64,000 nt of DNA, from the NCBI GenBank assembly GCA_965215605.1, contig OZ244070.1, forward strand, positions 896,001 through 960,000. Direction: 5' to 3'. The notes below the pieces were generated by a model. That model made no database searches and was not told the DNA's origin. It saw nothing but the letters and a program-made list of their open reading frames with translations. Positions 1-64,000 of the stretch are shown in pieces. Positions within the stretch are counted from its first letter, which is position 1. Each line of letters opens with the position of its first letter. The translations under genes and the position numbers were made by a program. This DNA comes from an uncultured Candidatus Binatia bacterium (GTDB lineage Bacteria > Desulfobacterota > Binatia > UBA9968 > JAJDTQ01).

Positions 1-227
1 GCGGCAACCCGGTAAATCTCCCTCTTTGTCATCAGCGCCCAGACGATCTGCGCCATTCGGTTGGCCAGCGGCACTGCGATCAGCATCCTCGGTTTGCACG
101 CCAGCATCCTGGCGAGCCAGGGATCGGTCGTCACCTCACGCCGAACCGCCCGCGGGCGGACGGTCACGGTGCCCGAAATCAACAGCCGTGTGAGGTGGCG
201 CTGGCCCATCTTCGATGTCTTGCCCAT
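1..227 (-). pseudogene. IS110-family transposase, C-terminal remnant (runs off window edge)
   Basis: Manual translation of minus strand: MGKTSKMGQRHLTRLLISG...DPWLARMLACKPRMLIAVPLANRMAQIVWALMTKREIYR, matching the typical IS110 C-terminus (SKMGxRxLRxLL...VALANKMARIxWAxM). The N-terminal DEDD part is missing. Confidence 0.75.
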
Positions 228-349
228 AACCAAGGCAAGTACTTCTGTGGAAGATCCATTTGTCGACGTTTGATGGCGGCCCCAACTGTCGGTTTGCCAG
301 CCACCCGTCCATGCGCGAAAGGGGTACAGAATCAGACATGACATGTTCG

Positions 350-3300
350 TTACTGGATCGTCGCGTCGGGGTCGCCGGCGCTCAAGGCGTTGGTCCAAGC
401 GAGGCCGAGTTCACAGGAGCGGTAGCGGCCCCAGGCCTTCCGCTCCTCGCGCTCAAGAATTGGGAAGGTCGAGTAGATGTAGCGGATATCATCGCGGTCG
501 GTCACACCGTAGAGGTGGAAATAGAGCGCATCCAGTTTGGCGCGGAGATAGAGGCGGCGGTCCTCGTCCCAGCGGAAGGGTGGCCGCACCTCGCCTGTCT
601 CGTCCACATAGCCCATGTCACGGGCGAAGAGAGCCATGTCATGTGCCGTATAGGTGAGCTCCAACACTGCCTCCCGCAGGATCTCCGCTGCTGTTTTCGG
701 TCCGAAGTGCGTAGCTTGGTAGTGCTCCAACGGTACGACTGGGAGTTGCTCGAGAATGAAGAGATTGAGCGTCTGACCCTGAACCTTTTGGCGTGTCACG
801 AAGTCGAAAACCACCGCGTTAAAATTGGCGGCCAGCAGCCATTCGCTCCGATCCGGCATTTCCGGTTCTAGGATAGGAACCTTGTTGCCGAATCCAACTG
901 CCGGAAAGAGCGCAGCTATGAATGTCCTTATGTTGGTCGCTGCGGTGATCTCCTTGAAGCCGAGAACCCAGCCCAACTGAGACGACCACCCGCATTTCGA
1001 CGCCGGCACCCAGTATTGCGGGTCAGGCAGCCAGTGCGGGTCCTTGTGCTGTTCGTTAGAGGCCGCCTCGGGCTGTGCGGGTCGGTGGCGATTCGTGGGT
1101 TTGACGATGACGCTGGCGGCGCGGTGGTCGAACGCCTGCACCATCTTGCCTTCGTAGAGCGGCACCCAATCGCCGCTTGGGCTGGCGTAGCGATTGCTGC
1201 CGATGGGCCATGCGCCTTCGTTTTCTTCAAGTTCAGTCCGCGTACGAAACAGGCCGGAGTCGTTGGTCATATGGAACACGGTCGTATATTTCACCGGCCA
1301 AGTCTTGATGGCCTCGTCCGAAGAGCGGTCTAACAGTATCGGCAAACGGTCGTAGATTGAGGTGGTAAGTTCCGCGGCGCGGCGAGAGCGGAAAATCGGG
1401 GCCGTGCCGGTGTTCGGGTTAAAGCGAGCAAAATCCTCCGCGCTCAACGGGAAGCAGCGATCCGGATCCCCGAGTTCCGACACACTCTGTAGGAAGAAGG
1501 CGCATTTCGCGTCGCCTGAGAGCGGCGAGGGGCTCGCCGAGAAGGTGCAGAATTTGAAGCTTCTGTGGACATCCGGGAAGAATGGCGACGCATCGTGCTG
1601 CGGGCGCCCGTTCTCGAAATCGTAGAGGGCTTTCAACCTGCCTTCGGTCGACACGCCCTTGAAGAACCGCGCTGCGGTCTTGTCCGACGCGATGCCGGAA
1701 GGGATGAGAAGGCCGACCATGCCGTCGCGTGTGACCAGCGTCATCGCGCGCTCGACGAACAGCGAGTAGAGGTTTATGTCGCCTTTGGACAACAGTGGAT
1801 AGTCGCCACCGTTGCGTGCGATGCGGAGCGCGGTGGTAGCTTGGTCATTGGCCCGTGCAAAGTCCTGCGCAAGTGGGTCATCCGCCCTCTCCAGATCAGT
1901 TATCATGCGCTTGCGGTCGGCTGCGCGTGGAGCCATGGCAATTTCCGGGCGGCGCGCGGCGAACCACTCGACCTGCTGCAACTTCATCCGGTCCCAGGGC
2001 GGGTTGCCGATCACGGCGTCGAACCCGCCCGTCAAACCGGGCGTTTCCCAGTCCGACCAGACACCGGGAAACGCCACCTGCCAGTTCAGGAAGCGTTCTT
2101 CGGCGATGAGTCGTTGAGCCTGCTCCAGCATCTCGGCGAAGCGCTCCGCTTCCGGAGCTTCTCTCCGAATTTCGATCTTGCCGAACGCAATATCGATGGG
2201 ATCGCCGAATCTCCCTTCGAGCCAACCGAAAAAGGGACCCTCGTCTTGCGGGCCACGAAGATCCATCCAGTCGAAGGCATGGAGTAGGGACAGAAACGCA
2301 TTCAGCGGTGCCGTCATCTCCGAGACCTCAGCAAACACGTCGGCGGACCGATGTGCCTCCGCAATTTCGGCATCTGTCAAAGCCTCTATGATCTGCATGG
2401 GCGACGCGGACCGTGTAGCTCGGTTCACAGGGCCTTGAAGGAAGAGTGATCCACCTCGGCGCGTCGCCCTTTCGATGGCGCCCAGCACCCAAGCGCCGAA
2501 CAGGCTGTCGCCGCAACGTAAGTGATGGTCCAGGAAGCTGAGCGGAGCTCCGACCGTGAAGGTGTGCAGCCACAGCGACACCTTCGCCAACTCCACAGCC
2601 ATCGGGTTTTTGTCCACGCCGTAGACACAGCGTTTAAGAACCATGCGGCGGACGATGTGTCGGTCGTCGAGTTGTGCAGGATCGAACGTCCAGCCGCGAT
2701 CCTCGGCATTGGCCATGATCGTGCTGCGGATACTGTCGATTCGCTTGTTCAGAGGCGAGATGTAGCCGTCGCACACGGCTTCCGATTCCGCCATCGCAGC
2801 GATGACCCGGTCAGCGAGATAGTCCACGAGGTTTACCAGAAAGTGTCCCGAACCCATCGACGGGTCGCAGACCTTAAGGTCGAGCAGCCTCTCCGCTGGA
2901 TCGAGCTTTTTCAATCGACGCTTCCGGCGGTCTTCGGGCAACTGACTCGATGCGAGTTGGGACGCTTCAGTGGCAAAGGCATCCGTACGTGCCTGTACAA
3001 GGGGTTCGACAGTCTCACCGATAATCAGGCCGACAAGGTCGTCGGGCGTGTAGTAGCTGCCGGAATCCTTCCGCGCGTAGACGTTCGGTCGAACGACGAT
3101 GTCATCGCCGTCGCGAACGATCTCCTGTTCCAGCAACCGCTCATAGATCGAACCCAATTGCTGAACGCCGAGGTCGCGGTAGTTGATATAGCGCCTGCCC
3201 TCCGGCGCTTGCTCGAACGAGAGCGCGTCGATCACGCCGGCCATTACCGCATCTCCCAGCCGGATGCGATCCAGAAGTGGCGTGCGGCGTCGGTCGAACA

Positions 3301-4423
3301 GTCCGCCATTGTAGGGTGGCAGGCCGATTGCAGCGTCACCTTGGTCAATGGCGCGACTCAGATTGTCGATCAATGACCAATATATTGAAGCGTTTTCGGA
3401 GAAGGCATCGCCCGCATCCTTGCGGTGTCCTACGTCGCCGCGAACCCTTTCCCGGAGCGCGTAGTCGTCGTACCGCGAATCGCGAACCGGCAGCAGGTCA
3501 CGGTCTTCAGCATAGAAGATGAACAGCAGGCGGTAGAGTAGAACCAACGCCGCTTCCCGCACCTCGGCCAACGGTACGTCCGGCGCGGCCCGCGCGACCG
3601 CACGGGCAAGATCCGGGAAGACCGTTTCAAAGACTAGTTCGGACAGGCTTGCAGCAACTCGTTCCCGGTAGAAGTGGCCCCTGTCGATAGCCTGCTCATG
3701 GAATGTTCGTTCGTCGACCGCGCCTGGCAGGAATGCTCTACACCGGAATATGAGGGCGAACACCTTGAGCCAATGGCGGCGCTCCTCCCCGTCCAGGGCG
3801 AACAGGCCGTCGTTGTGGCCGGGCAGGTTCAGAACGGCGGCTAGGTCGATTTCAAAAAACTGTTCCGAGACGGATAGGGCGCGCTGCCAATAGAGGCGCC
3901 ATTTTGCCCCGTTGGTTAGAATCCCCCAGCGGAGCCGTCCGGTTGTCAGATCATCGACCCGCCGCAAATAGCGCAGCATTTGCGTGGAGGGTGCTGTCTC
4001 CTCGCCGCGTCGTCCCGACCGCCGGTCGAGGGGACGTAGCCAGCGTTTCGATTCCACGATGGCGAGGCCATGTTGGTACCTTTTCCACTCCTCCGTGAAG
4101 CGGTTGGCCTGTTCCTTTGCTGCATTGTGCGCGAACAACAGTCCGTCGGGTACGGCCTCGCGACCGTGGGCTGAAAGGTTCTGCTGGCGCAAGTTCGCTG
4201 TCCACCCGAGCTGGCCGAAAACGGGCCAGATCAGATCGTCCTCCGTCTGACTCTCATTGGGTAATCGGTCAGCCGGGAAGCGGGCGAATATATCCCGCAA
4301 GGTGGACTCGACGCTGTGGAGCATCAATTCGTCGAAATCCTGCCAAGCGGGAAGATCGACGATGGACTCGCGAAGGAAATCCTCGGCAAAGAGGCTTCCC
4401 TGAAACGGCCTGCCACCGCTCAC
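350..4423 (-). CDS. Fused restriction endonuclease / N6-adenine DNA methyltransferase (type IIG, Eco57I/DrmMI-like)
   Basis: 1357 aa. N-terminal PD-(D/E)xK nuclease motif (VPDGLLF...IVESKR), GSYYTP, MTase motif I (CDPSMGSGHFL), motif IV (IGNPPW), C-terminal TRD-like region. GGAGG upstream of GTG. Confidence 0.88.
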   Translation of the reverse strand: MSGGRPFQGSLFAEDFLRESIVDLPAWQDFDELMLHSVESTLRDIFARFPADRLPNESQTEDDLIWPVFGQLGWTANLRQQNLSAHGREAVPDGLLFAHNAAKEQANRFTEEWKRYQHGLAIVESKRWLRPLDRRSGRRGEETAPSTQMLRYLRRVDDLTTGRLRWGILTNGAKWRLYWQRALSVSEQFFEIDLAAVLNLPGHNDGLFALDGEERRHWLKVFALIFRCRAFLPGAVDERTFHEQAIDRGHFYRERVAASLSELVFETVFPDLARAVARAAPDVPLAEVREAALVLLYRLLFIFYAEDRDLLPVRDSRYDDYALRERVRGDVGHRKDAGDAFSENASIYWSLIDNLSRAIDQGDAAIGLPPYNGGLFDRRRTPLLDRIRLGDAVMAGVIDALSFEQAPEGRRYINYRDLGVQQLGSIYERLLEQEIVRDGDDIVVRPNVYARKDSGSYYTPDDLVGLIIGETVEPLVQARTDAFATEASQLASSQLPEDRRKRRLKKLDPAERLLDLKVCDPSMGSGHFLVNLVDYLADRVIAAMAESEAVCDGYISPLNKRIDSIRSTIMANAEDRGWTFDPAQLDDRHIVRRMVLKRCVYGVDKNPMAVELAKVSLWLHTFTVGAPLSFLDHHLRCGDSLFGAWVLGAIERATRRGGSLFLQGPVNRATRSASPMQIIEALTDAEIAEAHRSADVFAEVSEMTAPLNAFLSLLHAFDWMDLRGPQDEGPFFGWLEGRFGDPIDIAFGKIEIRREAPEAERFAEMLEQAQRLIAEERFLNWQVAFPGVWSDWETPGLTGGFDAVIGNPPWDRMKLQQVEWFAARRPEIAMAPRAADRKRMITDLERADDPLAQDFARANDQATTALRIARNGGDYPLLSKGDINLYSLFVERAMTLVTRDGMVGLLIPSGIASDKTAARFFKGVSTEGRLKALYDFENGRPQHDASPFFPDVHRSFKFCTFSASPSPLSGDAKCAFFLQSVSELGDPDRCFPLSAEDFARFNPNTGTAPIFRSRRAAELTTSIYDRLPILLDRSSDEAIKTWPVKYTTVFHMTNDSGLFRTRTELEENEGAWPIGSNRYASPSGDWVPLYEGKMVQAFDHRAASVIVKPTNRHRPAQPEAASNEQHKDPHWLPDPQYWVPASKCGWSSQLGWVLGFKEITAATNIRTFIAALFPAVGFGNKVPILEPEMPDRSEWLLAANFNAVVFDFVTRQKVQGQTLNLFILEQLPVVPLEHYQATHFGPKTAAEILREAVLELTYTAHDMALFARDMGYVDETGEVRPPFRWDEDRRLYLRAKLDALYFHLYGVTDRDDIRYIYSTFPILEREERKAWGRYRSCELGLAWTNALSAGDPDATIQ

Positions 4424-4535
4424 CGTTCAGCCTCCCAGACCCTTTCGGATACCTTGCGGGCAGTCTCTAGACAGGATCGTTTCATACGAAATACCGGTCG
4501 GTTTCGGCCGAGCGGAGTCCCTGCTCGTTCTCTGG

Positions 4536-4853
4536 TCATGCAATCCCCGGGGCGGCGCTCTTTCCGAAGACACCCGGCCTGGTCGGCAGATGGCGGATCT
4601 GGGCGCCCGTTTCCCTGTCCGCCTGAACCAGATCGTACTGTGCCTGAAGGTTAAGCCAGAACTGAGGCTCGACACCGAACCAGTGGCCCAAGCGTAGCGC
4701 GGTGTCGCCGGTGACCGAACGCTTGCCGGCGATGATCTGGCTCACCCGGTTGGCGGGCACCTCGATCTGCCGCGCCAACTCCGTCGGTGTGACACCCAGT
4801 TCTTCCAACTCGCCCTTCAGGACCTCACCGGGATGGACAGCTCTCATGAACAT
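4536..4853 (-). CDS. higA: HigA-family antitoxin (HTH)
   Basis: VHPGEVLKGEL...LARQIEVPANRVSQIIAGKRSVTGDTALRLGHWFG..PQFWLNLQAQYDL signature. ATG at 4853 with AGGAGG RBS. Confidence 0.9.
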   Translation of the reverse strand: MFMRAVHPGEVLKGELEELGVTPTELARQIEVPANRVSQIIAGKRSVTGDTALRLGHWFGVEPQFWLNLQAQYDLVQADRETGAQIRHLPTRPGVFGKSAAPGIA

Positions 4854-4869
4854 ACCGTCCTCCTCCTTC

Positions 4870-5157
4870 TCATCCGTGGTAGTCGACGATCTCAACATTG
4901 TCCGGTCCTGCATGCCCGTCCGGCCACTCAAAACACAGTCTCCATTGCCGATTAATGCGAATGGAGTACTGGCCTTTCCTGTCACCCCGGAGGGCCTCGA
5001 GGTGGTTTCCCGGCAAGGACCGCAGGGTATCGAGCGAAGGCGCGGCGTTCAGAACGGCGAGCCGTCTTGCTGCTTGGTCTTCGAAGCTCCGGAACGCCCT
5101 GACTGCCCGCCCTTCGGCAAACGCTCGTGCCTTTCTGTCTCGATAGCCGAGGATCAT
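4870..5157 (-). CDS. higB: HigB (RelE/ParE-superfamily) mRNA interferase toxin
   Basis: PGNHLEALRGDRKGQYSIRINRQWRLCFEW...VEIVDYH signature. Lies directly upstream of higA. Confidence 0.92.
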   Translation of the reverse strand: MILGYRDRKARAFAEGRAVRAFRSFEDQAARRLAVLNAAPSLDTLRSLPGNHLEALRGDRKGQYSIRINRQWRLCFEWPDGHAGPDNVEIVDYHG

Positions 5158-5161
5158 CTCC

Positions 5162-5194
5162 TGTCAAGATGACAAGCTAGACGATGTACGTCAA
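5162..5194 (-). promoter_or_regulatory. Putative higBA promoter with overlapping palindrome
   Basis: Minus strand TTGACG-17 nt-CATCTT. Inverted repeat TGTCA-AGA-TGACA (5162-5174) covers the -10. Confidence 0.5.
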
Positions 5195-5216
5195 GAGTAC
5201 ACTACCTATCGCCAGC

Positions 5217-6098
5217 CTATCTGCGGCGACTTTTTGACGGCCACGGAAGTGTGCCGTCAAGTTCCTTGAGCAAAGATTCATTGTCTTCGTCCTCGTCCCA
5301 ACGCTCGCAGGTTGGCTTCCTGCTCTCGTCAAACCAGATGAGTGATAGACATTGATTCCATTCCTGCAGCACGATGGCTTCTTCTGAGACCAGCTGCCGG
5401 TTCTGGAATCCCTCGCCGAACCATACATCCGTTGAGATCTCGTCGTGGTCCTCGATCTTCGCACCACCGCGCATCAGGCGATGGGCGACGCTGCCTTCCG
5501 GCACAGGGATGTTGAATTCAATCCAGCCCTTCAACTCACGCAGGTATTTCGACCGGGACACATAGCGGATCCACCCGTCCTCGCTTAGAACAAACGCGCA
5601 GGGCTCGATTGTATTCGCGGCGAATCGAGAACCCGTTGTGGTCAATGACGCTTTGTACTCCGCCGCCAAGGACTTGACCGCATCCAGGGAAATGTTCGTG
5701 TCGGCGACTTCCTTGGCGAAGGAATCGTAGGGGAGCAAACACTCGGCGGCGAATACATCGCAAAGGATCTCTTCCTCGGGTCGCTGTCGATAGCGCAGAA
5801 GCACGTCGGTCTTTAACGTCGTGCCGTGATGCTGCGATGGCAGTCCCATCACGATGTGGGCGATCTCGTGGAGGACGGTGAAGCGCTGCCGCTCCTCCCG
5901 GTGATTGCCGTTGACGATGATGAGGTGTTTGCCCTTCAACCGGGCCGTCTGGCCGGATTCGTCCTCCGCTAGATTGTAGACGATCTTGATCTTCGCGTCT
6001 GCGGCGGTGGCTAGATGCTTGATGTCGACGGGGACCGCTTCGTTACCGGCAACCCCGATGAACTGGCGAGCCTTGAGAATCGTTTGGAACTCGTCCAT
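5217..6098 (-). CDS. capP: ImmA/IrrE-family Zn metallopeptidase, CapP-like
   Basis: 293 aa. RQRFTVLHEIAH (HExxH) and EEEILCDVFAAECLLP motifs. Adjacent to an HTH gene and divergent from CBASS. Confidence 0.8.
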   Translation of the reverse strand: MDEFQTILKARQFIGVAGNEAVPVDIKHLATAADAKIKIVYNLAEDESGQTARLKGKHLIIVNGNHREERQRFTVLHEIAHIVMGLPSQHHGTTLKTDVLLRYRQRPEEEILCDVFAAECLLPYDSFAKEVADTNISLDAVKSLAAEYKASLTTTGSRFAANTIEPCAFVLSEDGWIRYVSRSKYLRELKGWIEFNIPVPEGSVAHRLMRGGAKIEDHDEISTDVWFGEGFQNRQLVSEEAIVLQEWNQCLSLIWFDESRKPTCERWDEDEDNESLLKELDGTLPWPSKSRRR

Positions 6099-6482
6099 TC
6101 AGTCCTCGTCTTCATCGAAAAAGGTGGCCAAGCGGTCCACGTGTTGGCGCCACTCGTCGGCGGTTTCTGGGCGCTTTCCCCTGAAACTCATTTGATGAGC
6201 AGGCTCAAGCAAGTCGAGCGGCCGATCCTCGTCTTCGACGAACACTTCGATGAGGGTGCGGTTGACATCCTTTCCGACCAGCCGGCGCAAGAGTTGCGCC
6301 GTCCGCGGACTCAGCTTCAAGGTACGGACGAACGCGTCGACCACCTGCTCGGAGGGTGCCGTCTTCTCCTCCCTTTCAAGCCGGTGAATGTACGCGTGGT
6401 CGATGCCGCACAGCTTGCCGAACTCCCGTAGGCTCAGGTTGCGGGCTTCCCGGAATTTTTTCAGCGTGTAGCCGAACGACAT
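6099..6482 (-). CDS. capH: XRE-family HTH transcriptional regulator, CapH-like
   Basis: MSFGYTLKKFREARNLSLREFGKLCGIDHAYIHRLEREEKTAPS HTH. C-terminal MSFRG motif. Stop abuts the peptidase start. Confidence 0.78.
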   Translation of the reverse strand: MSFGYTLKKFREARNLSLREFGKLCGIDHAYIHRLEREEKTAPSEQVVDAFVRTLKLSPRTAQLLRRLVGKDVNRTLIEVFVEDEDRPLDLLEPAHQMSFRGKRPETADEWRQHVDRLATFFDEDED

Positions 6483-6492
6483 CGCTCCACCC

Positions 6493-6535
6493 TTGACACA
6501 CAGGTTTACTCTGGTATGTTGTCCATATAGACAAC
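6493..6535 (+). promoter_or_regulatory. Putative CBASS operon promoter and palindromic operator
   Basis: TTGACA (6493-6498), 16-nt spacer, TGn-TATGTT (6515-6520). Inverted repeat GTTGTC-CATATA-GACAAC (6518-6535) overlaps the -10/+1. Confidence 0.55.
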
Positions 6536-6690
6536 GAAGTAGATAAAACCTAGAATCTAACCTAGTTTTTGGCACCGTAGAATGCTGGGCCCCGTCGTCT
6601 GCACGGACTACAGGATAGCCAATTGTGGCATTCGTGACAAGGACTGGCCAACGGAACGCGGGTGTCGATAGCGAAGGCCCCTGATCTGAC

Positions 6691-7686
6691 ATGACGACCA
6701 CAGAACTACAGCCGCCCCAACGCCGCGTCCTGTCCATCGACGGGGGCGGGATATTGGGGACGTTTCCTGCCGCTTTCCTCGCGGGGCTCGAACAGCACCT
6801 GCCGAAGCCGATAGGCAGCTATTTCGATCTGATCGCGGGGACGTCTACCGGCGGCATCATCGCGATAGGGCTCGCGATGGGGCTCCGCGCGTCCGAACTG
6901 CTAGATCTCTACGAGCAGCGCGGCCTGGAGATCTTCGGCCAGGGCCGCGGACCGTTTGCCGATTTCATCCTCGGCAAGCTGCGCCTCGGGCGGTGGCTGA
7001 TCATGAACAAATACGACGCCAAGCCCCTCCAAACCGTTCTCGAAGAAGTCCTCGGCGATCGGCGAATCGGTGATGCCAAGACGCGCCTCCTCGTTCCCGC
7101 CTGGAACCCTGTGGCGCGCTCCGTCTACATCTACAAGACCGCGCACCACCCGCGCCTTCGCAACGACTACAAGTGCCTGGCGGTCGACGCCGCTATGGCC
7201 ACGGCTGCCGCACCCACCTACTTCCGCCAACACGTGACGGAGGATGCGGCCGGCCTGACCGATGGCGGCACTTGGGCGAATAACCCTACGACACTGGCAG
7301 TCGTCGAAGCGATTGCGGTGCTGGGCTGGCCGCGCGACTCGCTGCACGTTCTCAGCCTTGGCTGCCTCGACGAGACCTACAGCGTTCGCAAGTGGGCAGG
7401 TATAGGCACGTTGGGTTCCAAGATCATCAAGCTCTTCATGGACGGTCAGTCCCACGGCGCGATGGGCGTCGCGAAACTGCTTACCGGCCACGAGCATGAG
7501 CGGGAGGCAATCCACCGGATCAACCACACCGTTCCGTTGAATGCCTTCAAAATGGACGACGCCCGCGTCATCCAGGATCTCAAGGGGCTTGGCCACTCTT
7601 TCGCGCGTGATCGCCACCCGGTCCTTGAAACCGTTTTCTTTAACGCTCCGGCGGATACCTTCTTCCCGATTTATCCGCTCGAGTAG
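6691..7686 (+). CDS. capV: CBASS patatin-like phospholipase effector (CapV-like)
   Basis: DGGGILG, GTSTG (catalytic Ser), AAPTYF, DGG (catalytic Asp). Immediately upstream of a CD-NTase. Confidence 0.88.
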   Translation: MTTTELQPPQRRVLSIDGGGILGTFPAAFLAGLEQHLPKPIGSYFDLIAGTSTGGIIAIGLAMGLRASELLDLYEQRGLEIFGQGRGPFADFILGKLRLGRWLIMNKYDAKPLQTVLEEVLGDRRIGDAKTRLLVPAWNPVARSVYIYKTAHHPRLRNDYKCLAVDAAMATAAAPTYFRQHVTEDAAGLTDGGTWANNPTTLAVVEAIAVLGWPRDSLHVLSLGCLDETYSVRKWAGIGTLGSKIIKLFMDGQSHGAMGVAKLLTGHEHEREAIHRINHTVPLNAFKMDDARVIQDLKGLGHSFARDRHPVLETVFFNAPADTFFPIYPLE

Positions 7687-7717
7687 TCGGTTCTTGAAAG
7701 CAGAGGAGGTTAAAGCC

Positions 7718-8920
7718 ATGTCCGTTGATTTCAGCAAATTTAACGAGTTCCTCGAGCTCGTCGGCAGCGAGATCGACATACCGCCGAGCAAGTATCAGGA
7801 CGCTGTTAACCGCTACCACGCGGTGGGGCACTGGCTTGAGGATGGCGACTACGTCGGATGCCAGGGCCAACTGGTCATCTCCCCCCAAGGGTCGTTCCAG
7901 CTTGGGACAGTCGTCAGGCCCATCCGCCACGGCATCGAGGCAAGCTACGACATCGATCTGGTGTGTGAGATGCCGCTTCGCAAGGACTTGACTACTCCGC
8001 GAGCGGTCAAGCAGATCGTGGGCGACCGGCTCCGGCAACACGAAACCTACCGCCGGCTTCTCGATCCCGAAGGCCGACGCTGCTGGACCCTCGAATATGC
8101 CGAACAGGACGGAGTGGGGTTCCATCTCGACGTCTTGCCCGCTGTTCCTGACAACAACGGGCTCCAGAGTACAGCCATTGCAATCACGCACAAAAACGAC
8201 GCCGTGTACTCGTGGTCGGCGAGCGACCCGCGCGGGTACGGGACGTGGTTCGACGGCAAGAACGCTGCAGCATTTGCGCGTGTCGTCGTCGAACAGAAGC
8301 GGTTCATCCAGCGCCAGGCATTCCTCATCTATGCGCGCGTCGACGACGTCCCGGATCAACTGGTCCGGACGCCGCTGCAGCGCTCGGTCCAACTCATGAA
8401 GCGGAATCGCGACCTGCACTTCAATGATCCCGGGAAGATTGACCACGCCCCTATCTCGGTCATCATCACGACCCTTGCCGCGCACCTTTACCAAGGCGAA
8501 CCGGACACGTACTCTGCTTTAGCCGGTATTGTTGGCAGACTCCAGGGACATGCGGGGCTCGTGGAGGGCGGGACAATTGACCCGTCTCTGGCGACGATGG
8601 GCCTCATCCGGCGGCTCCGGGACGGCACGTGGTATATTGGCAACCCGGTCAATCCGGCCGAGAACTTCGCCGACCGATGGCATGAGGACGGTCACGCACG
8701 CGCACGGGCGTTCTTCTCTTGGGTGACCGGTCTGCAAAAGGACCTGCTGAATCTTCAGACCGACACCAACCCACGTCTGCTCAAGGAGAATCTGACCGGG
8801 GTGTTGGGGACCGCGGCGGTAGCCAAGCATTTTGGCGTTCTCGTTCCATCAGCCGATGCCGTGGAGCCGCGCCCGCGAATCCATATCAACAGGCCCGCGA
8901 AGCCGTGGCGACGCGGGTGA
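7718..8920 (+). CDS. cGAS/DncV-like nucleotidyltransferase (CD-NTase)
   Basis: QGSFQLGTVVRP...YDIDLVC, FHLDVLP, RTPLQRSVQLMKRNRD, NPVNPAENFADRW. Ends KPWRRG. ATG at 7718 after GAGGAGG. Confidence 0.9.
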   Translation: MSVDFSKFNEFLELVGSEIDIPPSKYQDAVNRYHAVGHWLEDGDYVGCQGQLVISPQGSFQLGTVVRPIRHGIEASYDIDLVCEMPLRKDLTTPRAVKQIVGDRLRQHETYRRLLDPEGRRCWTLEYAEQDGVGFHLDVLPAVPDNNGLQSTAIAITHKNDAVYSWSASDPRGYGTWFDGKNAAAFARVVVEQKRFIQRQAFLIYARVDDVPDQLVRTPLQRSVQLMKRNRDLHFNDPGKIDHAPISVIITTLAAHLYQGEPDTYSALAGIVGRLQGHAGLVEGGTIDPSLATMGLIRRLRDGTWYIGNPVNPAENFADRWHEDGHARARAFFSWVTGLQKDLLNLQTDTNPRLLKENLTGVLGTAAVAKHFGVLVPSADAVEPRPRIHINRPAKPWRRG

Positions 8921-9648
8921 CAGAGGACTTGCGGAAGCAAATCGCCGAGCTAAGTGGCGTTCACAAGAGACTGACGGACGTCGTCGAGCACGACGCCGAA
9001 ATCCTCTTGTCCGGCACGTTGGATTTCGAGGCGTCCGCCGATGGGCTGGAAACCATCACGGCGTCGTTCGCCGTTGAACTGAGCATCCCGCACGTGTTCC
9101 CTGACCGATTACCGTGGGCGAAGGAGATCGGTGGCCGGATTGGGACCGATTACGAACATCTCAATTCAGATGGCACGCTGTGCCTCGCTGTCCCGGTTGA
9201 GCAGCGACGCGTGTTTTTTGAGCAGCCCACTCTGCTCGGATTTGTAGACCGGCTACTAGTCCCCTATCTGTATGGGTACTGTTTCTGGAGGAAGCACGGT
9301 TATCACCCGTTCGACGAAGCGGCGCACGGAAATGAGGGGATCCTGCGCTACTATGTCGATACCCTCGGCTTGCGAGATCCCCTCAAGGTGCTGGCCTTCA
9401 TCTGTTTCCTCTTCGAGCATGGATACCGCGGGCACCACGACTGTCCCTGTGGGAGCGGTCGCAAAGTTCGGGCGTGCCACGGACCAGTGTTGCACGCTCT
9501 CCACAAGCATCATACGCGGGAGACGGTCCGCGGCGATTTCTTGGCAATCCTTGGTATCTGTTTCGCCCGATTCGAAAAAGGCCAGCTCTCCTTTTCGGGT
9601 CCACTGCGAAATCAACTGATCCGGCTACTGAAAAGGTTTAAGGACTGA
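8917..9648 (+). CDS. Prokaryotic E2 (ubiquitin-conjugating-like) protein with C-terminal SEC-C motif
   Basis: FPDRLP and HLNSDGTLCL (E2-type HxN...GxLC, Cys at 9181-9183). CPCGSGRKVRACH SEC-C motif. GTGA start/stop overlap with the CD-NTase. Confidence 0.8.
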   Translation: MTEDLRKQIAELSGVHKRLTDVVEHDAEILLSGTLDFEASADGLETITASFAVELSIPHVFPDRLPWAKEIGGRIGTDYEHLNSDGTLCLAVPVEQRRVFFEQPTLLGFVDRLLVPYLYGYCFWRKHGYHPFDEAAHGNEGILRYYVDTLGLRDPLKVLAFICFLFEHGYRGHHDCPCGSGRKVRACHGPVLHALHKHHTRETVRGDFLAILGICFARFEKGQLSFSGPLRNQLIRLLKRFKD

Positions 9649-10870
9649 AGGTCGCTTCCCTGGCCGGGGCTTGGTCCTCGTCGCCAATCGGGTATCCTTT
9701 CAGGATGTCGGCGGCGATGCTGTCGGACACGCGGGTGGCGGACTCGCGCACCGACTCCCGCGCCAGATGCGCGTACCGCGCGGTGGTCTCCACCTTGGTG
9801 TGACCCAGGAGCTTCCCGATCATGGTCAGCCCTTCGCCGAGCGCCAGCGCCCTGGACGCGAACGAGTGGCGGCAGTCGTGGAGCCGCACGTCCTCCAACT
9901 CCGCGCGCTTGCGGATCCGGTCCCAGGGGTCGTTCAGGTTGCGCAGGTGCGTGCCCGCCTTCTTCCCGGGGATCACGTGCGGGTTCCCCTCCACGCGCGG
10001 GATGCCGGCGAGCACCCGGGCCGCCTCCGGCGAGAGCGGCGCCACGCGCGCTCCGGTCTTGGAGTCCTCGAGCTTGATCTCGCGCGCATCGAGGTTCACG
10101 TCCCGCCAGCGGAGCGCCAGGACCTCGTTCCGCCTCAACCCCGTGAGCAGCAGCAGCCGGATCGCCGCCACCGCGTGCACCGACATTCCATTCCCGTTCT
10201 CCGCCTCCGCCAGCGCCCGGCCCAGCCGGCGGAACTCCTCCTCGCTCAGGAACCGCTCGCGCCCGCGCTCGCGGTTCTTCACCACCACCCGGCACGGGTT
10301 GCTCGCCTCCGGCAACTCCCCCCGGTCCTCCGCCGAGCTCCAGATGCGCGACAGCGCCTCCACAGTCCGGTTCGCCATCGACGGCGTCCCGCGCATCGAG
10401 TGGTGCAGTTCGGTTACCCGCTTGTGATCCACCGCCAGCGCCGGGACTCTGCCGAGTGCTGGCAGCAGGTGCTTGCGGACGATCAGCGTGTACATCTCCA
10501 CCGTCCTTGGCTTGCACCGCACGGCCACGTGCTCCTCGAGCCACCGGCGCGCAAGCTCCCCCACCGTGGGACCCTCGACCAGCGCCGCAGCGGGTTCCGC
10601 CAGCGGCTCCTCTCCCGCCTTGATGCGCGCGATGATCAGCGCCGCCCGCCTGCGCGCCTCCTCCGCCGTCACGATCCCGTGCCGGCCCACCGTCACCCGC
10701 TTCGCCGCCTTGCCGTTGGCCCGGGTCTGCACCACGTAGTACTTGCTCCCCGACGGATAGGCGCGAACCCCGAAGCCCGAAAGCTCCGAGTCCCAATAGA
10801 CCGTGTCCCTCTCCACTGCCAGCGCTTCCACCGTGCGCTTCGAAATCGTCGCCGTGGTGAGCTTCGCCAT
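9638..10870 (-). CDS. Tyrosine recombinase/integrase with N-terminal arm-DNA-binding domain
   Basis: YWDSELSGFGVR arm domain. Catalytic TGLRRNE, KTG, HDCRH, LLGH, TARY all present. Confidence 0.93.
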   Translation of the reverse strand: MAKLTTATISKRTVEALAVERDTVYWDSELSGFGVRAYPSGSKYYVVQTRANGKAAKRVTVGRHGIVTAEEARRRAALIIARIKAGEEPLAEPAAALVEGPTVGELARRWLEEHVAVRCKPRTVEMYTLIVRKHLLPALGRVPALAVDHKRVTELHHSMRGTPSMANRTVEALSRIWSSAEDRGELPEASNPCRVVVKNRERGRERFLSEEEFRRLGRALAEAENGNGMSVHAVAAIRLLLLTGLRRNEVLALRWRDVNLDAREIKLEDSKTGARVAPLSPEAARVLAGIPRVEGNPHVIPGKKAGTHLRNLNDPWDRIRKRAELEDVRLHDCRHSFASRALALGEGLTMIGKLLGHTKVETTARYAHLARESVRESATRVSDSIAADILKGYPIGDEDQAPAREATFSP

Positions 10871-10891
10871 TCGAGGATGCCTCCCTCCGGC

Positions 10892-12073
10892 TCAGACCGC
10901 GCCCGGCGGCAGGACGTCCGCCGCGATGCTGCCCCCGACCCGGGCGGCCGAAGCCTTCTCCGTGTCCCGCGCCAGATGCGCATAGCGCGCCGTGGTCGCC
11001 ACCTTCGCGTGACCCAGCAGCGCGCCGATCATCGAAAGCCCCTCGCCCAGCGCCAGCGCCCGCGAGGCGTACGAATGACGGCAGTCGTGTAGCCGCACGT
11101 CGCCGAGCCCCGCCCGCCTGCGGAGCCTCATCCAGACGGCATCGAGGTTCGTGAGACGAGTTCCGGGCTTCCGCCCCGCGATCACCCACGGATTGTCCTT
11201 CGTCCGCGGTATCCCCGCGAGCACCGCCTCCACCGCCGGCGTGAGCGGCACGCTGCGCCATCCCGTCTTGCCGTCCCTCAGCCGAAGCTCCCCCGCCGTG
11301 TGGTCCACGTCGTCCCACCTGAGCGTCAGGATCTCGTTCCGGCGGCAGCCCGTGAGCAGCAGCAGACGGAGCGCGGGGATCGCCGGAGGGAACACCGTGC
11401 CGTCGGCTTCCGCCTCGTCGAGCACCCGCCCCAACTCGCGGTACTCCTCGGGCGTCAGGAACCGCTCGCGGCGCGTCTCCCTGTAGCGGCGCACAGACCG
11501 GCACGGATTGCGCCGCGGCGGCGTCATCCCCCAGGCCTCCGCCAGTCGGAACATGTGCGCCAGGACCCCCACCGCCGCGTTCGCCTGGTAGGGCTTCCCC
11601 CGGAGCTTGTGATGGAACTCCGAGACTTGCGGGCGATCCACCTTCGAGAGCTGCAGATGGCCCAGCTCCGGCACGATGTACAGGCGCAGGATACGCCCAA
11701 AGGCCTCCACCGTCGCGGGCCGGCAGTTCACCCGCACATGGGCCTCTATGTAGCGCTCGGCGAGATCCGCCACCGTGGGCCCGGGCGCCGCGGGCGGAGG
11801 GGCGGGCTCCAGCCCCTGCTTGATGCGGTCGATGGCGAGCGCCGCCTTGCGGCGGGCGTCCTCGGGTGTCAGCCTGCCGTAGCGGCCGAGCGCGAAGCGC
11901 TTCGGCCCCCCGGCCGGTCCCCGGGTCTGCACGCACCAGACCTTGCGGCCCGAGGCATACACCCGAATGCCGAACCCCGGCAGGTCTCGGTCCCAGACCA
12001 CGGTGTCGCCGGACTCGACGGAGAGCGCATCGACGGTGCGCTTGGTAAGCTTGATGGGTTGGCGCGTGGGCAT
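10892..12073 (-). CDS. Tyrosine recombinase/integrase, paralog of the adjacent integrase
   Basis: VWDRDLPGFGIR, TGCRRNE, KTG, HDCRH, LLGH, TARY. ATG at 12073 with GGAGG RBS. Confidence 0.92.
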   Translation of the reverse strand: MPTRQPIKLTKRTVDALSVESGDTVVWDRDLPGFGIRVYASGRKVWCVQTRGPAGGPKRFALGRYGRLTPEDARRKAALAIDRIKQGLEPAPPPAAPGPTVADLAERYIEAHVRVNCRPATVEAFGRILRLYIVPELGHLQLSKVDRPQVSEFHHKLRGKPYQANAAVGVLAHMFRLAEAWGMTPPRRNPCRSVRRYRETRRERFLTPEEYRELGRVLDEAEADGTVFPPAIPALRLLLLTGCRRNEILTLRWDDVDHTAGELRLRDGKTGWRSVPLTPAVEAVLAGIPRTKDNPWVIAGRKPGTRLTNLDAVWMRLRRRAGLGDVRLHDCRHSYASRALALGEGLSMIGALLGHAKVATTARYAHLARDTEKASAARVGGSIAADVLPPGAV

Positions 12074-12325
12074 GGGGCGATTTCCTCCGACCTCGGAATC
12101 GGAGAAAATGCTATCAGGACCGTAATCGAAACGCAACCCAGTGAAATCGTATCCTGGTGTTTTCGAGGTCAACGGCTGGCGCCGGTTGACGGAATAGCGC
12201 AGGGAGGCGAGCCTTTCGGGATCGTCAGTAAGCTATTGTAATACAGACGATTATTGCAGTCCTGTCGTGTCAGGACTTGACATGACAGCGCTTGTCCGCT
12301 ACCCGAGAAACATTGAGAAAACCGG

Positions 12326-12463
12326 TGATATATATGGGTCTTTTTTGCCGTCGGCTGCGTTGCTCTTCCTCGCGTGGTAACCGCCACTGCTCGTCATCGC
12401 GCCTTGCCGACAACAAAAAATCCTCCGCATCTCATCATGCGAACTAACCGGACAGGACACTAG
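12326..12463. repeat. Palindromic MITE-like element, truncated on island side
   Basis: Inner inverted repeat TTTTTTGCCGTCGGC (12341-12355) / GCCGACAACAAAAAA (12406-12420). Outer arm GAACTAACCGGACAGGACACTAG ends in CTAG. Arm recurs at 41471 and 54544. Confidence 0.65.
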
Positions 12464-13203
12464 CGCGAGGGGAACACGACGGCGCGCTGCGGCTCGCCCA
12501 GCAGGCGGATGAATCCCCCGAAGGCCGTCTCGCTCAGTTGTTGGAGCCGCGGGATGTTCACCGGCGTTTCCCGCCGGATGCGTTCCGCGGTGATGCGTGG
12601 TCGAAGGTTCCTGAGCTCGGCCTTGTGCACCGGCACGTTGAGCCAGCGCTCGATCAACGGAACGTCCACCTCCAGGTGGAACTGGAAGCCGTAGACGCGG
12701 TCGCCGAAGCGGAAGGCCTGATTCCGGCAGTCGGGCGAGGTCGCCAGCAGGACCGCCTTCCTCGGCAGGTGGAACGTGTCCGCGTGCCACTGGAAGAGTG
12801 TTTCGGTTTCCCTGAAACCGGCGAACAGCGGGTCCCGCCTGCCCTCCTCCGTGATCGAAACGCCGTACCAGCCGATCTCGGGAACCTTGTTGGGTTTCAC
12901 CCTGGCCCCGAGCGCCTTGGCGACGAGCTGCGCGCCGAGACAGATTCCCAGCACCGGAAGATCCTTGTCGAGGGCCCTCCGGATCAGCGACACCTCCGTG
13001 GCCAAATGCCCGTGCTCGACCTCGTAGGCGCTCATGGGACCGCCGAGCATCACCAAGCCGCTGTAGCCGTCGAGCCCGGGGCTGGCGTCGGGATGACGTC
13101 CGAAGTTCACGTAGCGCATCCGGAAGCCCGCTTCCCGGAGCATCGGGTTCAGCGTTCCCAGTATCTCGAACGGTACGTGCTGGCAGACGAGCAGCTTCTT
13201 CAT
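12460..13203 (-). CDS. Class I glutamine amidotransferase (GMP synthase-like domain)
   Basis: LGGPMS, PVLGICLGAQL (Cys nucleophile), FQFHLE (His-Glu). Confidence 0.9.
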   Translation of the reverse strand: MKKLLVCQHVPFEILGTLNPMLREAGFRMRYVNFGRHPDASPGLDGYSGLVMLGGPMSAYEVEHGHLATEVSLIRRALDKDLPVLGICLGAQLVAKALGARVKPNKVPEIGWYGVSITEEGRRDPLFAGFRETETLFQWHADTFHLPRKAVLLATSPDCRNQAFRFGDRVYGFQFHLEVDVPLIERWLNVPVHKAELRNLRPRITAERIRRETPVNIPRLQQLSETAFGGFIRLLGEPQRAVVFPSR

Positions 13204-13299
13204 GGATGAAGGACGGGCTCCCGCGGGACTTCAACGAGAAACTAACAGAAATCCCCACGGACGGCGACGGAGGTCCGGCCGTCCGGGCGATCCGCCGTG

Positions 13300-14169
13300 C
13301 TACCAGTGCCGCCCGAGGGTCACGAAGATGGCACCCGACACCACCAGCAGCGTGCCGAAGACCACCGCCGGGGTCGTGTTCTCGATGCGGCGCAGAATGA
13401 TGCTGGCCATCAGCACGGTCCATACCGGCGACGTGGCGGTGATGGGAGAGACGACCACGGTCGGCCCCGACGCCAGGGCGAAGAACAGCAGCAGGATCGC
13501 CATGGTCTCGCCGACACCGGAGATGGCGAAAGGGAGCAACGCCTTCCGGTGCCACACGATGGGATCCCGAGGCAGCGGCAGCGACAGGTAGGTCATGAAG
13601 CAGCCCAGCGAGACGATCCCTACCAGCGCCGCGAAGAACAGCGGCTCGTCGGCCAGGAGCATGGCGTATCGACGGATAGGGTGCACGGTGGAGGTCATCA
13701 CGGAGGTCGCCACCGGCAGCACTAGGTACCAGCGACGAAAGTCGGGGATCTGCTCGTCCATTCTCCACGAGGTGAGAGCGGTGCCGCCCACGATCAGCAG
13801 CACCCCCGCCAGATTGAGGGCATTGGTCTGCTCTCCCAGCACGGTGACGCCGATCAGCACGGTGAGCATGGGGTGCGTATTGCGCAGGGTGACGGCCCGG
13901 GATACACCCACCTTGGAGATGGCCAGATAGTGGCACGACCGCAGCACCGTCTGCAGCACGCCGGTGATGACCACCAGATAGAGCGCCGTGCGGGGAACCG
14001 AGGGGGCCCCCTCGGTGAAGAGGACCACGGACGACAGCCCCACCGCGTGCACGGTCAGCGAGAACAGCACGGCGGTGTTGGGGGTCGAGTACCGCAGTCC
14101 CCACCGAGCCGCGATGTTCGACGTGGCGTAGGAGAACGCGGTAAGGAGGGCGAGCAGTTCGAAGGACAT
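13300..14169 (-). CDS. DMT/EamA family transporter
   Basis: About 10 hydrophobic helices in two repeats, with LGE and SPVWTVL motifs. Start trimmed to MSFELL. Confidence 0.85.
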   Translation of the reverse strand: MSFELLALLTAFSYATSNIAARWGLRYSTPNTAVLFSLTVHAVGLSSVVLFTEGAPSVPRTALYLVVITGVLQTVLRSCHYLAISKVGVSRAVTLRNTHPMLTVLIGVTVLGEQTNALNLAGVLLIVGGTALTSWRMDEQIPDFRRWYLVLPVATSVMTSTVHPIRRYAMLLADEPLFFAALVGIVSLGCFMTYLSLPLPRDPIVWHRKALLPFAISGVGETMAILLLFFALASGPTVVVSPITATSPVWTVLMASIILRRIENTTPAVVFGTLLVVSGAIFVTLGRHW

Positions 14170-14313
14170 CTCTTCCCCGGGAAAGCGGACGGGCACGGAG
14201 GGCCGGCATCCCCGTGGCGGTGCCGGAATCATGCCGATGTTCCACGGCGTATCCCGGATCAGGAGAAAATGCGAACGCCGGATCGAAGGCAGCAACGCCG
14301 CAAAGGCAGCTCC

Positions 14314-14901
14314 ATGAAGAAGTTCAGGTTCGACCGCGCGTACTACGACCGGTGGTACAGGGACGACGAGACGCGGACTCTCATGACGGAATACACCCCC
14401 GTCATCGTCCGCTTCGTGCTCGCCTACCTCGACTACCTGGAGGTGGAGGTGAAGACGGTGTTGGACGCCGGCTGCGGCCTCGGGCACTGGCGGACCGCGC
14501 TGAAGGATCTCCGCCGGGACATCGAATACCACGGGTTGGAGACGAGCGAGTATCTCTGCGAAGAGTATTCATGGGAGAAGGGCTCCATCGTCGACTACAA
14601 GTCCGCGGAGTCGTTCGATCTGGTGGTGTGCCAGGGCGTGCTCCAGTACCTGAGCGATGCGGAGTGCAAGGCCGCCATCGACAACATCGCCGAGCTGTGC
14701 TCGCAAGCCCTCTACCTCGAAGTGCTCACCCGCCGCGACGCCAGGGAAAACACGATCCCCGAGCGCACCGACGCCGACGTCTACCTGCGCAAGGGAAAAT
14801 GGTACCGCAAGCGCCTCGAGAAACACTTCCTGAATCTGGGCGGCGGACTCTTCCTGTCCAGCAACTGCGCGGCGACCTGCTATGAGCTGTGGACCCCGTA
14901 G
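14314..14901 (+). CDS. Class I SAM-dependent methyltransferase
   Basis: VLDAGCGLG motif I and FDLVVCQGVLQYL. Confidence 0.85.
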   Translation: MKKFRFDRAYYDRWYRDDETRTLMTEYTPVIVRFVLAYLDYLEVEVKTVLDAGCGLGHWRTALKDLRRDIEYHGLETSEYLCEEYSWEKGSIVDYKSAESFDLVVCQGVLQYLSDAECKAAIDNIAELCSQALYLEVLTRRDARENTIPERTDADVYLRKGKWYRKRLEKHFLNLGGGLFLSSNCAATCYELWTP

Positions 14902-14916
14902 CACCCGGAAGACCCG

Positions 14917-14961
14917 CTTGCCATGGCCGGCGTGTTGACACGGCACGCCGGTCATGGCAAG
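14917..14961. repeat. 18-bp inverted repeat (terminator or operator)
   Basis: CTTGCCATGGCCGGCGTG / CACGCCGGTCATGGCAAG, one mismatch, 9-nt loop. Confidence 0.6.
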
Positions 14962-15021
14962 TCAGCACTTCAAATTCCAGGCATTTAAAGACCTTCCTGA
15001 ACGAGAAGCCATGAGGAACAA

Positions 15022-16557
15022 ATGTGGGAAGCTTCCATAGCGGCGGCGGAGAAGCTCTTTTCGCTCGGGCCGATGCTGGTCATCCTGCTGATGCTGCCCA
15101 TCGCGCTCGTGTCGGGCCTGATGCCCGGGGGGAACCTGCCCGTCGCCGTGGTGCTGCTGGGGTTCGCCGGGTACGTGGACCCGTGGATCACGGTGACCGC
15201 GGTGGTGTTCTTCCTGGCGGCCAGCGACATCACCGAGCCGGTCCCCTCAATTCTGATGGGCATTCCCGGCGCCCGTTCGGCCCAGGCGACGATCCTCGAC
15301 GGCTACCCGCTGGCCCGCAAGGGACTGGCGGGCGTGGCGCTTGGCGCCAGCTACATGTGCACCCTGGTGGGCGGCATTATCGGCGCGTTGGCGCTCTTGC
15401 TGGCGCTGCCCATCTCCCGTGAGCTGCTGAGGCTGTTCGGCGCCGCCGAATTCTTCCTGCTGTCACTGCTGGGCCTCATGTGCGTGGCCATCGTCAGCTC
15501 GGGCGCCTTCGTCAAGGGCATGCTGACGGCCTGCTTCGGGCTTGCCATCTCCATGATCGGCTTCTCCGTCATCGGCGGCAACACCCGCACCACCTTCGGC
15601 ATCGACTACCTCTGGGACGGCATCCCCCTGGCCCCGGTGGTCATCGGCCTGTTCGCCCTGCCCGAGGTGGTGGACCTGGTGGTGTCCAACACGCCCATCG
15701 CCCGCGAACGCCTGGAGACCATGCTGAAGGAGGCGGACAAGGACGTCTACAAGGGCATGAAGGAAGCCCTCAACAACAAGTGGCTGCTGGTGCGCTCGTC
15801 GCTCATCGGCACCTTCGTGGGGATGATGCCGGGCATCGGCTCCTCCGGCGCTCACTGGATCGCCTACGCCCAGGCCCGCCATACCGAGAAGGGCGCCATG
15901 GAAACCTTCGGCACGGGCGACGTGCGCGGCGTCATCGCCGCGGACTCGGCCAACAACTCGGTGGACGGTGGCGTGCTGATTCCCACGGTGGTGTTCGGGA
16001 TACCGGGCAGCGGCGGCATGGCCATCCTGCTGGCGATCCTGGTGCTGTCGGGGGTCCAGCCGGGTCCGGCGATGCTGACCGAGAACCTCGACCTGACCAT
16101 CAGCCTGGTCTACACCATCGTTCTGGGCAACGTCATCGTCGTGCCCATCATGCTTTATTTCGCGCCCACCCTGACCCGCGTCGCGGCCATCTCTCCCAAC
16201 ATTCTCGCGCCCATCATCATCGGCTTGGTGACCCTGGCCGCCTTCCAGGCCACCTATTCCATGGAGGACCTCGGCCTGGTGCTGGCCTTCGGCGTGCTGG
16301 GCCTGTTCATGAAGCGCTACGGCTGGCCGCGCCCGCCGATCCTCATCGCGGTGGTGCTGGCGGACATCGTGGAGAAGTACCTGTGGCTCTCGGCCAACAC
16401 CTACGGCTGGTCCATGTTCGCCCGTCCGCAGTTCCTGTCCATCGTCGTGGTGATGGTCCTGGTGATGGTGGTGAGCCTGCGCATGCAACAGGGGGCCAAG
16501 AGAGCGGCGCAAGAGTCCACGGGCGAAGGCCAGGCACCCGGACTGGATGACGACTGA
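15022..16557 (+). CDS. tctA: Tripartite tricarboxylate transporter permease TctA
   Basis: ILMGIPG...ATILDGYPLARKG, GVIAADSANNS, GIPGS, GWPRPP motifs. Confidence 0.9.
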   Translation: MWEASIAAAEKLFSLGPMLVILLMLPIALVSGLMPGGNLPVAVVLLGFAGYVDPWITVTAVVFFLAASDITEPVPSILMGIPGARSAQATILDGYPLARKGLAGVALGASYMCTLVGGIIGALALLLALPISRELLRLFGAAEFFLLSLLGLMCVAIVSSGAFVKGMLTACFGLAISMIGFSVIGGNTRTTFGIDYLWDGIPLAPVVIGLFALPEVVDLVVSNTPIARERLETMLKEADKDVYKGMKEALNNKWLLVRSSLIGTFVGMMPGIGSSGAHWIAYAQARHTEKGAMETFGTGDVRGVIAADSANNSVDGGVLIPTVVFGIPGSGGMAILLAILVLSGVQPGPAMLTENLDLTISLVYTIVLGNVIVVPIMLYFAPTLTRVAAISPNILAPIIIGLVTLAAFQATYSMEDLGLVLAFGVLGLFMKRYGWPRPPILIAVVLADIVEKYLWLSANTYGWSMFARPQFLSIVVVMVLVMVVSLRMQQGAKRAAQESTGEGQAPGLDDD

Positions 16558-17102
16558 TGGACGGAGGCGACAACATGAGCCCGGGCAACGATCCGGCGGG
16601 GACGGCGCGGCGCGGCTTCTCCGTCGAGGTGATCGGAGAGATCACCCTGCTGACTATCGTCGGCGCGCTCTTCCTCTATATGTTCATCGAATCCTTCTCC
16701 TGGCCCGAGGGGTCGGCCCTGATGCCGCGTATCGCCATCGTGATGGGCACGCCGTTCTGGGTCGCGCGCCTGATCAGCCTGCTCCGTAGCACCCGGGAGA
16801 CCTCGTCCGAACAGATCATGGACCTGGGTTTCCGCACCGGCGAAGATCCCCGGGGCGAACGCATCCGTTTCGCCCGCATCTGTCTCTACATCGTGGGCCT
16901 TTACGCCGCCATCTGGCTGGTGGGGTTCCACATCGCCATCCCGCTTGGAGTCTCCTTCTACGTAAAGGTCTACGGCCGCGCCGGATGGATCTGGTCGACG
17001 GTCCTGGGGCTGCTGTTCCTGGCGCTGATCGTCGGGGTCTACGACCGGTTCCTGAACGCCACCTGGCACGACCCTCCGCTTCTCAGGCTGTTCTGGGGTT
17101 GA
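16557..17102 (+). CDS. tctB: Tripartite tricarboxylate transporter TctB family protein
   Basis: Small 4-5 TM protein translationally coupled to tctA. Confidence 0.8.
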   Translation: MDGGDNMSPGNDPAGTARRGFSVEVIGEITLLTIVGALFLYMFIESFSWPEGSALMPRIAIVMGTPFWVARLISLLRSTRETSSEQIMDLGFRTGEDPRGERIRFARICLYIVGLYAAIWLVGFHIAIPLGVSFYVKVYGRAGWIWSTVLGLLFLALIVGVYDRFLNATWHDPPLLRLFWG

Positions 17103-17111
17103 CCGGAAATG

Positions 17112-17145
17112 AAACGGCCATCCGCCGAGTGGCGGATGGCCGTTT
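17112..17145. terminator. Bidirectional intrinsic terminator
   Basis: Perfect 15-bp stem AAACGGCCATCCGCC-GAGT-GGCGGATGGCCGTTT between convergent genes. Confidence 0.8.
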
Positions 17146-17214
17146 TCTTACGAACCACTGGGAGCCTACGCTACGGTGGACCCCCGCAGGGGGCGACCGC
17201 CGGTGGCACCTGCC

Positions 17215-18315
17215 CTATTTGATGCCCATCAGCCTCTTGAGCAGCTTCTCGCCGTCGGGCGTCAGCGACTGGTACCGCTTGAGCCCGTCGTTGAAGTCTT
17301 CGGCCGTGCCGAGCGCGACCTCGTAGCCCGCGACCCCCGCGGCCTTCAGGAATCCGGCGTCCTTGGTGGTCGCCTCGAAGGCATTCTTCCACGCGTTGTA
17401 CATGTCATCCGGCACCTTGGGCTGAAGCACGTAGATCCGGCTGAACGTGTTGAACCGCTGGGCCACGAGAAAAGCGTTCTGTTGCTCCTCGGTGGACTTC
17501 ACCACGTCGAACAGGTGCGGCACCTTGGTGGCGCCGAGCTTGCCGGTCCAGTCCTTGGAAGGCTCCTTCTCCCACCAGAAGATGGGCGCCACCTTCTTGT
17601 CGGTGACCCATTTCGGGAACAGCCGCGGCACGTTCTCCTCGACGCAACGGTCGACGCTTTCCACCTCGTCCCGGTCGAAGGCCGCCATGATCTCCGAGGT
17701 GCCGCCGTAGCCGTAGACCATCTTGACCGGACCGCCCATCTCCATCACGAACTGGGGGCCGATGCCGAAGGCCGCGCCCGGGGCGTTGCCGCCGTTGGTT
17801 ACGGGCGTGCCGCGCTTGACCAGATCCGCATAGGTCGTGCCGATGCTGCGCCGCACGCACCAGATGCGGGGAACCTCGCCCGCGCTGGGGCTTCCCAGCA
17901 CGCGCACGGTCTTGAGGTCGAAGTCGGGCACGTCCTTGCCCGCCAGCTCCCGCTGAACGAACCGCGGATGCAGCAGACCCAACGTCATGCCGTCGGGCTT
18001 GGCCTTCATGGCCCGGCGCAGACCGCGAAGCTGACCCGCTCCCGGAACGTTGCGGACGATGAAGGACGGGTCGCCCGGCAGAAACTTGCCCACGAATCGG
18101 GCCACCAGCCGGGAGAAAGTGTCGTAGCCGCCGCCAGGAGCCGAGCCGACGATGATGTTCACCGGCTTGGACTCGAAGACCTTTTTCAACTCCGCGTCCG
18201 ACCGCTGCGCCCACGCGCCCGAGGGGACCAGCAACGACACCGCCACCACGGCGGTGAAGACGCCGCCGAGGAGTCGGAGCGACTGGCTCTTTCTCTTTAA
18301 CACCTCAAAAAACAT
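17215..18315 (-). CDS. tctC: TctC/Bug family substrate-binding protein
   Basis: Signal peptide, IIVGSAPGGGYD, NVPGAG, KPDG, GYGG. AAGGAGG RBS. Confidence 0.88.
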   Translation of the reverse strand: MFFEVLKRKSQSLRLLGGVFTAVVAVSLLVPSGAWAQRSDAELKKVFESKPVNIIVGSAPGGGYDTFSRLVARFVGKFLPGDPSFIVRNVPGAGQLRGLRRAMKAKPDGMTLGLLHPRFVQRELAGKDVPDFDLKTVRVLGSPSAGEVPRIWCVRRSIGTTYADLVKRGTPVTNGGNAPGAAFGIGPQFVMEMGGPVKMVYGYGGTSEIMAAFDRDEVESVDRCVEENVPRLFPKWVTDKKVAPIFWWEKEPSKDWTGKLGATKVPHLFDVVKSTEEQQNAFLVAQRFNTFSRIYVLQPKVPDDMYNAWKNAFEATTKDAGFLKAAGVAGYEVALGTAEDFNDGLKRYQSLTPDGEKLLKRLMGIK

Positions 18316-18417
18316 GAAAACCTCCTTCGCCAAGTTAATGTTCGTGGAACAGACTAGCCCTCTTAAACCAGCCGGCAGGCTAACACAAGCCCGATCCGAT
18401 GAAAAAAGACTTTTCGG

Positions 18418-19665
18418 TCACGCGGCCGAGCGCGCCGGCGCGGCCAGACCCGCCCGCTTGAGGAGGGACAGCGTCAGCCCGAATGCCAGCGCCCCGATCA
18501 GGCTCACGTACATGCCGCGGTATCCCACCAGCGAAATGACGCCGCCGGAGAGGGCCGACCCCAACCCCGACCCCAGCGGGAAAGCCATGGAAAAGGTCGC
18601 CATGGTGACGCCGCGGCGCTTGGGGTCGCCCCGCTCCATGGCCAGCGCCAGCGTCGTCGAGACCCCCAAAGCGTAGCCGAAGAAATAAAAGGCTCCGGCG
18701 ATCATCATCACGGCGACGTCGGAGGCCAACAGTACCAGGGCGATTCCAGTGATCTCCAGCACGAACGCCGCCGCAACCGCGGGCGCGCGCCCCATCCGGT
18801 CCGACACCCGGCCGAGAAGGGGCCGGCCCACCACGCTGGCCAGTCCGATGGCCACGAAGTACCAGCCGAGGCTCTCGATGCCCACCTCCCGCGCGTAGAG
18901 GACGATGAAGGAATTGAGACCCGACCAGGGCAGGTTCATGCAGAAGAGCAGCAGGGCCGTGAACAGGATTCCGCGGTCGAAGTAAGTGCGCGAGCAGGTC
19001 CGCAGGCGATCACGGATCGTCCTGCTGCGGGCCGGCGCCGGGGTCGGGGCGGCTGGCGGAGCGGCTGGCGGAGCCGGGGCGACCCGCCGCACCCCCCGGC
19101 CGCATACCTGGGCCAGCACGGCCGCCAGCAGCGCCGCGGCGCTGGACACGAAGAACACCGCGGCATAGCCGCCCGCGGGGAGACCGATGATCCACAGCGC
19201 CGCCGGGGGAAAGAACAGCGAGGCGCTGCTCTGTATGCCGGAGTAGTAGCCGCTGGCTTCTCCGCGCCGGTCGGTGGGCACCACCGCGGCCAGGAATGCG
19301 TACCCGCTGGTGTTGATCCCGGCCCAGCAGAAGCCCCGCATGATGTTGGCCGTGAAGGCGCCTTCGACGTTGGGCACCACGAAGATCAGCACCGTCAGGA
19401 AAAGACCGATGCAACTCAGGCTGAGCACCCGGATCTCTCCCCCGGAATCCACCCAGGTGCCCACCAGCGGGCGGATCACCACGCTGGTGGCGCTGAAGCA
19501 CGCCAGCAGCAGCCCGACCATGAAGGGCGAGCTGCCCAGGTGGTCCAGGTAAAGGGGCAGCGTGGGCGTCAGCACCGCGTGATGCCCGTAGGCCAGGAAC
19601 TGGGACGCGCTCAGCAGAATGAACGTGCGCGTCCAGAAACTCGGCCTGGCAGCCTGATCCGGCAT
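18418..19665 (-). CDS. MFS transporter
   Basis: 12-TM pattern, GRVSDRMGR motif A, RRGEASG. Confidence 0.88.
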   Translation of the reverse strand: MPDQAARPSFWTRTFILLSASQFLAYGHHAVLTPTLPLYLDHLGSSPFMVGLLLACFSATSVVIRPLVGTWVDSGGEIRVLSLSCIGLFLTVLIFVVPNVEGAFTANIMRGFCWAGINTSGYAFLAAVVPTDRRGEASGYYSGIQSSASLFFPPAALWIIGLPAGGYAAVFFVSSAAALLAAVLAQVCGRGVRRVAPAPPAAPPAAPTPAPARSRTIRDRLRTCSRTYFDRGILFTALLLFCMNLPWSGLNSFIVLYAREVGIESLGWYFVAIGLASVVGRPLLGRVSDRMGRAPAVAAAFVLEITGIALVLLASDVAVMMIAGAFYFFGYALGVSTTLALAMERGDPKRRGVTMATFSMAFPLGSGLGSALSGGVISLVGYRGMYVSLIGALAFGLTLSLLKRAGLAAPARSAA

Positions 19666-19722
19666 GAAGGTTCGGTGGTCCGGCTCGGAATCGTTAGCGA
19701 AGGGGTGTGGCCGCCGGCGCCA

Positions 19723-20550
19723 TCAACCGTGGCGCTGCACCCAGGACAGGATCACGTCGTTGGTGAGTTCCGGGTCCTGCCAGAAGAACCCGTGGGTCTG
19801 TCCCTCCAACACCTTCAACTCGGCGCCGGGGATACGGTCCGCCAACACCTGGGCCTGGGCCACGTGGTTGCTCCCCACGGTGTCGCCGTCGCCGATGAGC
19901 ACCATGGTCGGGCACTGGACGTCCTGGAGACGATGGGTGCCCTCGAAGCTGTGGCGCGCCATGACCAGGTGGACGAACTCCGGCAGCTTGGCGTGGGTCT
20001 CCCAGGCGAGCTTGAAGAAGTCCTCCACCTCGGCGCGGTGGCTGGCCCGGTAATCGGCGGTGAAGAAGGTATCGGAGTCGACGATCTCGTCGCGGACGAA
20101 CTTCTCGAAGCCCATCTCCACCAACTCATAGACGAGTTGGTGCGGCAGCCCCGGGACGCAGTCCGGCCCGGCCCGGCCCGCGGTGCCGGAGCCCGCGGCC
20201 GCCATGATCAGGCTCTTGATGCGGCCGGGAAAGTTCTGGGCCAGCGACAATGCGATGCGCCCTCCCATGGAGTGGCCGATGAAGTGCGCCGAGGGGCATC
20301 CGATATGGTCCATCAACGCCACGATGTCCATGGCCATGAGCTCGATGGTGTAGACGCTCTGCTGCGCCACCGACCGCCCGCAACCGCGCGGATCGTGAAA
20401 GATCAGGTTCAGGGAATCCGCCAGCGGCATCTGCGAGGGCTTCCAGACCTCGCCCGAATAGGCGGTGGAGGGCACGAAGATCAGGGCCTCGCCCTGTCCG
20501 TGGGTCTCGTAATAGAGGTCGACGCCGGTGGACAGTTTCACGCTTGGCAT
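19723..20550 (-). CDS. Alpha/beta hydrolase
   Basis: DPRGCGRS, GHSMGG nucleophile elbow, C-terminal His. Confidence 0.88.
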   Translation of the reverse strand: MPSVKLSTGVDLYYETHGQGEALIFVPSTAYSGEVWKPSQMPLADSLNLIFHDPRGCGRSVAQQSVYTIELMAMDIVALMDHIGCPSAHFIGHSMGGRIALSLAQNFPGRIKSLIMAAAGSGTAGRAGPDCVPGLPHQLVYELVEMGFEKFVRDEIVDSDTFFTADYRASHRAEVEDFFKLAWETHAKLPEFVHLVMARHSFEGTHRLQDVQCPTMVLIGDGDTVGSNHVAQAQVLADRIPGAELKVLEGQTHGFFWQDPELTNDVILSWVQRHG

Positions 20551-20762
20551 GGATTCTCTCCTCCTTGGGGAGCCGGTCTGCAGATCCTCCCGTCTCCGTG
20601 CCCCCTTATTACATGGATTCACGATTTCCCGCTAACGGCTTGCCTCCGGCGACTTGACAGGTATAGCTCAAATTGGACATATGCACTGTTCACATGCTCA
20701 CGCGGGACGCATGGGAGGCGTCCGCGGTGGGCTCCCGGGCCTCCCGGGTTCGACACAACACC

Positions 20763-23636
20763 ATGGGCAAGGCACTGATCATCGCGGAGAAGCCGTCGGT
20801 GGCCGCCGACGTGGCCAGGGCGCTGGGCGGCTTCAAACGGCACCCGGACTACTACGAGAGCGACGACTACGTGCTGTCGTCGGCGGTCGGGCACCTGCTG
20901 GAGCAAACTCCGCCGGACGGAGTGGAGGCGAAGCGCGGCAAGTGGAGCTTCGCCAACCTGCCGGTGATACCGCCCTACTTCGATCTCAAGCCGATCCAGA
21001 AGAGCGCATCCCGGCTGAAGACGCTGGTCAAGCTGATCAAACGCAAGGACGTGGACGCCCTGGTCAACGCCTGCGACGCCGGCCGGGAAGGCGAGCTCAT
21101 CTTCCGCAACATCGTCCGCCATGCCAAGGCCAAGAAGCCCATCAAGCGGCTGTGGCTCCAGTCCATGACCCCCGACGCCATCCGCAACGGCTTCGTGGGG
21201 TTGCGCGAGGACGAGGAGATGCAGCCCCTGGCGGACGCCGCCCTGAGCCGCTCCGAGGCCGACTGGCTGGTGGGAATCAACGGCACCCGGGCCATGACCG
21301 CGTTCAACTCCAAGCCCGGGGGATTCTACAAGACCACCGTGGGCCGCGTGCAGACGCCCACCCTGGCCATCGTGGTGGAGCGCGAGGCCGCGATCCGGAG
21401 CTTCAAGGCCGAGCCTTACTGGGAAGTCACCGCCGCGTTCCGTTCGGAAGGCGGCGAGTACCAGGGACGCTGGTTCGACGAGAAGTTCCGAAGAAAGGAC
21501 AGCGAGCCCCACGCCCGCGCCGAGCGGATCTGGGAACAGGCCGCGGCCGAAGCCATCGGTGAGGAGTGCCTGGGCAAGACCGGCACCGCCACCGAGGAGA
21601 GCAAGCCCACCCGGCAGATGCCGCCGCCGCTGTTCGACCTCACGAGCCTTCAGCGCGAGGCCAACGCGCGCTTCGGCCTGAGCGCCAACCGCACCGTGCA
21701 GATCGCCCAGGCCCTGTACGAGCGGCACAAGGTGCTCACCTACCCGCGCACCGACTCCAGGGCCTTGCCGGAAGACTACGTCGGCACGGTCAAGGACTCG
21801 CTCCGGATGCTCAAGGACACCGACTACGCGCCGTTCGCCGGCGCCATCCTGGAGCAGGACTGGGTCCAGCCCAACAAGCGCATCTTCAACAACGCCAAGG
21901 TGTCGGACCACTTCGCCATCATCCCCACCACCGAGGCGCCCAAGCGCCTCAACGAGATCGAGCAAAAGATCTATGACTTGGTGACCCGGCGCTTTCTGGG
22001 TATTTTCTACCCCGCCGCCGAGTTCCTGGAGACCACCCGGATCACCCGGGTGGAGGAGCATGCCTTCAGGACCACCGGCAAGGTCATGGTGAAACCCGGC
22101 TGGCTCGAGGTCCACGGCAGGGACACCCGACCACAGGGCGACGAGGCAACCTTGGCGCCCCTGAGGGTCAATGGGTCCGGCGCCGCGGCCGGCTCCGTCG
22201 TGGACACGGCCGTCCCTGCCGATACCGCCGACGCGCCTGCCGACGCCCGCCGGGTGGAGGTCGAGAACCTCGGCATCGAGGTCAAGGAAAACCAGACCCG
22301 GCCGCCGGCGCGGTTCACCGAGGCCACGCTGCTGGGCGCCATGGAAGGGGCCGGGCGGCTGGTGACGGACGAGGACCTGCGGGCGGCCATGGCCGGCAAG
22401 GGGCTCGGCACCTCCGCCACCCGGGCATCCATCATCGAGGGGCTTCTCGACGAAGACTACATCATCCGGGAAGGCAAGGAGCTTCAGGCCACCTCCAAGG
22501 CCTTCATGCTCATGGAGTTGCTGAACGGTCTCGGCGTACGGGAGCTCACCCGCCCCGAGCTCACGGGGAACTGGGAGTACCAGCTCTTCCAGATGCAGGG
22601 AGGAAAGAAGAGCCGCGACGAGTTCATGGGCGAGATCGCCCAGATGACCCGGCAGATCGTGGACCGGGCGCGGCAGTACGAGCACGACACCATCCCGGGC
22701 GACTTCGGCTCCCTCTCGGTACCTTGCCCCAAGTGCAAGGGCGAGGTGCACGAGCGCTACCGGAACTTCCAGTGCGTGAGCTGCGACGTCAGCCTGCCCA
22801 AGATCCTGGCGGGACGGCTGCTGAGCGCCGAGGAGACCGCGGCGCTGATCGAGCACGGCCAGATCGGCCCGCTGCAAGGATTTCGCAGCCGTCAGGGGCG
22901 GCCGTTCGCCGCCGTGCTGAAGCTCTCCCCCGAATACCGGATCGCCTTCGATTTCGGCAACGAGCCACGGGACGGGGAGGCCGACCCGGGCGCGGATTTC
23001 ACCGGCCAGGAACCCCTGGGGCAGTGCCCCCGGGGCGACGGACGGGTGTTCGAGCTGCCCATGCGCTACGTGTGCGAAAACGCCGTGGGCGACGCGCGCA
23101 CGTGCGAGTTCAGCTCCGGCAGGATCATCCTCCGGCAGGAGGTGGCGCGGGAGCAGATGGTCAAGCTACTGAAAGAGGGCAAGACCGATCTGCTGACGGG
23201 TTTCGTCTCGTCGCGCACCGGCCGGCCGTTCAAGGCGTTCCTGGTGATGCAGGAAGGAAAGGTGGGGTTCGAGTTCGAGCCGCGGCCCGCCAGGAAGAAC
23301 GCCCAGGCCGCCCGCGACAAGCCCGCGGTCAAGGCGGACTTCTCGGGTCGGGAGCCCTTGGGCAAGTGTCCCCGTTGCGGCAGCCGGATCTTCGAGTGGG
23401 ACTCGCAGTACCTGTGCGAGACATTCCAGGCCGAGAAAAAGCCTTGCCGTTTCAAGGCCGGCACGGTGATCCTGGAGCAGCCCCTGGACCGCGCCCAGAT
23501 CGCCAAGCTGCTGGCCGGGGGCAAGACCGATCTCCTGCCGAACTTCATCTCATCCAAATCCGGGCGGCCGTTCGCCGCCTGGCTCGTGCTCGACGACCGC
23601 GGCAAGGTCACATTCGAATTCCCGCCCAGGGAATAG
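20763..23636 (+). CDS. topB: DNA topoisomerase III
   Basis: IAEKPSVA TOPRIM, NACDAGREGELIF, GRVQTPTL, LTYPRTDS (catalytic Tyr), C-terminal Zn/Crpt repeats. Confidence 0.93.
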   Translation: MGKALIIAEKPSVAADVARALGGFKRHPDYYESDDYVLSSAVGHLLEQTPPDGVEAKRGKWSFANLPVIPPYFDLKPIQKSASRLKTLVKLIKRKDVDALVNACDAGREGELIFRNIVRHAKAKKPIKRLWLQSMTPDAIRNGFVGLREDEEMQPLADAALSRSEADWLVGINGTRAMTAFNSKPGGFYKTTVGRVQTPTLAIVVEREAAIRSFKAEPYWEVTAAFRSEGGEYQGRWFDEKFRRKDSEPHARAERIWEQAAAEAIGEECLGKTGTATEESKPTRQMPPPLFDLTSLQREANARFGLSANRTVQIAQALYERHKVLTYPRTDSRALPEDYVGTVKDSLRMLKDTDYAPFAGAILEQDWVQPNKRIFNNAKVSDHFAIIPTTEAPKRLNEIEQKIYDLVTRRFLGIFYPAAEFLETTRITRVEEHAFRTTGKVMVKPGWLEVHGRDTRPQGDEATLAPLRVNGSGAAAGSVVDTAVPADTADAPADARRVEVENLGIEVKENQTRPPARFTEATLLGAMEGAGRLVTDEDLRAAMAGKGLGTSATRASIIEGLLDEDYIIREGKELQATSKAFMLMELLNGLGVRELTRPELTGNWEYQLFQMQGGKKSRDEFMGEIAQMTRQIVDRARQYEHDTIPGDFGSLSVPCPKCKGEVHERYRNFQCVSCDVSLPKILAGRLLSAEETAALIEHGQIGPLQGFRSRQGRPFAAVLKLSPEYRIAFDFGNEPRDGEADPGADFTGQEPLGQCPRGDGRVFELPMRYVCENAVGDARTCEFSSGRIILRQEVAREQMVKLLKEGKTDLLTGFVSSRTGRPFKAFLVMQEGKVGFEFEPRPARKNAQAARDKPAVKADFSGREPLGKCPRCGSRIFEWDSQYLCETFQAEKKPCRFKAGTVILEQPLDRAQIAKLLAGGKTDLLPNFISSKSGRPFAAWLVLDDRGKVTFEFPPRE

Positions 23637-23712
23637 CGCCACCGAATGGCGGCGCGGCCCATGGTAAACTCCCCGTCGGAATCCTCCTCCTCGAATCGGT
23701 AAACGGTTGGCT

Positions 23713-24513
23713 CTACAGGAACTCCCGGATGGCCTTGAAGGACGCGTCCGGGTTGGCGAAGAAATAGCTGTGGCGCTCGCCGGGAAGGAGCACCAGACGG
23801 GCGCCGGGGATGCCGTTGGCGAGGATGTCGGCGGAGGTCCGGTGGTCCATGTCGCTGGTGACGCTGCGGTCGTCCTCCCCCACCAGGATCAGCGTCGGCA
23901 CCGCGATGTCCTTGAGCCGGTGACTGGTGTCGTGCTGCTGGCGGGCGATGACATGGCGGAGGTAGAACTCCGGCGGACACGGCTCGGCCATGCGCACGTC
24001 CAGGTAGTGCTGGATCCGTTCCGGATACTGCTTCGCGAACGCCTCGGTAAAGCCCACGGCCACCGAACTCTCGCTGACGTAGCGTTCGTAGCCCATCTCC
24101 ACCATCTGTGTGGCCAGCTTGAGGGGGATTCCCTTGGTGTCGGGAAAGGACGCGCCGGAGGACGCCAGGATCAGCCTGCTCACCTTTCCCGGGTGGTCCA
24201 GGGCCAAGAGCTGAGCCACCCGGCCGCCCATGGAGTGCCCGCAGACAACGGCATCCTTGGCGCCCACGTGGTCCATGATGGCGGCCGCGTCCTCCGCGAA
24301 CATGTCGGTGGTGTACGGAATGGACGGCTTGCCGGAGCGTCCGGTGCCCCGGTAGTCGAAGGTGATACACTGGTGGTCCCGGGAGAACTCCGGCACCGGA
24401 TACATCTTCCACACCTCGCCGTCGCACGCCGTCTCGCTAATGAAGACGAAGGGACGGCCCTCACCGGCTACCTCGTAGTAGAGCTCTACGTCATCGCGTT
24501 GCAGGAAAGGCAC
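23713..24513 (-). CDS. Alpha/beta hydrolase
   Basis: FDYRGTGRS and GHSMGG. Paralog of 19723-20550. Confidence 0.88.
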   Translation of the reverse strand: MPFLQRDDVELYYEVAGEGRPFVFISETACDGEVWKMYPVPEFSRDHQCITFDYRGTGRSGKPSIPYTTDMFAEDAAAIMDHVGAKDAVVCGHSMGGRVAQLLALDHPGKVSRLILASSGASFPDTKGIPLKLATQMVEMGYERYVSESSVAVGFTEAFAKQYPERIQHYLDVRMAEPCPPEFYLRHVIARQQHDTSHRLKDIAVPTLILVGEDDRSVTSDMDHRTSADILANGIPGARLVLLPGERHSYFFANPDASFKAIREFL

Positions 24514-24590
24514 GTTCGGACCTCCTGTTTTGAAGCTGGATCATGGAGCCGCGTCCGCTCGAGGTGTCCAGGCACCCGGCGGGCGGCGAC

Positions 24591-25667
24591 TCACGATATG
24601 CCGTACAAGGCCGCCGGGTTGTCGTTCAGGATCTTTTCCGCCTGACGGCCGGTGATGAAGCCCTCCTCGCCCATCTCCCTCAACACGCTGAGGGTGCGTA
24701 TCTCGGCGGACTGATCCGCGTGGCTGTAGTCGGTCCCGGCCACGAGATTGTCCTCGCCACAGTGCTGGATGATGTAGGGCAGGTCCTCCACCGTCTGGCA
24801 GGCCACGTAGAACCGGGACTCCTTCAGCAGGTTCCTCGTCAAGTCGAAAGAGAACAACCAGCGGGAACGCTCGTGGCGCGCCCGCAGTTCCGACAGCGCG
24901 AACGGCACCCACGAGGCCATGGCCTCGATGAAACCGACCCTCAACCCGGGAAATTTGGCCGGGACCTCCGCCATGACGAGGGCGGTGAAGGCGTCGATGA
25001 CCGGCGCGGTGATGTTGTGGAGGCTCAGGATCGTGGCGTCGGCGTCGGTGAGCGCCGGGTCGCCCGTGCCGGTGTGGATGCACACGGCCATATCCAGCGC
25101 CTCTGCCTCCCGGTAAAGCGGAAAGAAGTAAGGGTCCCCGGCGCGCTTGTTGCCGCACTCCAGCCCCTTCTTCATCCACCCGCAGGCGCCGTTCTCCCGG
25201 GCGAAGCGCAGTTCCTTCACGGCCTCGTCCAGATCGCCCATGGGGAGAAGACAGACCCAGCGCAGGCGGTTGTCGCTGAGCTTCCAGCGGTCCGCCATCC
25301 AGCGGTTGTAGGCCCTGCGCAGCGCGTGCTCGATGTCGTCCCGGGGACTCCAGCGCAGCAGGAACGTGGTCGGGTAGCACACCTGGACGTCGATCCCCAA
25401 CTCGTCCATGTGACGCAGCCGGGCCGCAACATCCAGCAGTTCCCGGGTCTCCACCGTCGTCTCCGTGCGCTTGTCGTCACGTATGCGGCGCACCAGAAAA
25501 CGGCCGTCCACGCACCAGTAGCGGTTGTAGCCCTGGGGCTGCGTGCCGCCCGAGCTGGCGGGATCCTGCATCACCGTGACCGGGGTGTACCGCTTGTAGG
25601 CCTCGTCGATGTAGGCCCAGGTAGCCTCGGTCTCGTCCACGTGCGCGTCTGCGTCGATGACTGGCAT
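24591..25667 (-). CDS. Amidohydrolase family protein (Amidohydro_2)
   Basis: IDADAHV, CIHTG, GFIEA, GTDYSHAD, ILNDNPAALY. Confidence 0.88.
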   Translation of the reverse strand: MPVIDADAHVDETEATWAYIDEAYKRYTPVTVMQDPASSGGTQPQGYNRYWCVDGRFLVRRIRDDKRTETTVETRELLDVAARLRHMDELGIDVQVCYPTTFLLRWSPRDDIEHALRRAYNRWMADRWKLSDNRLRWVCLLPMGDLDEAVKELRFARENGACGWMKKGLECGNKRAGDPYFFPLYREAEALDMAVCIHTGTGDPALTDADATILSLHNITAPVIDAFTALVMAEVPAKFPGLRVGFIEAMASWVPFALSELRARHERSRWLFSFDLTRNLLKESRFYVACQTVEDLPYIIQHCGEDNLVAGTDYSHADQSAEIRTLSVLREMGEEGFITGRQAEKILNDNPAALYGIS

Positions 25668-25785
25668 GGGCACTACATAGGACTCCTCCGTGACAGGTGT
25701 CAAGCATTCCTCCAAGCCGCAGAGCATGAGTATCGCGAAGCCGCTTCGATGCCCGGGAAGCAAGCGAACGCGGACACGACCCCCG

Positions 25786-27009
25786 TTACACCAGCCCGAC
25801 CGGGACGGCATTGACAGAGTCGTCCAAGGGGACCGGCTGATCACTGAGACACACGACCGCCCCCTCGCCCACCGGTATGTCCAGCCGCCGTAGAGCAGCG
25901 AAGGCGGGCAACCAGGATCTCCTGGGCGAAGCTGATTTCTTGATCTCGACCGGATACAGGGTCCCATCGGCGACGAACAGCAGGTCCACCTCCCTGCCGT
26001 CCTTGTCGCGGTAGTAATATAACTGCGGCCTTCTCCCCCTGTGCCACCAGCTCTTCAGGATCTCGGCCACCACGTGGGTCTCGAAGATGGCTCCCGACAT
26101 GGCTCCGGCCTCCAGGGTCTCGGGGGAAGTCCACTCCGTCAGATACGCGCACAAGCCGGTGTCGAGGAAGTACAGCTTCGGCCGTTTGACCAGACGTTTC
26201 GTGACGTTGGCATGATACGGCTGAAGCAGCTCGACCTGGAGGCTCGCCTGCAGGATCGAGAGCCAGTTTTTCGCGGTGTTGACGCTTACGTCGGCGTCGC
26301 GCGCCAGATCGGACAGATTGAGCATCTGAGCGGTTCGCGCCGCGCATGCCTTTAGAAAGCGGAGGAATGCCATTTCATTGCCGACCTGTGACAGGGCGCG
26401 GAGGTCTCGTTCAAGGTAAGTCTGCAAGTAGGAACTGTAGAACAACTCGCGGTCATGGATCGGGCCGGCAACCAGTCCGGGGAATCCACCAGTCCAGATA
26501 TCGCAGTACACCTCGTCGAGGCCGCTCGCGCGAAGCGCCGGTTGGCGCTCGGCCAGAATGGGCAGCGTCGGCAGAAAAGGAGATACCGCCGCATCGCGTT
26601 GATGTCGCTCGCGGGAGGAGAAGCCCAGCAGGTTGATGATCCCGACCCGACCCGCCAGGGACTCGGAAACGCCCCTCATGGCCTGGAACTGTTGCGACCC
26701 CGTCAGCCAAAACAGCCCCGGCTGGGGGCTGTCGTCCACGATCACCTTGATCAGCGGCAACAGTCCGGGAGCATACTGAATTTCGTCGATGAGCACCGGC
26801 GGCCCGTACCGCTGCAAGAAGAGCGCGGGATCGTCATTTGCCAGATCGCGCAGCACCGGATTGTCGAGGGAGACATAACGACGAGCGTCTTCCGCAACGT
26901 GCCGCAGAAGGGTAGTCTTCCCGACTTGGCGCGGGCCGGTCAGCAGCAGCACGGGGAATTGCCGCGAAACCTCCAGCCAGTACGATTCGAGAGTGCGTGC
27001 GTAGTACAT
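25786..27009 (-). CDS. AAA_14 ATPase with DUF4143 and C-terminal PD-(D/E)xK-like domain
   Basis: GPRQVGKT Walker A, IDEIQ Walker B, LTGS, KLYFLDTGL, EVDL...PVEIK. Confidence 0.88.
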   Translation of the reverse strand: MYYARTLESYWLEVSRQFPVLLLTGPRQVGKTTLLRHVAEDARRYVSLDNPVLRDLANDDPALFLQRYGPPVLIDEIQYAPGLLPLIKVIVDDSPQPGLFWLTGSQQFQAMRGVSESLAGRVGIINLLGFSSRERHQRDAAVSPFLPTLPILAERQPALRASGLDEVYCDIWTGGFPGLVAGPIHDRELFYSSYLQTYLERDLRALSQVGNEMAFLRFLKACAARTAQMLNLSDLARDADVSVNTAKNWLSILQASLQVELLQPYHANVTKRLVKRPKLYFLDTGLCAYLTEWTSPETLEAGAMSGAIFETHVVAEILKSWWHRGRRPQLYYYRDKDGREVDLLFVADGTLYPVEIKKSASPRRSWLPAFAALRRLDIPVGEGAVVCLSDQPVPLDDSVNAVPVGLV

Positions 27010-27058
27010 CGGCCAGTTTGCAATCATACAGCAAAGTAGTCGCCAGAACTACACTCTT

Positions 27059-27110
27059 TGTTAGGGCAAAGCGAAAATGTCCCCTTTTCCACAAAGCGAA
27101 AATGTCCCTT
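27059..27110 (+). mobile_element. Orphan IS end (IS1202/ISNCY-like) with tandem subterminal repeats
   Basis: TGT terminus followed by two copies of CAAAGCGAAAATGTCCC (27067-27083 and 27092-27108). No transposase adjacent. Confidence 0.5.
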
Positions 27111-27257
27111 TCGGGCTACGGCCCCATTGGCTATTGACCGAACTGTCGATTCCGCGAACTCTGCGCCATCTGACCGGCCGGCGTTGGACCACCAAGCCGC
27201 CGCAGTGCTTGACCCCCTCCCCCGTATGGGCTGTATTGTGCCCACGGAGCGAACGAC

Positions 27258-29555
27258 ATGGCTGACGACTATCGCGTAATCGGCACGCCGGTCATACGTC
27301 CGGACGGCGCCGAGATGATCTCGGGGCAGGCGGTGTACGGGCCGGACGTGACCCAGCCGGGGATGCTGTGGGGCAAGATCCTCCGGAGCCCGCTGCCCCA
27401 CGCGAGGGTCCGGTCCATCGACGTGGAGAAGGCCCGGCAGCTTCCCGGCGTCACCGTGATCACGGCGCGGGACGTCCCGGACCGGCGCTACGGCTACGCC
27501 ATCGAGGACGAGCAGATCTTCGCGGTGGACAAGGTGCGCTACGTCGGCGAGCCGGTGGCCGCGGCCGCGGCGGCGGATGAGGAACGGGCGCTGGAGGCGC
27601 TTTCCCTTGTCGACGTGGACTACGAGGAGCTGCCGGCGGTCTTCACCGCCGCGGAGGCTTCGCGGGACGGCGCGCCCCTGGTCCACGAGGAGCTGGGGCC
27701 GGCCCGGTCGGTGTACCTGGCGTCGTGGAACCCGGTGCCGGGAACCAACATCATCCACCAGGCCTCCCACCATCGCGGCGACGTGGACGCGGCGCTGGCG
27801 AGGGCGGACTACGTGTTCGAGGACACGTTCCACGCCAGCCAGATCCATCACAGCTACATGGAGCCCCACGCCACCCTGGCGGCGGCCCGGGGCAACGCGG
27901 TGACGGTGTGGACCTGCAGCCAGGAGGTGTTCCAGCTCCGCACCCTGCTGGCCGGGCTGTTCGCCATTCCGGAAAGCCGCATGCGGGTGATCAACACCAA
28001 GGTGGGCGGCGGCTTCGGCGGCAAGATCGAGCCGCGGCTGGAGCCCGTGGCGGTGGCCCTGTCCATGCACAGCCGCAAGCCCGTGAAGATCGTCATGACC
28101 CGGGCGGAGGAGTTCACCGCCGCGGCCGGCTCGACCCCGGCCACGGTGACGGTCAAGACCGGGGTCACGAAGGACGGGACGCTGACGGCCCGGGACATCG
28201 ATTTCCTGTGGGACACCGGCGCCCACGCCGAAGGCCTGCCCCCCAGCAACCGCGCCATGAAGGACGGCAACGGCCCCTACCGCGTCCACGACCTGCGGAT
28301 TTCGTCCACCCTCGTCTACACCAACAAGATGCGCGGCACCCAGTTGCGCGGGCTGGGTGTGCCCGAGGGCGCCTTCGCCATCGAATCGCAAATGGACATG
28401 ATCGCCGAGCGCCTGGGCATGGATCCGCTGGAGCTGCGGCTCAAGAACATCCTCGAGGAAGGCGACATCAACTCCATCGACGACGTGGTGCGGAGCATCG
28501 GCCTCCGGGAGTGCCTCGAAAGCGTGGCCAGGGAAATAGGCTGGAACGAGCCCAGGCCCGCCAACGTGGGCCGGGGCCTTTCGGTCATCGCCAAGTCCCC
28601 CACCACCCATTCGAGCATCTCCAGCGCCTACGTCCAGTTCAACGAGGATGGCAGCGTGCAGGTGCTGGTGGGGGCCTCCGAAATCGGCCAGGGGATGTCC
28701 GTGGTCATGTGCCAGATCGCCGCCGAGGTGCTGGGGCTTCCGGTGGAGGCGGTGGGCATCGCCAGCGCGGACACCGGCACCACGCCCTACGACCGCGGCA
28801 CGTTCTCGAGCCGGGTGACCTTCTACACCGGCATGGCGGTGAAGCTCGCCGCGGAGGATGCGCGAAACCAGCTCCTGGAAGTGGCTTCCCGGATGGTGGA
28901 GATTCCCCAAGACGATCTCGCGGCGGCGGCGGAGCGCGTGGTGTCGCCCGCCCATCCGGAACTCTCGCTGCCGTTTCGCGAGGTCCTGGAACGGGCCCAC
29001 AGCTACGAACGGCCGATTCTGGGCCGGGGCACCTACGGCGGCAAGGGCGACTACCCGACACTGCCCCACAAGGCCCAGCGCAAGGAGTACGTGCCGGGGT
29101 GGAAGTACGCGGCCCAGGCCGTGGAGGCGGAGATCGACGAGGAGACCGGCATCGTCCGGGTCCGCCGCATCGCCTCGGCCCACGACGTGGGCAAGAGCCT
29201 GAACCCCGTGAGCGTCGACGGCCAGATCATCGGCGGCGTGGTCATGGGCCTGGGTTACGCCCTGCACGAACGGCTGCAGTTCGACCAGGGGCGGATCGTC
29301 AACCCCTCGTTCATGGACTACAAGATCCCGTCGAGCCAGGAGATCCCGGAAATAAAGCCCATCGCCGTGGAGGTGCCGCTGCCGGAAGGTCCGTTCGGCG
29401 CCAAGGGCATCGGCGAGCTGGCCATCGTCGGCATCGCGCCCGCCATCGGTAACGCCATCCACGAGGTCTTGGGCGTCAGGCTGAAGGAACTGCCGCTGCA
29501 TCCCGAACGGGTGCTGGACGCGGTGGAGAGTCAGCGGAAGGTCAACGGGCAGTGA
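27258..29555 (+). CDS. Xanthine dehydrogenase family molybdopterin-binding (large) subunit
   Basis: RSPLPHARV, YMEPH, GGGFGGK, IGQG, GQIIGG, AKGIGE. Confidence 0.92.
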   Translation: MADDYRVIGTPVIRPDGAEMISGQAVYGPDVTQPGMLWGKILRSPLPHARVRSIDVEKARQLPGVTVITARDVPDRRYGYAIEDEQIFAVDKVRYVGEPVAAAAAADEERALEALSLVDVDYEELPAVFTAAEASRDGAPLVHEELGPARSVYLASWNPVPGTNIIHQASHHRGDVDAALARADYVFEDTFHASQIHHSYMEPHATLAAARGNAVTVWTCSQEVFQLRTLLAGLFAIPESRMRVINTKVGGGFGGKIEPRLEPVAVALSMHSRKPVKIVMTRAEEFTAAAGSTPATVTVKTGVTKDGTLTARDIDFLWDTGAHAEGLPPSNRAMKDGNGPYRVHDLRISSTLVYTNKMRGTQLRGLGVPEGAFAIESQMDMIAERLGMDPLELRLKNILEEGDINSIDDVVRSIGLRECLESVAREIGWNEPRPANVGRGLSVIAKSPTTHSSISSAYVQFNEDGSVQVLVGASEIGQGMSVVMCQIAAEVLGLPVEAVGIASADTGTTPYDRGTFSSRVTFYTGMAVKLAAEDARNQLLEVASRMVEIPQDDLAAAAERVVSPAHPELSLPFREVLERAHSYERPILGRGTYGGKGDYPTLPHKAQRKEYVPGWKYAAQAVEAEIDEETGIVRVRRIASAHDVGKSLNPVSVDGQIIGGVVMGLGYALHERLQFDQGRIVNPSFMDYKIPSSQEIPEIKPIAVEVPLPEGPFGAKGIGELAIVGIAPAIGNAIHEVLGVRLKELPLHPERVLDAVESQRKVNGQ

Positions 29556-29565
29556 GAGATCGACC

Positions 29566-30450
29566 ATGGAATGCAAGCTGATCCGGCCCGCCGACCTGGA
29601 CAAGGCGCTGGCGGCGCGCGAACAGTACACGCACGACGCCCTGCCCATCGCCGGCGGGCAGTCGCTGCTGGTGATGATGCGGAACCGGCTGGTGGCGCCT
29701 GCGGCCTTGATCGACCTCGAGCCCATCGAGGCTCTTCGCGGCGTCGAGGTGAGTTCCGCCGGTATTTCCATCGGCGCCATGAGTACCTGCCGGCAGTTGA
29801 TCGCGTCGCCGGTGCTGGGCGAAGAGGTCGGCGTGCTGCCGGAAGCGGCCCGGCAGGTAAGCTCCAACGCAGTGCGGAACCTCGGCACCATCGGCGGCAA
29901 CGTGTGCCACAACGAGCCCGGCGCCGACCTGCCGCCTGCACTGCTGGCGCTGAACGCCCGCGCCGCGGTGCGGCGGCGCGCCGAGGCCCGTGAAGTGCCG
30001 CTGGCGGAGTTCTTCACGGGGTACTTCGAGACCGTGCTGGAGCCGGACGAGATCCTCTGCCGCATCGACATCGAACATCCGCCCGAGGGTGCGGCCGGGG
30101 TCTACCTGAAGCACGCCATCAGCCCCGAGGACCTGGCGATGGTGGGTGTCGCCGCCGTGGTGGTGCCGGACGGCAAGCAGACCGGCGGCGTGGCGGAGGT
30201 GCGCATCGGCATCGGCGGAGCGGCGCCGGTTCCGCTCCGGGCTGTCCGGACCGAGGCGGCACTCAAAGGCGCGGTGCTGAACCCGGAAACGGCCCGGGCG
30301 GCGGGAGAGACGGCCGCCACGGAAGTGGACCCCCCTTCGGACCCGCACGCCAGCGCCGATTACCGCCGCAAGATGGTGTCGGTCTTCGTCCGCCGGGCGC
30401 TGCTACAGGCGGCGCGCCAAATCGAGGAGAACGGCCATGGCGCTGCTTGA
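29566..30450 (+). CDS. Xanthine dehydrogenase family FAD-binding (medium) subunit
   Basis: IAGGQSL, RNLGTIGGN, SADYRR. Confidence 0.92.
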   Translation: MECKLIRPADLDKALAAREQYTHDALPIAGGQSLLVMMRNRLVAPAALIDLEPIEALRGVEVSSAGISIGAMSTCRQLIASPVLGEEVGVLPEAARQVSSNAVRNLGTIGGNVCHNEPGADLPPALLALNARAAVRRRAEAREVPLAEFFTGYFETVLEPDEILCRIDIEHPPEGAAGVYLKHAISPEDLAMVGVAAVVVPDGKQTGGVAEVRIGIGGAAPVPLRAVRTEAALKGAVLNPETARAAGETAATEVDPPSDPHASADYRRKMVSVFVRRALLQAARQIEENGHGAA

Positions 30451-30898
30451 GCTCAAGGTCAACGGCCAAGAGGTCCAGGTGGAAGCACCGGACACCGCGC
30501 TCCTGCTGGACGTGTTGCGGGAACGGCTGGCCCTGACCGGCGCCAAGCGCGGCTGCGAAACCAGCCACTGCGGCTGCTGCACCGTGCGCGTGGACGGCAT
30601 GGCGGTCCACAGTTGCGTGGTGCTGGCCGCGCGCTGCGAGGGAAAAGAGATCGCCACCGTAGAGGGGTGCGGCGACGGCATGGAGCTCGACCGGCTCCAG
30701 CGGCTGTTCCTGGAACACGGCGCCGTCCAGTGCGGCTATTGCGGGCCGGGAATGCTCATGGCCGCACAGGCCCTGCTGGAACGGAATCCCGCCCCGACCC
30801 TGGACGAGGTGAAAAAGGGACTGGACGGCAATCTGTGCCGCTGCACGGGATACACTCCGATCTTCGACGCCATCCTGGCATACGGCCGCGGTGAGTAG
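30437..30898 (+). CDS. (2Fe-2S)-binding small subunit
   Basis: GCETSHCGCCTV, QCGYC, NLCRCTGY. Confidence 0.93.
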   Translation: MALLELKVNGQEVQVEAPDTALLLDVLRERLALTGAKRGCETSHCGCCTVRVDGMAVHSCVVLAARCEGKEIATVEGCGDGMELDRLQRLFLEHGAVQCGYCGPGMLMAAQALLERNPAPTLDEVKKGLDGNLCRCTGYTPIFDAILAYGRGE

Positions 30899-32414
30899 CG
30901 CGTCACAGCACACCGCCCCCGCATCCAACAGAGCCCCCGTCGCCGTCGCCGGGGTGATGGTGGCGGTCTTTCTCTTCGCCATCGACGCCACCATCGTGAG
31001 CAGCGCCATGCCCACGGTGGTCTCCCAACTCGGCGGCCTCGACCTCTACAGTTGGGTTTTCTCCGTCTACATGCTCACCTCGGCATTGGCCACGCCGATC
31101 TTCGGCAAGCTCTCGGACCTCTACAGCCGGCGCACCCTGATTTTGCTCGCCATCGGCGCTTTCGTGGTGGGCTCGGTCGCTTGTGGCGCGGCCCAGAGCA
31201 TGACCCAGCTCATCGTGTTCCGCGCCGTGCAGGGCATGGGAGGCGGCGCGGTGTATGCCCTCGCGTTCATCATCGTGGGGGTGGTTTTCCCCGCCGAACA
31301 GCGCGCGCGGATGCAAGGGCTCATCGCCAGCGTGTGGGGCGTCGCCTCCGTGCTCGGCCCGGCCGGTGGCGGGTTCATCGCCGAGTACTGGGACTGGCGC
31401 TGGATCTTCTGGATCAATCTGCCCCTGGGAGTCGCCGCGGCCGGGCTCATCATCGCGGGTTTTCGGGAGCAGCGCGCCGAAGGCGCGCGCCGGTCGCTGG
31501 ATCTGGCGGGCGCCGCGATCCTTCTCTCCACCCTGATGCTGTTGTTTTACGGCCTTCTGGTAGCCGCCAACCAGGTCGATCTCATCACCGCGGAGTCCAT
31601 CGCCGTGGTGGTGGGGGTCGTGGTGCTGCTGGGGCTCTTCATCGCCATCGAGGGCAAGGCCAGGGATCCGCTGCTGCCCATGGCGCTGTTTCGGCTGCCG
31701 GACTACAGCCGCCCCGCCGCCCTCAGCCTGCTGGCGGCCATGGGCATCTTCGGGGTCATCGGGTTCCTGCCGTTGTACGTCCAGGGCGCCCTGGGCGGAA
31801 GCGCCACGCTGGCCGGCCTGACCCTGCTGCCCTTGAGCGTGGGTTGGACAGCCGGAAGCCTTATCGCCGGCCGGGTCGCTCCGGTATGGGGATACCGCAA
31901 CGTCTGCGCCACCGGTATGGCCCTGATGGTCACCGGCTACATCCCGTTCATGGCGCTGGAAGAGGCCGGCGGCATGATCGTCATGCTGATCGCGACCAGC
32001 GCGGCCGGCACCGGCATGGGGATGACCAACGTCACCGCGCTGGTGGCCGCCCAGGGCGCGGTGCCGTTCAGGAATCTCGGAGTCGCCACCTCCACGGTCA
32101 TGCTCTTCCGCACCATCGGCGGCGCCCTCATCCTGAGCATCATGGGCAGCATCCTGCTGCAACGCATGAACGCCACCTTCACCGTCATCGCCGCGGACCT
32201 GAAGGCCTCGGTGCCGGAATCGGTGCTCCAGAAGCTCCTGAACCCGCAAAACCTCCTCGATCCTGCCACCCGCGCGCAGATACCTGCCGATATCATGCCC
32301 ACGCTCATCGGCGCCCTCGTGAACGCGCTATGGTGGGCTTTCCTGGTGGGCCTGGCGGCGACGGTGGCGGGACTGGTTCTGAGTTGCTTCCTGGAAGGCA
32401 AGCGTTCCGCGTGA
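30891..32414 (+). CDS. DHA2 (EmrB/QacA-type) MFS transporter
   Basis: DATIVSSAMP, GKLSDLYSRR, WRWIFWINLP, 14-TM pattern. Confidence 0.9.
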   Translation: MSSASQHTAPASNRAPVAVAGVMVAVFLFAIDATIVSSAMPTVVSQLGGLDLYSWVFSVYMLTSALATPIFGKLSDLYSRRTLILLAIGAFVVGSVACGAAQSMTQLIVFRAVQGMGGGAVYALAFIIVGVVFPAEQRARMQGLIASVWGVASVLGPAGGGFIAEYWDWRWIFWINLPLGVAAAGLIIAGFREQRAEGARRSLDLAGAAILLSTLMLLFYGLLVAANQVDLITAESIAVVVGVVVLLGLFIAIEGKARDPLLPMALFRLPDYSRPAALSLLAAMGIFGVIGFLPLYVQGALGGSATLAGLTLLPLSVGWTAGSLIAGRVAPVWGYRNVCATGMALMVTGYIPFMALEEAGGMIVMLIATSAAGTGMGMTNVTALVAAQGAVPFRNLGVATSTVMLFRTIGGALILSIMGSILLQRMNATFTVIAADLKASVPESVLQKLLNPQNLLDPATRAQIPADIMPTLIGALVNALWWAFLVGLAATVAGLVLSCFLEGKRSA

Positions 32415-32453
32415 AACCGGCAATGCGGAACGGGTTTTGATCCGCGGCCGCTC

Positions 32454-32978
32454 CTAGTCCTGCGCCGCGAGCAGTTCCTCCAACGCATAGAGTGTCCTTT
32501 GTGGGAACTGTTCCAGCGGGTAGTAGCGCGTCACCATATCCAGCGCCGTCCGATAGTCGGTCAGATTCAGGTAGCGGAGAAGAAACCGCACATCGGCTTC
32601 GTCGTGGAATTCCTCGCCGAGGCGCATCGCCAAGCACTTCATCGCCAGCAAATACTCGGGAGCGGCCGTCAGCACGCGCAGGTTGGACGCCTCCAGATAC
32701 GGATCGAAATCGCCCTTGGGACTCAGGTAGCCCTTGACCGCGTCATTGAGCCAATCAGGGGACATCCCGGACGAGGCGGCAATGCGTTGAGCGGCTTGGC
32801 GTACTTCCCTCGCCGGCCTGAAAAAAGCATCGATATCCTTGGTGGACCGGCGGGCATCGAATACCAGACACATGACCGCGCCGCCAACGAGGTACACCTC
32901 CCCCGTGATTCCGTTGCGGAAAAGTTCCTGATTGAGGCGCTGGAACAGCCGTTCGATGTCGCGTCTGGAATACTGCAT
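32454..32978 (-). CDS. Nucleotidyltransferase-fold protein (DUF6036-like), putative toxin
   Basis: YLVGGAVM...RSTKDID (GG + DxD NTase motif), WLND, YLLAMK. Start overlaps upstream stop. Confidence 0.75.
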   Translation of the reverse strand: MQYSRRDIERLFQRLNQELFRNGITGEVYLVGGAVMCLVFDARRSTKDIDAFFRPAREVRQAAQRIAASSGMSPDWLNDAVKGYLSPKGDFDPYLEASNLRVLTAAPEYLLAMKCLAMRLGEEFHDEADVRFLLRYLNLTDYRTALDMVTRYYPLEQFPQRTLYALEELLAAQD

Positions 32979-33469
32979 CAGACCCGCTGCCCAACGCTGC
33001 TGTCGACGAACAGATTCCGCCGCCGGAACGGAGCCGGCGAATTGGTCAAGAGATGCAGCCGTAAGCTCTTCAACGACGAGGCAAACCACGGCCGTTCCAA
33101 CGCCGGCACCGCCCGGGTCCAACCCGGCGGCAGGACTCTCTTCGACATGGCCGCGTGTTCGATCATCGCTGCCAGGTAGCCCGCTTCAAACGCGGGAAGG
33201 CGTGTTTCCGGCGAATGTTCGACCGCGCGCTTGAACTCCTCTCCGTTCAGCCCGCCGAGAAGGTCGTGCAACTCGGCGAATATGTACGAGCGCTGGTTGG
33301 AGCGCGTCACAAGCTCCATGCACAGAGCCTGAAATTCACGTTCGACCGGCGGCAGCACGAGGTTGAGCACCCAATTGGACACGTCCATTCCCGCGTTTGC
33401 CGCGCGTTCCTGAATACGCGCCTTGTCTTCCGCGCTAATGCGGATCTGAAGCTGCCGGTTCTTGCTCAC
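32978..33469 (-). CDS. Ribbon-helix-helix DNA-binding protein, putative antitoxin
   Basis: N-terminal KNRQLQIRISAEDKARIQERAANAGMDVSNWV (beta-alpha-alpha RHH), C-terminal PAPFRRRNLF. Start at GTG 33469, or alternatively ATG 33478. Confidence 0.7.
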   Translation of the reverse strand: MSKNRQLQIRISAEDKARIQERAANAGMDVSNWVLNLVLPPVEREFQALCMELVTRSNQRSYIFAELHDLLGGLNGEEFKRAVEHSPETRLPAFEAGYLAAMIEHAAMSKRVLPPGWTRAVPALERPWFASSLKSLRLHLLTNSPAPFRRRNLFVDSSVGQRV

Positions 33470-33476
33470 GGAGAAC

Positions 33477-33520
33477 ATGATAAGGGCAAGCCAAGAAGGT
33501 GTCAATACGCTGTATTGACA
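33477..33520 (-). promoter_or_regulatory. Promoter with perfect palindromic operator
   Basis: Minus-strand TTGACA-17 nt-TATCAT. Palindrome TGTCAATAC-GCT-GTATTGACA (33500-33520) overlaps the -35. Confidence 0.7.
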
Positions 33521-33622
33521 TAGGTGACAACGTGGCCCGATTCCACGTTGACGTTCCCCAGGCTCTTGGCTATGCTTCACGCAGCCAGTCACCCAACTCG
33601 AAACGCCAGACCGGAGGAGCCA

Positions 33623-34417
33623 GTGACAACGACGCCCGCCTTCACCGAAGAGACCCTCGACATAGCCGGAACATCGCTGCAATTGCGGCGCGGCGGCTCC
33701 GGTGCGCCGCTGCTGATCCTCCACGGCGAGTTGGGCGTACCCGACTGGCTGCGGACCCACGAGCTTCTGGCCGGGCACTACTCGGTGTACGTTCCGTCCC
33801 TGCCGGGCTTCGGCTCCTCGTCTTTTCCGGATTGGCTGATGTCGGTGCGGGACCTGTCCGCCTGGGTCAGCTGGTTCGTACGGGACTACGGCCTGTCGAC
33901 TCCGCTCAACGTCATCGGCTTTTCCCTGGGAGGCTGGATCGCCGCCGAGCTTGCGACCGCCAACAGCCACATCTTCTCGAAAATGGTTCTGGCGGGAGCG
34001 GCCGGCATCAAGCCTCGGGAGGGGGAGATCTGGGACTACTTCCTGCACTCCGCCAAGGACGCATTCCAGCAGTCCTTCCACGACCGCGAATCGGCCGAAT
34101 ACCTGAAATACTACGGCAAGGACTGGTCTCCGGACGAGGCCGACCAGGTAGAGAACAACCGGGAGGCGGCCATCCGCTACCTCTGGCGTCCCTACATGCA
34201 CAGCATCACGTTGCCGGACCTCCTCCCGGCCATCGCGACCCCGACCCTGCTCGTATGGGGCGGGCGGGACGGCATCGTCCCCATCAGCAGTTGCGAGCTC
34301 TACAAGCAAGGAATACCGGGCGCGCAGGCCGCGGTCCTGGAGAACTGCGGACACATGCCCGAGATGGAGAAACCGGAAGAGTTCACCAAGACGGTCCTTG
34401 AATTCCTGGGAGGTTGA
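33623..34417 (+). CDS. Alpha/beta hydrolase
   Basis: LHGE, LPGFG, GFSLGG, CGH. GGAGG RBS before GTG. Confidence 0.88.
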   Translation: MTTTPAFTEETLDIAGTSLQLRRGGSGAPLLILHGELGVPDWLRTHELLAGHYSVYVPSLPGFGSSSFPDWLMSVRDLSAWVSWFVRDYGLSTPLNVIGFSLGGWIAAELATANSHIFSKMVLAGAAGIKPREGEIWDYFLHSAKDAFQQSFHDRESAEYLKYYGKDWSPDEADQVENNREAAIRYLWRPYMHSITLPDLLPAIATPTLLVWGGRDGIVPISSCELYKQGIPGAQAAVLENCGHMPEMEKPEEFTKTVLEFLGG

Positions 34418-34422
34418 TATCG

Positions 34423-35658
34423 ATGTTCATAGGCCATTTTACGGAGCAACCCTGGCAGAAGGAAGACTGGCCCGCGGCCTGGGGGTCCGGTGTCATGGAG
34501 GTGAGCAACAGCGAGTACGACCCCTTTCGTGCTTCCGGCCTCTACAACCGCTACCTGGACGAAAAGGTCTACGCCGAGGAGATGGGCTTCGACGGGATCA
34601 TGGTCAACGAGCACCACAGCGCCCCGTTCTGCATGAACAGCGTGGCCAACGTGACCTCCTCCATTCTCGCGCGCATCACCAACAAGGCCAAGATCCTGAT
34701 CCTCGGCAACATTCTGCCCATCCACGACGATCCCCTGTGGCTGGCCGAGCAGATCGCGATGATCGACGTGATTTCCAAGGGCCGCCTGATCCCCGGCGTG
34801 GTGCGCGGCGGCGGCAGCGAGAGCCTGACGCACAACGTGCCCCCGCACTTCAACCGCGAGCGTTTCGAAGAGGCCCATGACTTCCTCGTCAAGACATGGA
34901 CCACCCCCGGCCCGTTCCGCTGGGAGGGCAAGCACTTCCACTACCGGTACGTGAACCCCTGGGCGGTGCCGTTGCAGAAGCCCTATCCGCCCATCTGGGT
35001 GCCCGGCACTTCCAGCCGGGAGACCGTGGAGTGGGCGGCCCGCCATCGTTATCCCTACATCATGCTGGCCAGCCAGATCGATCTGACCCAGCAGATGTAC
35101 AAGATCTACCATGACACCGCCCGGGAAGAGGGCTACGAAGCCGGGTCCCAGCATCTCGGCTTCATGTTCTTCTTTCACGTGGAGGAAACGGAAAAACGGG
35201 CCATGGAGGTGGGCCGGACCCTGACCCAGGGCGTGCGGAGCCCCTACGATCCCGGTGCGCAGAGGCCGCGGCCCTATATCGCGGGCCCGCCGGGAATCGC
35301 CACCCGCAGCGCCCGGGCGCTGCGGCGCAAGATGACGGCCGCGGACTCGTCCGGCCGCACCCGCGCGGGAGCGAGGGCGACCTTCGAAGACCAGGTGGCC
35401 ACCCACGGCATGGTCGTCGGCACGCCCGACAGCGTCATCCCCAAGGTGCGCTACATCATGGAGCAACTGCGGCCGGGAACCATCATCTTCCGCACCGGCG
35501 ACGGCGCCATGGACCACGAGTCGCAGATGCGCACCCTCAAGCTCATGGGCGAGGAGGTCATGCCCAAGCTTCGGGAGATCGCCGACGAGCTGGGACTCCC
35601 CGGTCCTTACGATATCGACCCGAGGACCAACGAGCCGCTGGCCGCCATGGCTTCATAG
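34423..35658 (+). CDS. LLM-class flavin-dependent oxidoreductase
   Basis: GFDGIMVNEHH, LAEQIAMIDVISKGRL, QKPYPPIW, VVGTPD. Confidence 0.9.
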   Translation: MFIGHFTEQPWQKEDWPAAWGSGVMEVSNSEYDPFRASGLYNRYLDEKVYAEEMGFDGIMVNEHHSAPFCMNSVANVTSSILARITNKAKILILGNILPIHDDPLWLAEQIAMIDVISKGRLIPGVVRGGGSESLTHNVPPHFNRERFEEAHDFLVKTWTTPGPFRWEGKHFHYRYVNPWAVPLQKPYPPIWVPGTSSRETVEWAARHRYPYIMLASQIDLTQQMYKIYHDTAREEGYEAGSQHLGFMFFFHVEETEKRAMEVGRTLTQGVRSPYDPGAQRPRPYIAGPPGIATRSARALRRKMTAADSSGRTRAGARATFEDQVATHGMVVGTPDSVIPKVRYIMEQLRPGTIIFRTGDGAMDHESQMRTLKLMGEEVMPKLREIADELGLPGPYDIDPRTNEPLAAMAS

Positions 35659-35704
35659 ACAGATCCTATGGGCCTGCGCCAGGTCACAGGCCGGGAGGTA
35701 ACTC

Positions 35705-36940
35705 ATGTTCATCGGCCACTTCACCGAAGAGCCCTGGCAGGTAGACAACTGGCCCGAGGAATGGGGCACCGGCATCCACAAGGTCAGCAACGCCGAGTAC
35801 GACCCCAAGCGCGCCGCCAACCTGTACAACCGCTACCTTGACGAGAAGGTCTACGCCGAGGAGGTGGGTTTCGACGGGCTGATGGTCAACGAGCACCACA
35901 GCGCGCCCTTCTGCATGAACGGCGTCGCCAACGTGCAGGCTTCGATCCTCGCCCGCATCACCAGCAAAGTGAAGATCCTGCTGCTCGGCAACATCCTGCC
36001 CATCCACGATGACCCGCTGTGGCTGGCCGAGCAGCTCGCCATGATCGACGTCATCTCCCGCGGCCGGCTGATTCCGGGGATCGTGCGCGGCTCCGGCGGC
36101 GAGAGCATCAGCCACAACATCCCGCCCCACTACAACCGCGAGCGCTTCGAGGAGGCCCACGACTTCCTCATCAAGACCTGGACCACCCCCGGCCCCTTTC
36201 GCTGGGAGGGCAAGCACTTCCACTACCGGTATGTGAACCCCTGGGCGGTCCCGTATCAGAAGCCTCACCCGCCCATCTGGGTGCCCGGCACTTCCAGCCG
36301 GGAGACCGTGGAGTGGTGCGCCCGGCACCGCTATCCCTACGTCATGCTCTCGACGCAACTCGAACTCACCCGAGAGATGTACAAAGTCTACTACGAGACG
36401 GCGGAGGAGGAAGGCTATGCGGCCGGTCCGCAGCACATGGGCTACATGTTCTTCGTGCACGTGGAGGAGACGAAGGCCAGGGCCATGGAGGTCGGGCGCA
36501 CCCTGACCCAGGGCGTCCGTAGCCCCTTCGACCCCGGCGTCCAGAGGCCCATTCCGTGGATCATGAGCCCTCCGGGCCTGAACACCCGGACGGCGGTGGC
36601 CCTGCGCCGCCAGATGGTGGCCCCCGACGCCAAGGGACGTACGCGGGCCGGCGCGCTGGCCTCTTTCGAGGACCAGGTGGCCACCCGGGGGATGATCGTG
36701 GGCACCCCCGAGCAGTGCGTCGAGGACATCCGCTACATCATGGAGTACCTGCGGCCGGGCATCATCATCTTCCGCACCGGGGACGGCGCCATGGACCACG
36801 AATCGCAGATGCGCACCCTCAAGCTCATGGGCGAAGAGGTCCTGCCCGCCATGCGCGACATCGCCAAGGAGCTGGACCTGCCCGGGCCTTACGAAGTGAA
36901 CCCCGCCACCAATGAGGCGGTGGCGGCGTTGGCGTCCTGA
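35705..36940 (+). CDS. LLM-class flavin-dependent oxidoreductase, tandem paralog
   Basis: Same motifs, colinear and highly similar to the upstream LLM. Confidence 0.9.
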   Translation: MFIGHFTEEPWQVDNWPEEWGTGIHKVSNAEYDPKRAANLYNRYLDEKVYAEEVGFDGLMVNEHHSAPFCMNGVANVQASILARITSKVKILLLGNILPIHDDPLWLAEQLAMIDVISRGRLIPGIVRGSGGESISHNIPPHYNRERFEEAHDFLIKTWTTPGPFRWEGKHFHYRYVNPWAVPYQKPHPPIWVPGTSSRETVEWCARHRYPYVMLSTQLELTREMYKVYYETAEEEGYAAGPQHMGYMFFVHVEETKARAMEVGRTLTQGVRSPFDPGVQRPIPWIMSPPGLNTRTAVALRRQMVAPDAKGRTRAGALASFEDQVATRGMIVGTPEQCVEDIRYIMEYLRPGIIIFRTGDGAMDHESQMRTLKLMGEEVLPAMRDIAKELDLPGPYEVNPATNEAVAALAS

Positions 36941-37046
36941 GGCACGACCGCCATGTTGCGTGGAACTGGCGTGGGATGGAAAGATCTCCATCCCCGAGGC
37001 TGAGACAACTCGACGGCTCTTCTCGCTGACAGCAGACCGCCCTCGC

Positions 37047-37526
37047 TCATGACGTGAAGTCTGTCTCGTACAGGTCGTAGTGCGACTTGTGCATGCCCAG
37101 ACTGTCGTAAGTCTGCTGGGCGCTGGTGTTCGTGCGCTCCACATAGAGCCGTATGCCGCAGACGTCGCCGCGGGCGCCCGCGAGGCTCAACACTTGGCCG
37201 TACATGGCGCGATAGACGCTCCGACGCCGCCAGCCGGCATCGACGAAAACGCTCTGGATCCACCAGAAGGTGGCGTTGCGCCAATCGCTCCACTCATAGG
37301 TGATGAGCAGGCTTCCGACGACCGGGCCGGTGCCGCCTTCGGCGGCGCCGGCAACGGCTACCAGGTAAAAGCCCTTCTGCGGCGCATCGAACACGGCGGC
37401 TATGCCCTGCAGCAACGTTGCCGCATCCAGCGTCTTGCCTTCCGTCTCCAGTGCCATCGCCTGCTGGAACGCTGCGATACGCTCTGCGTCTGCCAAGGTT
37501 GCATTCCGCACGCGTAGGTTGGTCAT
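37047..37526 (-). CDS. GNAT N-acetyltransferase
   Basis: TYEWSDWRN..WWIQSVFV...RRR, RLYVERTN..AQ.TY.SLG. Confidence 0.88.
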   Translation of the reverse strand: MTNLRVRNATLADAERIAAFQQAMALETEGKTLDAATLLQGIAAVFDAPQKGFYLVAVAGAAEGGTGPVVGSLLITYEWSDWRNATFWWIQSVFVDAGWRRRSVYRAMYGQVLSLAGARGDVCGIRLYVERTNTSAQQTYDSLGMHKSHYDLYETDFTS

Positions 37527-37539
37527 GGCTTTTGACCCC

Positions 37540-38202
37540 TCAATCCGCCTCCAACAGCGGCGCCAGCACGGCCCAGACATTGTCCAGCAGCAGCGGCTGC
37601 GCCCGGGCGCTGGGATGGATGCCGTCCCGCTGCATCATCTCCTCGTCGGTGGCGAACCCTTCGAGCAGGAACGGCACCAGCGCGGCGCCGGTCTCGGCCG
37701 CTACGTCCGGGTACATCCCGCGGAACGCTTCCGTGTAGCGCGGCCCCAGATTGGGCGGCATCTGCATGCCGGCCAGCACCGGCTTTGCGCCGGCGGCGAG
37801 GACGGCCTCGGTCATGGCCAGCAGGTTGGCGCGGATGGAGGTTACCGGGTAGCCGCGCAGGCCGTCGTTTCCGCCCAGCTCGATGATGACGATATCGGGT
37901 CTGTGGACCGCCATCGTCTTGGGCAGGCGGGCCAGCCCGCCCACGGTGGTGTCGCCGCTGATGCTGGCGTTGACCACGTGATGGCGCGGGCCCAATCGCT
38001 GCCGCAGCAATTGCACCCAGCCGGGCTCGCCGTTCTCGGTTTGAAGTCCGTACGCGGCGCTGATACTGTCGCCTATGACCAAGACGGTCTTGCCGGCATC
38101 CGCCGCCGGCTGGCCGCCCGCGGCGAGGGCCGCCAGGACCAGCAAGCTCCGCAACCACCTTTTCCGGGAAACCCGCCGCCGTCTAATCTGGAAGCGCTTC
38201 AT
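37540..38202 (-). CDS. tesA: Arylesterase / acyl-CoA thioesterase I (SGNH/GDSL)
   Basis: GDSIS, NASISGDTT, ELGGNDGLRG, DGIHP, signal peptide. Start uncertain. Confidence 0.87.
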   Translation of the reverse strand: MKRFQIRRRRVSRKRWLRSLLVLAALAAGGQPAADAGKTVLVIGDSISAAYGLQTENGEPGWVQLLRQRLGPRHHVVNASISGDTTVGGLARLPKTMAVHRPDIVIIELGGNDGLRGYPVTSIRANLLAMTEAVLAAGAKPVLAGMQMPPNLGPRYTEAFRGMYPDVAAETGAALVPFLLEGFATDEEMMQRDGIHPSARAQPLLLDNVWAVLAPLLEAD

Positions 38203-38218
38203 GTCGGGATACAGCCTC

Positions 38219-38908
38219 ATGCCGGAATGCATATTGCGAGCCAGCGCCGTGGTCAAGCGGGTACCCACCGCCGAGGGTGAGCTGACCATCCTGGACAGCA
38301 TCGATCTCGCCGTCGACGCCGGCGCGCGGGTAGCGGTGGTGGGTGAATCCGGCTCCGGCAAGACCACCCTGTTGAGCATCCTCGCGGGCCTCGATCTTCC
38401 CACCAGCGGGGGCGTGTGGCTCGACGGCGACGAGATCACCGCGCTGGACGAAGAGCAGCGCGCCCGCGTGCGCGCGCGTTGCGTGGGCTTCGTGTTCCAG
38501 TCCTTTCAACTCATCGACAGCCTGACCGCGCTGGAGAACGTGATGCTGCCCTTGGAGCTGCGCGGCGAACGGCGCGCGCGCGACGAGGCCAGGGATTTCC
38601 TGGAACGCGTGGGCCTCTCCGCGCGGACCACACACTACCCGCGCCAACTGTCAGGCGGGGAGCAGCAACGCGTGGCCATCGCGCGCGCGTTCGCATCCGG
38701 CCCGAAGGTGCTGTTCGTGGACGAGCCCACCGGCAACCTCGACACCGCCACCGGCGCCAGGATCGTAGAACTGCTGTTCGATCTGAACCAGGAGGCGGGG
38801 ACCACGCTGGTCATGGTGACCCACGATGCCGCCCTCGCCGGCCGGTGCGCCGACGTCGTCACCCTGCACGCCGGCCGCATGCGGCTTCCGGGGGAGCCCG
38901 CGCCATGA
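38219..38908 (+). CDS. ybbA: ABC transporter ATP-binding protein
   Basis: GESGSGKT, LSGGEQQRV, DEPTGNLD. Divergent from tesA. Confidence 0.87.
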   Translation: MPECILRASAVVKRVPTAEGELTILDSIDLAVDAGARVAVVGESGSGKTTLLSILAGLDLPTSGGVWLDGDEITALDEEQRARVRARCVGFVFQSFQLIDSLTALENVMLPLELRGERRARDEARDFLERVGLSARTTHYPRQLSGGEQQRVAIARAFASGPKVLFVDEPTGNLDTATGARIVELLFDLNQEAGTTLVMVTHDAALAGRCADVVTLHAGRMRLPGEPAP

Positions 38909-41421
38909 CCCTGCGGCTGGCGCTGCGTTTCGCGGCGCGCGACTGGCGCGCCGGGGAGTTGCGCCTGCTGCTGGCGGCGCTGGTCCTGGCGGTGGGTGCG
39001 GTCACCGCCGTGAGCCTGTTCGTCGACCGCCTGCAGCGAGCGCTGGTGGCCGAGTCGGCGACGCTCCTGGGCGCCGACCGCGTCATCGATTCTTCGCGGG
39101 CGATCCCCCAACGTTTCCGCGAGCTCGCGGCCGCGCGCGGGCTCGCCCTGGCGGACCTGATCCGTTTTCCCTCCATGGTGTTCGCGGCCGGCTCGGACCG
39201 CAGCCTGCTCGCCAGTGTCAAGGCGGTGACCGATGGCTATCCCCTGCGCGGCAGCCTGCGGGTGGCGGACCAACCGTTCGCCGGCGGCCGGCGCGCCGAC
39301 GGGCTGCCCGCCCGCGGCGAAGTGTGGCTGGAGTCGCGCCTGTTCCCGGCGCTGGGCGTCAAGGTGGGGGACACGGTGTCCGTCGGCTATGCGCAGTTCA
39401 CCGTGGCGGCCGTACTGGCGTCGGAACCGGACCGCGGCGGCGGCTTCCTGGAATTCGCGCCACGTCTCCTGATGCGCGCCGAGGACGTGCCGGCCACCCG
39501 TGTGATACAGCCCGGCAGCCGGATCCGCTACCGCCTTCAGTTGGCGGGCGACGACGACGGGCTGCGGTCCCTCCACGGCGCCATCCGTGACGAGTTGGCC
39601 CCGGGCTACCGCTGGCGCGACGTCCGCGGCGCCAACGCCCGTATCCGCAACGCCCTGGAACGCTCCGAAAGCTTCCTGCTGCTGGGCGGCCTGCTGACCG
39701 TGCTCTTGGCGGGCGTTGCCGTGGCTCTGAGCGCCCATCGCTACGCACGAAGACACTACGACCACGTGGCGGTGCTGAAAACCCTGGGGGCCACCCCCGG
39801 GGAGATCCAGAGGGGCTATACCCTGGTGCTCCTGATCATCGGCGCCGCCGGCGCCGGCGCTGGCCTGGCCTTCGGCGGCCTGGCCCATCTCGGCATCATT
39901 GCGGCGCTCCGGGGATTTCTCCCGGTGTCGCTGCCGGCGCCGGGGGCCTGGCCGGCATGGATGGGGCTTTTGACCGGCTTCATCTGCGTGCTCGCCTTCG
40001 GCCTGCCGCCGCTGCTGGGCCTGCGCCGCGTTTCGCCCATGCGCGTCATCCGCCGGGACCTGGCGCCGGACGCGGCCTCGGCGATGACCTACGGCTTCGC
40101 CACTGCCGGCGGCGTGGGGCTCCTGATCTGGTATAGCGGAAATGCCGCCCTCACGGCCTGGGCGCTGGGGGGCGCCGTGGCGACGGTGGCCGTATTCGGC
40201 GGTCTCGCCCTGATGCTGCTGCGGGGGGGTCGCGCCGTGGGCATGCAGGCCGGCAGCGTCTGGCGGCTGGCCCTCGCCGGCCTGCATCGCCGCCATCGCG
40301 AGAACGTCGCGCAGGTGGTGATCTTCGGCGCCGCCATCATGCTGCTGCTCATCATGGTGCTGGTGCGCACGGCGCTGATCGACGAATGGCGGGCGCGGAT
40401 TCCGGAACGCGCCCCCAACCACTTCGTGATGAACGTGGCGCCGGCCGAGGCGGGTCCCGTGCAGGCCATGCTGGCGGCCCGCACCGGCTACGACGGCAGG
40501 CTGTTCCCCATGATCCGCGGACGGATCACCTCGGTGAACGGCATCGCGGCCGACGCGTGGGAACGGCGGCGGGGCGAGGGCCCGGACGGGCGGCCGGAAC
40601 GCGGAGGCCGGGGCCGTCCCGGAATCCGGCGCGAACGCAACCTGACGTTCCTGGCGGACGTGCCCGACCACAACGTGGTGGTGGACGGCGCTTGGTGGTC
40701 CGCCGGAGCCGCGCCCTCGGCATCGCTGGAGGAGGACTACGCGGCATCCCTCGGACTGGCGGTGGGCGACTCCCTGACCTTCGATGTCGGCGGCCTGCCG
40801 CTGACCGCCGCCGTCACCAATACCCGGCGCGTCCAGTGGGACAGCCTGCAGCCGAATTTCTTCATCATCCTGTCGCCGGGAGCCCTCGAAGGCCAGCCCG
40901 CCACCTACATGACCAGCTTCTACCTGCCGCCGGAGCGCAAGCCGTTCCTCAACGACCTGCTTTCGAACTACCCCACCGTATCGGTCATCGACGTCGACCA
41001 GATCATTGCGCACCTGCGCCGCATCATCGCGCGGGTCGCCCAGGCCGTGGAGCTGATGCTGGCGCTCGTTCTGTGCGCGGGGGTGCTGGTGTTGATCGCG
41101 TCCATCCAGTCGAGCCGGGACTCGCGGCTGAAGGAGCTGTCGCTGCTGCGCGCCCTGGGCGGGACTCGCCGGCGTATCACCGGCGCGCTGGTGATCGAGT
41201 TCGCGGCCCTCGGTCTATTCGCGGGCACCGTCGCCGTCATCGGCGCGGAGATCACGACCTTCATCCTCAACAGCCAGGTATTCGATCTCCCGACCAGATT
41301 GCACCCCCGCCTCTGGGCCGCGGGGCCGCTGTTCGGCATGCTGGTGGTCACCGCCGTCGGCTACCTCGGCACCCGCGGGCTCGTCCATGCGCCGCCGGCC
41401 ACGGTGCTGCGCGAGGTCTGA
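38905..41421 (+). CDS. ybbP: ABC transporter permease (FtsX-like, duplicated)
   Basis: RDWRAGELRLL N-terminus, YPLRG, APNHF, LRALG. ATGA overlap with ybbA. Confidence 0.87.
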   Translation: MTLRLALRFAARDWRAGELRLLLAALVLAVGAVTAVSLFVDRLQRALVAESATLLGADRVIDSSRAIPQRFRELAAARGLALADLIRFPSMVFAAGSDRSLLASVKAVTDGYPLRGSLRVADQPFAGGRRADGLPARGEVWLESRLFPALGVKVGDTVSVGYAQFTVAAVLASEPDRGGGFLEFAPRLLMRAEDVPATRVIQPGSRIRYRLQLAGDDDGLRSLHGAIRDELAPGYRWRDVRGANARIRNALERSESFLLLGGLLTVLLAGVAVALSAHRYARRHYDHVAVLKTLGATPGEIQRGYTLVLLIIGAAGAGAGLAFGGLAHLGIIAALRGFLPVSLPAPGAWPAWMGLLTGFICVLAFGLPPLLGLRRVSPMRVIRRDLAPDAASAMTYGFATAGGVGLLIWYSGNAALTAWALGGAVATVAVFGGLALMLLRGGRAVGMQAGSVWRLALAGLHRRHRENVAQVVIFGAAIMLLLIMVLVRTALIDEWRARIPERAPNHFVMNVAPAEAGPVQAMLAARTGYDGRLFPMIRGRITSVNGIAADAWERRRGEGPDGRPERGGRGRPGIRRERNLTFLADVPDHNVVVDGAWWSAGAAPSASLEEDYAASLGLAVGDSLTFDVGGLPLTAAVTNTRRVQWDSLQPNFFIILSPGALEGQPATYMTSFYLPPERKPFLNDLLSNYPTVSVIDVDQIIAHLRRIIARVAQAVELMLALVLCAGVLVLIASIQSSRDSRLKELSLLRALGGTRRRITGALVIEFAALGLFAGTVAVIGAEITTFILNSQVFDLPTRLHPRLWAAGPLFGMLVVTAVGYLGTRGLVHAPPATVLREV

Positions 41422-41470
41422 CCGCCACTCCCGCGCGATCGATCCTGGCACGCGGCGGGGCGGGTTGCCG

Positions 41471-41517
41471 GTGTCGTGTCCGGCAAATTCCTGTGATAAG
41501 TTGCGCAGGATTTTTTT
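41471..41517 (+). repeat. Degenerate arm of the MITE-like repeat
   Basis: GTGTCGTGTCCGGCAAATTCCTGTGATAAGTTGCGCAGGATTTTTT aligns without gaps to the reverse complement of about 12415-12460. Confidence 0.65.
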
Positions 41518-41529
41518 AGGAGTACGACC

Positions 41530-41931
41530 ATGATTGAACCACGAACGGCTCGAATTTTCCGCGGACTCGCGATCTGTTTCTGGCTGCTGGCGATCTCGAA
41601 CTTCTCCAAACCTCTTCAACTGAGCGAGCACAGCGGTCTCGTTCTGTTCGGGACCCGCTTGACGGGCGGTGACGCCGTGTTGTGGAGCGTCGTGTTCGGC
41701 CTCTACCTGGCGGTCTACGGCCTGGGAGTTTGGCGCATGAAACGCATCGTGATCGGGATGGCCCACGCCTACGCGCTCTACGTGGTCGTGAATCTGTTCC
41801 TGTACTGGACCAACAACCCGCCGCCGTCGGGCGCCGACGTGATACTGGCGGTGCTGTACTCCCTGGTCGCCGTGGGCGTGTCCGCGGGTTCGGCGGTGCT
41901 GCTGAGCCTGCACCGGAAGGAACTGGGATAG
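41530..41931 (+). CDS. Small 4-TM membrane protein, unknown function
   Basis: Hydrophobic helices, AGGAG RBS, backbone-like codon usage. Confidence 0.75.
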   Translation: MIEPRTARIFRGLAICFWLLAISNFSKPLQLSEHSGLVLFGTRLTGGDAVLWSVVFGLYLAVYGLGVWRMKRIVIGMAHAYALYVVVNLFLYWTNNPPPSGADVILAVLYSLVAVGVSAGSAVLLSLHRKELG

Positions 41932-41971
41932 AATCTCCCGGTTGATTGTACCGTGTTCGAGGAGGGCATCC

Positions 41972-42826
41972 GTGCCGACCATCACCGCGTCCGACGGCAC
42001 CCGTCTCTACTATGAAGCGTCGGGGCGGGGCGTCCCCATCGTGTTCGTCCACGAGTTCGCCGGCGACCACCGGAGCTTCGAGCCACAGGTGCGTTTCTTC
42101 TCGCGCTCCAACCGCTGCATCGCCTTCGACGCCCGCGGCTACCTGCCGTCCGACGTGCCCGAGGCTCCCGAGGCCTACAGCCAGGACAGCGCCCGGGACG
42201 ACGTGGTGGCGGTGCTCGACGGGCTCGGGCTCGACAAGGCGCACATCGTCGGGCACTCCATGGGCGCCTATACCGCGCTCCACGTGGCCATCCACCATCC
42301 CGGGCGTTGCCTGTCCTTGGCCGCCATCGGCTGCGGTTGGGGTTCGAACCCCGCCGAACGCGAGGAGCGCGCCGCCATGTGCGCGGACATCGCGCGCATG
42401 TTCCGCGAGGAACCCATGACGCAGGCCGCGGCCCAGTACGCCCGCTACCCCATGCGCAGGCCCTTCGAATCCAAGGACCCGCGAGGCTTCGCCGAATTCG
42501 AGAAGACGCTCGCGGACCATTCGCCCATGGGACTGGCCCTCACCATGTCCCAGGTCCAGGGCCTGCGCCCCACGCTGTGGGATTTGGAGAAACCCTTGTC
42601 GCGTCTCGACGTTCCGCTGCTGGTCATGGTCGGTGACGAGGACGACCCGTGCGTGGACGGCAGCCTGTTTCTCAAACGCACCGCGCCCACGGCCGCCTTG
42701 GTGGTGGTACCGCGCTCGGGCCATACCCTGACCCTGGAAGAACCCACCGCCGTCAACGCCGCCCTGGCGGAGTTGTTCAGCGCCGTCGCCGACGGCTCGT
42801 GGATGGCGCATCGGAGGGAGAGGTGA
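41972..42826 (+). CDS. Alpha/beta hydrolase
   Basis: VFVHEFAGD, ARGY, GHSMGA, SGH. Confidence 0.88.
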   Translation: MPTITASDGTRLYYEASGRGVPIVFVHEFAGDHRSFEPQVRFFSRSNRCIAFDARGYLPSDVPEAPEAYSQDSARDDVVAVLDGLGLDKAHIVGHSMGAYTALHVAIHHPGRCLSLAAIGCGWGSNPAEREERAAMCADIARMFREEPMTQAAAQYARYPMRRPFESKDPRGFAEFEKTLADHSPMGLALTMSQVQGLRPTLWDLEKPLSRLDVPLLVMVGDEDDPCVDGSLFLKRTAPTAALVVVPRSGHTLTLEEPTAVNAALAELFSAVADGSWMAHRRER

Positions 42827-43617
42827 GCGACGTGACGTTGGCCGGGGGAGCCATGCGGCTCTCCGCTGCCGGGGGCGTCGCCGAGCTGCGGCTTTGCAGC
42901 GGCGAAAGCCGCAACGCGCTTTCCTCGGCCATGTGGACCGAACTGCGGCGCTTCGCCAAGGACGTCGCCCATGATCGCGACACCCGCGTGCTCCTGCTGG
43001 CCGGCGACGACACGGTTTTCTCGTCCGGCGCCGATATCCGGGAGTTCGCGAGCCTTCGGGCCCCGGGCGCCACCCGTGCCTACGACGACCTGGTGGAGAG
43101 CGCCCTGCGCGCGCTGGAGGCGGTGCCGCAGCCGACCCTGGCCTGCATCGCCGGCCCATGCGTCGGCGCCGGAGCGTCGCTGGCGTGCGCGTGCGACCTG
43201 CGCATCGCCGCGGAGGACGCTTGGTTCATGGTGCCCGCGGCGCGCCTGGGGCTCGGTTACGACCCGCGCGGCATTGCCCGCTTCGTGCGGGCGTTCGGGG
43301 ACTCCGCAGCCCGAGGACTGCTGCTGGGCGCCCAGCGCTGCGAGGCGCGCACGGCCCACGCCCAGGGAGTTGTGCATCGCCTGGTCAAGCCCGGCACCGT
43401 GATCGAAGAAGGCCGGCGCTTGGCCCGCGCCATGGCCGGGAACGCGCCGTTGACCGTGCAAGCGGCCAAGGCCGCGCTCGAGGCCCTGGCGCGGGGAGAG
43501 GACGGCGGCAGCGAAGCGCTCCGCCGGCGTGCCCTCGACGCGGATGCCAGCGCGGACTATGCCGAGGGCTTGGCGGCATTCGGGGAAAATCGCAAGCCCG
43601 AGTTCCGGGGCCGCTGA
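42823..43617 (+). CDS. Enoyl-CoA hydratase/isomerase family protein
   Basis: RNALS, FSSGADI, ACACDLRIA, DYAEGLAAF.ENRKPEF. Confidence 0.88.
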   Translation: MSDVTLAGGAMRLSAAGGVAELRLCSGESRNALSSAMWTELRRFAKDVAHDRDTRVLLLAGDDTVFSSGADIREFASLRAPGATRAYDDLVESALRALEAVPQPTLACIAGPCVGAGASLACACDLRIAAEDAWFMVPAARLGLGYDPRGIARFVRAFGDSAARGLLLGAQRCEARTAHAQGVVHRLVKPGTVIEEGRRLARAMAGNAPLTVQAAKAALEALARGEDGGSEALRRRALDADASADYAEGLAAFGENRKPEFRGR

Positions 43618-43622
43618 CCGGC

Positions 43623-43739
43623 CTATCGAGCCACTGCCTTGTTTGGAAGTCTCAACAGAATCGTCTTGATGTCGTTGCGGATGATCTTCAACTCACCGTC
43701 GATGCGCTCAAACCTGGCATCGATCGCTTCGAACCTCGC
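43623..43739 (-). pseudogene. 3' remnant of a heptad-repeat coiled-coil protein gene
   Basis: Manual translation ARFEAIDARFERIDGELKIIRNDIKTILLRLPNKAVAR*. In-frame stop upstream and no start codon. Confidence 0.5.
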
Positions 43740-43778
43740 AAGATCGGGCGGTCAATTACTTTCTTTAGAGGGCAGACC

Positions 43779-45299
43779 ATGACGAGCGGCAATCTCATTC
43801 ACGCCCTGTACGGCCACCGTAGGAGTCTCGACCCGGCCTTCGTCTTGCCGGATGGCCCTTCCCTATCTACGGGCGAGGTCTTGGCGGCCATCGACAAGGC
43901 CGCCGCCGCCCTGACAGCCTGCGGCGTCAAGGCGGGCGACCGGGTCTCGGTCAGAGTCGGGAAATGCGTCGAGGCCGTGTTTCTCGCCCATGCCTGTTTC
44001 AAGACGGGTGCCATCCTCCACCCCATGAACACCGCCTATACGCCGCGGGAGGTGGAGGCTCTGCTGGCGGACGCTCGACCCGCTCTGTTCGTCTGCGACC
44101 CCGACGAAATAGCGACGTTCGGGGCCGCGGCAACACGGCACGGTTTCCGGATGGAGGGGCTCCGCGGCAGCGGGGGCTCCTTTGGCGATCTGGTCCGCGC
44201 ATCCGGCACCGGAGCGGAGGCGGTGGAGTTGCCCGACGACGCGCCGGCGGCGCTGCTCTACACGTCCGGCACCACCGGCCGGCCCAAGGGCGCCCTCATC
44301 ACCCACGGAAACCTGACCGCCAGCGCCAGGGCGCTGGTGGAGGTGTGGCGATTGGGCGGCGAGGACGTCCTCTTGCACGCCCTGCCGGCCTATCACGCCC
44401 ACGGACTCCTCACCGCCATCAACGTCTTGCTGACGGCGGGCGGCGCCATCTGCTTCGTCCCCCGGTTCGAGGCCGAAGCGGTGCTCCGGGAGTTGCCTCG
44501 CTGCACCGTCATGATGGGGGTGCCGACTCACTACGCGCGGCTATTGAAGGAACCGGGCCTGCGCGAAGCCGTGACGGGAGCGTTTCGCCTGGCCATCTCC
44601 GGCTCGGCGCCGTTGCCGCCGGACATCGCGCACCGGTTCCGGCAGGTGACGGGCATGGAGATCATCGAGCGATACGGCTCCACCGAAGCCGCCATCATCA
44701 CCGCGGTCCCACCCGGCACCGCCGGACGGCGCGGCTGGGTGGGCTGGCCGCTGCCGGGGGTGTGCGTGCGGGTGGCCAACGAGGACGGGCGCTTCGAATC
44801 CGCCGCCACCGGCGTGCTGGAGACCCGCGGCCACAACGTCTGCGCCGGCTACTGGAACCGGCCCGAGGAACGGGCGTTTGCCGACGACGGTTGGTTCGTG
44901 ACCGGCGATGTGGCGGAGATCGACGATGAGGGATGCGTCCGCATCCTGGGACGGGAGACCGACGTCGTGATCTCCGGCGGGCTGAACGTCTACCCCAAGG
45001 AGGTGGAAGACGCCCTGGACCGTGCCTCGGGCGTCGCCGGGTCCGCCGTCTTCGGCGTGCCCCACCCGGATTTCGGGGAAGCCGTCGTGGCGGTGGTGGA
45101 GTACCCGGTGCCCGCATCGTTCGACGAAAGCGCGTGCATCGGCTATCTCAAGACCGAGTTGGCGCCGTACAAGGTGCCCAAGCGGATCATCGCGGCGGAC
45201 TCCATCCCGCGCAACGACCTCGGCAAGGTGGCCAAGGCGGCCTTGCGCAAGGCTCACGGCGGCCTGTTCGCGGCGGAAAAGGAACGCAAGGCGGACTGA
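43779..45299 (+). CDS. Acyl-CoA synthetase (malonyl-CoA synthetase MatB-like)
   Basis: YTSGTTGRPKG, ERYGSTE, TGD, ISGGLNVYPKEVE, YKVPK. Confidence 0.88.
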   Translation: MTSGNLIHALYGHRRSLDPAFVLPDGPSLSTGEVLAAIDKAAAALTACGVKAGDRVSVRVGKCVEAVFLAHACFKTGAILHPMNTAYTPREVEALLADARPALFVCDPDEIATFGAAATRHGFRMEGLRGSGGSFGDLVRASGTGAEAVELPDDAPAALLYTSGTTGRPKGALITHGNLTASARALVEVWRLGGEDVLLHALPAYHAHGLLTAINVLLTAGGAICFVPRFEAEAVLRELPRCTVMMGVPTHYARLLKEPGLREAVTGAFRLAISGSAPLPPDIAHRFRQVTGMEIIERYGSTEAAIITAVPPGTAGRRGWVGWPLPGVCVRVANEDGRFESAATGVLETRGHNVCAGYWNRPEERAFADDGWFVTGDVAEIDDEGCVRILGRETDVVISGGLNVYPKEVEDALDRASGVAGSAVFGVPHPDFGEAVVAVVEYPVPASFDESACIGYLKTELAPYKVPKRIIAADSIPRNDLGKVAKAALRKAHGGLFAAEKERKAD

Positions 45300-45312
45300 C
45301 GGGAGAAGGCAC

Positions 45313-46125
45313 ATGGACCTGGAGCTTCAGGGCAAGACGGCCGTCGTCACCGGCGGCAGCGAGGGCATCGGCAAGGCCATCGTGGCGGCGTTGGCGCGGG
45401 AAGGCGTAGACGTGGCCCTGTGCGCGCGTCGGGCGGGGCCGCTGGAAGAGACCGCCGGGGCGGTGGCAAGCGCCACCGGCCGGAAGATCGTCCCCATCAC
45501 CGCGGACCTGACCCGGGACGAGGATGCCCGCCGGTTCATCCAGGCCGCTGCGCAGGCGTTGGGGCGCATCGACATCCTGGTGAACAACGCGGGCGCCGCG
45601 CCGGGCGGGGTCATCGAGAACCTGACGGAGGACGACTGGGCGCTGGCGCTGCAGCTCAAGTTCATGGGGTACGTCCGCTGCATGCGCTACGCGCTCCCCA
45701 TCATGCGGAAGCAGGGCGGCGGGCGCGTGGTGAACCTCATCGGCAACGACGGCGTCAAGACCTCCTACTGGGAAGTGGCGCCGGGGGCGGCCAACGCCGC
45801 CGGGCAGAACCTGACCAAGTCCCTCGCCGGCCAGTACGGCAAGCACGGCATCAGTTTCGCGGCGGTGAATCCGGGTCCGGTCCGCACCGAACGCTGGGTT
45901 GGCCTGGTGGAGGCCATGTCCCGGGACATGGACCTCCCCTACGAGGTCGCCGACCAGTTGGCCCCCCGGTCCATCCCCCTGGGGCGGATTGCGGAACCCC
46001 ATGAAGTAGCCAACCTCGTCGTCATGCTGGCGTCACCGCTGATGCACTTCGTCAACGGCACGATGATCGAGATCGACGGGGGCCAGGAAAAGGCCCTGAT
46101 GGACCGTTCCCGTGACCGCCGTTGA
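45313..46125 (+). CDS. SDR family oxidoreductase
   Basis: TGGSEGIG, LVNNAG, VNPG, IDGG. Confidence 0.9.
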   Translation: MDLELQGKTAVVTGGSEGIGKAIVAALAREGVDVALCARRAGPLEETAGAVASATGRKIVPITADLTRDEDARRFIQAAAQALGRIDILVNNAGAAPGGVIENLTEDDWALALQLKFMGYVRCMRYALPIMRKQGGGRVVNLIGNDGVKTSYWEVAPGAANAAGQNLTKSLAGQYGKHGISFAAVNPGPVRTERWVGLVEAMSRDMDLPYEVADQLAPRSIPLGRIAEPHEVANLVVMLASPLMHFVNGTMIEIDGGQEKALMDRSRDRR

Positions 46126-47110
46126 CGTCCACGCGCATTTCGTCCCGCCGGCGGTGCTGGACACCCTGGCGGCGAGGGGCGGGGAACTCGGCATCACCCT
46201 GGTAGAAAGGGCTGCCGGCGCCCGTTGCTGCCGGTTCGACGACGGCCTCGAGGTGCGTCCCTTCCTTCCCGGGCTGCTGGACCTGGACGCACGGCTGGCG
46301 GAGATGGACGGACAACGGGTGGGGCGGCAAATCCTCTCGGTATGGACCGACATCTTCGGCTACGGCCTCGACGGCGTCCGCTGCGACACTTGGCACCGCG
46401 TCCTGAACGACAGCATCGCCGAGCTGTGCGCGGCCCGTCCGGAGCGGTTCTCCTGGATGGCGTCCGCGCCGCTGGTCGACGCCGCGGCGGCGGCGCGGGA
46501 GCTCGAGCGCTGCGCCGGCAACGGCGCGACGGGCGTGATCGTCACCGCCAACGTCCACGGCAGGAACCTGGGCGAAGTGCCGCTGGACGAATTCTGGAGC
46601 GCCTGCGAGGCTCTGGACGTGCCGGTGTTCGTGCACCCTTCCCTGCCCCAGCCGCTGCCCCGGGCGGAGAAGTTCAGCCTCAACCAGACCTGCGCCTACA
46701 CCATGGACACGACCCTGGCGGTGGGCTCCATGATCCTGAGCGGCACCCTCGACCGCTTCCCAAGACTGCGCCTCCTGCTGTCACACGGGGGCGGGAACCT
46801 GCCCTACCTCATCGGCCGCTTCGACCGCATGCACGACGCCGCGGACCGGAGCGTCACCGGAGACCAGGCCGCGCATGCGCCCAGCGCCTACCTGCGCCGC
46901 TTTCTCTACGACAGCATCGTGCACAGCCGCGAAGCGCTGCTGTTTCTCCGGGACCTGGTGGGCCTCGAACGCATCCTGCTCGGCGGCGACGCGCCGTTCC
47001 CGCCGGGCGACCCCGACCCCCTAGGCGGACTCGAAAAAGCCGGTCTGGACCGGCAGTCCATCCAGACGATTGCCGTAACCAACCCGGCGAGAGAGTACCG
47101 ACTTTCCTGA
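46112..47110 (+). CDS. Amidohydrolase family protein (ACMSD-like decarboxylase)
   Basis: VDVHAHF, VFVHP, SHGGGNLPY, GGDAPF. Confidence 0.87.
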   Translation: MTAVDVHAHFVPPAVLDTLAARGGELGITLVERAAGARCCRFDDGLEVRPFLPGLLDLDARLAEMDGQRVGRQILSVWTDIFGYGLDGVRCDTWHRVLNDSIAELCAARPERFSWMASAPLVDAAAAARELERCAGNGATGVIVTANVHGRNLGEVPLDEFWSACEALDVPVFVHPSLPQPLPRAEKFSLNQTCAYTMDTTLAVGSMILSGTLDRFPRLRLLLSHGGGNLPYLIGRFDRMHDAADRSVTGDQAAHAPSAYLRRFLYDSIVHSREALLFLRDLVGLERILLGGDAPFPPGDPDPLGGLEKAGLDRQSIQTIAVTNPAREYRLS

Positions 47111-47154
47111 GCGCCGCGCCGGAATATCCGCCGTCGCCCGCCGCCGGAGCGCCC

Positions 47155-48456
47155 ATGAGCCAACAACGCTTCAACCACCAACTGATGGATTTCCTGGCCG
47201 CGTCGCCCACGCCGTTCCACGCGGTCCGCGAGATGGCGGGATGTCTGGCGGACGCAGGCTTCCAGTCCCGGCCGGAAGCCGACGCTTGGCGGTTGGAGCC
47301 CGGCGGACGCTACTTCACCACGCGCAACGACTCTTCGATCATCGCCTGGACCGTGCCCGCTCGGGCCACGCTGCCCGAGAGCGGACTCCGCATGGTGGGC
47401 GCCCACACCGATTCGCCGTGTCTCAAGGTCAAGCCGCAACCCGAGTCTCAAGGGAACGGCTATCTTCGGTTGGGCGTCGAAGTCTACGGCGGCGCGCTGC
47501 TCAATCCCTGGTTCGACCGCGACCTGTCCATCGCGGGACGGGTGAGCTATCTCGACCGCGACGGGCTCATCGCGCACCGGCTGGTCGACTTCGAGCAACC
47601 CGTGGCCGTGATCCCGAGCCTGGCCATTCATCTGGACCGGGAGGCCAACGAGCGCCGCGCCATCAATGCTCAGACCTACCTGCCGCCCGTGCTGGGCCGT
47701 CAGGGCAAGGAGTTCGACCTCAAGACGCTGCTGCGTCAGCGGCTCGAGACGGACGCCGGCACGAAGGTCGGCCAGGTGCTGGACCACGAACTGGTGCTCT
47801 ACGACACGCAACCGCCGGCCTTGGTCGGCCTGGACCGGGAGTTCATCGCGTCAGCGCGGCTCGACAACCTGCTGAGCTGCTTCGTGGGGCTGCGCGCGTT
47901 GCTCGAAGCGGAGGGCGACTCCGGGGCGCTGCTGGTCTGCAACGATCACGAGGAGGTGGGCAGCACCACCGCCTCCGGAGCCCGGGGGCCCATGCTCACC
48001 CAGATGCTGGAACGCCTGCTGCCGGCGCCCGAGGACCGCAACCGAGCCCTTGCCCGGTCCATGCTGATATCGGTGGACAACGCCCACGGCATCCACCCCA
48101 ACTTCGCCGACCGGCACGACGGCAACCACGGGCCGCTGCTGAATGGCGGCCCGGTCATCAAGGTCAACGCCAACCAGCGCTATGCCAGCAACAGCGAGAC
48201 CGCCGCGGCCTTCCGGCGTCTGGCGGCCGACGAGGGAGTCCCGGTCCAGACCTTCGTGGTACGTAGCGACATGGCCTGCGGCAGCACCATCGGCCCCCTG
48301 GCCGCGGCCGAGACCGGCGTCCGCGCCGTGGACGTGGGCGTGCCCCAGTGGGCCATGCACTCGGTCCGGGAGCTGGCGGGCGCGATGGACGCCTTCAACC
48401 TGAGCCGTATCCTGCGCCGCTTCTTCGCCACCGCCCGCTACCGTGGCGTCCCGTAA
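47155..48456 (+). CDS. apeB: M18 family (aspartyl) aminopeptidase
   Basis: SPTPFHA, GAHTDSP, RLDNL, DHEEVGS, CGSTIGP, MHSVRE. Confidence 0.92.
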   Translation: MSQQRFNHQLMDFLAASPTPFHAVREMAGCLADAGFQSRPEADAWRLEPGGRYFTTRNDSSIIAWTVPARATLPESGLRMVGAHTDSPCLKVKPQPESQGNGYLRLGVEVYGGALLNPWFDRDLSIAGRVSYLDRDGLIAHRLVDFEQPVAVIPSLAIHLDREANERRAINAQTYLPPVLGRQGKEFDLKTLLRQRLETDAGTKVGQVLDHELVLYDTQPPALVGLDREFIASARLDNLLSCFVGLRALLEAEGDSGALLVCNDHEEVGSTTASGARGPMLTQMLERLLPAPEDRNRALARSMLISVDNAHGIHPNFADRHDGNHGPLLNGGPVIKVNANQRYASNSETAAAFRRLAADEGVPVQTFVVRSDMACGSTIGPLAAAETGVRAVDVGVPQWAMHSVRELAGAMDAFNLSRILRRFFATARYRGVP

Positions 48457-48510
48457 ACGGAAGCGGGGAGTTTCGTCGGGTATCTGTTCCGGCCGGACGA
48501 CGCCACGCCC

Positions 48511-49491
48511 TTACAAGTGGGTGACGAACGGCCCCTGTCCGCGAGTGGGTTGTCGCTGCGGGGATGCCTGTCTCGTTCCAACCAGCTCCTCACTCAGCAC
48601 CGCCAGCGCCTTCAGGAACCGGGGCGCGTTTCGGTTGGTGTATCCGGACTCGGTCATGACGGCATACAAGCTGATCTGCGAGCGTAACCAGTCATCCCCG
48701 ACCTTGACCAGACGTCCGGACTCGAGATAGCGGTTCACGAAGCCGTTCCAGCCCATGGCAATGCCTTCGCCATTCACCGCCGCCTCAAGCAGCAGGAGAT
48801 AGTTCTCGAATGATTCTTCCGGTGCTTTCGGGGGGCCGCAATCGTGGGCGCGGAACCAGGTCGTCCATGTCGCCCAACTCGGGTCGCGCGGCGCAAGAGC
48901 CAACCGGGCTACCTCCGACCAGCGTCGAGGATGCCTGGCAAGCACCCGCTCAAACCGCTTCAGGAAAGCGGGTGAAGCGACCGGGACGACCTCTTCGTCC
49001 AGCACCTTGATCGCGTTTGAATCGGTGGGTGCGGCCGTGTATTCGAAAACGATGTCGACTCCCGACGGCAACAGCAAATCGACCATGTCGTAGTCGCATG
49101 TCAGTACGCGCAGGGGGACGTCCTTCTCGAGAGACCGCCTGAACTCCGAAAAAAAAGGCATCAACAGGAAGTGGAATGTCTCCTGCGTGCAGACGACGAT
49201 CAGGTTGGCGGGTTGGCGGCCGAGCCCGTGCGCGGCGACATGCAGGCCATCCAGCGACGACTTGACGGCGGCATAGTACTCCTGGCCGCTTGCCGTGAGC
49301 ACCACCCCTCTGCCCTCGCGCCGGAACAACTTCTCGCCGACCACCGTTTCCAGATTGCGGATGTGGCGGCTGACCGCCGACTGGGAAGTGTTCAATTCGT
49401 CGGAAGCCCGTATCACGCCGCCGAGCCGAGCCGTGGCCTCGAACGCGACCAACGAGCTGGTGGAGGGAATGTTGAACCGGAAATCATTCAC
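48511..49491 (-). CDS. LysR family transcriptional regulator (GcvA-like)
   Basis: LVAFEATARLG...ELNTSQSAVSRHIRNLE...LFRR HTH plus substrate-binding domain. Confidence 0.9.
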   Translation of the reverse strand: MNDFRFNIPSTSSLVAFEATARLGGVIRASDELNTSQSAVSRHIRNLETVVGEKLFRREGRGVVLTASGQEYYAAVKSSLDGLHVAAHGLGRQPANLIVVCTQETFHFLLMPFFSEFRRSLEKDVPLRVLTCDYDMVDLLLPSGVDIVFEYTAAPTDSNAIKVLDEEVVPVASPAFLKRFERVLARHPRRWSEVARLALAPRDPSWATWTTWFRAHDCGPPKAPEESFENYLLLLEAAVNGEGIAMGWNGFVNRYLESGRLVKVGDDWLRSQISLYAVMTESGYTNRNAPRFLKALAVLSEELVGTRQASPQRQPTRGQGPFVTHL

Positions 49492-49614
49492 ACCCTGTAT
49501 GGTATCAGTTTGTCCGGGGTTCCAAAAGATTTACTGCGCGACCGTTCCGATCTCAGCGCACGGTTTCGACTCCTCCCGGACGCGGCGCACCCCTTTACCG
49601 AAGGGTGGCCGGCG

Positions 49615-51309
49615 TCAGCCCACGGTGGCGCCGCTGCTGACGCTCTTGAGCCCTACGGTGCCGTCGGTGATCACGTCCACCACGGTCGGCCTTCCCTTCT
49701 TCAGGGCCTCCCTTACCGCGTCCTGAATCTCGGCGGGGTTTTCCACCCGCAGACCCTCGGCGCCGAAGCCCCGGGCCACCGCGGCGAAGTCGGTGTCGTT
49801 GAAGGCGGCGGGCGAGTCGCCGCCCAGGTCTCCGGTGGCGATCATTCCCAGGCCCGAGTTGTTCATGACCACGAAGACCACCGGCAGGTCGTATTGCACC
49901 GCGGTGGCGATGACGTGCACGGACATGGCGAATCCGCCGTCGCCGCTCACGCTCACCACCGGCCGATCCGGGTGCACGAGCTTGGCCCCCACCGCGGCGG
50001 GAGCGCCCCAGCCCATGCCGGCGAGCCCGCCGGGCACGAACAGGGTCCCGGGCGCCCGGGTCTGGTAGTAGTGGGCCATCCACACCCGGTTGCCGCCGGC
50101 GTCGAGGGTGACGATCGTCTCCGGGTCCAGTGCTTCGTTGAGATCCTTGACCAGCCGCTGGGGCATGATGGGCACGGCGCCGGAGTGAAGGGCGGCGTTC
50201 TCGAAGTAGTTTTCCGCGCGCTTGCGTTGCTCCAGCCGCGCCGCCCCTTGCCGGTGGCTCCGCTGAAGGCCCTCCCCGCCCGTCTGCAGCAGTTGCTTCA
50301 ACACGGCCCTGGCATCGCCGATGAGCGCCACCGCCACGGGATAGGACCAGCCGGCGTTCCTGGGTTCGATGTCGATCTGGATCAGCCTCTGGCGGTCGCT
50401 GTCGATGAGCAGCTCGCTGTTAGTGTCGTTGGGGGCCAGCCGGGAGCCCACCACCAGGATCGTGTCCGCTTCCTGAATCACGCTGTTGGCCACCGGCTGG
50501 CCGTACCGGCCCATCATGCCGAGGGCCAGCGGGTGGTTCTCCGGGAATGCGCTCTTGCCGTTGTACGTCGTTGCCACCGGGCTTCCCAGCAGCTCGGCCA
50601 TGGCCGCCAGCTCGTCGTAGGCTTTCGCCGCGTGGACCCCGTTGCCGGCGATGATGACGGGCCGCTCAGCCCCCTTCAGCAATTCGATGGCCGATATCAG
50701 CTCCGCCACCGCCGGCATGGTCGGCTCCCCCTGGAGCCAGTGTTCGGTGGAGTGGACCCGCGGCGGCTTGTCCGGATCCAGCTCGCCCGCGATGGCCGCC
50801 TGGCGCATGATCACCGCGGTGGGTCCATGACGCCCGGTGGTAGCGTGCTTGATGGCCATCTGAAGGCCCAGCACCGCTTCCTTGGGGGTGGCGGCGAGAA
50901 CCGAGAACTTGGTAATGCCGGAAAACAGGTTCCTCAGGTCGAAGCCGCCATAGTGCCCCCAGCCGCTGGCGTTCCTGGGATTCAGCGAGAAATCGCCGCC
51001 CTCGGTGGTATCCGCCAGCACCACCATGGGCGAGCCCGCCAAGTGGGCCTCCAGGGTTCCGAATATCGCGTTGGTGCCGATGAACGCCCCCTGGCCGAGG
51101 ACCACTCCCGGCTTGCCCGTCAGCCGGCCGTAGATGTCGGCCATGACCGAGGCCGCCTGCTCGTGCCGCACCAGGATCGGACGCACCCGATCCGCGTAGT
51201 GGGACAGCGAATCGAATATGCGCATGGCGCTGCCGCCGGGTATGCCGAAGACGAAATCCACCCGCGCCTCGGCGAGGACCTCGCAAATCTTCGTGTGCGC
51301 TTTGACCAT
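49615..51309 (-). CDS. Thiamine pyrophosphate-binding enzyme (acetolactate synthase large subunit-like)
   Basis: VFGIPGG, VRHEQAA, GDGGF...VMNN ThDP motif. Confidence 0.9.
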   Translation of the reverse strand: MVKAHTKICEVLAEARVDFVFGIPGGSAMRIFDSLSHYADRVRPILVRHEQAASVMADIYGRLTGKPGVVLGQGAFIGTNAIFGTLEAHLAGSPMVVLADTTEGGDFSLNPRNASGWGHYGGFDLRNLFSGITKFSVLAATPKEAVLGLQMAIKHATTGRHGPTAVIMRQAAIAGELDPDKPPRVHSTEHWLQGEPTMPAVAELISAIELLKGAERPVIIAGNGVHAAKAYDELAAMAELLGSPVATTYNGKSAFPENHPLALGMMGRYGQPVANSVIQEADTILVVGSRLAPNDTNSELLIDSDRQRLIQIDIEPRNAGWSYPVAVALIGDARAVLKQLLQTGGEGLQRSHRQGAARLEQRKRAENYFENAALHSGAVPIMPQRLVKDLNEALDPETIVTLDAGGNRVWMAHYYQTRAPGTLFVPGGLAGMGWGAPAAVGAKLVHPDRPVVSVSGDGGFAMSVHVIATAVQYDLPVVFVVMNNSGLGMIATGDLGGDSPAAFNDTDFAAVARGFGAEGLRVENPAEIQDAVREALKKGRPTVVDVITDGTVGLKSVSSGATVG

Positions 51310-51523
51310 GAAGTGCTCCCGGACCGCGAGGTCCTCTCTGGCGCGGTCAACCGCGCCGGCTCCCGGCTGCTTGCATCGACGATTCTCATGGGCCTACACT
51401 CGCTGTCGAGCTTGTTAGCGAAGAACACGCTGTTTTGCCATCGGGAGGGCGGCGGAACCCCTCCGCCTGCCTTGACGCGGAAAGCCGCCGGCACTCCCTC
51501 CGCCGCTTAAAGGAGAAAACCTG

Positions 51524-52408
51524 GTGCAAACCGCAGACGAGAAGTTCGTTGACGTGGACGGCATCCGCACCCGCTACTTCGAGAAGGGCAGCGGTGAGAA
51601 CGTCGTGCTGATTCACGGCGGCGTTTTCGGGTCCAACGACGCGGCCGACTGCAGCCTGGACTGGGCGCTCAACTTCGACGCCCTGGCCCGGTGGTTCCAC
51701 GTCTACGCCGTGGACAAGCTCGGACAGGGCCTGACGGACAACCCGCCGACCGACGCCGACTACACCATGGCCGCAACCATCCGCCACGCCATCCGGTTTC
51801 TCGAAGCCCTGGGACTTGGCGGGGTGCATGTCGTGGGCCACTCCCGCGGCGCCTACGTGGCGGCGCGCATGACCCTGGAACGGCCCGACCTGGTGAGGTC
51901 GTGCATCCCGGTGGATACCAACACGCTGGCGCCGGGCATGGGCCGGAACCAGATCGTCTTCGCCGACGCCCCCGAGCCCCGGCTCACGCGGGAGAGCCAG
52001 CGATGGGTGATTGAGCGCTATTCCTACAGCGGCGCCCACATCACCGATGACTGGCTGGACGCGGCCGTCGAGATCGCGCAATCGCCGAAGTACCAGGAGA
52101 GCGTGGAGAAGATGGTCACCCAGGGTCTCCGAAAAAGCCTGTTCCTTACCCGGCACTCGATGCAGAAGGATGAGACCCTGGGGTGGATCCGGGACCGCGG
52201 CCTGCAAAAGCCCACGCTGCTGGTGTGGGGCTACAACGATCCGACGGCTACCCTGTCTCAGGGAATGCGGCTGTTCGAGTTGATGTGCATGCGCGAGCGC
52301 CGTTCACGGATGCACATCATCAATCGGGCCGGGCACTTCTCCTACCGCGAGCACCCCAGGGAATTCAACGAGGTGCTACGCGGCTTCATCGCCAGCCAGG
52401 GGCGGTAG
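51524..52408 (+). CDS. Alpha/beta hydrolase (meta-cleavage-product hydrolase-like)
   Basis: LIHGG, GHSRG, WGYND, AGH...EHP. AAGGAG RBS. Confidence 0.85.
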   Translation: MQTADEKFVDVDGIRTRYFEKGSGENVVLIHGGVFGSNDAADCSLDWALNFDALARWFHVYAVDKLGQGLTDNPPTDADYTMAATIRHAIRFLEALGLGGVHVVGHSRGAYVAARMTLERPDLVRSCIPVDTNTLAPGMGRNQIVFADAPEPRLTRESQRWVIERYSYSGAHITDDWLDAAVEIAQSPKYQESVEKMVTQGLRKSLFLTRHSMQKDETLGWIRDRGLQKPTLLVWGYNDPTATLSQGMRLFELMCMRERRSRMHIINRAGHFSYREHPREFNEVLRGFIASQGR

Positions 52409-52429
52409 ACCCCCGCCGCGCCACCCCGG

Positions 52430-52453
52430 ATCCCGGATCGAGTCCGGGATGAC
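52430..52453. repeat. REP-like palindrome
   Basis: ATCCCGGA-TCGAG-TCCGGGATGAC between convergent genes. Confidence 0.55.
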
Positions 52454-52468
52454 GCGGCGGGCGGGTCT

Positions 52469-54508
52469 CTACCCTCCCAACCATTGCAGCAAGACTTCCT
52501 GGGGGCCGGCCACCACGCCCTGGGGCCAGGGGATGTGGAGGGTGTAGTGGAACACGCCCAGCAGGACGGCAAGGGCCAGGGCGGTGTAGCCCAGGCAGAG
52601 CCGCCATCCGGCGCGGGCGCGCAGCGCCAGATACAGCCACATGAACAGCGGCACGGTCAACAGGAAGCCGATGAGCCAGATGGAGGCCAGCAGCCCCAGG
52701 ATCCAGCCGAAGATGTCGGCGGCCCTGCGCGCGACGAGCCCTCCCGGAACGCCGCGCTCCGCTTCCAGGTCCATGATCCGGGCCGCGCTTCCGCCGGAGA
52801 CCCGGAACAAATCCAGGAAAAGCTGGGCTGCGCACATGCCCACGGCCACCAACCCCACCACCAGGGGAAAGAGCCGGGCCTGGGCCGGCCACCCGCGGGC
52901 GGTGATGACTCCGGCAAGGACCAGGAGGAGAATCGCCACGGTGAATACCGCCGGCACGCTCAGATGGAATTGGAACCGCGGCCCGGAAGCCTCCGGAACC
53001 GGTTCTTCTCCCACCGCCATGCCCGGACCGGTCCACCTTTGACCGTAGACCAGGCTGGCGACGATGAGCGCGCCGATGACCAGGACGATGGGCCGCCACA
53101 GCCAGGTTACACCGAAGTGGCTGGCGGAGATGAAGAAGTAGTTCTCCAGCACGCTGCTCAGCACCAGGCCCAGGATGAGCGGAGGCCTGGGCCAGCCGAA
53201 GCGCTTCATGAGCCATCCCAGGAAGCCGAAGGACAACAACAGAAGCAGGTCGCCGTGGTGGCGCTTGGCCTGGAATGCCGCCAGGAACACCACGACGATC
53301 ACCAGCGGCGCCAGCAACTGGACCCGGACGTTGGCGAGACGGGCCAGGAAATTGGTCAGGAGCAGGCACAGCCCGGTGCCGAAGATGTTGGCGATGGCGA
53401 TGCTCCAGACCATGGTGTAGGTGATGTCCAGGTGCTTGGTGAGCATGTCCGGGCCCGGGCTGATCCCCTGGATCAGGAAGACCCCGAGCAGGATCGCCAT
53501 GGAGGCGCTGCCGGGCACGCCGAAGGCCAGGGTCGGGATCAGCGAGCCGCCCTCCTTGGCGTTATTGGCGCTCTCCGGGGCGATGACGCCGCGCACGTCG
53601 CCGGTGCCGAAGGAATCCCGCGCGCCGCGCTCGGTCTGCACCGCGTGCCCGTAGGCGAACCAGTCCACCACCGCGCCGCCCAGGCCGGGCGTAGCGCCGA
53701 CCCAGACCCCGACGGCGCTGGAACGCAGCACCAGAAACCAGTGACGGAGGGCGTCGCGGATGCCCACGGTCACGCCTCGCAAGGCATCCCTGGGCACGTC
53801 GGCGATGCGGGTGCCGCGGATCACCAGGTCCACCATCTCCGGGATGGCGAAAATGCCCAGGGCCACGGGCACCAGCGGGACTCCCTCCCAGAGGTAGAGC
53901 TGGCCGAAGGTCCAGCGCATCTCCCCCACCTGGTAGTCCATCCCCACCATGCCCACCATCAGTCCCAGCGCCCCCACCACCAACCCCTTGAGCGGGGCGC
54001 CACCGCTCAGCACCGCCACCATGGAGATGCCCAGCATGCCCATCATGAAGAACTCGGGGGCGCTGAAGGCGAGCACGATGGGGCGCAGGACCGGTATGGA
54101 TACCGCCAGGATGGCGGCGCCGAAGAGCCCGCCCATCATGGACGCCATGTAGGCGGCGCCGAAGGCCCGGCCCGCTTCTCCCTTCTTGGCCATGGGATGG
54201 CCGTCCAGGATGGTGGCCTGGGAGGCCGCCGTGCCCGGCACCCCGAACAACACCGAGGGGATGGTATCCGACGTGCTCGTCACCGAGATCAGCCCGATCA
54301 TGACCGCGAACGCGTTCAGGGGTTCCAGGTCCAGGGTGAACGGAAGCAGTATGGCCAGCCCCACGAGCCCGCCGAGGCCGGGAATGGCGCCGAGGGACAG
54401 GCCCATGACGACGCCGAGGGACAGGAAGACAAGACTCCGGGGGATCAGGTCGAAGAAACACGGACAGCCGAAGATGTTCTCTACCGCGCCGAGGGCTGCG
54501 TCCCACAT
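52469..54508 (-). CDS. TctA-TctB fusion permease
   Basis: TctA motifs (GVPGT, ESANNA, GWPRPP) followed in frame by about 170 aa similar to TctB at 16557. Confidence 0.87.
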   Translation of the reverse strand: MWDAALGAVENIFGCPCFFDLIPRSLVFLSLGVVMGLSLGAIPGLGGLVGLAILLPFTLDLEPLNAFAVMIGLISVTSTSDTIPSVLFGVPGTAASQATILDGHPMAKKGEAGRAFGAAYMASMMGGLFGAAILAVSIPVLRPIVLAFSAPEFFMMGMLGISMVAVLSGGAPLKGLVVGALGLMVGMVGMDYQVGEMRWTFGQLYLWEGVPLVPVALGIFAIPEMVDLVIRGTRIADVPRDALRGVTVGIRDALRHWFLVLRSSAVGVWVGATPGLGGAVVDWFAYGHAVQTERGARDSFGTGDVRGVIAPESANNAKEGGSLIPTLAFGVPGSASMAILLGVFLIQGISPGPDMLTKHLDITYTMVWSIAIANIFGTGLCLLLTNFLARLANVRVQLLAPLVIVVVFLAAFQAKRHHGDLLLLLSFGFLGWLMKRFGWPRPPLILGLVLSSVLENYFFISASHFGVTWLWRPIVLVIGALIVASLVYGQRWTGPGMAVGEEPVPEASGPRFQFHLSVPAVFTVAILLLVLAGVITARGWPAQARLFPLVVGLVAVGMCAAQLFLDLFRVSGGSAARIMDLEAERGVPGGLVARRAADIFGWILGLLASIWLIGFLLTVPLFMWLYLALRARAGWRLCLGYTALALAVLLGVFHYTLHIPWPQGVVAGPQEVLLQWLGG

Positions 54509-54543
54509 AGGTCTGCTTCCCTTGAAATCAGGGTCCGATTCCC

Positions 54544-54567
54544 CTAGTGTCGTGTCCCGTCAATTCG
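54544..54567 (+). repeat. Short terminal arm of the MITE-like repeat
   Basis: CTAGTGTCGTGTCCCGTCAATTCG versus CTAGTGTCCTGTCCGGTTAGTTCG (reverse complement of 12440-12463). Confidence 0.55.
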
Positions 54568-54615
54568 GAGTGTGCCCAACACAAACGACCGGAATCTACC
54601 AGATGAGGACGGAAC

Positions 54616-55038
54616 ATGGGTATCGCAGCCATTGATCATTGGGTCCTGGTGGTCAAGGACCTGGAAGAGACTTTCGCCTTCTACCGCAAGATCGGCCTTG
54701 AGGCCGGCTGGCAGGAGCGTCCCGGCGGGCGCGGGAAGCGCCCGATCATCCGCATCAGCGACACGCAGAAGGTGAACCTGTACGTGGTCGATCGCTACAC
54801 GACCGAGAGCCCGACCCACGCGCCCAACTTCGCCACGGGGGGCGCGGACTTCTGTTTGCGTTGGGAAGGAACGGTGCAGGAAGCCCAGGATTTCCTCCGA
54901 CAGGCCGGCGTCGACGTCATCTCCGGACCCGTGGCCCGCACCGGCTCCCAGGGCGTCGGCACCAGCCTGTACTTCCGCGACCCCGACGACAACCTGATCG
55001 AGTTGATGGCCTACGGCGACCCCGCGTACGCCTCGTAG
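54616..55038 (+). CDS. VOC (glyoxalase/bleomycin resistance) family protein
   Basis: IDHWVLVVKDLE..FAFY and SLYFRDPDDNLIE. Confidence 0.9.
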   Translation: MGIAAIDHWVLVVKDLEETFAFYRKIGLEAGWQERPGGRGKRPIIRISDTQKVNLYVVDRYTTESPTHAPNFATGGADFCLRWEGTVQEAQDFLRQAGVDVISGPVARTGSQGVGTSLYFRDPDDNLIELMAYGDPAYAS

Positions 55039-55057
55039 GGGCGACCGGCGGTCGCCC
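55035..55057 (+). repeat. GTAG-type REP palindrome
   Basis: GTAG followed by GGGCGACC-GGC-GGTCGCCC hairpin. TAG is also the VOC stop codon. Confidence 0.6.
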
Positions 55058-55066
55058 GCGCCACGG

Positions 55067-56269
55067 CTATGCCGCCTCGGGCCGCGGGCCGACGGTGATG
55101 GGGCCCGGTTGGTAGAGAATCTGGTCGATGCCGGATTCGTCCACGTCGAGCTTGTAGAGCCCGACGGCGTTGTCCATCAGGATCTTCTTGCGCTCCTCCG
55201 CGGAATCGACGTCCTGCAGCGAGTGGGTGCGGCACCACACCGACTTGGGCCAGGTGGTGGTGCCGTGGGGGTAGTCCACCGAGTACATGATCTTGTCCAC
55301 GCCGATCTCGTCGCGGCTGCGGATGCCGTGGCGCTCATGCCAGAAGGTGGCCCACATGTTGGTCTGGAAGACATCGCTGGGCTTGCGCGTGAGGGTGGAG
55401 TTCTCGGCAACCTTGCGCTCCTCGAACTCGTGGTCCAGCTCCTCCAGCAGGTAGGGCAGCCAGCCCACGCCGCTCTCCACGCTGATGGTCTTGAGCCGGG
55501 GAAATTTCTCGAACACGTCCGAATAGAGGATGTTCGAGACGATCTCCATGTGGCTCACGAACGTCATGGACACGCCCAGGGCGAACTGCGCGCTTTTCTC
55601 CAGGGACTTCCAGGGAGGCAGCGCGGGCAGCGCGGTGGAGTGCAGGCAGATGGGCACGTCGAGGTCGCAGCAGGCCTGAAAGACCGGGTACCAGTAGGGA
55701 TCGTTGAAGTGTTTGAGCCCCAGGATGTGGGGGGCGCCGTGCCACACCAGCGCCTTGTGGCCGCGCTTCACCGCGCGATGGATCTCGGCCACGCACAGGT
55801 CCACGTCCCACATGGGCGCGACGCACTGGGCGATGAACCGGGGCGTGACGTCCTGCCACTCGTCGATGAGCCAGTCGTTGTAGGCCTGGATGCAGGCCAG
55901 CCGGAACGCCTCGCTGCCTTCCTTCTGGAAGTTCTGGTTGGTGATGCCGATGATGTTGGGAAAGAGCACCGAGGCGTCCAGCTCCTCCTGATCCAGCACC
56001 TTCAGGCGCTCCGAAACCATGTATGTGGAACGCGGGACATCTTCCCACCTTTTCACGTTGGGGTTGACGCCCGAGACCCGGGCGAGCCCGCCGAACCCTT
56101 TGGCGTTGCTGCCCAACGACCAAGTCTGGGTGCCGTCCGGCAACTCGATGATGTGCGGGATGTCGTCGCCGAACTTCGCCTTGGACATCCTGCTAGTCCA
56201 TACATCGGGGGCCTCCTGGATGTGATCATCCGCGGAGACGACGCCGTATTTCATCTTGAGCGTTGCCAT
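55067..56269 (-). CDS. Amidohydrolase family protein
   Basis: VSADDH, CLH, VESGVGWLPY, SVDYPH, NAVGLY. Confidence 0.88.
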   Translation of the reverse strand: MATLKMKYGVVSADDHIQEAPDVWTSRMSKAKFGDDIPHIIELPDGTQTWSLGSNAKGFGGLARVSGVNPNVKRWEDVPRSTYMVSERLKVLDQEELDASVLFPNIIGITNQNFQKEGSEAFRLACIQAYNDWLIDEWQDVTPRFIAQCVAPMWDVDLCVAEIHRAVKRGHKALVWHGAPHILGLKHFNDPYWYPVFQACCDLDVPICLHSTALPALPPWKSLEKSAQFALGVSMTFVSHMEIVSNILYSDVFEKFPRLKTISVESGVGWLPYLLEELDHEFEERKVAENSTLTRKPSDVFQTNMWATFWHERHGIRSRDEIGVDKIMYSVDYPHGTTTWPKSVWCRTHSLQDVDSAEERKKILMDNAVGLYKLDVDESGIDQILYQPGPITVGPRPEAA

Positions 56270-56410
56270 GGGTTTCGATCCTCCGGTCGACATCGCCGGT
56301 CCCTGTCCCGACCGACGACCGAATGTACTCTCGCCCCCATGACGCTGTCAATGCGCGCCCTTGGCGTGGTGCGCGCCATGGTAAAGGCCGGAGATCCCGG
56401 AGGGGAAACC

Positions 56411-56597
56411 ATGCAAATCATCAATGCCGACGGCCACGCCAACGACCGGGGGCAATTTCCCGCGCGAGGTCTTCGACGCCACAAAGTGCCGCCACGAAAT
56501 CGACGGGCTCCTGGAGCGCGGCGATCTCACCGAGCAGGACAAGGCCGCGGTTTTGGGAGGAAACGCGATGCGGTTCTATTGTCGGGAGAGCGTGTAA
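56411..56597 (+). pseudogene. Internally deleted amidohydrolase gene
   Basis: Start MQIINADGHAND joined out of frame to the C-terminus NFPREVFDATKCRHEIDGLLERGDLTEQDKAAVLGGNAMRFY. Confidence 0.7.
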
Positions 56598-56774
56598 CCG
56601 CCGCCCGGCCCGCGCCGTAGGCGGAGACGTGAAGCTCACCGGCCTCTGCCTGCCGGACAGGCTGCGCCGCGATGCACGGCGTTGGCGGCACGCGGCCGGT
56701 GCGGCTTGACAAACCCGGGACAACTCACATAGTGGGGGGCCATGACGTACGATGAACCACAAGGAGGACAACGT

Positions 56775-57794
56775 ATGGCCATTCTTCGCAACGTCCTGGC
56801 GGCACTGGTCGTGCTCGGGTGTCTCGTGCAGGCCGCGAGCGCCGACGAGTCGGTCTACAAGGGCAAACAGGTCGTCATCGTGGTGTCCGCCGACGCGGGC
56901 ACGTCCTATGACCTCTATCCGCGCACCGCCGCGCGGCACATCGGCAAACACATTCCCGGCAACCCGAAGATCGTGGTGAAGAACCAGCCCGGCGCATCGG
57001 GCATGGTGGCCGCCAACTGGCTCTACAATATCGCCAAGCGCGACGGCCTTACCCTGGGAGCGATCCACCGCACCCTGCCGCTGACCCAGGCGTTGGGGGT
57101 CCCCCAGGCCAAGTTCGATCCGGCCAAGTTCAATTGGGTGGGCACGCCGGTGCAGGAGACCGCGTCGTGCTTCGTGCGGGCGGACAGCCCCTACAAGACG
57201 GTCAAGGACCTGATGGAAGCGGCCAAGCCCGTGAAGATGTCCGCGACGCAACCGCGCTCCGACATCTACATCGTGCCCCTGATGCTCAACAGCGTGGTGG
57301 GGACCAAACTCGAGGTCACCTCGGGCTACCGCGGCCTCGGCGCCGCTGCCCTGGCCGTGGAGAAGGGCGAAGTGGCCGGCATGTGCGGCTGGGGCTACGC
57401 CTCCCTGTCGGCGCTCAGGGCTCGCTGGTTCGAAAAGAAGTTCATCCGGATCCTGCTGCAGGTCGGCCGTGAGAAGCACCCTGCCCTTCAGGACGTACCC
57501 TTGGCCTCCGACCTCGCCAAGGCGGACAAGAAGGCCGTCCTCGATGTCTACAACGAGCAGCTTTCCGTGGGACGGCCCTGGACCCTGCCTCCCGGAGTGC
57601 CTCCGGAACGGGTGGCAACCATGCGCCAAGCGTTCGCCAACGTGATGAAGGATCCGGCGTTCCTCGCGGACGCCAAGAAGGCACGCATCCAGATCAACCC
57701 GCTCCACGGCAAGGACCTGCAGGCGCTGGTGGTAAAGATGATAGACATCCCGGCGGCGAACAAGGCCGTGCTGAAGAAGATGTTCAACTACTGA
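56775..57794 (+). CDS. tctC: TctC/Bug family substrate-binding protein
   Basis: Signal peptide, YKGKQV, NQPGASG, GYRG, PPGVP. AAGGAGG RBS. Confidence 0.88.
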   Translation: MAILRNVLAALVVLGCLVQAASADESVYKGKQVVIVVSADAGTSYDLYPRTAARHIGKHIPGNPKIVVKNQPGASGMVAANWLYNIAKRDGLTLGAIHRTLPLTQALGVPQAKFDPAKFNWVGTPVQETASCFVRADSPYKTVKDLMEAAKPVKMSATQPRSDIYIVPLMLNSVVGTKLEVTSGYRGLGAAALAVEKGEVAGMCGWGYASLSALRARWFEKKFIRILLQVGREKHPALQDVPLASDLAKADKKAVLDVYNEQLSVGRPWTLPPGVPPERVATMRQAFANVMKDPAFLADAKKARIQINPLHGKDLQALVVKMIDIPAANKAVLKKMFNY

Positions 57795-57811
57795 TCGAGC
57801 GTCAACGAACG

Positions 57812-57845
57812 ACGGCCGGGGCGCCCTTGCGGCCGCCCCGGCCGT
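57812..57845. terminator. Hairpin between convergent genes
   Basis: ACGGCCGGGGCG / CGCCCCGGCCGT 12-bp stem. Confidence 0.6.
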
Positions 57846-57873
57846 TCACATCGTCCCGTTCCATGATCCGCCG

Positions 57874-58920
57874 CTAGTTCAGGTCAAACAGCCGCTGGGC
57901 GTTCTTGCGGAGGATCTTCTCCTTTACTTCGTCCGACAGGTCCGGGTGGTTCCTGAGATGGCGCAGGTTCTCGGGGAACTCGTTGTCCCAGTGCGGGATG
58001 TCGGAGGCGTAGACGAAATGGTCGCTGCCCATGTAGTCCACGGTGGCGGCCAACTGGGACTCGCCGGATTCCAGGCTGAAGTACAGATTGGACTCCCGCA
58101 CCACGTCGCTGGGCTTCCGTTTCAGTAGCGGCATCTCGTGGGCGCCGCGCTTCTCCCAGTGCTCGTCGAGCCGGTCCATGTAGTAGGGAAGCCAGGTGGC
58201 GCCGATCTCGAGGAAAGCGATCTTCAGCTTCGGGAACCGCTCGGTGATGCCCTGGCAGACCATGCTGGTGAACTGCAGCAGGATGCCGGCGGTGAAGGCA
58301 TAGGAGTGGACCTCGGCAAAGGTGCTCAGGGTGGAAGCGCCGAGCTCCCGCGAGGTGTTGCGGGTGCCGTGGACGCCGAGCACCACGCCCTCTTCCTCGG
58401 CGGCCTTGTAGATGGGATCGTAGTAGGTCTCACCGAGGGCGATGGGCAGTCCCGTGGGCAGGATCTCGAATCCCTTTAGGCCGAGCTCGTTGACCGCGCG
58501 GCGAAGCTCGGCGGCCGCCTCCTCCGGCGCCCGCATGGGTAGCACGCCCACGCAGCTCAGCCGGTTTGACAGCGCGTTGTACTCCTTGGCGAAGTGGGTG
58601 TTGGCGGCCTTGGTCACGGCCACCTGGAACGGCACTTCCTGGTTCTTGGCAATGTTGCCCGAGCCCGTGGGGAAGCAGATGGCCACCTCCATGTCCTGCT
58701 TGTCCATCAGCGTGTGCCAGCGCCGCACCTGCTCCTCGGGGGCGAGGCCCTCCCAGTTGACGGACATCTTGAAACCGTTGAAAAGGTTCGGGTCCCAGGG
58801 CTGGTCTCCCGGCCATAGCGGGGTCGAGCGTTCATTCCAGGGTGCGTCGAGATACTTGCGAATATCCGCCGGCCGTTCGAGAACATGCCCGTCCGTATCG
58901 ACACAAGTCGCGTTACCCAT
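57874..58920 (-). CDS. Amidohydrolase family protein
   Basis: VDTDGHV, GVHG, FLEIGATW, ASDIPHWD, ILRKNAQRLF. Confidence 0.88.
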   Translation of the reverse strand: MGNATCVDTDGHVLERPADIRKYLDAPWNERSTPLWPGDQPWDPNLFNGFKMSVNWEGLAPEEQVRRWHTLMDKQDMEVAICFPTGSGNIAKNQEVPFQVAVTKAANTHFAKEYNALSNRLSCVGVLPMRAPEEAAAELRRAVNELGLKGFEILPTGLPIALGETYYDPIYKAAEEEGVVLGVHGTRNTSRELGASTLSTFAEVHSYAFTAGILLQFTSMVCQGITERFPKLKIAFLEIGATWLPYYMDRLDEHWEKRGAHEMPLLKRKPSDVVRESNLYFSLESGESQLAATVDYMGSDHFVYASDIPHWDNEFPENLRHLRNHPDLSDEVKEKILRKNAQRLFDLN

Positions 58921-59172
58921 GGTTCATACCTCCTGGTTCCGAGTCTGGAATCGGCTGCTATGCATATGAATTTGGCTCTATTGTCTTTGGGCTTGTTTGT
59001 CAATCCAGACTGCTGTCATACATACTCACGGGTGACGCGCACTGGAACCGCGTTTCCCGGCACCCGCTTTCCGAAGGGCGGAAAGACGCCGTGCGGTCCC
59101 GACGGGAACCACGGACCGTCTAATCAGGGGAGTCGCGACGATCGAAACGGCTGATCCGAAGGGAGGTGCAGG

Positions 59173-60198
59173 ATGTCGAACGGAGATAGACCGAACCCTT
59201 ACTCGAAACTCCGTGCCGTGGCCGTGCTTTGGGGAGTGGCTGCGCTGGCCGCGCCCATGGTCCTGGCAGCCGATCCCAAACCCACGGCCGAGTGGGGCAA
59301 GCGCGGGGAATTGGTGGAGCCCAATTCGGAGATGGCGGTGGCATACCTCGACGGCAAGATCTACGTCGTGGGCGGCTACCCGTCCACCCGGAAGAGCGTC
59401 GACACGGTGCAGGTCTACGACGTCAAGACCGACAAGTGGAGTCTCACGACGCCCTACCCCACCACCATCAACCACGCCTCCGCCGTCGCCCTCGACGGAC
59501 GGCTCTACGTCATCGGCGGTCAGACCAATGCCGGCGGACGGAGGGAGAAATCCCGCTACGTCAACGCGGTCCACGCCTACGATCCCAAGACCCGAAAGTG
59601 GACGGCCCGGGCGCCGATGCCCACCGCCCGTAGCGCCATGGCCCATGACGTCATCGACGGCAAGCTTTACGTCGCCGGCGGGCGTCCTCCGCGGGGCCAC
59701 GACTTCGCCGTCTACGACCCCAAGGCGGACAAGTGGACCACGCTGCCGGACTTGCCCACCCAGCGCAACCATATTGCCGCGGCCGCCATCGACGGCAAGC
59801 TCTACGTCGCCGGGGGACGGTTCGGGGGCGGCTTCCGTAGCGAGATCACTCCGGCCCTCGAGGTCTACGATCCCAAGACCAACCAGTGGACGGCGCGGCG
59901 GCCCATGCCGGAAGCCCGCGGCGGACTCAACGGTATCGCCGTCAACGGCTGCTTCCATACCTTCGGCGGCGAACACCCCAGCGCGGGCCCCAGCGGCGTG
60001 TTTCCTCACCACGAAGTCTACAATCCCAAGACCGACACCTGGACGCGTTTCCCGGACATGCCCATTCCGGTCCACGGGGTCACCGGGCTGGTCTACCTGG
60101 ACGGTTGGATTCACCTGCCGGGCGGCGGCATCCGGCGGGGCGGCAGCAGCGGCACCACGCACCACCAGGTGGTGCGGACCGATATGCAATGCCGGTGA
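59173..60198 (+). CDS. Secreted Kelch-repeat (beta-propeller) protein
   Basis: Signal peptide and six repeats of GKxYVxGG...YDPKTxxW. Confidence 0.88.
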   Translation: MSNGDRPNPYSKLRAVAVLWGVAALAAPMVLAADPKPTAEWGKRGELVEPNSEMAVAYLDGKIYVVGGYPSTRKSVDTVQVYDVKTDKWSLTTPYPTTINHASAVALDGRLYVIGGQTNAGGRREKSRYVNAVHAYDPKTRKWTARAPMPTARSAMAHDVIDGKLYVAGGRPPRGHDFAVYDPKADKWTTLPDLPTQRNHIAAAAIDGKLYVAGGRFGGGFRSEITPALEVYDPKTNQWTARRPMPEARGGLNGIAVNGCFHTFGGEHPSAGPSGVFPHHEVYNPKTDTWTRFPDMPIPVHGVTGLVYLDGWIHLPGGGIRRGGSSGTTHHQVVRTDMQCR

Positions 60199-60271
60199 AC
60201 GGCGGCGCCCGCGACCCGTCGGCCGGTAGCGCAAGGATCGCCGGCGGGGTTCGGCTCCATCGAACTCTTCC

Positions 60272-61756
60272 ATGAACGAGCCGGCGTGGCAGACGCGGGT
60301 CCCCACCGCCGGCAAGGCCGCCCTTCGTTTCCTCGCCGGCCTCGGCACCCTGTCCGTGCTCCCGGAGATGGCATGGGGCCACGCCATCGTCCAACGCTAC
60401 GAGCTGCCGGTGCCACTCTGGTACTATCTCGCGGGCGCCGGCCTGGTGGTTGCCCTGACCTTCGTCCTGCTGGCAACCCTTCGCAAGGAGGCCGTTCCGG
60501 CCCCGCCCTGAAGCCTGGACATCTCCCGGACGTGGCCCGGGCGTCTCATCACCCATGAACGACTCGGGAGGGTGCTGGCCATCCTCTCCGTGGCCGTGTT
60601 CGTATTCCTGATCGCCGCCGGCCTGTCGGGCACACAGGAAGAGCCGCTGGCGAACATCCTGCCCGCTTTCGTGTGGGTGGTCTGGTGGGTCGGTTTCGGT
60701 TTCGTGTGCGCGCTGGCGGGAAATATCTGGCCGGCCGTCAACCCCTGGGCGGCGGTGCCGGCGCTGTTGCCCGCGGGCATTGGGGGCGCCGTACGGCCGG
60801 TCCCTTCATGGATGGGCGCGTGGCCGGCGGTACTGCTCTACCTGTGCTTCGCCTGGGCCGAGTTGGTGTGGCCGGACAACACCGCCCCCGCCAGCCTCGC
60901 CGGCGCCATCCTGGTCTACAGCGCGGTCACTTGGGCCGGCATGACAAGGTACGGCGTCGAACCGTGGCTCAAGTGCGGCGAGGCGTTCTCCATCGTCTTC
61001 GGCCTGTTCGGCCGTTTCGCTCCCCTGGCCCGGACGTCCGAGGGAAGGCTGCTGCTGCGCCACTACGGCTCCGGGCTGGCGGACGGCGGGAAGGTGCCGG
61101 TCTCCATGATGGTGCTGGTGGTGACGCTGCTCGCCACGGTGAGCTTCGACGGCTTTCTCCACACGCCGGTGTGGGCGCGGTGGTATTCCGCGGCCTCGCA
61201 CGGACTGTACGATCTCGGCTGGACCCATGTTCTGGGCAACACCGGCGCGCGCACCTTGGTCTTCACCACCGGGCTCCTGCTGGCGCCGCTCTGCTTCGTG
61301 GCCCTGTTCCTGGCGGCCTGCGGACTCACGGCGCACCTGGAGAGCCGCCCGGAAGACGGACGGCGCGGTGCGGTAGAAGTGGCGTCTTGCTACGTTCTTA
61401 CCCTCGTACCCATCGCCATTGCCTACCACCTGGCCCACTACCTGCTGCTGTTGATGGTCGAGGGACAACTCCTCTACGGGCACATCTCGGACCCATTCGG
61501 TGTGGGCTGGGACCTCTTCGGCACGGCCGGCGTAACGCCGGACCCGACCGTGGTCGACGCCCGGTTCCTGTGGCTGTTCTCGCTCTTCGTCATCGTGGCC
61601 GGCCATGTCATCGCCGTGTGGCTTGCCCATCGGGCGGCGCACCGCGGCCAAGCCGGCAGACCGCCGGTTGCGCCGCAACTCCCCATGCTTGTTCTCATGG
61701 TCGGCTACACCGTCTTCAGCCTGTGGATCATCGGCCAGCCCATCGTCGAAATCTGA
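60272..61756 (+). pseudogene. Polytopic membrane protein interrupted by one in-frame TGA (60509-60511)
   Basis: ORFs 60272-60511 and 60572-61756 share a frame and the linker is open. Continuous membrane-protein character (HAIVQRYELPVPLW...NIWPAVNPW...PIAIAYHLAHY...DPFGVGWDLFG). Confidence 0.65.
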
Positions 61757-61764
61757 GAAAGCAA

Positions 61765-61795
61765 AAGGGGGCCTCTCTCTCCGAGAGACCCCCTT
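61765..61795. terminator. Intrinsic terminator between convergent genes
   Basis: AAGGGGGCCTCTC...GAGAGACCCCCTT imperfect stem preceded by an A-run (U-tail for the minus strand). Confidence 0.6.
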
Positions 61796-61832
61796 GCCGT
61801 GTCTGTACCGTATGCCCGGTCAGGCCCCCGGC

Positions 61833-62285
61833 TCAGCCGTGCTCGACGGCCGTGGCCTCGCCCCCTTCGCTCTGAACGGGCACCTTGCGTCCCACCGCCT
61901 CGGCGGGCAGCGGCACCCGGACCTCGGCCACGCCGTTCTTGTACCGGGCCTCGATCTTTCCGGCGTCGATGCCGCTGGGCAGCCTCACCGCGCGCTCGAA
62001 CCTGCCGTGGAATGTCTCCTTGTAGTGCCGGTCCTTCTCCTCGACCTTCCGCTCTCCCTTGATGGTCAGGACTCTTCCCTCCACCTGCACGTCCAGGTCC
62101 TTCGGGTCCACTCCCGGCAGATCGAGCCGGAAGACGTAGTGGCCGTCGCTGGTGTAGGCGTCCATCGGAGGCTTCCAGCCGGCGTCCGGCTCCCGGCGCC
62201 CCAGGAATCGGTCGAGCGCCGCATCCAGGTCACGGGGTCCGCCGAATACGAACGGATGCCGTCTTGTCACTTCATATCCCAACAT
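61833..62285 (-). CDS. Hsp20/alpha-crystallin small heat shock protein
   Basis: DLPGV, LTIKGER, GRFERAVRLP, ARYKNGV. AAGGAGG RBS before ATG 62285. Confidence 0.92.
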   Translation of the reverse strand: MLGYEVTRRHPFVFGGPRDLDAALDRFLGRREPDAGWKPPMDAYTSDGHYVFRLDLPGVDPKDLDVQVEGRVLTIKGERKVEEKDRHYKETFHGRFERAVRLPSGIDAGKIEARYKNGVAEVRVPLPAEAVGRKVPVQSEGGEATAVEHG

Positions 62286-62447
62286 CTTCCATACCTCCTT
62301 CTCTGAAACCCTTTGGTGCATTTGCCGCAATGCCTTTCGTCGATATCTTGGAGCTCCTGTCGCAAGGAAAAGTTAAGCATCGAAACCGCCCGGGTCAACG
62401 GTGTGTCCGACGATCTTTTCGACGCTCCCGGGGAAACGCCGCCGCCG

Positions 62448-62477
62448 TTGACACGTTCGTCGGCCCGACCCTATAAT
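62448..62477 (+). promoter_or_regulatory. Sigma70-type promoter
   Basis: Consensus TTGACA-18 nt-TATAAT upstream of tctC 62522. Confidence 0.7.
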
Positions 62478-62521
62478 GCGGCCGTTTCGCTCTATCACAC
62501 ACTGCAAACCAGGAGGGTGAC

Positions 62522-63499
62522 ATGAAGAGGACCTTCGCCGCCTTGTTCGCCGCCTTCGGCCTCATCGTATTCGCCAACACCGCTCACGCCGAGTTCCCCA
62601 AACGGGACATCACCATTCTCGTCCACGCTTCGCCCGGAGGCGGGTTCGACGCCATCGCCAGGGCCCTGGGCCGCTACATGAAGCCCCTGGTACCCAAGAA
62701 TATCGACATCATCGTCAAGAACGTCGTGGGCGCCGGCGGCATCACCGGAACCGTCGCAATGTACCGCGCCAAGCCCGACGGCCACACCATCGGACATATC
62801 TACGCGGACGGGATGCTGGGGACCCAGATGATCCGGAGCAATGTCGGCTACGACATCGACAAGTTCACCTGGCTCGCGGTGGTGAGCTCGCAGGAGGCGG
62901 AGGCGTTGCTGGTCCGGCGCGAATCGCCTTATCGCACGGTCGAGGACCTGCAGAAGGCGAAACGGGTGACCTGGGGCGTCGAGGGCATCGGCGTCGCGCG
63001 CTGGGTTCACGCCTTTCTGGCCGCCAACGAGCTGAAGATCCCGTTCGACGTGGTGGCCGGCTACGGCGGCACCGGCGAGACGCTGCCGGGCTTGCTTCGG
63101 GGTGACTTCGACGTCTTCACGCAACCCATCGACCACCCCTCCACGTTGCCGTTCCTCCGGTCGGGCGAAATCGTGCCCATCGTCAACCTCGGCGAAACCC
63201 GCGCCAAAAACGCCCCGGACACGCCCACGGCCATCGAGCTGGGCTACAAGAACCTGATCGTGAAGGTGTTTCGCGCCATGGTCGCCCCTCCGGGACTGCC
63301 CAAGGACCTCCACAAACAACTGGAGGGCATGCTGTTGAAGACCATGAACAGCAAGCCGTACAAGGATTGGGCGGCCTCGTTCGGCATACCGCTGGTGCCG
63401 GGAGACGGCACCAAGGCAGCCAGCGACATGAAAGTGTTCGTGGACTTGTACAGCAAGTACCGTCAAGCCATGCTGGACGCGCTCAAGGGCAAGAGATAG
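62522..63499 (+). CDS. tctC: TctC/Bug family substrate-binding protein
   Basis: Signal peptide, FPKRDI, SPGGGFD, NVVGAGG, KPDGHT, PDTPT. Confidence 0.9.
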   Translation: MKRTFAALFAAFGLIVFANTAHAEFPKRDITILVHASPGGGFDAIARALGRYMKPLVPKNIDIIVKNVVGAGGITGTVAMYRAKPDGHTIGHIYADGMLGTQMIRSNVGYDIDKFTWLAVVSSQEAEALLVRRESPYRTVEDLQKAKRVTWGVEGIGVARWVHAFLAANELKIPFDVVAGYGGTGETLPGLLRGDFDVFTQPIDHPSTLPFLRSGEIVPIVNLGETRAKNAPDTPTAIELGYKNLIVKVFRAMVAPPGLPKDLHKQLEGMLLKTMNSKPYKDWAASFGIPLVPGDGTKAASDMKVFVDLYSKYRQAMLDALKGKR

Positions 63500-63564
63500 C
63501 CGGACAGCCGCGGGCCGCGGTCGGCGGGACGCGCCGCTGGAACGAACCCGGGAGAAGATTCGCC

Positions 63565-64000
63565 ATGATGGTCAATCCTTACAACGATTCGCAGTTGATG
63601 CTGGCGTTGCAGTTCGACCACTCCCGGGTGGCGGGCTTCTTCGCTGCCCACTGGGGCAACGACGAGTTCGACCGCCCGGAGCCGTACGCGTCGGTGGTTC
63701 TGGCGGCCCAGGAACATGACCACGGATGGTGGGAATGGGAGATGAAGCCGTCCACACTCAACGACGAGAACTTCCCCATGGACTACCACGACGGCAGCTT
63801 CAAGTTCCTCGGCCAGCTCAGGCTCGACTTCTACAAGAACGCCGTGGACAACGTGCTGCAGCGTGACCCCTACGCGGCCATGCTCATCGCCATGCACGGG
63901 GTGGCGCTCATGAACGCGGGCTACGGCAAGTACTCCCATCCGCCCGATCGCACCGCCGACCCGCGGGTGCGCGCCTATGTCGACCACCAGGAAGACCTGA
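63565..64000 (+). CDS. DUF3891-like protein (partial, runs off window)
   Basis: Manual translation MMVNPY...QFDHSRVAGFFAAHWGN...AAQEHDHGWWEWE...DPYAAMLIAMH, open to the window end. Confidence 0.7.
   Translation, partial: MMVNPYNDSQLMLALQFDHSRVAGFFAAHWGNDEFDRPEPYASVVLAAQEHDHGWWEWEMKPSTLNDENFPMDYHDGSFKFLGQLRLDFYKNAVDNVLQRDPYAAMLIAMHGVALMNAGYGKYSHPPDRTADPRVRAYVDHQEDL

Follow-up and report, generated by a model that had tools for sequence, protein, structure and literature searches.

Does one damage-responsive switch control a whole stack of anti-phage systems, or do independent systems lie side by side? The question is raised by the left part of the window, a stretch of 64,000 nucleotides from an uncultured Candidatus Binatia bacterium. 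There, capH, capP, higB, higA and a large restriction-modification (RM) gene follow one another on the minus strand, separated by 0, 59, 16 and 112 bp, a CBASS operon points the other way and two integrase genes lie beyond it. An earlier sequence-only reading had described this layout: its head-to-tail run and gaps were matched exactly when the sequence was read again, gene calls agree with a stacked defence island beside two integrases, and gene calls and profiles both agree with a CBASS operon divergent from capH/capP. It had further proposed that a single CapH/CapP switch also drives higBA and RM, and this second part was not supported by comparison with relatives. Our main reading, with a probability of about 0.78, is that the region is a mosaic of self-contained anti-phage and toxin-antitoxin (TA) modules, placed end to end as cargo of an integrative conjugative element (ICE), and not one regulon. 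It is an ordinary example of already known kinds of systems.

Defence cargo at the integrase end of an ICE

The island is the integrase-proximal cargo block of an ICE. Low-GC cargo (54–62%, versus 65.9% for the contig) runs from about -3400, beyond the left edge of the window, to 9648, and its part outside the window holds an Xre/ParS-RES pair and a 430-aa gene without assigned function. The ICE backbone lies to the left of the cargo (TraG_N, TrwC relaxase, SSB, RadC, ParB and a Sno-like helicase) and is 82–89% identical to the element of a congener. On its left, the RM-higBA module is bounded by what remains of an IS110-family transposase, a C-terminal piece at 1..398 on the minus strand (ORF -9 to 398; NCBIfam transpos_IS110, 7.8e-07, positions 273-342 of the 343-position profile); positions 1-226 of the window are found again at 81–93% in other genomes of the genus.

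The right end is a 2.8-kb two-integrase module (9649..12465, minus strand) that comprises Int2 (9638..10870, minus strand), Int1 (10892..12172, minus strand) and a non-coding end finishing in ACACTAG. Int1 and Int2 are paralogues with 66–67% nucleotide identity. Five other copies of the module were aligned at 87–92% (one in this genome, two in G007 and one each in G015 and G001), and the genus contains more copies than these five. Within the non-coding end lies a REP/MITE-like inverted-repeat element (12338..12420) without a match in Rfam; the segment 12336-12400 recurs in many copies, at 89–100%, in every genome of the genus that was searched. The integrases are part of this separate repeated module; their GC3 is host-like, about 0.9, versus 0.65–0.78 in the cargo, and other copies of the module adjoin different defence genes, namely Ssp phosphorothioation genes and an XhoI-type RM pair.

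Integrative conjugative elements and genomic islands can carry defence islands in their variable regions. The present island resembles these in its low-GC cargo, stacked against an ICE backbone at its integrase end, and in the exchange of cargo at the same position in other module copies. It differs in having two paralogous P4-type integrases, several module copies per genome and no tRNA gene adjoining the end module.

The capHP-CBASS cassette and its control region

The CBASS operon starts with capV (6691..7686, plus strand), which encodes a patatin-like phospholipase effector (NCBIfam CBASS_lipase, 3e-70, 237 bits versus a cutoff of 200; PADLOC effector, 4.8e-96). It is followed by the gene of a CdnG-like CD-NTase of 400 aa (7718..8920, plus strand; PADLOC cyclase, 3.3e-110), whose ATG at 7718 is preceded by GAGGAGG. 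The third gene (8917..9648, plus strand) starts at a GTG overlapping the cyclase stop and encodes an E2-only Cap2-like protein of 243 aa (PADLOC E2, 1.7e-74, 241 profile positions, residues 68-307 of the long ORF); its end at 9648 is where the integrase module begins. Neither an E1 domain nor a JAB (Cap3) partner is present at the CBASS locus. The system is an E2-only (“type II short”) CBASS with the order capV-cdn-E2. In this respect it resembles the Serratia marcescens SmCdnG system (PDB 8hsb), another type II-short CBASS built on a CdnG cyclase: here too, a CdnG-like enzyme (matching 8hsb at 1.3e-28) precedes a stand-alone E2. The closest structural relative by sequence is, however, not 8hsb but 9woo (“cyclic GMP-AMP synthase”; 4.8e-48).

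On the opposite strand, capH (6099..6482, minus strand; PADLOC capH, 2.3e-10; HTH_31) encodes an HTH repressor of 127 aa, too diverged for any solved CapH chain to be matched by sequence. Its stop codon abuts the start of capP (TGAATG). CapP (5217..6098, minus strand; PADLOC capP, 6.2e-53; Peptidase_M78) is an IrrE/M78-type zinc peptidase that matches the solved CapP (PDB 7t5t) at 2.9e-13 and carries the HExxH motif as HEIAH (peptide HEIAHIVM). Its match to IrrE itself (3dte) is weak (1.6e-4). As in the DdrO/IrrE pair of Deinococcus and ImmR/ImmA of ICEBs1, a peptidase-cleaved HTH repressor would serve as a DNA-damage switch; those pairs govern DNA-repair genes or the excision of an element instead of an immune operon.

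According to published descriptions of characterised systems, CapH binds the CBASS promoter and ssDNA-activated CapP cuts CapH (10.1101/2022.04.27.489752; 10.64898/2026.05.16.725639), the E. coli protein being cut at Phe82-Arg83 (10.1101/2022.04.27.489752). In our alignment of 27 CapH homologues, the motif MSFRGxRP is invariant; its F101-R102 bond is the expected, putative position of CapP cleavage here.

The 208 bp between capH and capV (6483..6690) form a shared control region with conserved blocks. A perfect palindrome, GTTGTC-N6-GACAAC (6518-6535, hereafter O1), and a degenerate copy of it (6594-6611, O2) are candidate CapH operators. The -10 of a promoter-like site facing CBASS (6493-6520, plus strand) abuts O1, and O2 lies just downstream of a promoter-like site facing capH (6640-6612, minus strand). 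Across 12 aligned loci from several phyla, O1, O2, both -35 hexamers and the TA of the -10 are invariant or nearly so. O1 is the sole perfect match of the palindrome in the 4.06-Mb genome; with one mismatch allowed, 13 matches were found genome-wide versus 8 for the control, which is near control level. Because a conserved capH-direction promoter is followed by a degenerate operator copy, the capH-capP arm is probably itself under CapH control. CapH would repress the divergent CBASS operon, and probably its own operon, through O1, abutting the CBASS promoter -10, and through O2, where the capH transcript begins. On DNA damage, CapP would become active and cut CapH at the conserved F-R bond, and both promoters would be released.

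This arrangement is widespread. All five capHP and CBASS genes are kept in 13 of 31 CapP-related loci from several phyla, at 48–85% protein identity, and the divergent capH/capV layout is identical in 13 related loci. Where this CBASS is missing, E1-like or E1-E2-JAB operons occupy the divergent position. The E. coli MS115-1 CapH/CapP-CBASS locus, as described (10.1101/2022.04.27.489752), likewise has an HTH repressor and an IrrE-like zinc peptidase divergent from CBASS, a conserved DNA element in a shared promoter region and a Phe-Arg bond in the C-terminal part of CapH. That description gives a type III HORMA/NucC system, whereas an E2-only CBASS with a patatin effector is found here. It also puts a 22-bp element ahead of the -35; the candidate operator here overlaps instead the -10/start of the CBASS promoter, with a second, degenerate copy after the capH-direction promoter.

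The higB-higA-RM cassette

The higB gene (4870..5157, minus strand; PF05015, 6.4e-15) encodes a RelE-like toxin of 95 aa, and higA (4536..4853, minus strand; TIGR02607, 1.6e-27, 95.1 bits versus a cutoff of 47.7; HTH_3) an Xre-type HTH antitoxin of 105 aa. As in known HigBA modules, the gene of the HigB/RelE-fold toxin lies upstream of the antitoxin gene, here by 16 bp, and inverted repeats surround a promoter-like region. This lineage differs in being multi-copy in the genus and in sometimes heading a type IIG-like RM gene. The promoter/operator-like region upstream of higB (5158..5204, minus strand) shows TGTAC-N7-GTACA around a TTGACG -35-like hexamer, and TGTCA-TCT-TGACA beside the start codon. 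About 43 bp of it are kept in all eight complete higBA copies despite unrelated DNA further upstream, homology between copies ending about 45 bp before the ATG. This block moves together with higBA as its predicted promoter/operator, the higB promoter being assigned from conservation only.

The RM gene (350..4423, minus strand) starts at a GTG behind the ribosome-binding site GGGAGG and encodes an Eco57I/MmeI-type adenine methyltransferase fusion of 1357 aa, with a gamma-class N6-adenine methyltransferase domain within one large polypeptide (Eco57I domain, 2.4e-21). PADLOC returned partial matches to both type IIG (2.7e-63) and DrmMI (1.5e-84), and the protein's Atlas clusters, at 0.97–0.99, all have Eco57I. 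Profiles of DrmMI (DISARM) and PglX (BREX) also match the methylase core, but the partner genes of DISARM or BREX are absent. No Pfam family was matched by residues 1-250, and no PDB entry was matched by sequence. The product is a probable type IIG restriction-modification enzyme.

Together, RM and higBA span 270-5204, and congener G007 matches only that span, at 88%. The higB-higA-RM block occurs without capHP in G007 and G031, and as a truncated copy in G015, with 85–93% identity. The cassette would bring its own promoter/operator of about 43 bp, presumably autoregulated by HigA, and RM would probably share the higB promoter or use one in the 112-bp gap that escaped recognition.

Is higBA then a dedicated partner of RM, either as an addiction module stabilising the 5-kb cassette or with HigA acting as a C-protein-like timer of RM expression driven by the higB promoter? 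Retention of the block in the three congeners speaks for such a partnership, as do the failure of a consensus scan to call a separate promoter in the 112-bp gap and the retention of part of this gap (to 4418-4487) by some solitary higBA copies. The linked copies, however, all belong to one closely related lineage in one genus. Ten nucleotide-level higBA copies outside the window were fetched; RM follows three (one of them truncated), and the other seven are solitary. In the overall count, RM and higBA without capHP are seen in two congeners, and higBA by itself in eight further copies. Moreover, none of 26 more distant RM-homologue loci (44–72% identity) has a HigB or HigA homologue in the flank examined, and Pfam searches of the upstream ORFs of 19 such loci gave a RecG-like helicase in 10, HTH_37 in one and AbiEii in one. 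We consider a dedicated partnership rather unlikely.

The capP-higB junction

The break between the two cassettes falls at 5204/5214, with the higBA side placed at 5201-5204 in the comparisons and the other side 3 nt past the capP stop. From there the capHP-CBASS cassette extends over 4.4 kb (5214-9654), and congener G011 matches only that span, at 82%. The module breakpoints are thus resolved to within some 10 bp, and relatives carry each module by itself.

No HigB, HigA or RM homologue directly follows capP in any of the 31 CapP-related loci, a tblastn result from a sample of genomes in which TA families unrelated to this HigBA would be missed. A single locus among them has higBA (58% and 48%) at a distance of 3 kb, with a transposase fragment in between. 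Downstream of capP, 29 loci show unrelated content (convergent genes, transposases, integrases, other defence genes, housekeeping genes), and a Pfam survey of the downstream ORFs found other TA or RM genes near some capP genes, mostly on the opposite strand. In 27 other family genomes the capP-higB junction was not found. It occurs once more in this genome (C1:3081068-3081867), where capP is destroyed and higBA intact; therefore, the junction is older than a single local event. On this comparative evidence, the adjacency is a recent, lineage-specific juxtaposition and not a conserved regulatory design.

The proposal of one switch for CBASS, higBA and RM thus finds no support in related islands, where higBA and RM do not directly follow capHP and the modules occur separately. 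In addition, higBA has its own upstream element, and the search for CapH operators with up to two mismatches found, in the vicinity of these genes, only the sites at 6518 and 6594, and none upstream of higB or RM.

In this strain only, a capH promoter derepressed by damage might still feed transcription into higB-higA-RM, a new regulon arising by juxtaposition. Such read-through is possible because the genes are co-oriented with short gaps and no terminator: no intrinsic terminator was predicted on the minus strand between 200 and 12400, no terminator fold was seen at the capP-higB or higA-RM junction, and the consensus scan of the 59-bp gap gave no sigma-70-like promoter. The conserved capH-direction promoter with O2 makes the arm plausibly damage-inducible, and the junction is retained at a second genomic site. 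At that site, however, only higBA survives intact; the junction is missing from the other family genomes and CapP-related loci; and higBA, with or without RM, persists without capHP and carries its own conserved upstream element everywhere. HigA bound to an operator at the higB start could also act as a roadblock. We hold this read-through to be unlikely. If true, damaged DNA or an attacking phage would induce three systems at once, namely CBASS, a toxin pair with a ribosome-dependent mRNase, and a restriction enzyme. This would be a case of regulatory capture by chance module juxtaposition in an ICE cargo hotspot and would show that multi-system regulons can arise by plain juxtaposition.

A functional rather than transcriptional coupling, in which the modules would be expressed independently and RM cuts would yield breaks and ssDNA that activate CapP and bring in CBASS as a second line, fits the general RM-CapP-type cooperation proposed in the discussion of Lau et al. 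(10.1101/2022.04.27.489752), and the presence of both apparently intact systems, but is improbable as an account of this locus, where adjacency is neither needed nor conserved and any RM in the cell would do, at least one more, the XhoI-type pair, being present in this genome.

The mosaic of self-contained modules remains our preferred reading, and the locus illustrates that adjacency and co-orientation within a defence island say little about co-regulation. Its use lies in its separate parts: an operator/promoter map of a widespread CapHP-CBASS cassette, comprising two candidate operators and two promoters that face each other, together with an invariant motif in CapH; a higBA(-RM) cassette that is mobile; and an end module with two integrases, present in multiple copies, beside which varied defence cargo accumulates.

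Gene content and module breakpoints

The gene map proposed in the sequence-only reading was confirmed by listing ORFs, scanning for domains and reading the sequence directly. On the minus strand, capH (6099..6482; 127 aa) is abutted by the start of capP (5217..6098), followed by higB (4870..5157) after 59 bp, higA (4536..4853) after 16 bp and, after 112 bp, an RM gene encoding an Eco57I/MmeI-type methyltransferase fusion of 1357 aa (350..4423), the end of which is overlapped by an IS110 transposase remnant. A 208-bp region separates capH from the divergent CBASS operon on the plus strand. This operon comprises capV, a patatin phospholipase scoring above the NCBIfam CBASS_lipase cutoff (6691..7686), a CD-NTase whose nearest solved relatives are 9woo and SmCdnG 8hsb (7718..8920), and an E2-only Cap2-like gene (8917..9648). 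Two tyrosine integrases encoded on the minus strand, each with Arm-DNA-bind_3, SAM_3 and catalytic domains, occupy the right end (Int2, 9638..10870; Int1, 10892..12172). The parts of the island are of well-known kinds. CapP carries an HEIAH motif and matches the solved CapP 7t5t. Membership of the RM gene in DISARM or BREX was rejected, the DrmMI and PglX profiles matching the methylase core only and the partner genes being absent. No Rfam family was found in 1-13000.

When 31 related genomes were searched at the DNA level and the matches mapped onto the region, three units emerged. In the congener G011, the match is limited to 5214-9654 (82%), that is capP, capH, capV, the cyclase and the E2 gene, and this capHP-CBASS cassette adjoins type I RM genes. 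In another congener, G007, it is limited to 270-5204 (88%), covering RM, higA and higB along with 47 bp upstream of the latter; this copy adjoins DUF5131/PDC-M30-type genes and lacks capHP. The third unit is a repeated integrase module (9649-12473 in this search). The boundary separating the first two units falls inside the 59-bp capP-higB gap. The 28 genomes available for the family (27 besides the source genome, G000) were searched as well: higBA-side matches end at 5201-5213, one capP-side match begins at 5214, and the capP-higB junction is spanned in 0/27 of the other genomes.

Integrase end module and ICE surroundings

The third unit extends from 9649 to 12465 (2.8 kb) and consists of Int2, Int1 and a non-coding end of ~290 bp finishing in ...ACACTAG. 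Int1 and Int2 are paralogous, of P4 type, with 66-67% nucleotide identity. Five further copies were aligned, at 87-92% identity: one in the source genome, two in G007 and one each in the congeners G015 and G001 (L044:10265-13113; L054:14148-16939; L055:14454-17277; L056:6632-9470; L057:14615-17455). Others are also among the matches listed. Across the genus, the module occurs in multiple copies, both within and between genomes; the flanks past ACACTAG differ by site and hold no tRNA. In the window, the GATase gene takes its stop codon from the CTA of this end.

Towards the cargo, homology between copies stops at the Int2 stop, the very point where differing defence cargo begins, and the neighbours vary: CBASS in the window; IS3, an Eco57I-like methylase and a XhoI-type endonuclease at the second copy of the source genome; SspBCD with helicase, HATPase and patatin genes in G007; and backbone genes of an integrative conjugative element (ICE) in G001 and at the second G007 copy. 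This combination of a conserved module and varying neighbours identifies the "tandem integrases" as an end module conserved in a family of elements, with defence cargo building up immediately inside this end. The non-coding end also holds a REP/MITE-like element (12338-12420) with terminal inverted repeats of ~15 bp, TTTTTTGCCGTCGGC ... GCCGACAACAAAAAA; every genome of the genus that was searched has many copies of it (89-100% identity), and it matches no Rfam family.

GC content is 54-62% in a block from about -3400 (negative positions lie left of the window) to 9650, versus 65.9% for the contig, and GC3 is 0.65-0.78 in the cargo genes versus ~0.9 in the integrases and flanking genes. To the left of the window, this block contains a 430-aa gene unmatched in Pfam, NCBIfam and PADLOC and, after it, an Xre/ParS-RES toxin-antitoxin pair (both in L003:16970-19204, window -3030 to -796). 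Further left lies an ICE backbone encoding a ParB-like protein, PAPS reductase, RadC, a Strawberry-notch-like helicase, SSB, TrwC relaxase, TraG_N and AbiE, 82-89% identical to an element in G001. Three consecutive tyrosine-recombinase genes, resembling a recombinase-trio insertion (L062:13403-16582, window -36597 to -33418), split this backbone, which is contiguous in G001; an additional integrase is found at L062:18538-19659. Right of Int1, ordinary chromosomal genes resume (GATase, EamA, TctAB, MFS, TopA). As for attachment repeats, -9000..600 and 9400..13400 share none above 16 bp in direct or inverted orientation. The right-end sequence is not repeated within 60 kb leftward, where the far end of the ICE was not located, and no tRNA occurs in the window or the 20 kb left of it.

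Neighbours of higBA, RM and capP in other genomes

Ten nucleotide-level copies of higBA outside the window were compared and show it to be a promiscuous module. RM follows higBA in G007 and in G031, a relative; in G015 the RM gene is truncated, and seven of the ten copies stand alone. Common to the eight complete copies are ~43 bp upstream of the higB ATG, in which TGTAC-N7-GTACA surrounds a TTGACG hexamer and TGTCA-TCT-TGACA lies beside the start, and homology to the window stops ~45 bp before the ATG, whatever DNA lies beyond. A shared block at whose edge homology ends is the signature of a module bringing its own promoter and operator, and we infer that this stretch serves higBA as both.

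The source genome, in which the window occupies G000:C1:896001-960000, holds a second higBA (C1:3081068-3081867; L043:10068-10867), solitary, intact and 94% identical in nucleotides, among ordinary metabolic genes. There, capP is destroyed, and 16 nt of its 3' end and a 100-nt internal fragment (99% identity) are retained; the capP-higB junction is therefore present twice in this genome. The identities of the two pieces are unequal (94% vs 99%).

In the examined flanks of 26 distant RM-homologue loci (44-72% identity, other genera), no HigBA homologue was detected. Pfam analysis of the upstream ORFs at 19 of them identified a RecG-like helicase gene in 10, an HTH_37 gene in one and AbiEii in one. 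RM homologues of 60-70% identity, from another family of the same class, lie directly downstream of the RecG-like helicase gene in L078-L084, L095, L097 and L098, several of which have a small ORF (~90-100 aa, no Pfam match) between the two genes.

The window proteins were also compared by tblastn with 31 loci in which a CapP relative (31-78% identity) is encoded. Of these, 13 retain all five genes of the cassette, with capV-cdn-E2 diverging from capH-capP, and are assigned by record titles to Binatia, Alpha- and Gammaproteobacteria, Nitrospira and Phycisphaeraceae. A homologue of HigB, HigA or RM immediately follows capP in 0/31. L007 has a higBA at 58%/48%, 3 kb downstream of capP past a transposase fragment, then an Mrr-type fragment. 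The ORFs 3' of capP are unrelated (convergent genes, transposases, integrases, other defence and housekeeping genes; Pfam, 146 ORFs, 29 loci). CapP loci without CBASS have E1-like or E1-E2-JAB operons in the divergent position, which fits the link between CapH/CapP and ubiquitin-like operons described in 10.1101/2022.04.27.489752.

Co-oriented, unannotated ORFs occur soon after the capP stop at L009:10892-11362, L012:10931-11743, L018:10965-11393, L025:10985-11500 and L028:10937-14914, the last encoding 1325 aa; the position downstream of capP may thus sometimes carry its own cargo. In a Rhodobacterales MAG (L024:10001-11475), a capP truncated to residues 104-287 (77% identity) precedes an integrase fragment (62% to Int2), with an EamA gene 2.4 kb on. 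This locus may represent a degraded relative of this kind of island.

Putative CapH control region and the shared-regulon proposal

The capH-capV intergenic region was aligned from 12 loci (the window, L004, L009, L011-L018 and L025) and contains four conserved blocks. The candidate operator O1 (6518-6535) is a palindrome, GTTGTC-N6/7-GACAAC, perfect in the window. Consensus scanning placed a CBASS-direction promoter-like site at 6493-6520 on the plus strand: the sequence TGTCAAG immediately ahead of the capH start is invariant and gives a TTGACA -35 on the opposite strand, and a TAnnGT -10, 16-17 nt after it, abuts O1. The same scan placed a capH-direction promoter-like site, TTGTCA-N17-TAWnnT (6640-6612, minus strand), close to capV; directly after it comes O2 (6594-6611), a degenerate copy of the palindrome with 2 mismatches. 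Judging by conservation, CapH probably represses both the CBASS promoter and its own. The two promoter-like sites point towards each other, giving predicted 5' leaders with an antisense overlap of ~80 nt. Each of these facing leaders starts with a CapH-type palindrome, a layout kept across phyla (window 6483-6690 and aligned loci). In addition, MSFRGxRP is invariant in 27/27 CapH homologues and located where E. coli CapH is cut, at Phe82-Arg83 (10.1101/2022.04.27.489752).

Genome-wide (4.06 Mb), the operator pattern is matched perfectly just once, and the number of matches with one mismatch is close to that of the control (13 vs 8). The sequence-only reading had proposed that one CapH/CapP switch could drive higBA, RM and CBASS as a single inducible regulon. 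This proposal fails its own synteny test, in the 31 CapP loci as in the 27 family genomes, and upstream of higB or RM the operator pattern has no match at ≤2 mismatches. An inverted repeat at the higB start, CTTGTC-N5-GACAGG, was rejected as a CapH site: its spacing is wrong, and it is conserved in higBA copies without nearby capH.

What survives of the regulon idea, in one strain only, is the possibility that transcripts from the putative capH promoter run on into higBA-RM. Consensus scanning of 200-12400 found no terminator-like site on the minus strand, the junction RNAs have no predicted fold of hairpin plus U-tract, and the capHP-CBASS cassette ends only 3 nt past the capP stop. A hairpin within the capP 3' end (5231-5260) was rejected as a terminator: its pairing is not kept across 22 sequences including the window, no U-tract follows, and the pairing results from Asp-Gly and Pro-Ser codons; one compensatory change occurs, in L007. 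Given a cassette end so close to capP and no predicted terminator, we retain such read-through in this strain as an improbable rival reading. Overall, the locus is chiefly valuable as a clear-cut case of modules being assembled within an ICE cargo hotspot, and for the testable operator map that it provides for the widespread CapHP-CBASS cassette.

Follow-up and report, generated by a model that had tools for sequence, protein, structure and literature searches.

The window, by which we mean the whole 64-kb stretch of DNA that was analyzed (G+C content, 65.6%), contains a genomic island that abuts a truncated copy of a dispersed, palindromic, MITE-like repeat; this copy overlaps the stop codon of a gene for a class I glutamine amidotransferase (GATase). 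The reading that we favor, with a probability of about 0.45, is that the island integrated site-specifically into this repeat copy, between its center and its right arm, and that the copies of the repeat serve as multiple landing sites. The element in the window belongs to a dispersed family of imperfect palindromes of about 165 nt, and this family is undescribed in Rfam. Site-specific islands usually depend on a single conserved gene or a handful of them, for example, tRNA genes, which limits where defense cargo can land and eases the detection of the islands. If the integrase pair of this island docks in a dispersed repeat, many equivalent sites would exist in each genome and several islands could reside in one cell; the spread of a MITE would be coupled to the later gain of defense systems, and such islands would escape island finders based on tRNA genes. 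The features discussed below are listed in Table 1.

Table 1. Features of the island, the repeat, and the flanking gene in the 64-kb window
Feature	Position	Strand	Remarks
Island cargo	1..9648		Continues past the left window edge
DrmMI/type IIG-like methylase	350-4423		1357 aa, RM/DISARM-like
CapP	5217-6098		M78 peptidase
CapH	6099-6737		Regulator
Patatin phospholipase	6691-7686		Effector
CD-NTase	7541-8920		
E2-like protein	8719-9648		Strand opposite to the integrases
Int2	9638..10870	-	Tyrosine integrase paralogous to Int1, with the same three domains (Pfam)
Int1	10892..12073	-	P4-type tyrosine integrase; Arm-DNA-bind_3, SAM-like, and catalytic domains (Pfam)
Integrase-proximal flank	12074..12325	-	Two palindromes
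Break zone	12326..12337		AT-rich TGATATATATGG; homology to complete copies stops; candidate crossover/junction, placed to the zone and not to the exact base
Dispersed imperfect-palindrome repeat, truncated copy	12338..12463	-	Left arm and conserved center, no right arm; from translation P0286 and L004 DNA homology
Inner inverted repeat	12341-12355 / 12406-12420		15 nt, 13/15 complementary, 50 nt between the arms
Terminator-like hairpin within the repeat	12424..12443	-	7 pairs, then a T-run; 1 site versus 0.4 expected in shuffles
Left (outer) arm of the repeat	12431..12463	-	Terminal CTAG gives the GATase stop
GATase, class I glutamine amidotransferase	12460..13203	-	Last syntenic chromosomal gene before the island
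Second, partial repeat copy	41471..41516	+	Left arm to T-run only, no integrase nearby; nhmmer E 0.04, tblastn E 7e-6

A dispersed repeat on the GATase stop codon

The GATase gene ends in TAG (minus-strand positions 12462-12460), and this stop codon lies within a CTAG at 12460-12463. Along the minus strand there then come a 30-nt arm that starts in this CTAG, a terminator-like hairpin with its T-run, an inner inverted repeat, and an AT-rich stretch (12326-12336), from which about 250 nt lead to the ATG of int1 at 12073. The TAG in the window comes from the terminal CTAG of the repeat, and all four of the closest relatives have TGA at this place (10742-10744). The first-pass annotation had described a hairpin element that begins at the CTAG of the GATase stop, with an outer arm and a 15-bp inner repeat, and such an element is present, although two of the 15 inner positions do not pair. 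The 30-nt outer arm as quoted there has a single exact match in the window (12463 to 12434, minus strand), and no further match that could represent a partner arm was found at up to three mismatches on either strand of the whole 64 kb, a threshold that also missed the 78%-identical copy at 41471, later recovered by nhmmer and tblastn. That the outer arm is a true arm follows from complete copies elsewhere, which have both arms; the window alone could not show it.

The inner inverted repeat encloses the part of the repeat center that is best conserved among the database copies and the L004 copy described below. Of 300 dinucleotide shuffles of the segment 12074-12463, 12 contained an equally good inverted repeat, and by itself it is thus only mildly unusual. 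The terminator-like hairpin, which does not appear in the earlier description, is composed of part of the outer arm and the next 13 nt and, as a prediction, likely ends GATase transcription. Within 12074-12420, the best inverted match to the arm is an 8-mer, and with strict gap costs 288 of 1000 shuffles score as well; when the gap costs are relaxed, a weak stretch that resembles the arm emerges at 12258-12285 (46 of 1000 shuffles; p ~0.05). A diverged partner arm at 12255-12290 was rejected as not significant on these two counts. The RNA fold of the truncated copy is no better than that of its shuffles (z = -0.13). Small ORFs across the junction gave no NCBIfam match, and one of them, of 72 aa, is without a homologue; small ORFs over the window copy were accordingly dropped as candidate genes.

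The element was translated on the minus strand (55 codons; P0286) and compared with 1.84 billion representative proteins, which gave 40 matches at an E value of ≤1e-3, of which 7 were at ≤1e-10. One of the 40, a tryptophan-rich repeat protein (P0287), is regarded as a spurious match. The 39 genuine matches share one conserved stretch, located close to the C terminus of ORFs that are otherwise unrelated and range from 53 to 549 residues in length. The core motif was located in 38 of the 40 proteins, and 28 of these 38 ORFs end exactly 23 residues past it. Seven of the 25 repeat-bearing ORFs that were scanned have an upstream Pfam domain (E ≤ 0.01, some below the curated cut-off), each from another family: HAD, DctM, the C-terminal region of DNA ligase (DNA_ligase_A_C), SLT/PG-binding, hydantoinase A (Hydantoinase_A), DUF2321, and PMT_2. 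In three ORFs (DctM, Hydantoinase_A, and DNA_ligase_A_C), the Pfam match runs to the end of the profile just ahead of the repeat. Unrelated ORF tails and Pfam domains that end at the repeat indicate gene calls that read through a repeat on or beside natural stop codons, as at GATase. Thus, the position of the repeat on stop codons produces read-through “proteins” in metagenome gene calls, and the 39 clusters are an annotation artifact.

Complete copies comprise 54 codons and a stop, about 165 nt. A comparison of the first eleven codons of the element with the last ten codons plus the stop showed that the two arms are readable as codon-level reverse complements in 25 of 28 complete copies (30 to 32 of 33 bases, a level reached by 0 or 1 of 200 shuffles); the other three are not scorable, as the ORF starts inside the element or is without an in-frame left arm. 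The right arm terminates in an in-frame TAG in 25 of the 28. At least six variants of the arms exist, in which both sides differ together, while the center is conserved, and many database copies contain an extra insertion in the center. With regard to a target-site duplication such as TA, the ends of the copies correspond at the peptide level to CTAG...CTAG (beginning with L-V and ending with H-stop). Among the three copies available as DNA, the ends are CTAG at 12460 and CCGG at 41467 in the window and CAAG...CTGG in L004.

The L004 copy is complete and diverged; it spans about 180 nt (approximately 11432-11616 of that locus) and abuts the start codon of a bicupin gene. Its arms pair, the score of the left arm against the reverse-complemented right arm being reached by none of 1000 shuffles, and it folds with z = -4.8. 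Its center contains a nested perfect hairpin, rich in G+C, that constitutes a dispersed repeat of its own; this hairpin recurs at 6088-6224 of L004, and in many database copies it forms the extra insertion.

The window itself holds two copies of the repeat, both partial and 29 kb apart. The second is identical to 12460→12415 at 36 of 46 positions, a match that is the best tile in the window and was reached by none of 2000 shuffles. A 1001-aa ORF lies on one side of it and an ORF that starts at 41530 on the other, and its T-run leads straight into the ribosome-binding site of the latter. A stringent DNA search of the window and 80 loci (1.29 Mb) revealed no second copy, and a plasmid collection gave neither a DNA match nor a translated match to the repeat. 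The elements are shorter than about 300 nt and without coding capacity of their own, have terminal inverted repeats, and occur as many dispersed copies in unrelated contexts, as is typical of MITEs; no transposase was found by Pfam among the 19 gene products of 1-20,622. The presence of the repeat at unrelated loci and its absence from the orthologous sites in the three relatives L001 to L003 indicate mobility. The description of the window element as one copy of a dispersed palindromic MITE-like repeat, made originally from the window alone, is therefore borne out by the 39 ORF-embedded copies, the complete L004 copy, and the partial copy 29 kb away. No Rfam 15 family matched the window at the gathering score, and at E ≤ 10 only chance-level matches were obtained for 12100-12600 and for the complete L004 copy.

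The island and its tandem integrases

A genome scan with the GATase protein identified 80 loci, the closest of which (L001 to L004; 82 to 86% protein identity) all come from Binatia-type MAGs. These four are syntenic with 12463-23200 of the window, and the shared gene order is lost precisely at the GATase stop. There, all four have a convergent bicupin gene, which terminates 25 to 30 nt past that stop and is followed by a dehydrogenase gene; neither gene is found in 1-12460 of the window, and the island cargo has no counterpart downstream of GATase in these relatives. By this comparison of gene order, the island is inserted at GATase relative to the four related genomes, in agreement with the first-pass annotation, which had also noted that a tRNA or another usual attB is missing here: ARAGORN detected no tRNA or tmRNA gene in the 64-kb window. 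Because the cargo extends off the left window edge, the island measures at least 12.3 kb.

Local alignments gave no remnant of the 3′ end of the relatives' bicupin gene beside GATase that scores better than shuffles (41 to 150 of 300), and a MAFFT alignment was uninformative. Since intergenic DNA cannot be aligned with relatives at 82 to 86% protein identity, comparison with empty sites does not fix the boundary within 12074-12337.

The cargo has a G+C content of 0.57 to 0.62, lower than that of the window. Its genes from 350 to 9648 constitute a defense set, with the methylase, an HTH protein, CapP/CapH, and a CBASS operon (patatin, CD-NTase, and E2-like protein).

Two tyrosine integrase genes lie between the cargo and the repeat. 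Int1 and Int2, which form a conserved pair, are 56% identical, the Int2 gene begins 21 bp after the Int1 stop, and the catalytic residues R..HxxR..H..Y are kept in both according to their alignment. The same order, an Int1-type followed by an Int2-type protein, is seen in five read-through fusions (P0013, P0029, P0030, P0036, and P0037; 50 to 66% identity). Overlapping but unrelated integrase pairs also exist on two alphaproteobacterial plasmids (L083 4935-7300 and L084 4830-7465) and are only 36 to 39% identical to the Int1/Int2 type.

Integrases that are 90 to 95% identical to Int1 or Int2 occur two or more per genome and at other sites, a multicopy status that rests on contigs of equal size in base pairs and not on coordinates. 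A 3,959,972-bp contig has the GATase of the window, Int1, and Int2, and a second Int1 gene (P0001; 95% identical) is on a contig of equal size. One Int1-type (P0004) and two Int2-type (P0260 and P0261) genes, all of at least 90% identity, are assigned to the 5,108,957-bp contig of L003, two Int1-type genes to a 5,335,205-bp contig, and two Int2-type genes to a 4,774,547-bp contig. The GATase site of L003 is empty, with no integrase within 10 kb of the gene. A single-copy attB at the GATase 3′ end is unlikely, given this empty site and the presence of near-identical integrases in two or more places per genome. The GATase 3′ end as a unique attB is accordingly disfavored, given that none of the 80 GATase loci has a related integrase and that the L003 integrases are located elsewhere.

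Most Int2 homologues of at least 90% identity share a common tail and stop, and several carry other tails. The window Int2 has three extra codons, which run into the antisense of the E2 gene (9646-9652). The TGA stop of the E2 gene (9646-9648) adjoins the last canonical Int2 codon and thereby marks a sharp boundary between integrase module and cargo. A 2.8-kb integrase-only element bounded at 9650 was considered and rejected, as 9560-9720 and 12074-12500 have no 8-mer in common; 9650 may still be a module boundary.

The junction between repeat and island

The copy at GATase agrees with the complete copies from its first codon as far as 12338, beyond which the similarity is lost, as seen both in the peptide alignment and in the DNA alignment with L004. 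Where the complete copies continue into the right arm and its stop, the window copy runs on into integrase-flank DNA. The statements that the symmetry ends at TGAT 12326 and that the partner arm is missing where the integrase-flank DNA begins thus find their counterpart in the comparison with complete copies, from which the window copy departs between 12337 and 12326. An identical junction is spanned by a read-through protein from another assembly (P0285; 4423-bp contig). In P0285 the GATase stop is lost by a frameshift, and the translation crosses the same repeat copy into the island flank. The junction is hence shared by another assembly, and P0285 also illustrates the artificial extension of proteins in gene calls. 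The AT-rich break sequence is absent from the complete copies, and no dyad of core-type sites was found around the break. No repeat of 12075-12470 was detected within 1-12074 of the window. The island-side flank does not follow the repeat in any of the 39 database copies, and none of the 10 repeat-bearing contigs looked up corresponds in size to a listed integrase contig.

According to the reading that we favor, a noncoding imperfect palindrome of about 165 nt, belonging to the MITE-like family, would have been sitting directly on the GATase stop codon when the integrase pair brought about recombination between an attP on the circularized island and a short core within the repeat. The island would have been joined to the repeat between the conserved center and the right arm, at 12326-12337, so that only the left arm and the center stayed beside int1, and the missing right arm should lie at the far end of the island. 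Each genomic copy of the repeat that keeps the core would be a potential landing site. We infer that the truncation of the copy at GATase was caused by integration and that the repeat is the specific attB. The proposal of the first-pass annotation that such an attB offers many landing sites per genome is plausible but unproven; it agrees with the multicopy integrases and the empty GATase site of L003, an agreement that is consistent but indirect.

There are other explanations for the junction. One is coincidence: a decayed copy of the repeat may by chance be the neighbor of an island that actually attaches at another sequence, for example, in the short spacer between GATase and the bicupin gene, or the arm may have been lost in an unrelated deletion or rearrangement. 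We consider this unlikely. It is true that the truncated copy at 41471-41516 has no integrase, so that truncation alone is no proof of integration and decay can shorten copies, that the island boundary is not pinned within 12074-12337 by empty sites, and that none of the 39 database copies is occupied. However, the repeat breaks off just where the DNA that leads into int1 begins, the odds are low that a junction would fall by chance into a repeat covering a small fraction of the genome, and the distribution of near-identical integrases, with the GATase site of L003 empty, speaks against a unique attB. Another explanation turns the relationship around, in that the repeat would be the island's own end and the ~165-nt copies would be miniature, nonautonomous deletion derivatives moved in trans by the integrases. 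A full-length tandem-integrase element would then be bounded by both arms, and 12326-12337 would be the deletion breakpoint of the miniatures and not an att crossover. The position of the arm at the extreme end of the nonsyntenic DNA, abutting the GATase stop, would fit, as would the fact that integrases and repeats are both multicopy and the recurrence of the arm motif GTCCTGTC in the int1-proximal palindrome, at 12259-12277. A conserved center with covarying arms is, moreover, the reverse of what is usual for MITE ends bound by a transposase, and it would suit conserved arm-type sites for Arm-DNA-bind_3 combined with core-type sites that vary with the integrase. Nevertheless, we regard this explanation as distinctly unlikely. 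No repeated arm-type motif is common to the center and 12074-12336, and the repeat-bearing contigs looked up do not correspond to integrase contigs. Movement by tyrosine recombinases is conservative, CTAG ends and a position on stop codons fit TA-targeting MITEs of the DDE type, and we know of no bacterial MITE family that is moved by tyrosine recombinases.

A further alternative, about what the repeat itself is, would agree with integration into it, with the repeat being the end of the island, and with coincidence alike: the repeat might primarily be a module, either structured RNA or terminator, that is under selection at the ends of genes, and not a mobile MITE. The compensatory changes in the arms around a conserved center, the terminator-like hairpin with its T-run, the position on stop codons, and the stable predicted fold of the L004 copy are what such a module would display. 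Against it, neither the truncated nor the complete copy corresponds to an Rfam family, the truncated copy folds like its shuffles, and the occupation of unrelated loci, with the orthologous sites in L001 to L003 being without the repeat, implies mobility. This alternative is, in our estimation, very improbable. It is also conceivable, although somewhat unlikely, that the P4-type integrase pair and the ~165-nt palindrome are one system, in which islands dock into any copy or the palindromes are moved by the pair. In the former case, a genome colonized by the repeat would offer many sockets for exchangeable defense cargo, and in the latter, a bacterial MITE family would be mobilized by tyrosine recombinases.

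Known elements and the integrase-proximal flank

The window repeat resembles the imperfect palindromes of the ERIC type. It is also similar to the Correia elements of Neisseria and comparable MITEs, which are likewise noncoding, 100 to 200 nt long, bounded by terminal inverted repeats, intergenic beside gene ends, and found in variants with internal insertions. In contrast to Correia elements, the center is the best-conserved part of the repeat described here, the arms vary by compensatory changes, and no cognate transposase turned up among the 19 gene products scanned.

In the literature on paired or tandem P4-type integrases and on repeat-targeting integrases, we found no direct precedent except the filamentous prophage Nf of Neisseria with its dRS3 repeats, which is not proof of absence. 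The recombinase of Nf is not known to be a P4-type tyrosine integrase. Nf (the MDA island) integrates into dRS3 repeats, of which hundreds are possible sites, and thus is likewise a mobile element with a multicopy intergenic repeat as its chromosomal target (PMC3898611). The dRS3 repeat is 20 bp long (PMC3898611). The repeat at GATase is about 165 nt long, and its role as a target is deduced from a single junction.

The island resembles P4-type (Arm-DNA-bind_3) islands, which are found at tRNA or tmRNA genes or at gene 3′ ends, in the architecture and catalytic residues of its integrases, in its cargo of defense genes, and in the location of int directly downstream of the flanking gene on the same strand. 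P4-type islands at tRNA or tmRNA genes differ from it in their site, since no such gene is present here and the junction is in a dispersed repeat; unlike them, it also has two co-oriented paralogous integrases 21 bp apart, of which near-identical copies occur several per genome. GInt (ginABCD) and RIT elements likewise have tyrosine recombinase genes side by side at an island end, but three of them, accompanied by GinD in GInts, and GInts often insert at gene ends (PMC5385486, PMC3414803). The pair in the window consists of two P4-type paralogues with no third recombinase, whereas the GInt and RIT recombinases belong to other subfamilies. GInt, RIT, and BIM elements were therefore rejected as models for the island, in which the next gene after the integrases is that of the CBASS E2-like protein, on the other strand.

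Of approximately 19 palindromes of this kind in the 64 kb, two fall within the 390 bp of 12074-12463. One, a 27-bp near-perfect palindrome (12262-12288; 11-nt arms, 5-nt spacer), lies 190 nt ahead of int1, overlaps another hairpin of 7 bp, and has an 8-mer in common with the repeat arm. It may serve as an operator or as a site bound by a recombinase. The other, with 11-nt arms (12080-12109), spans GGAGGA, the ribosome-binding site just before the int1 ATG, and as a hairpin it may mask int1 translation. The region upstream of int1 is conserved to at least 12208 in an N-terminally extended homologue (P0244).
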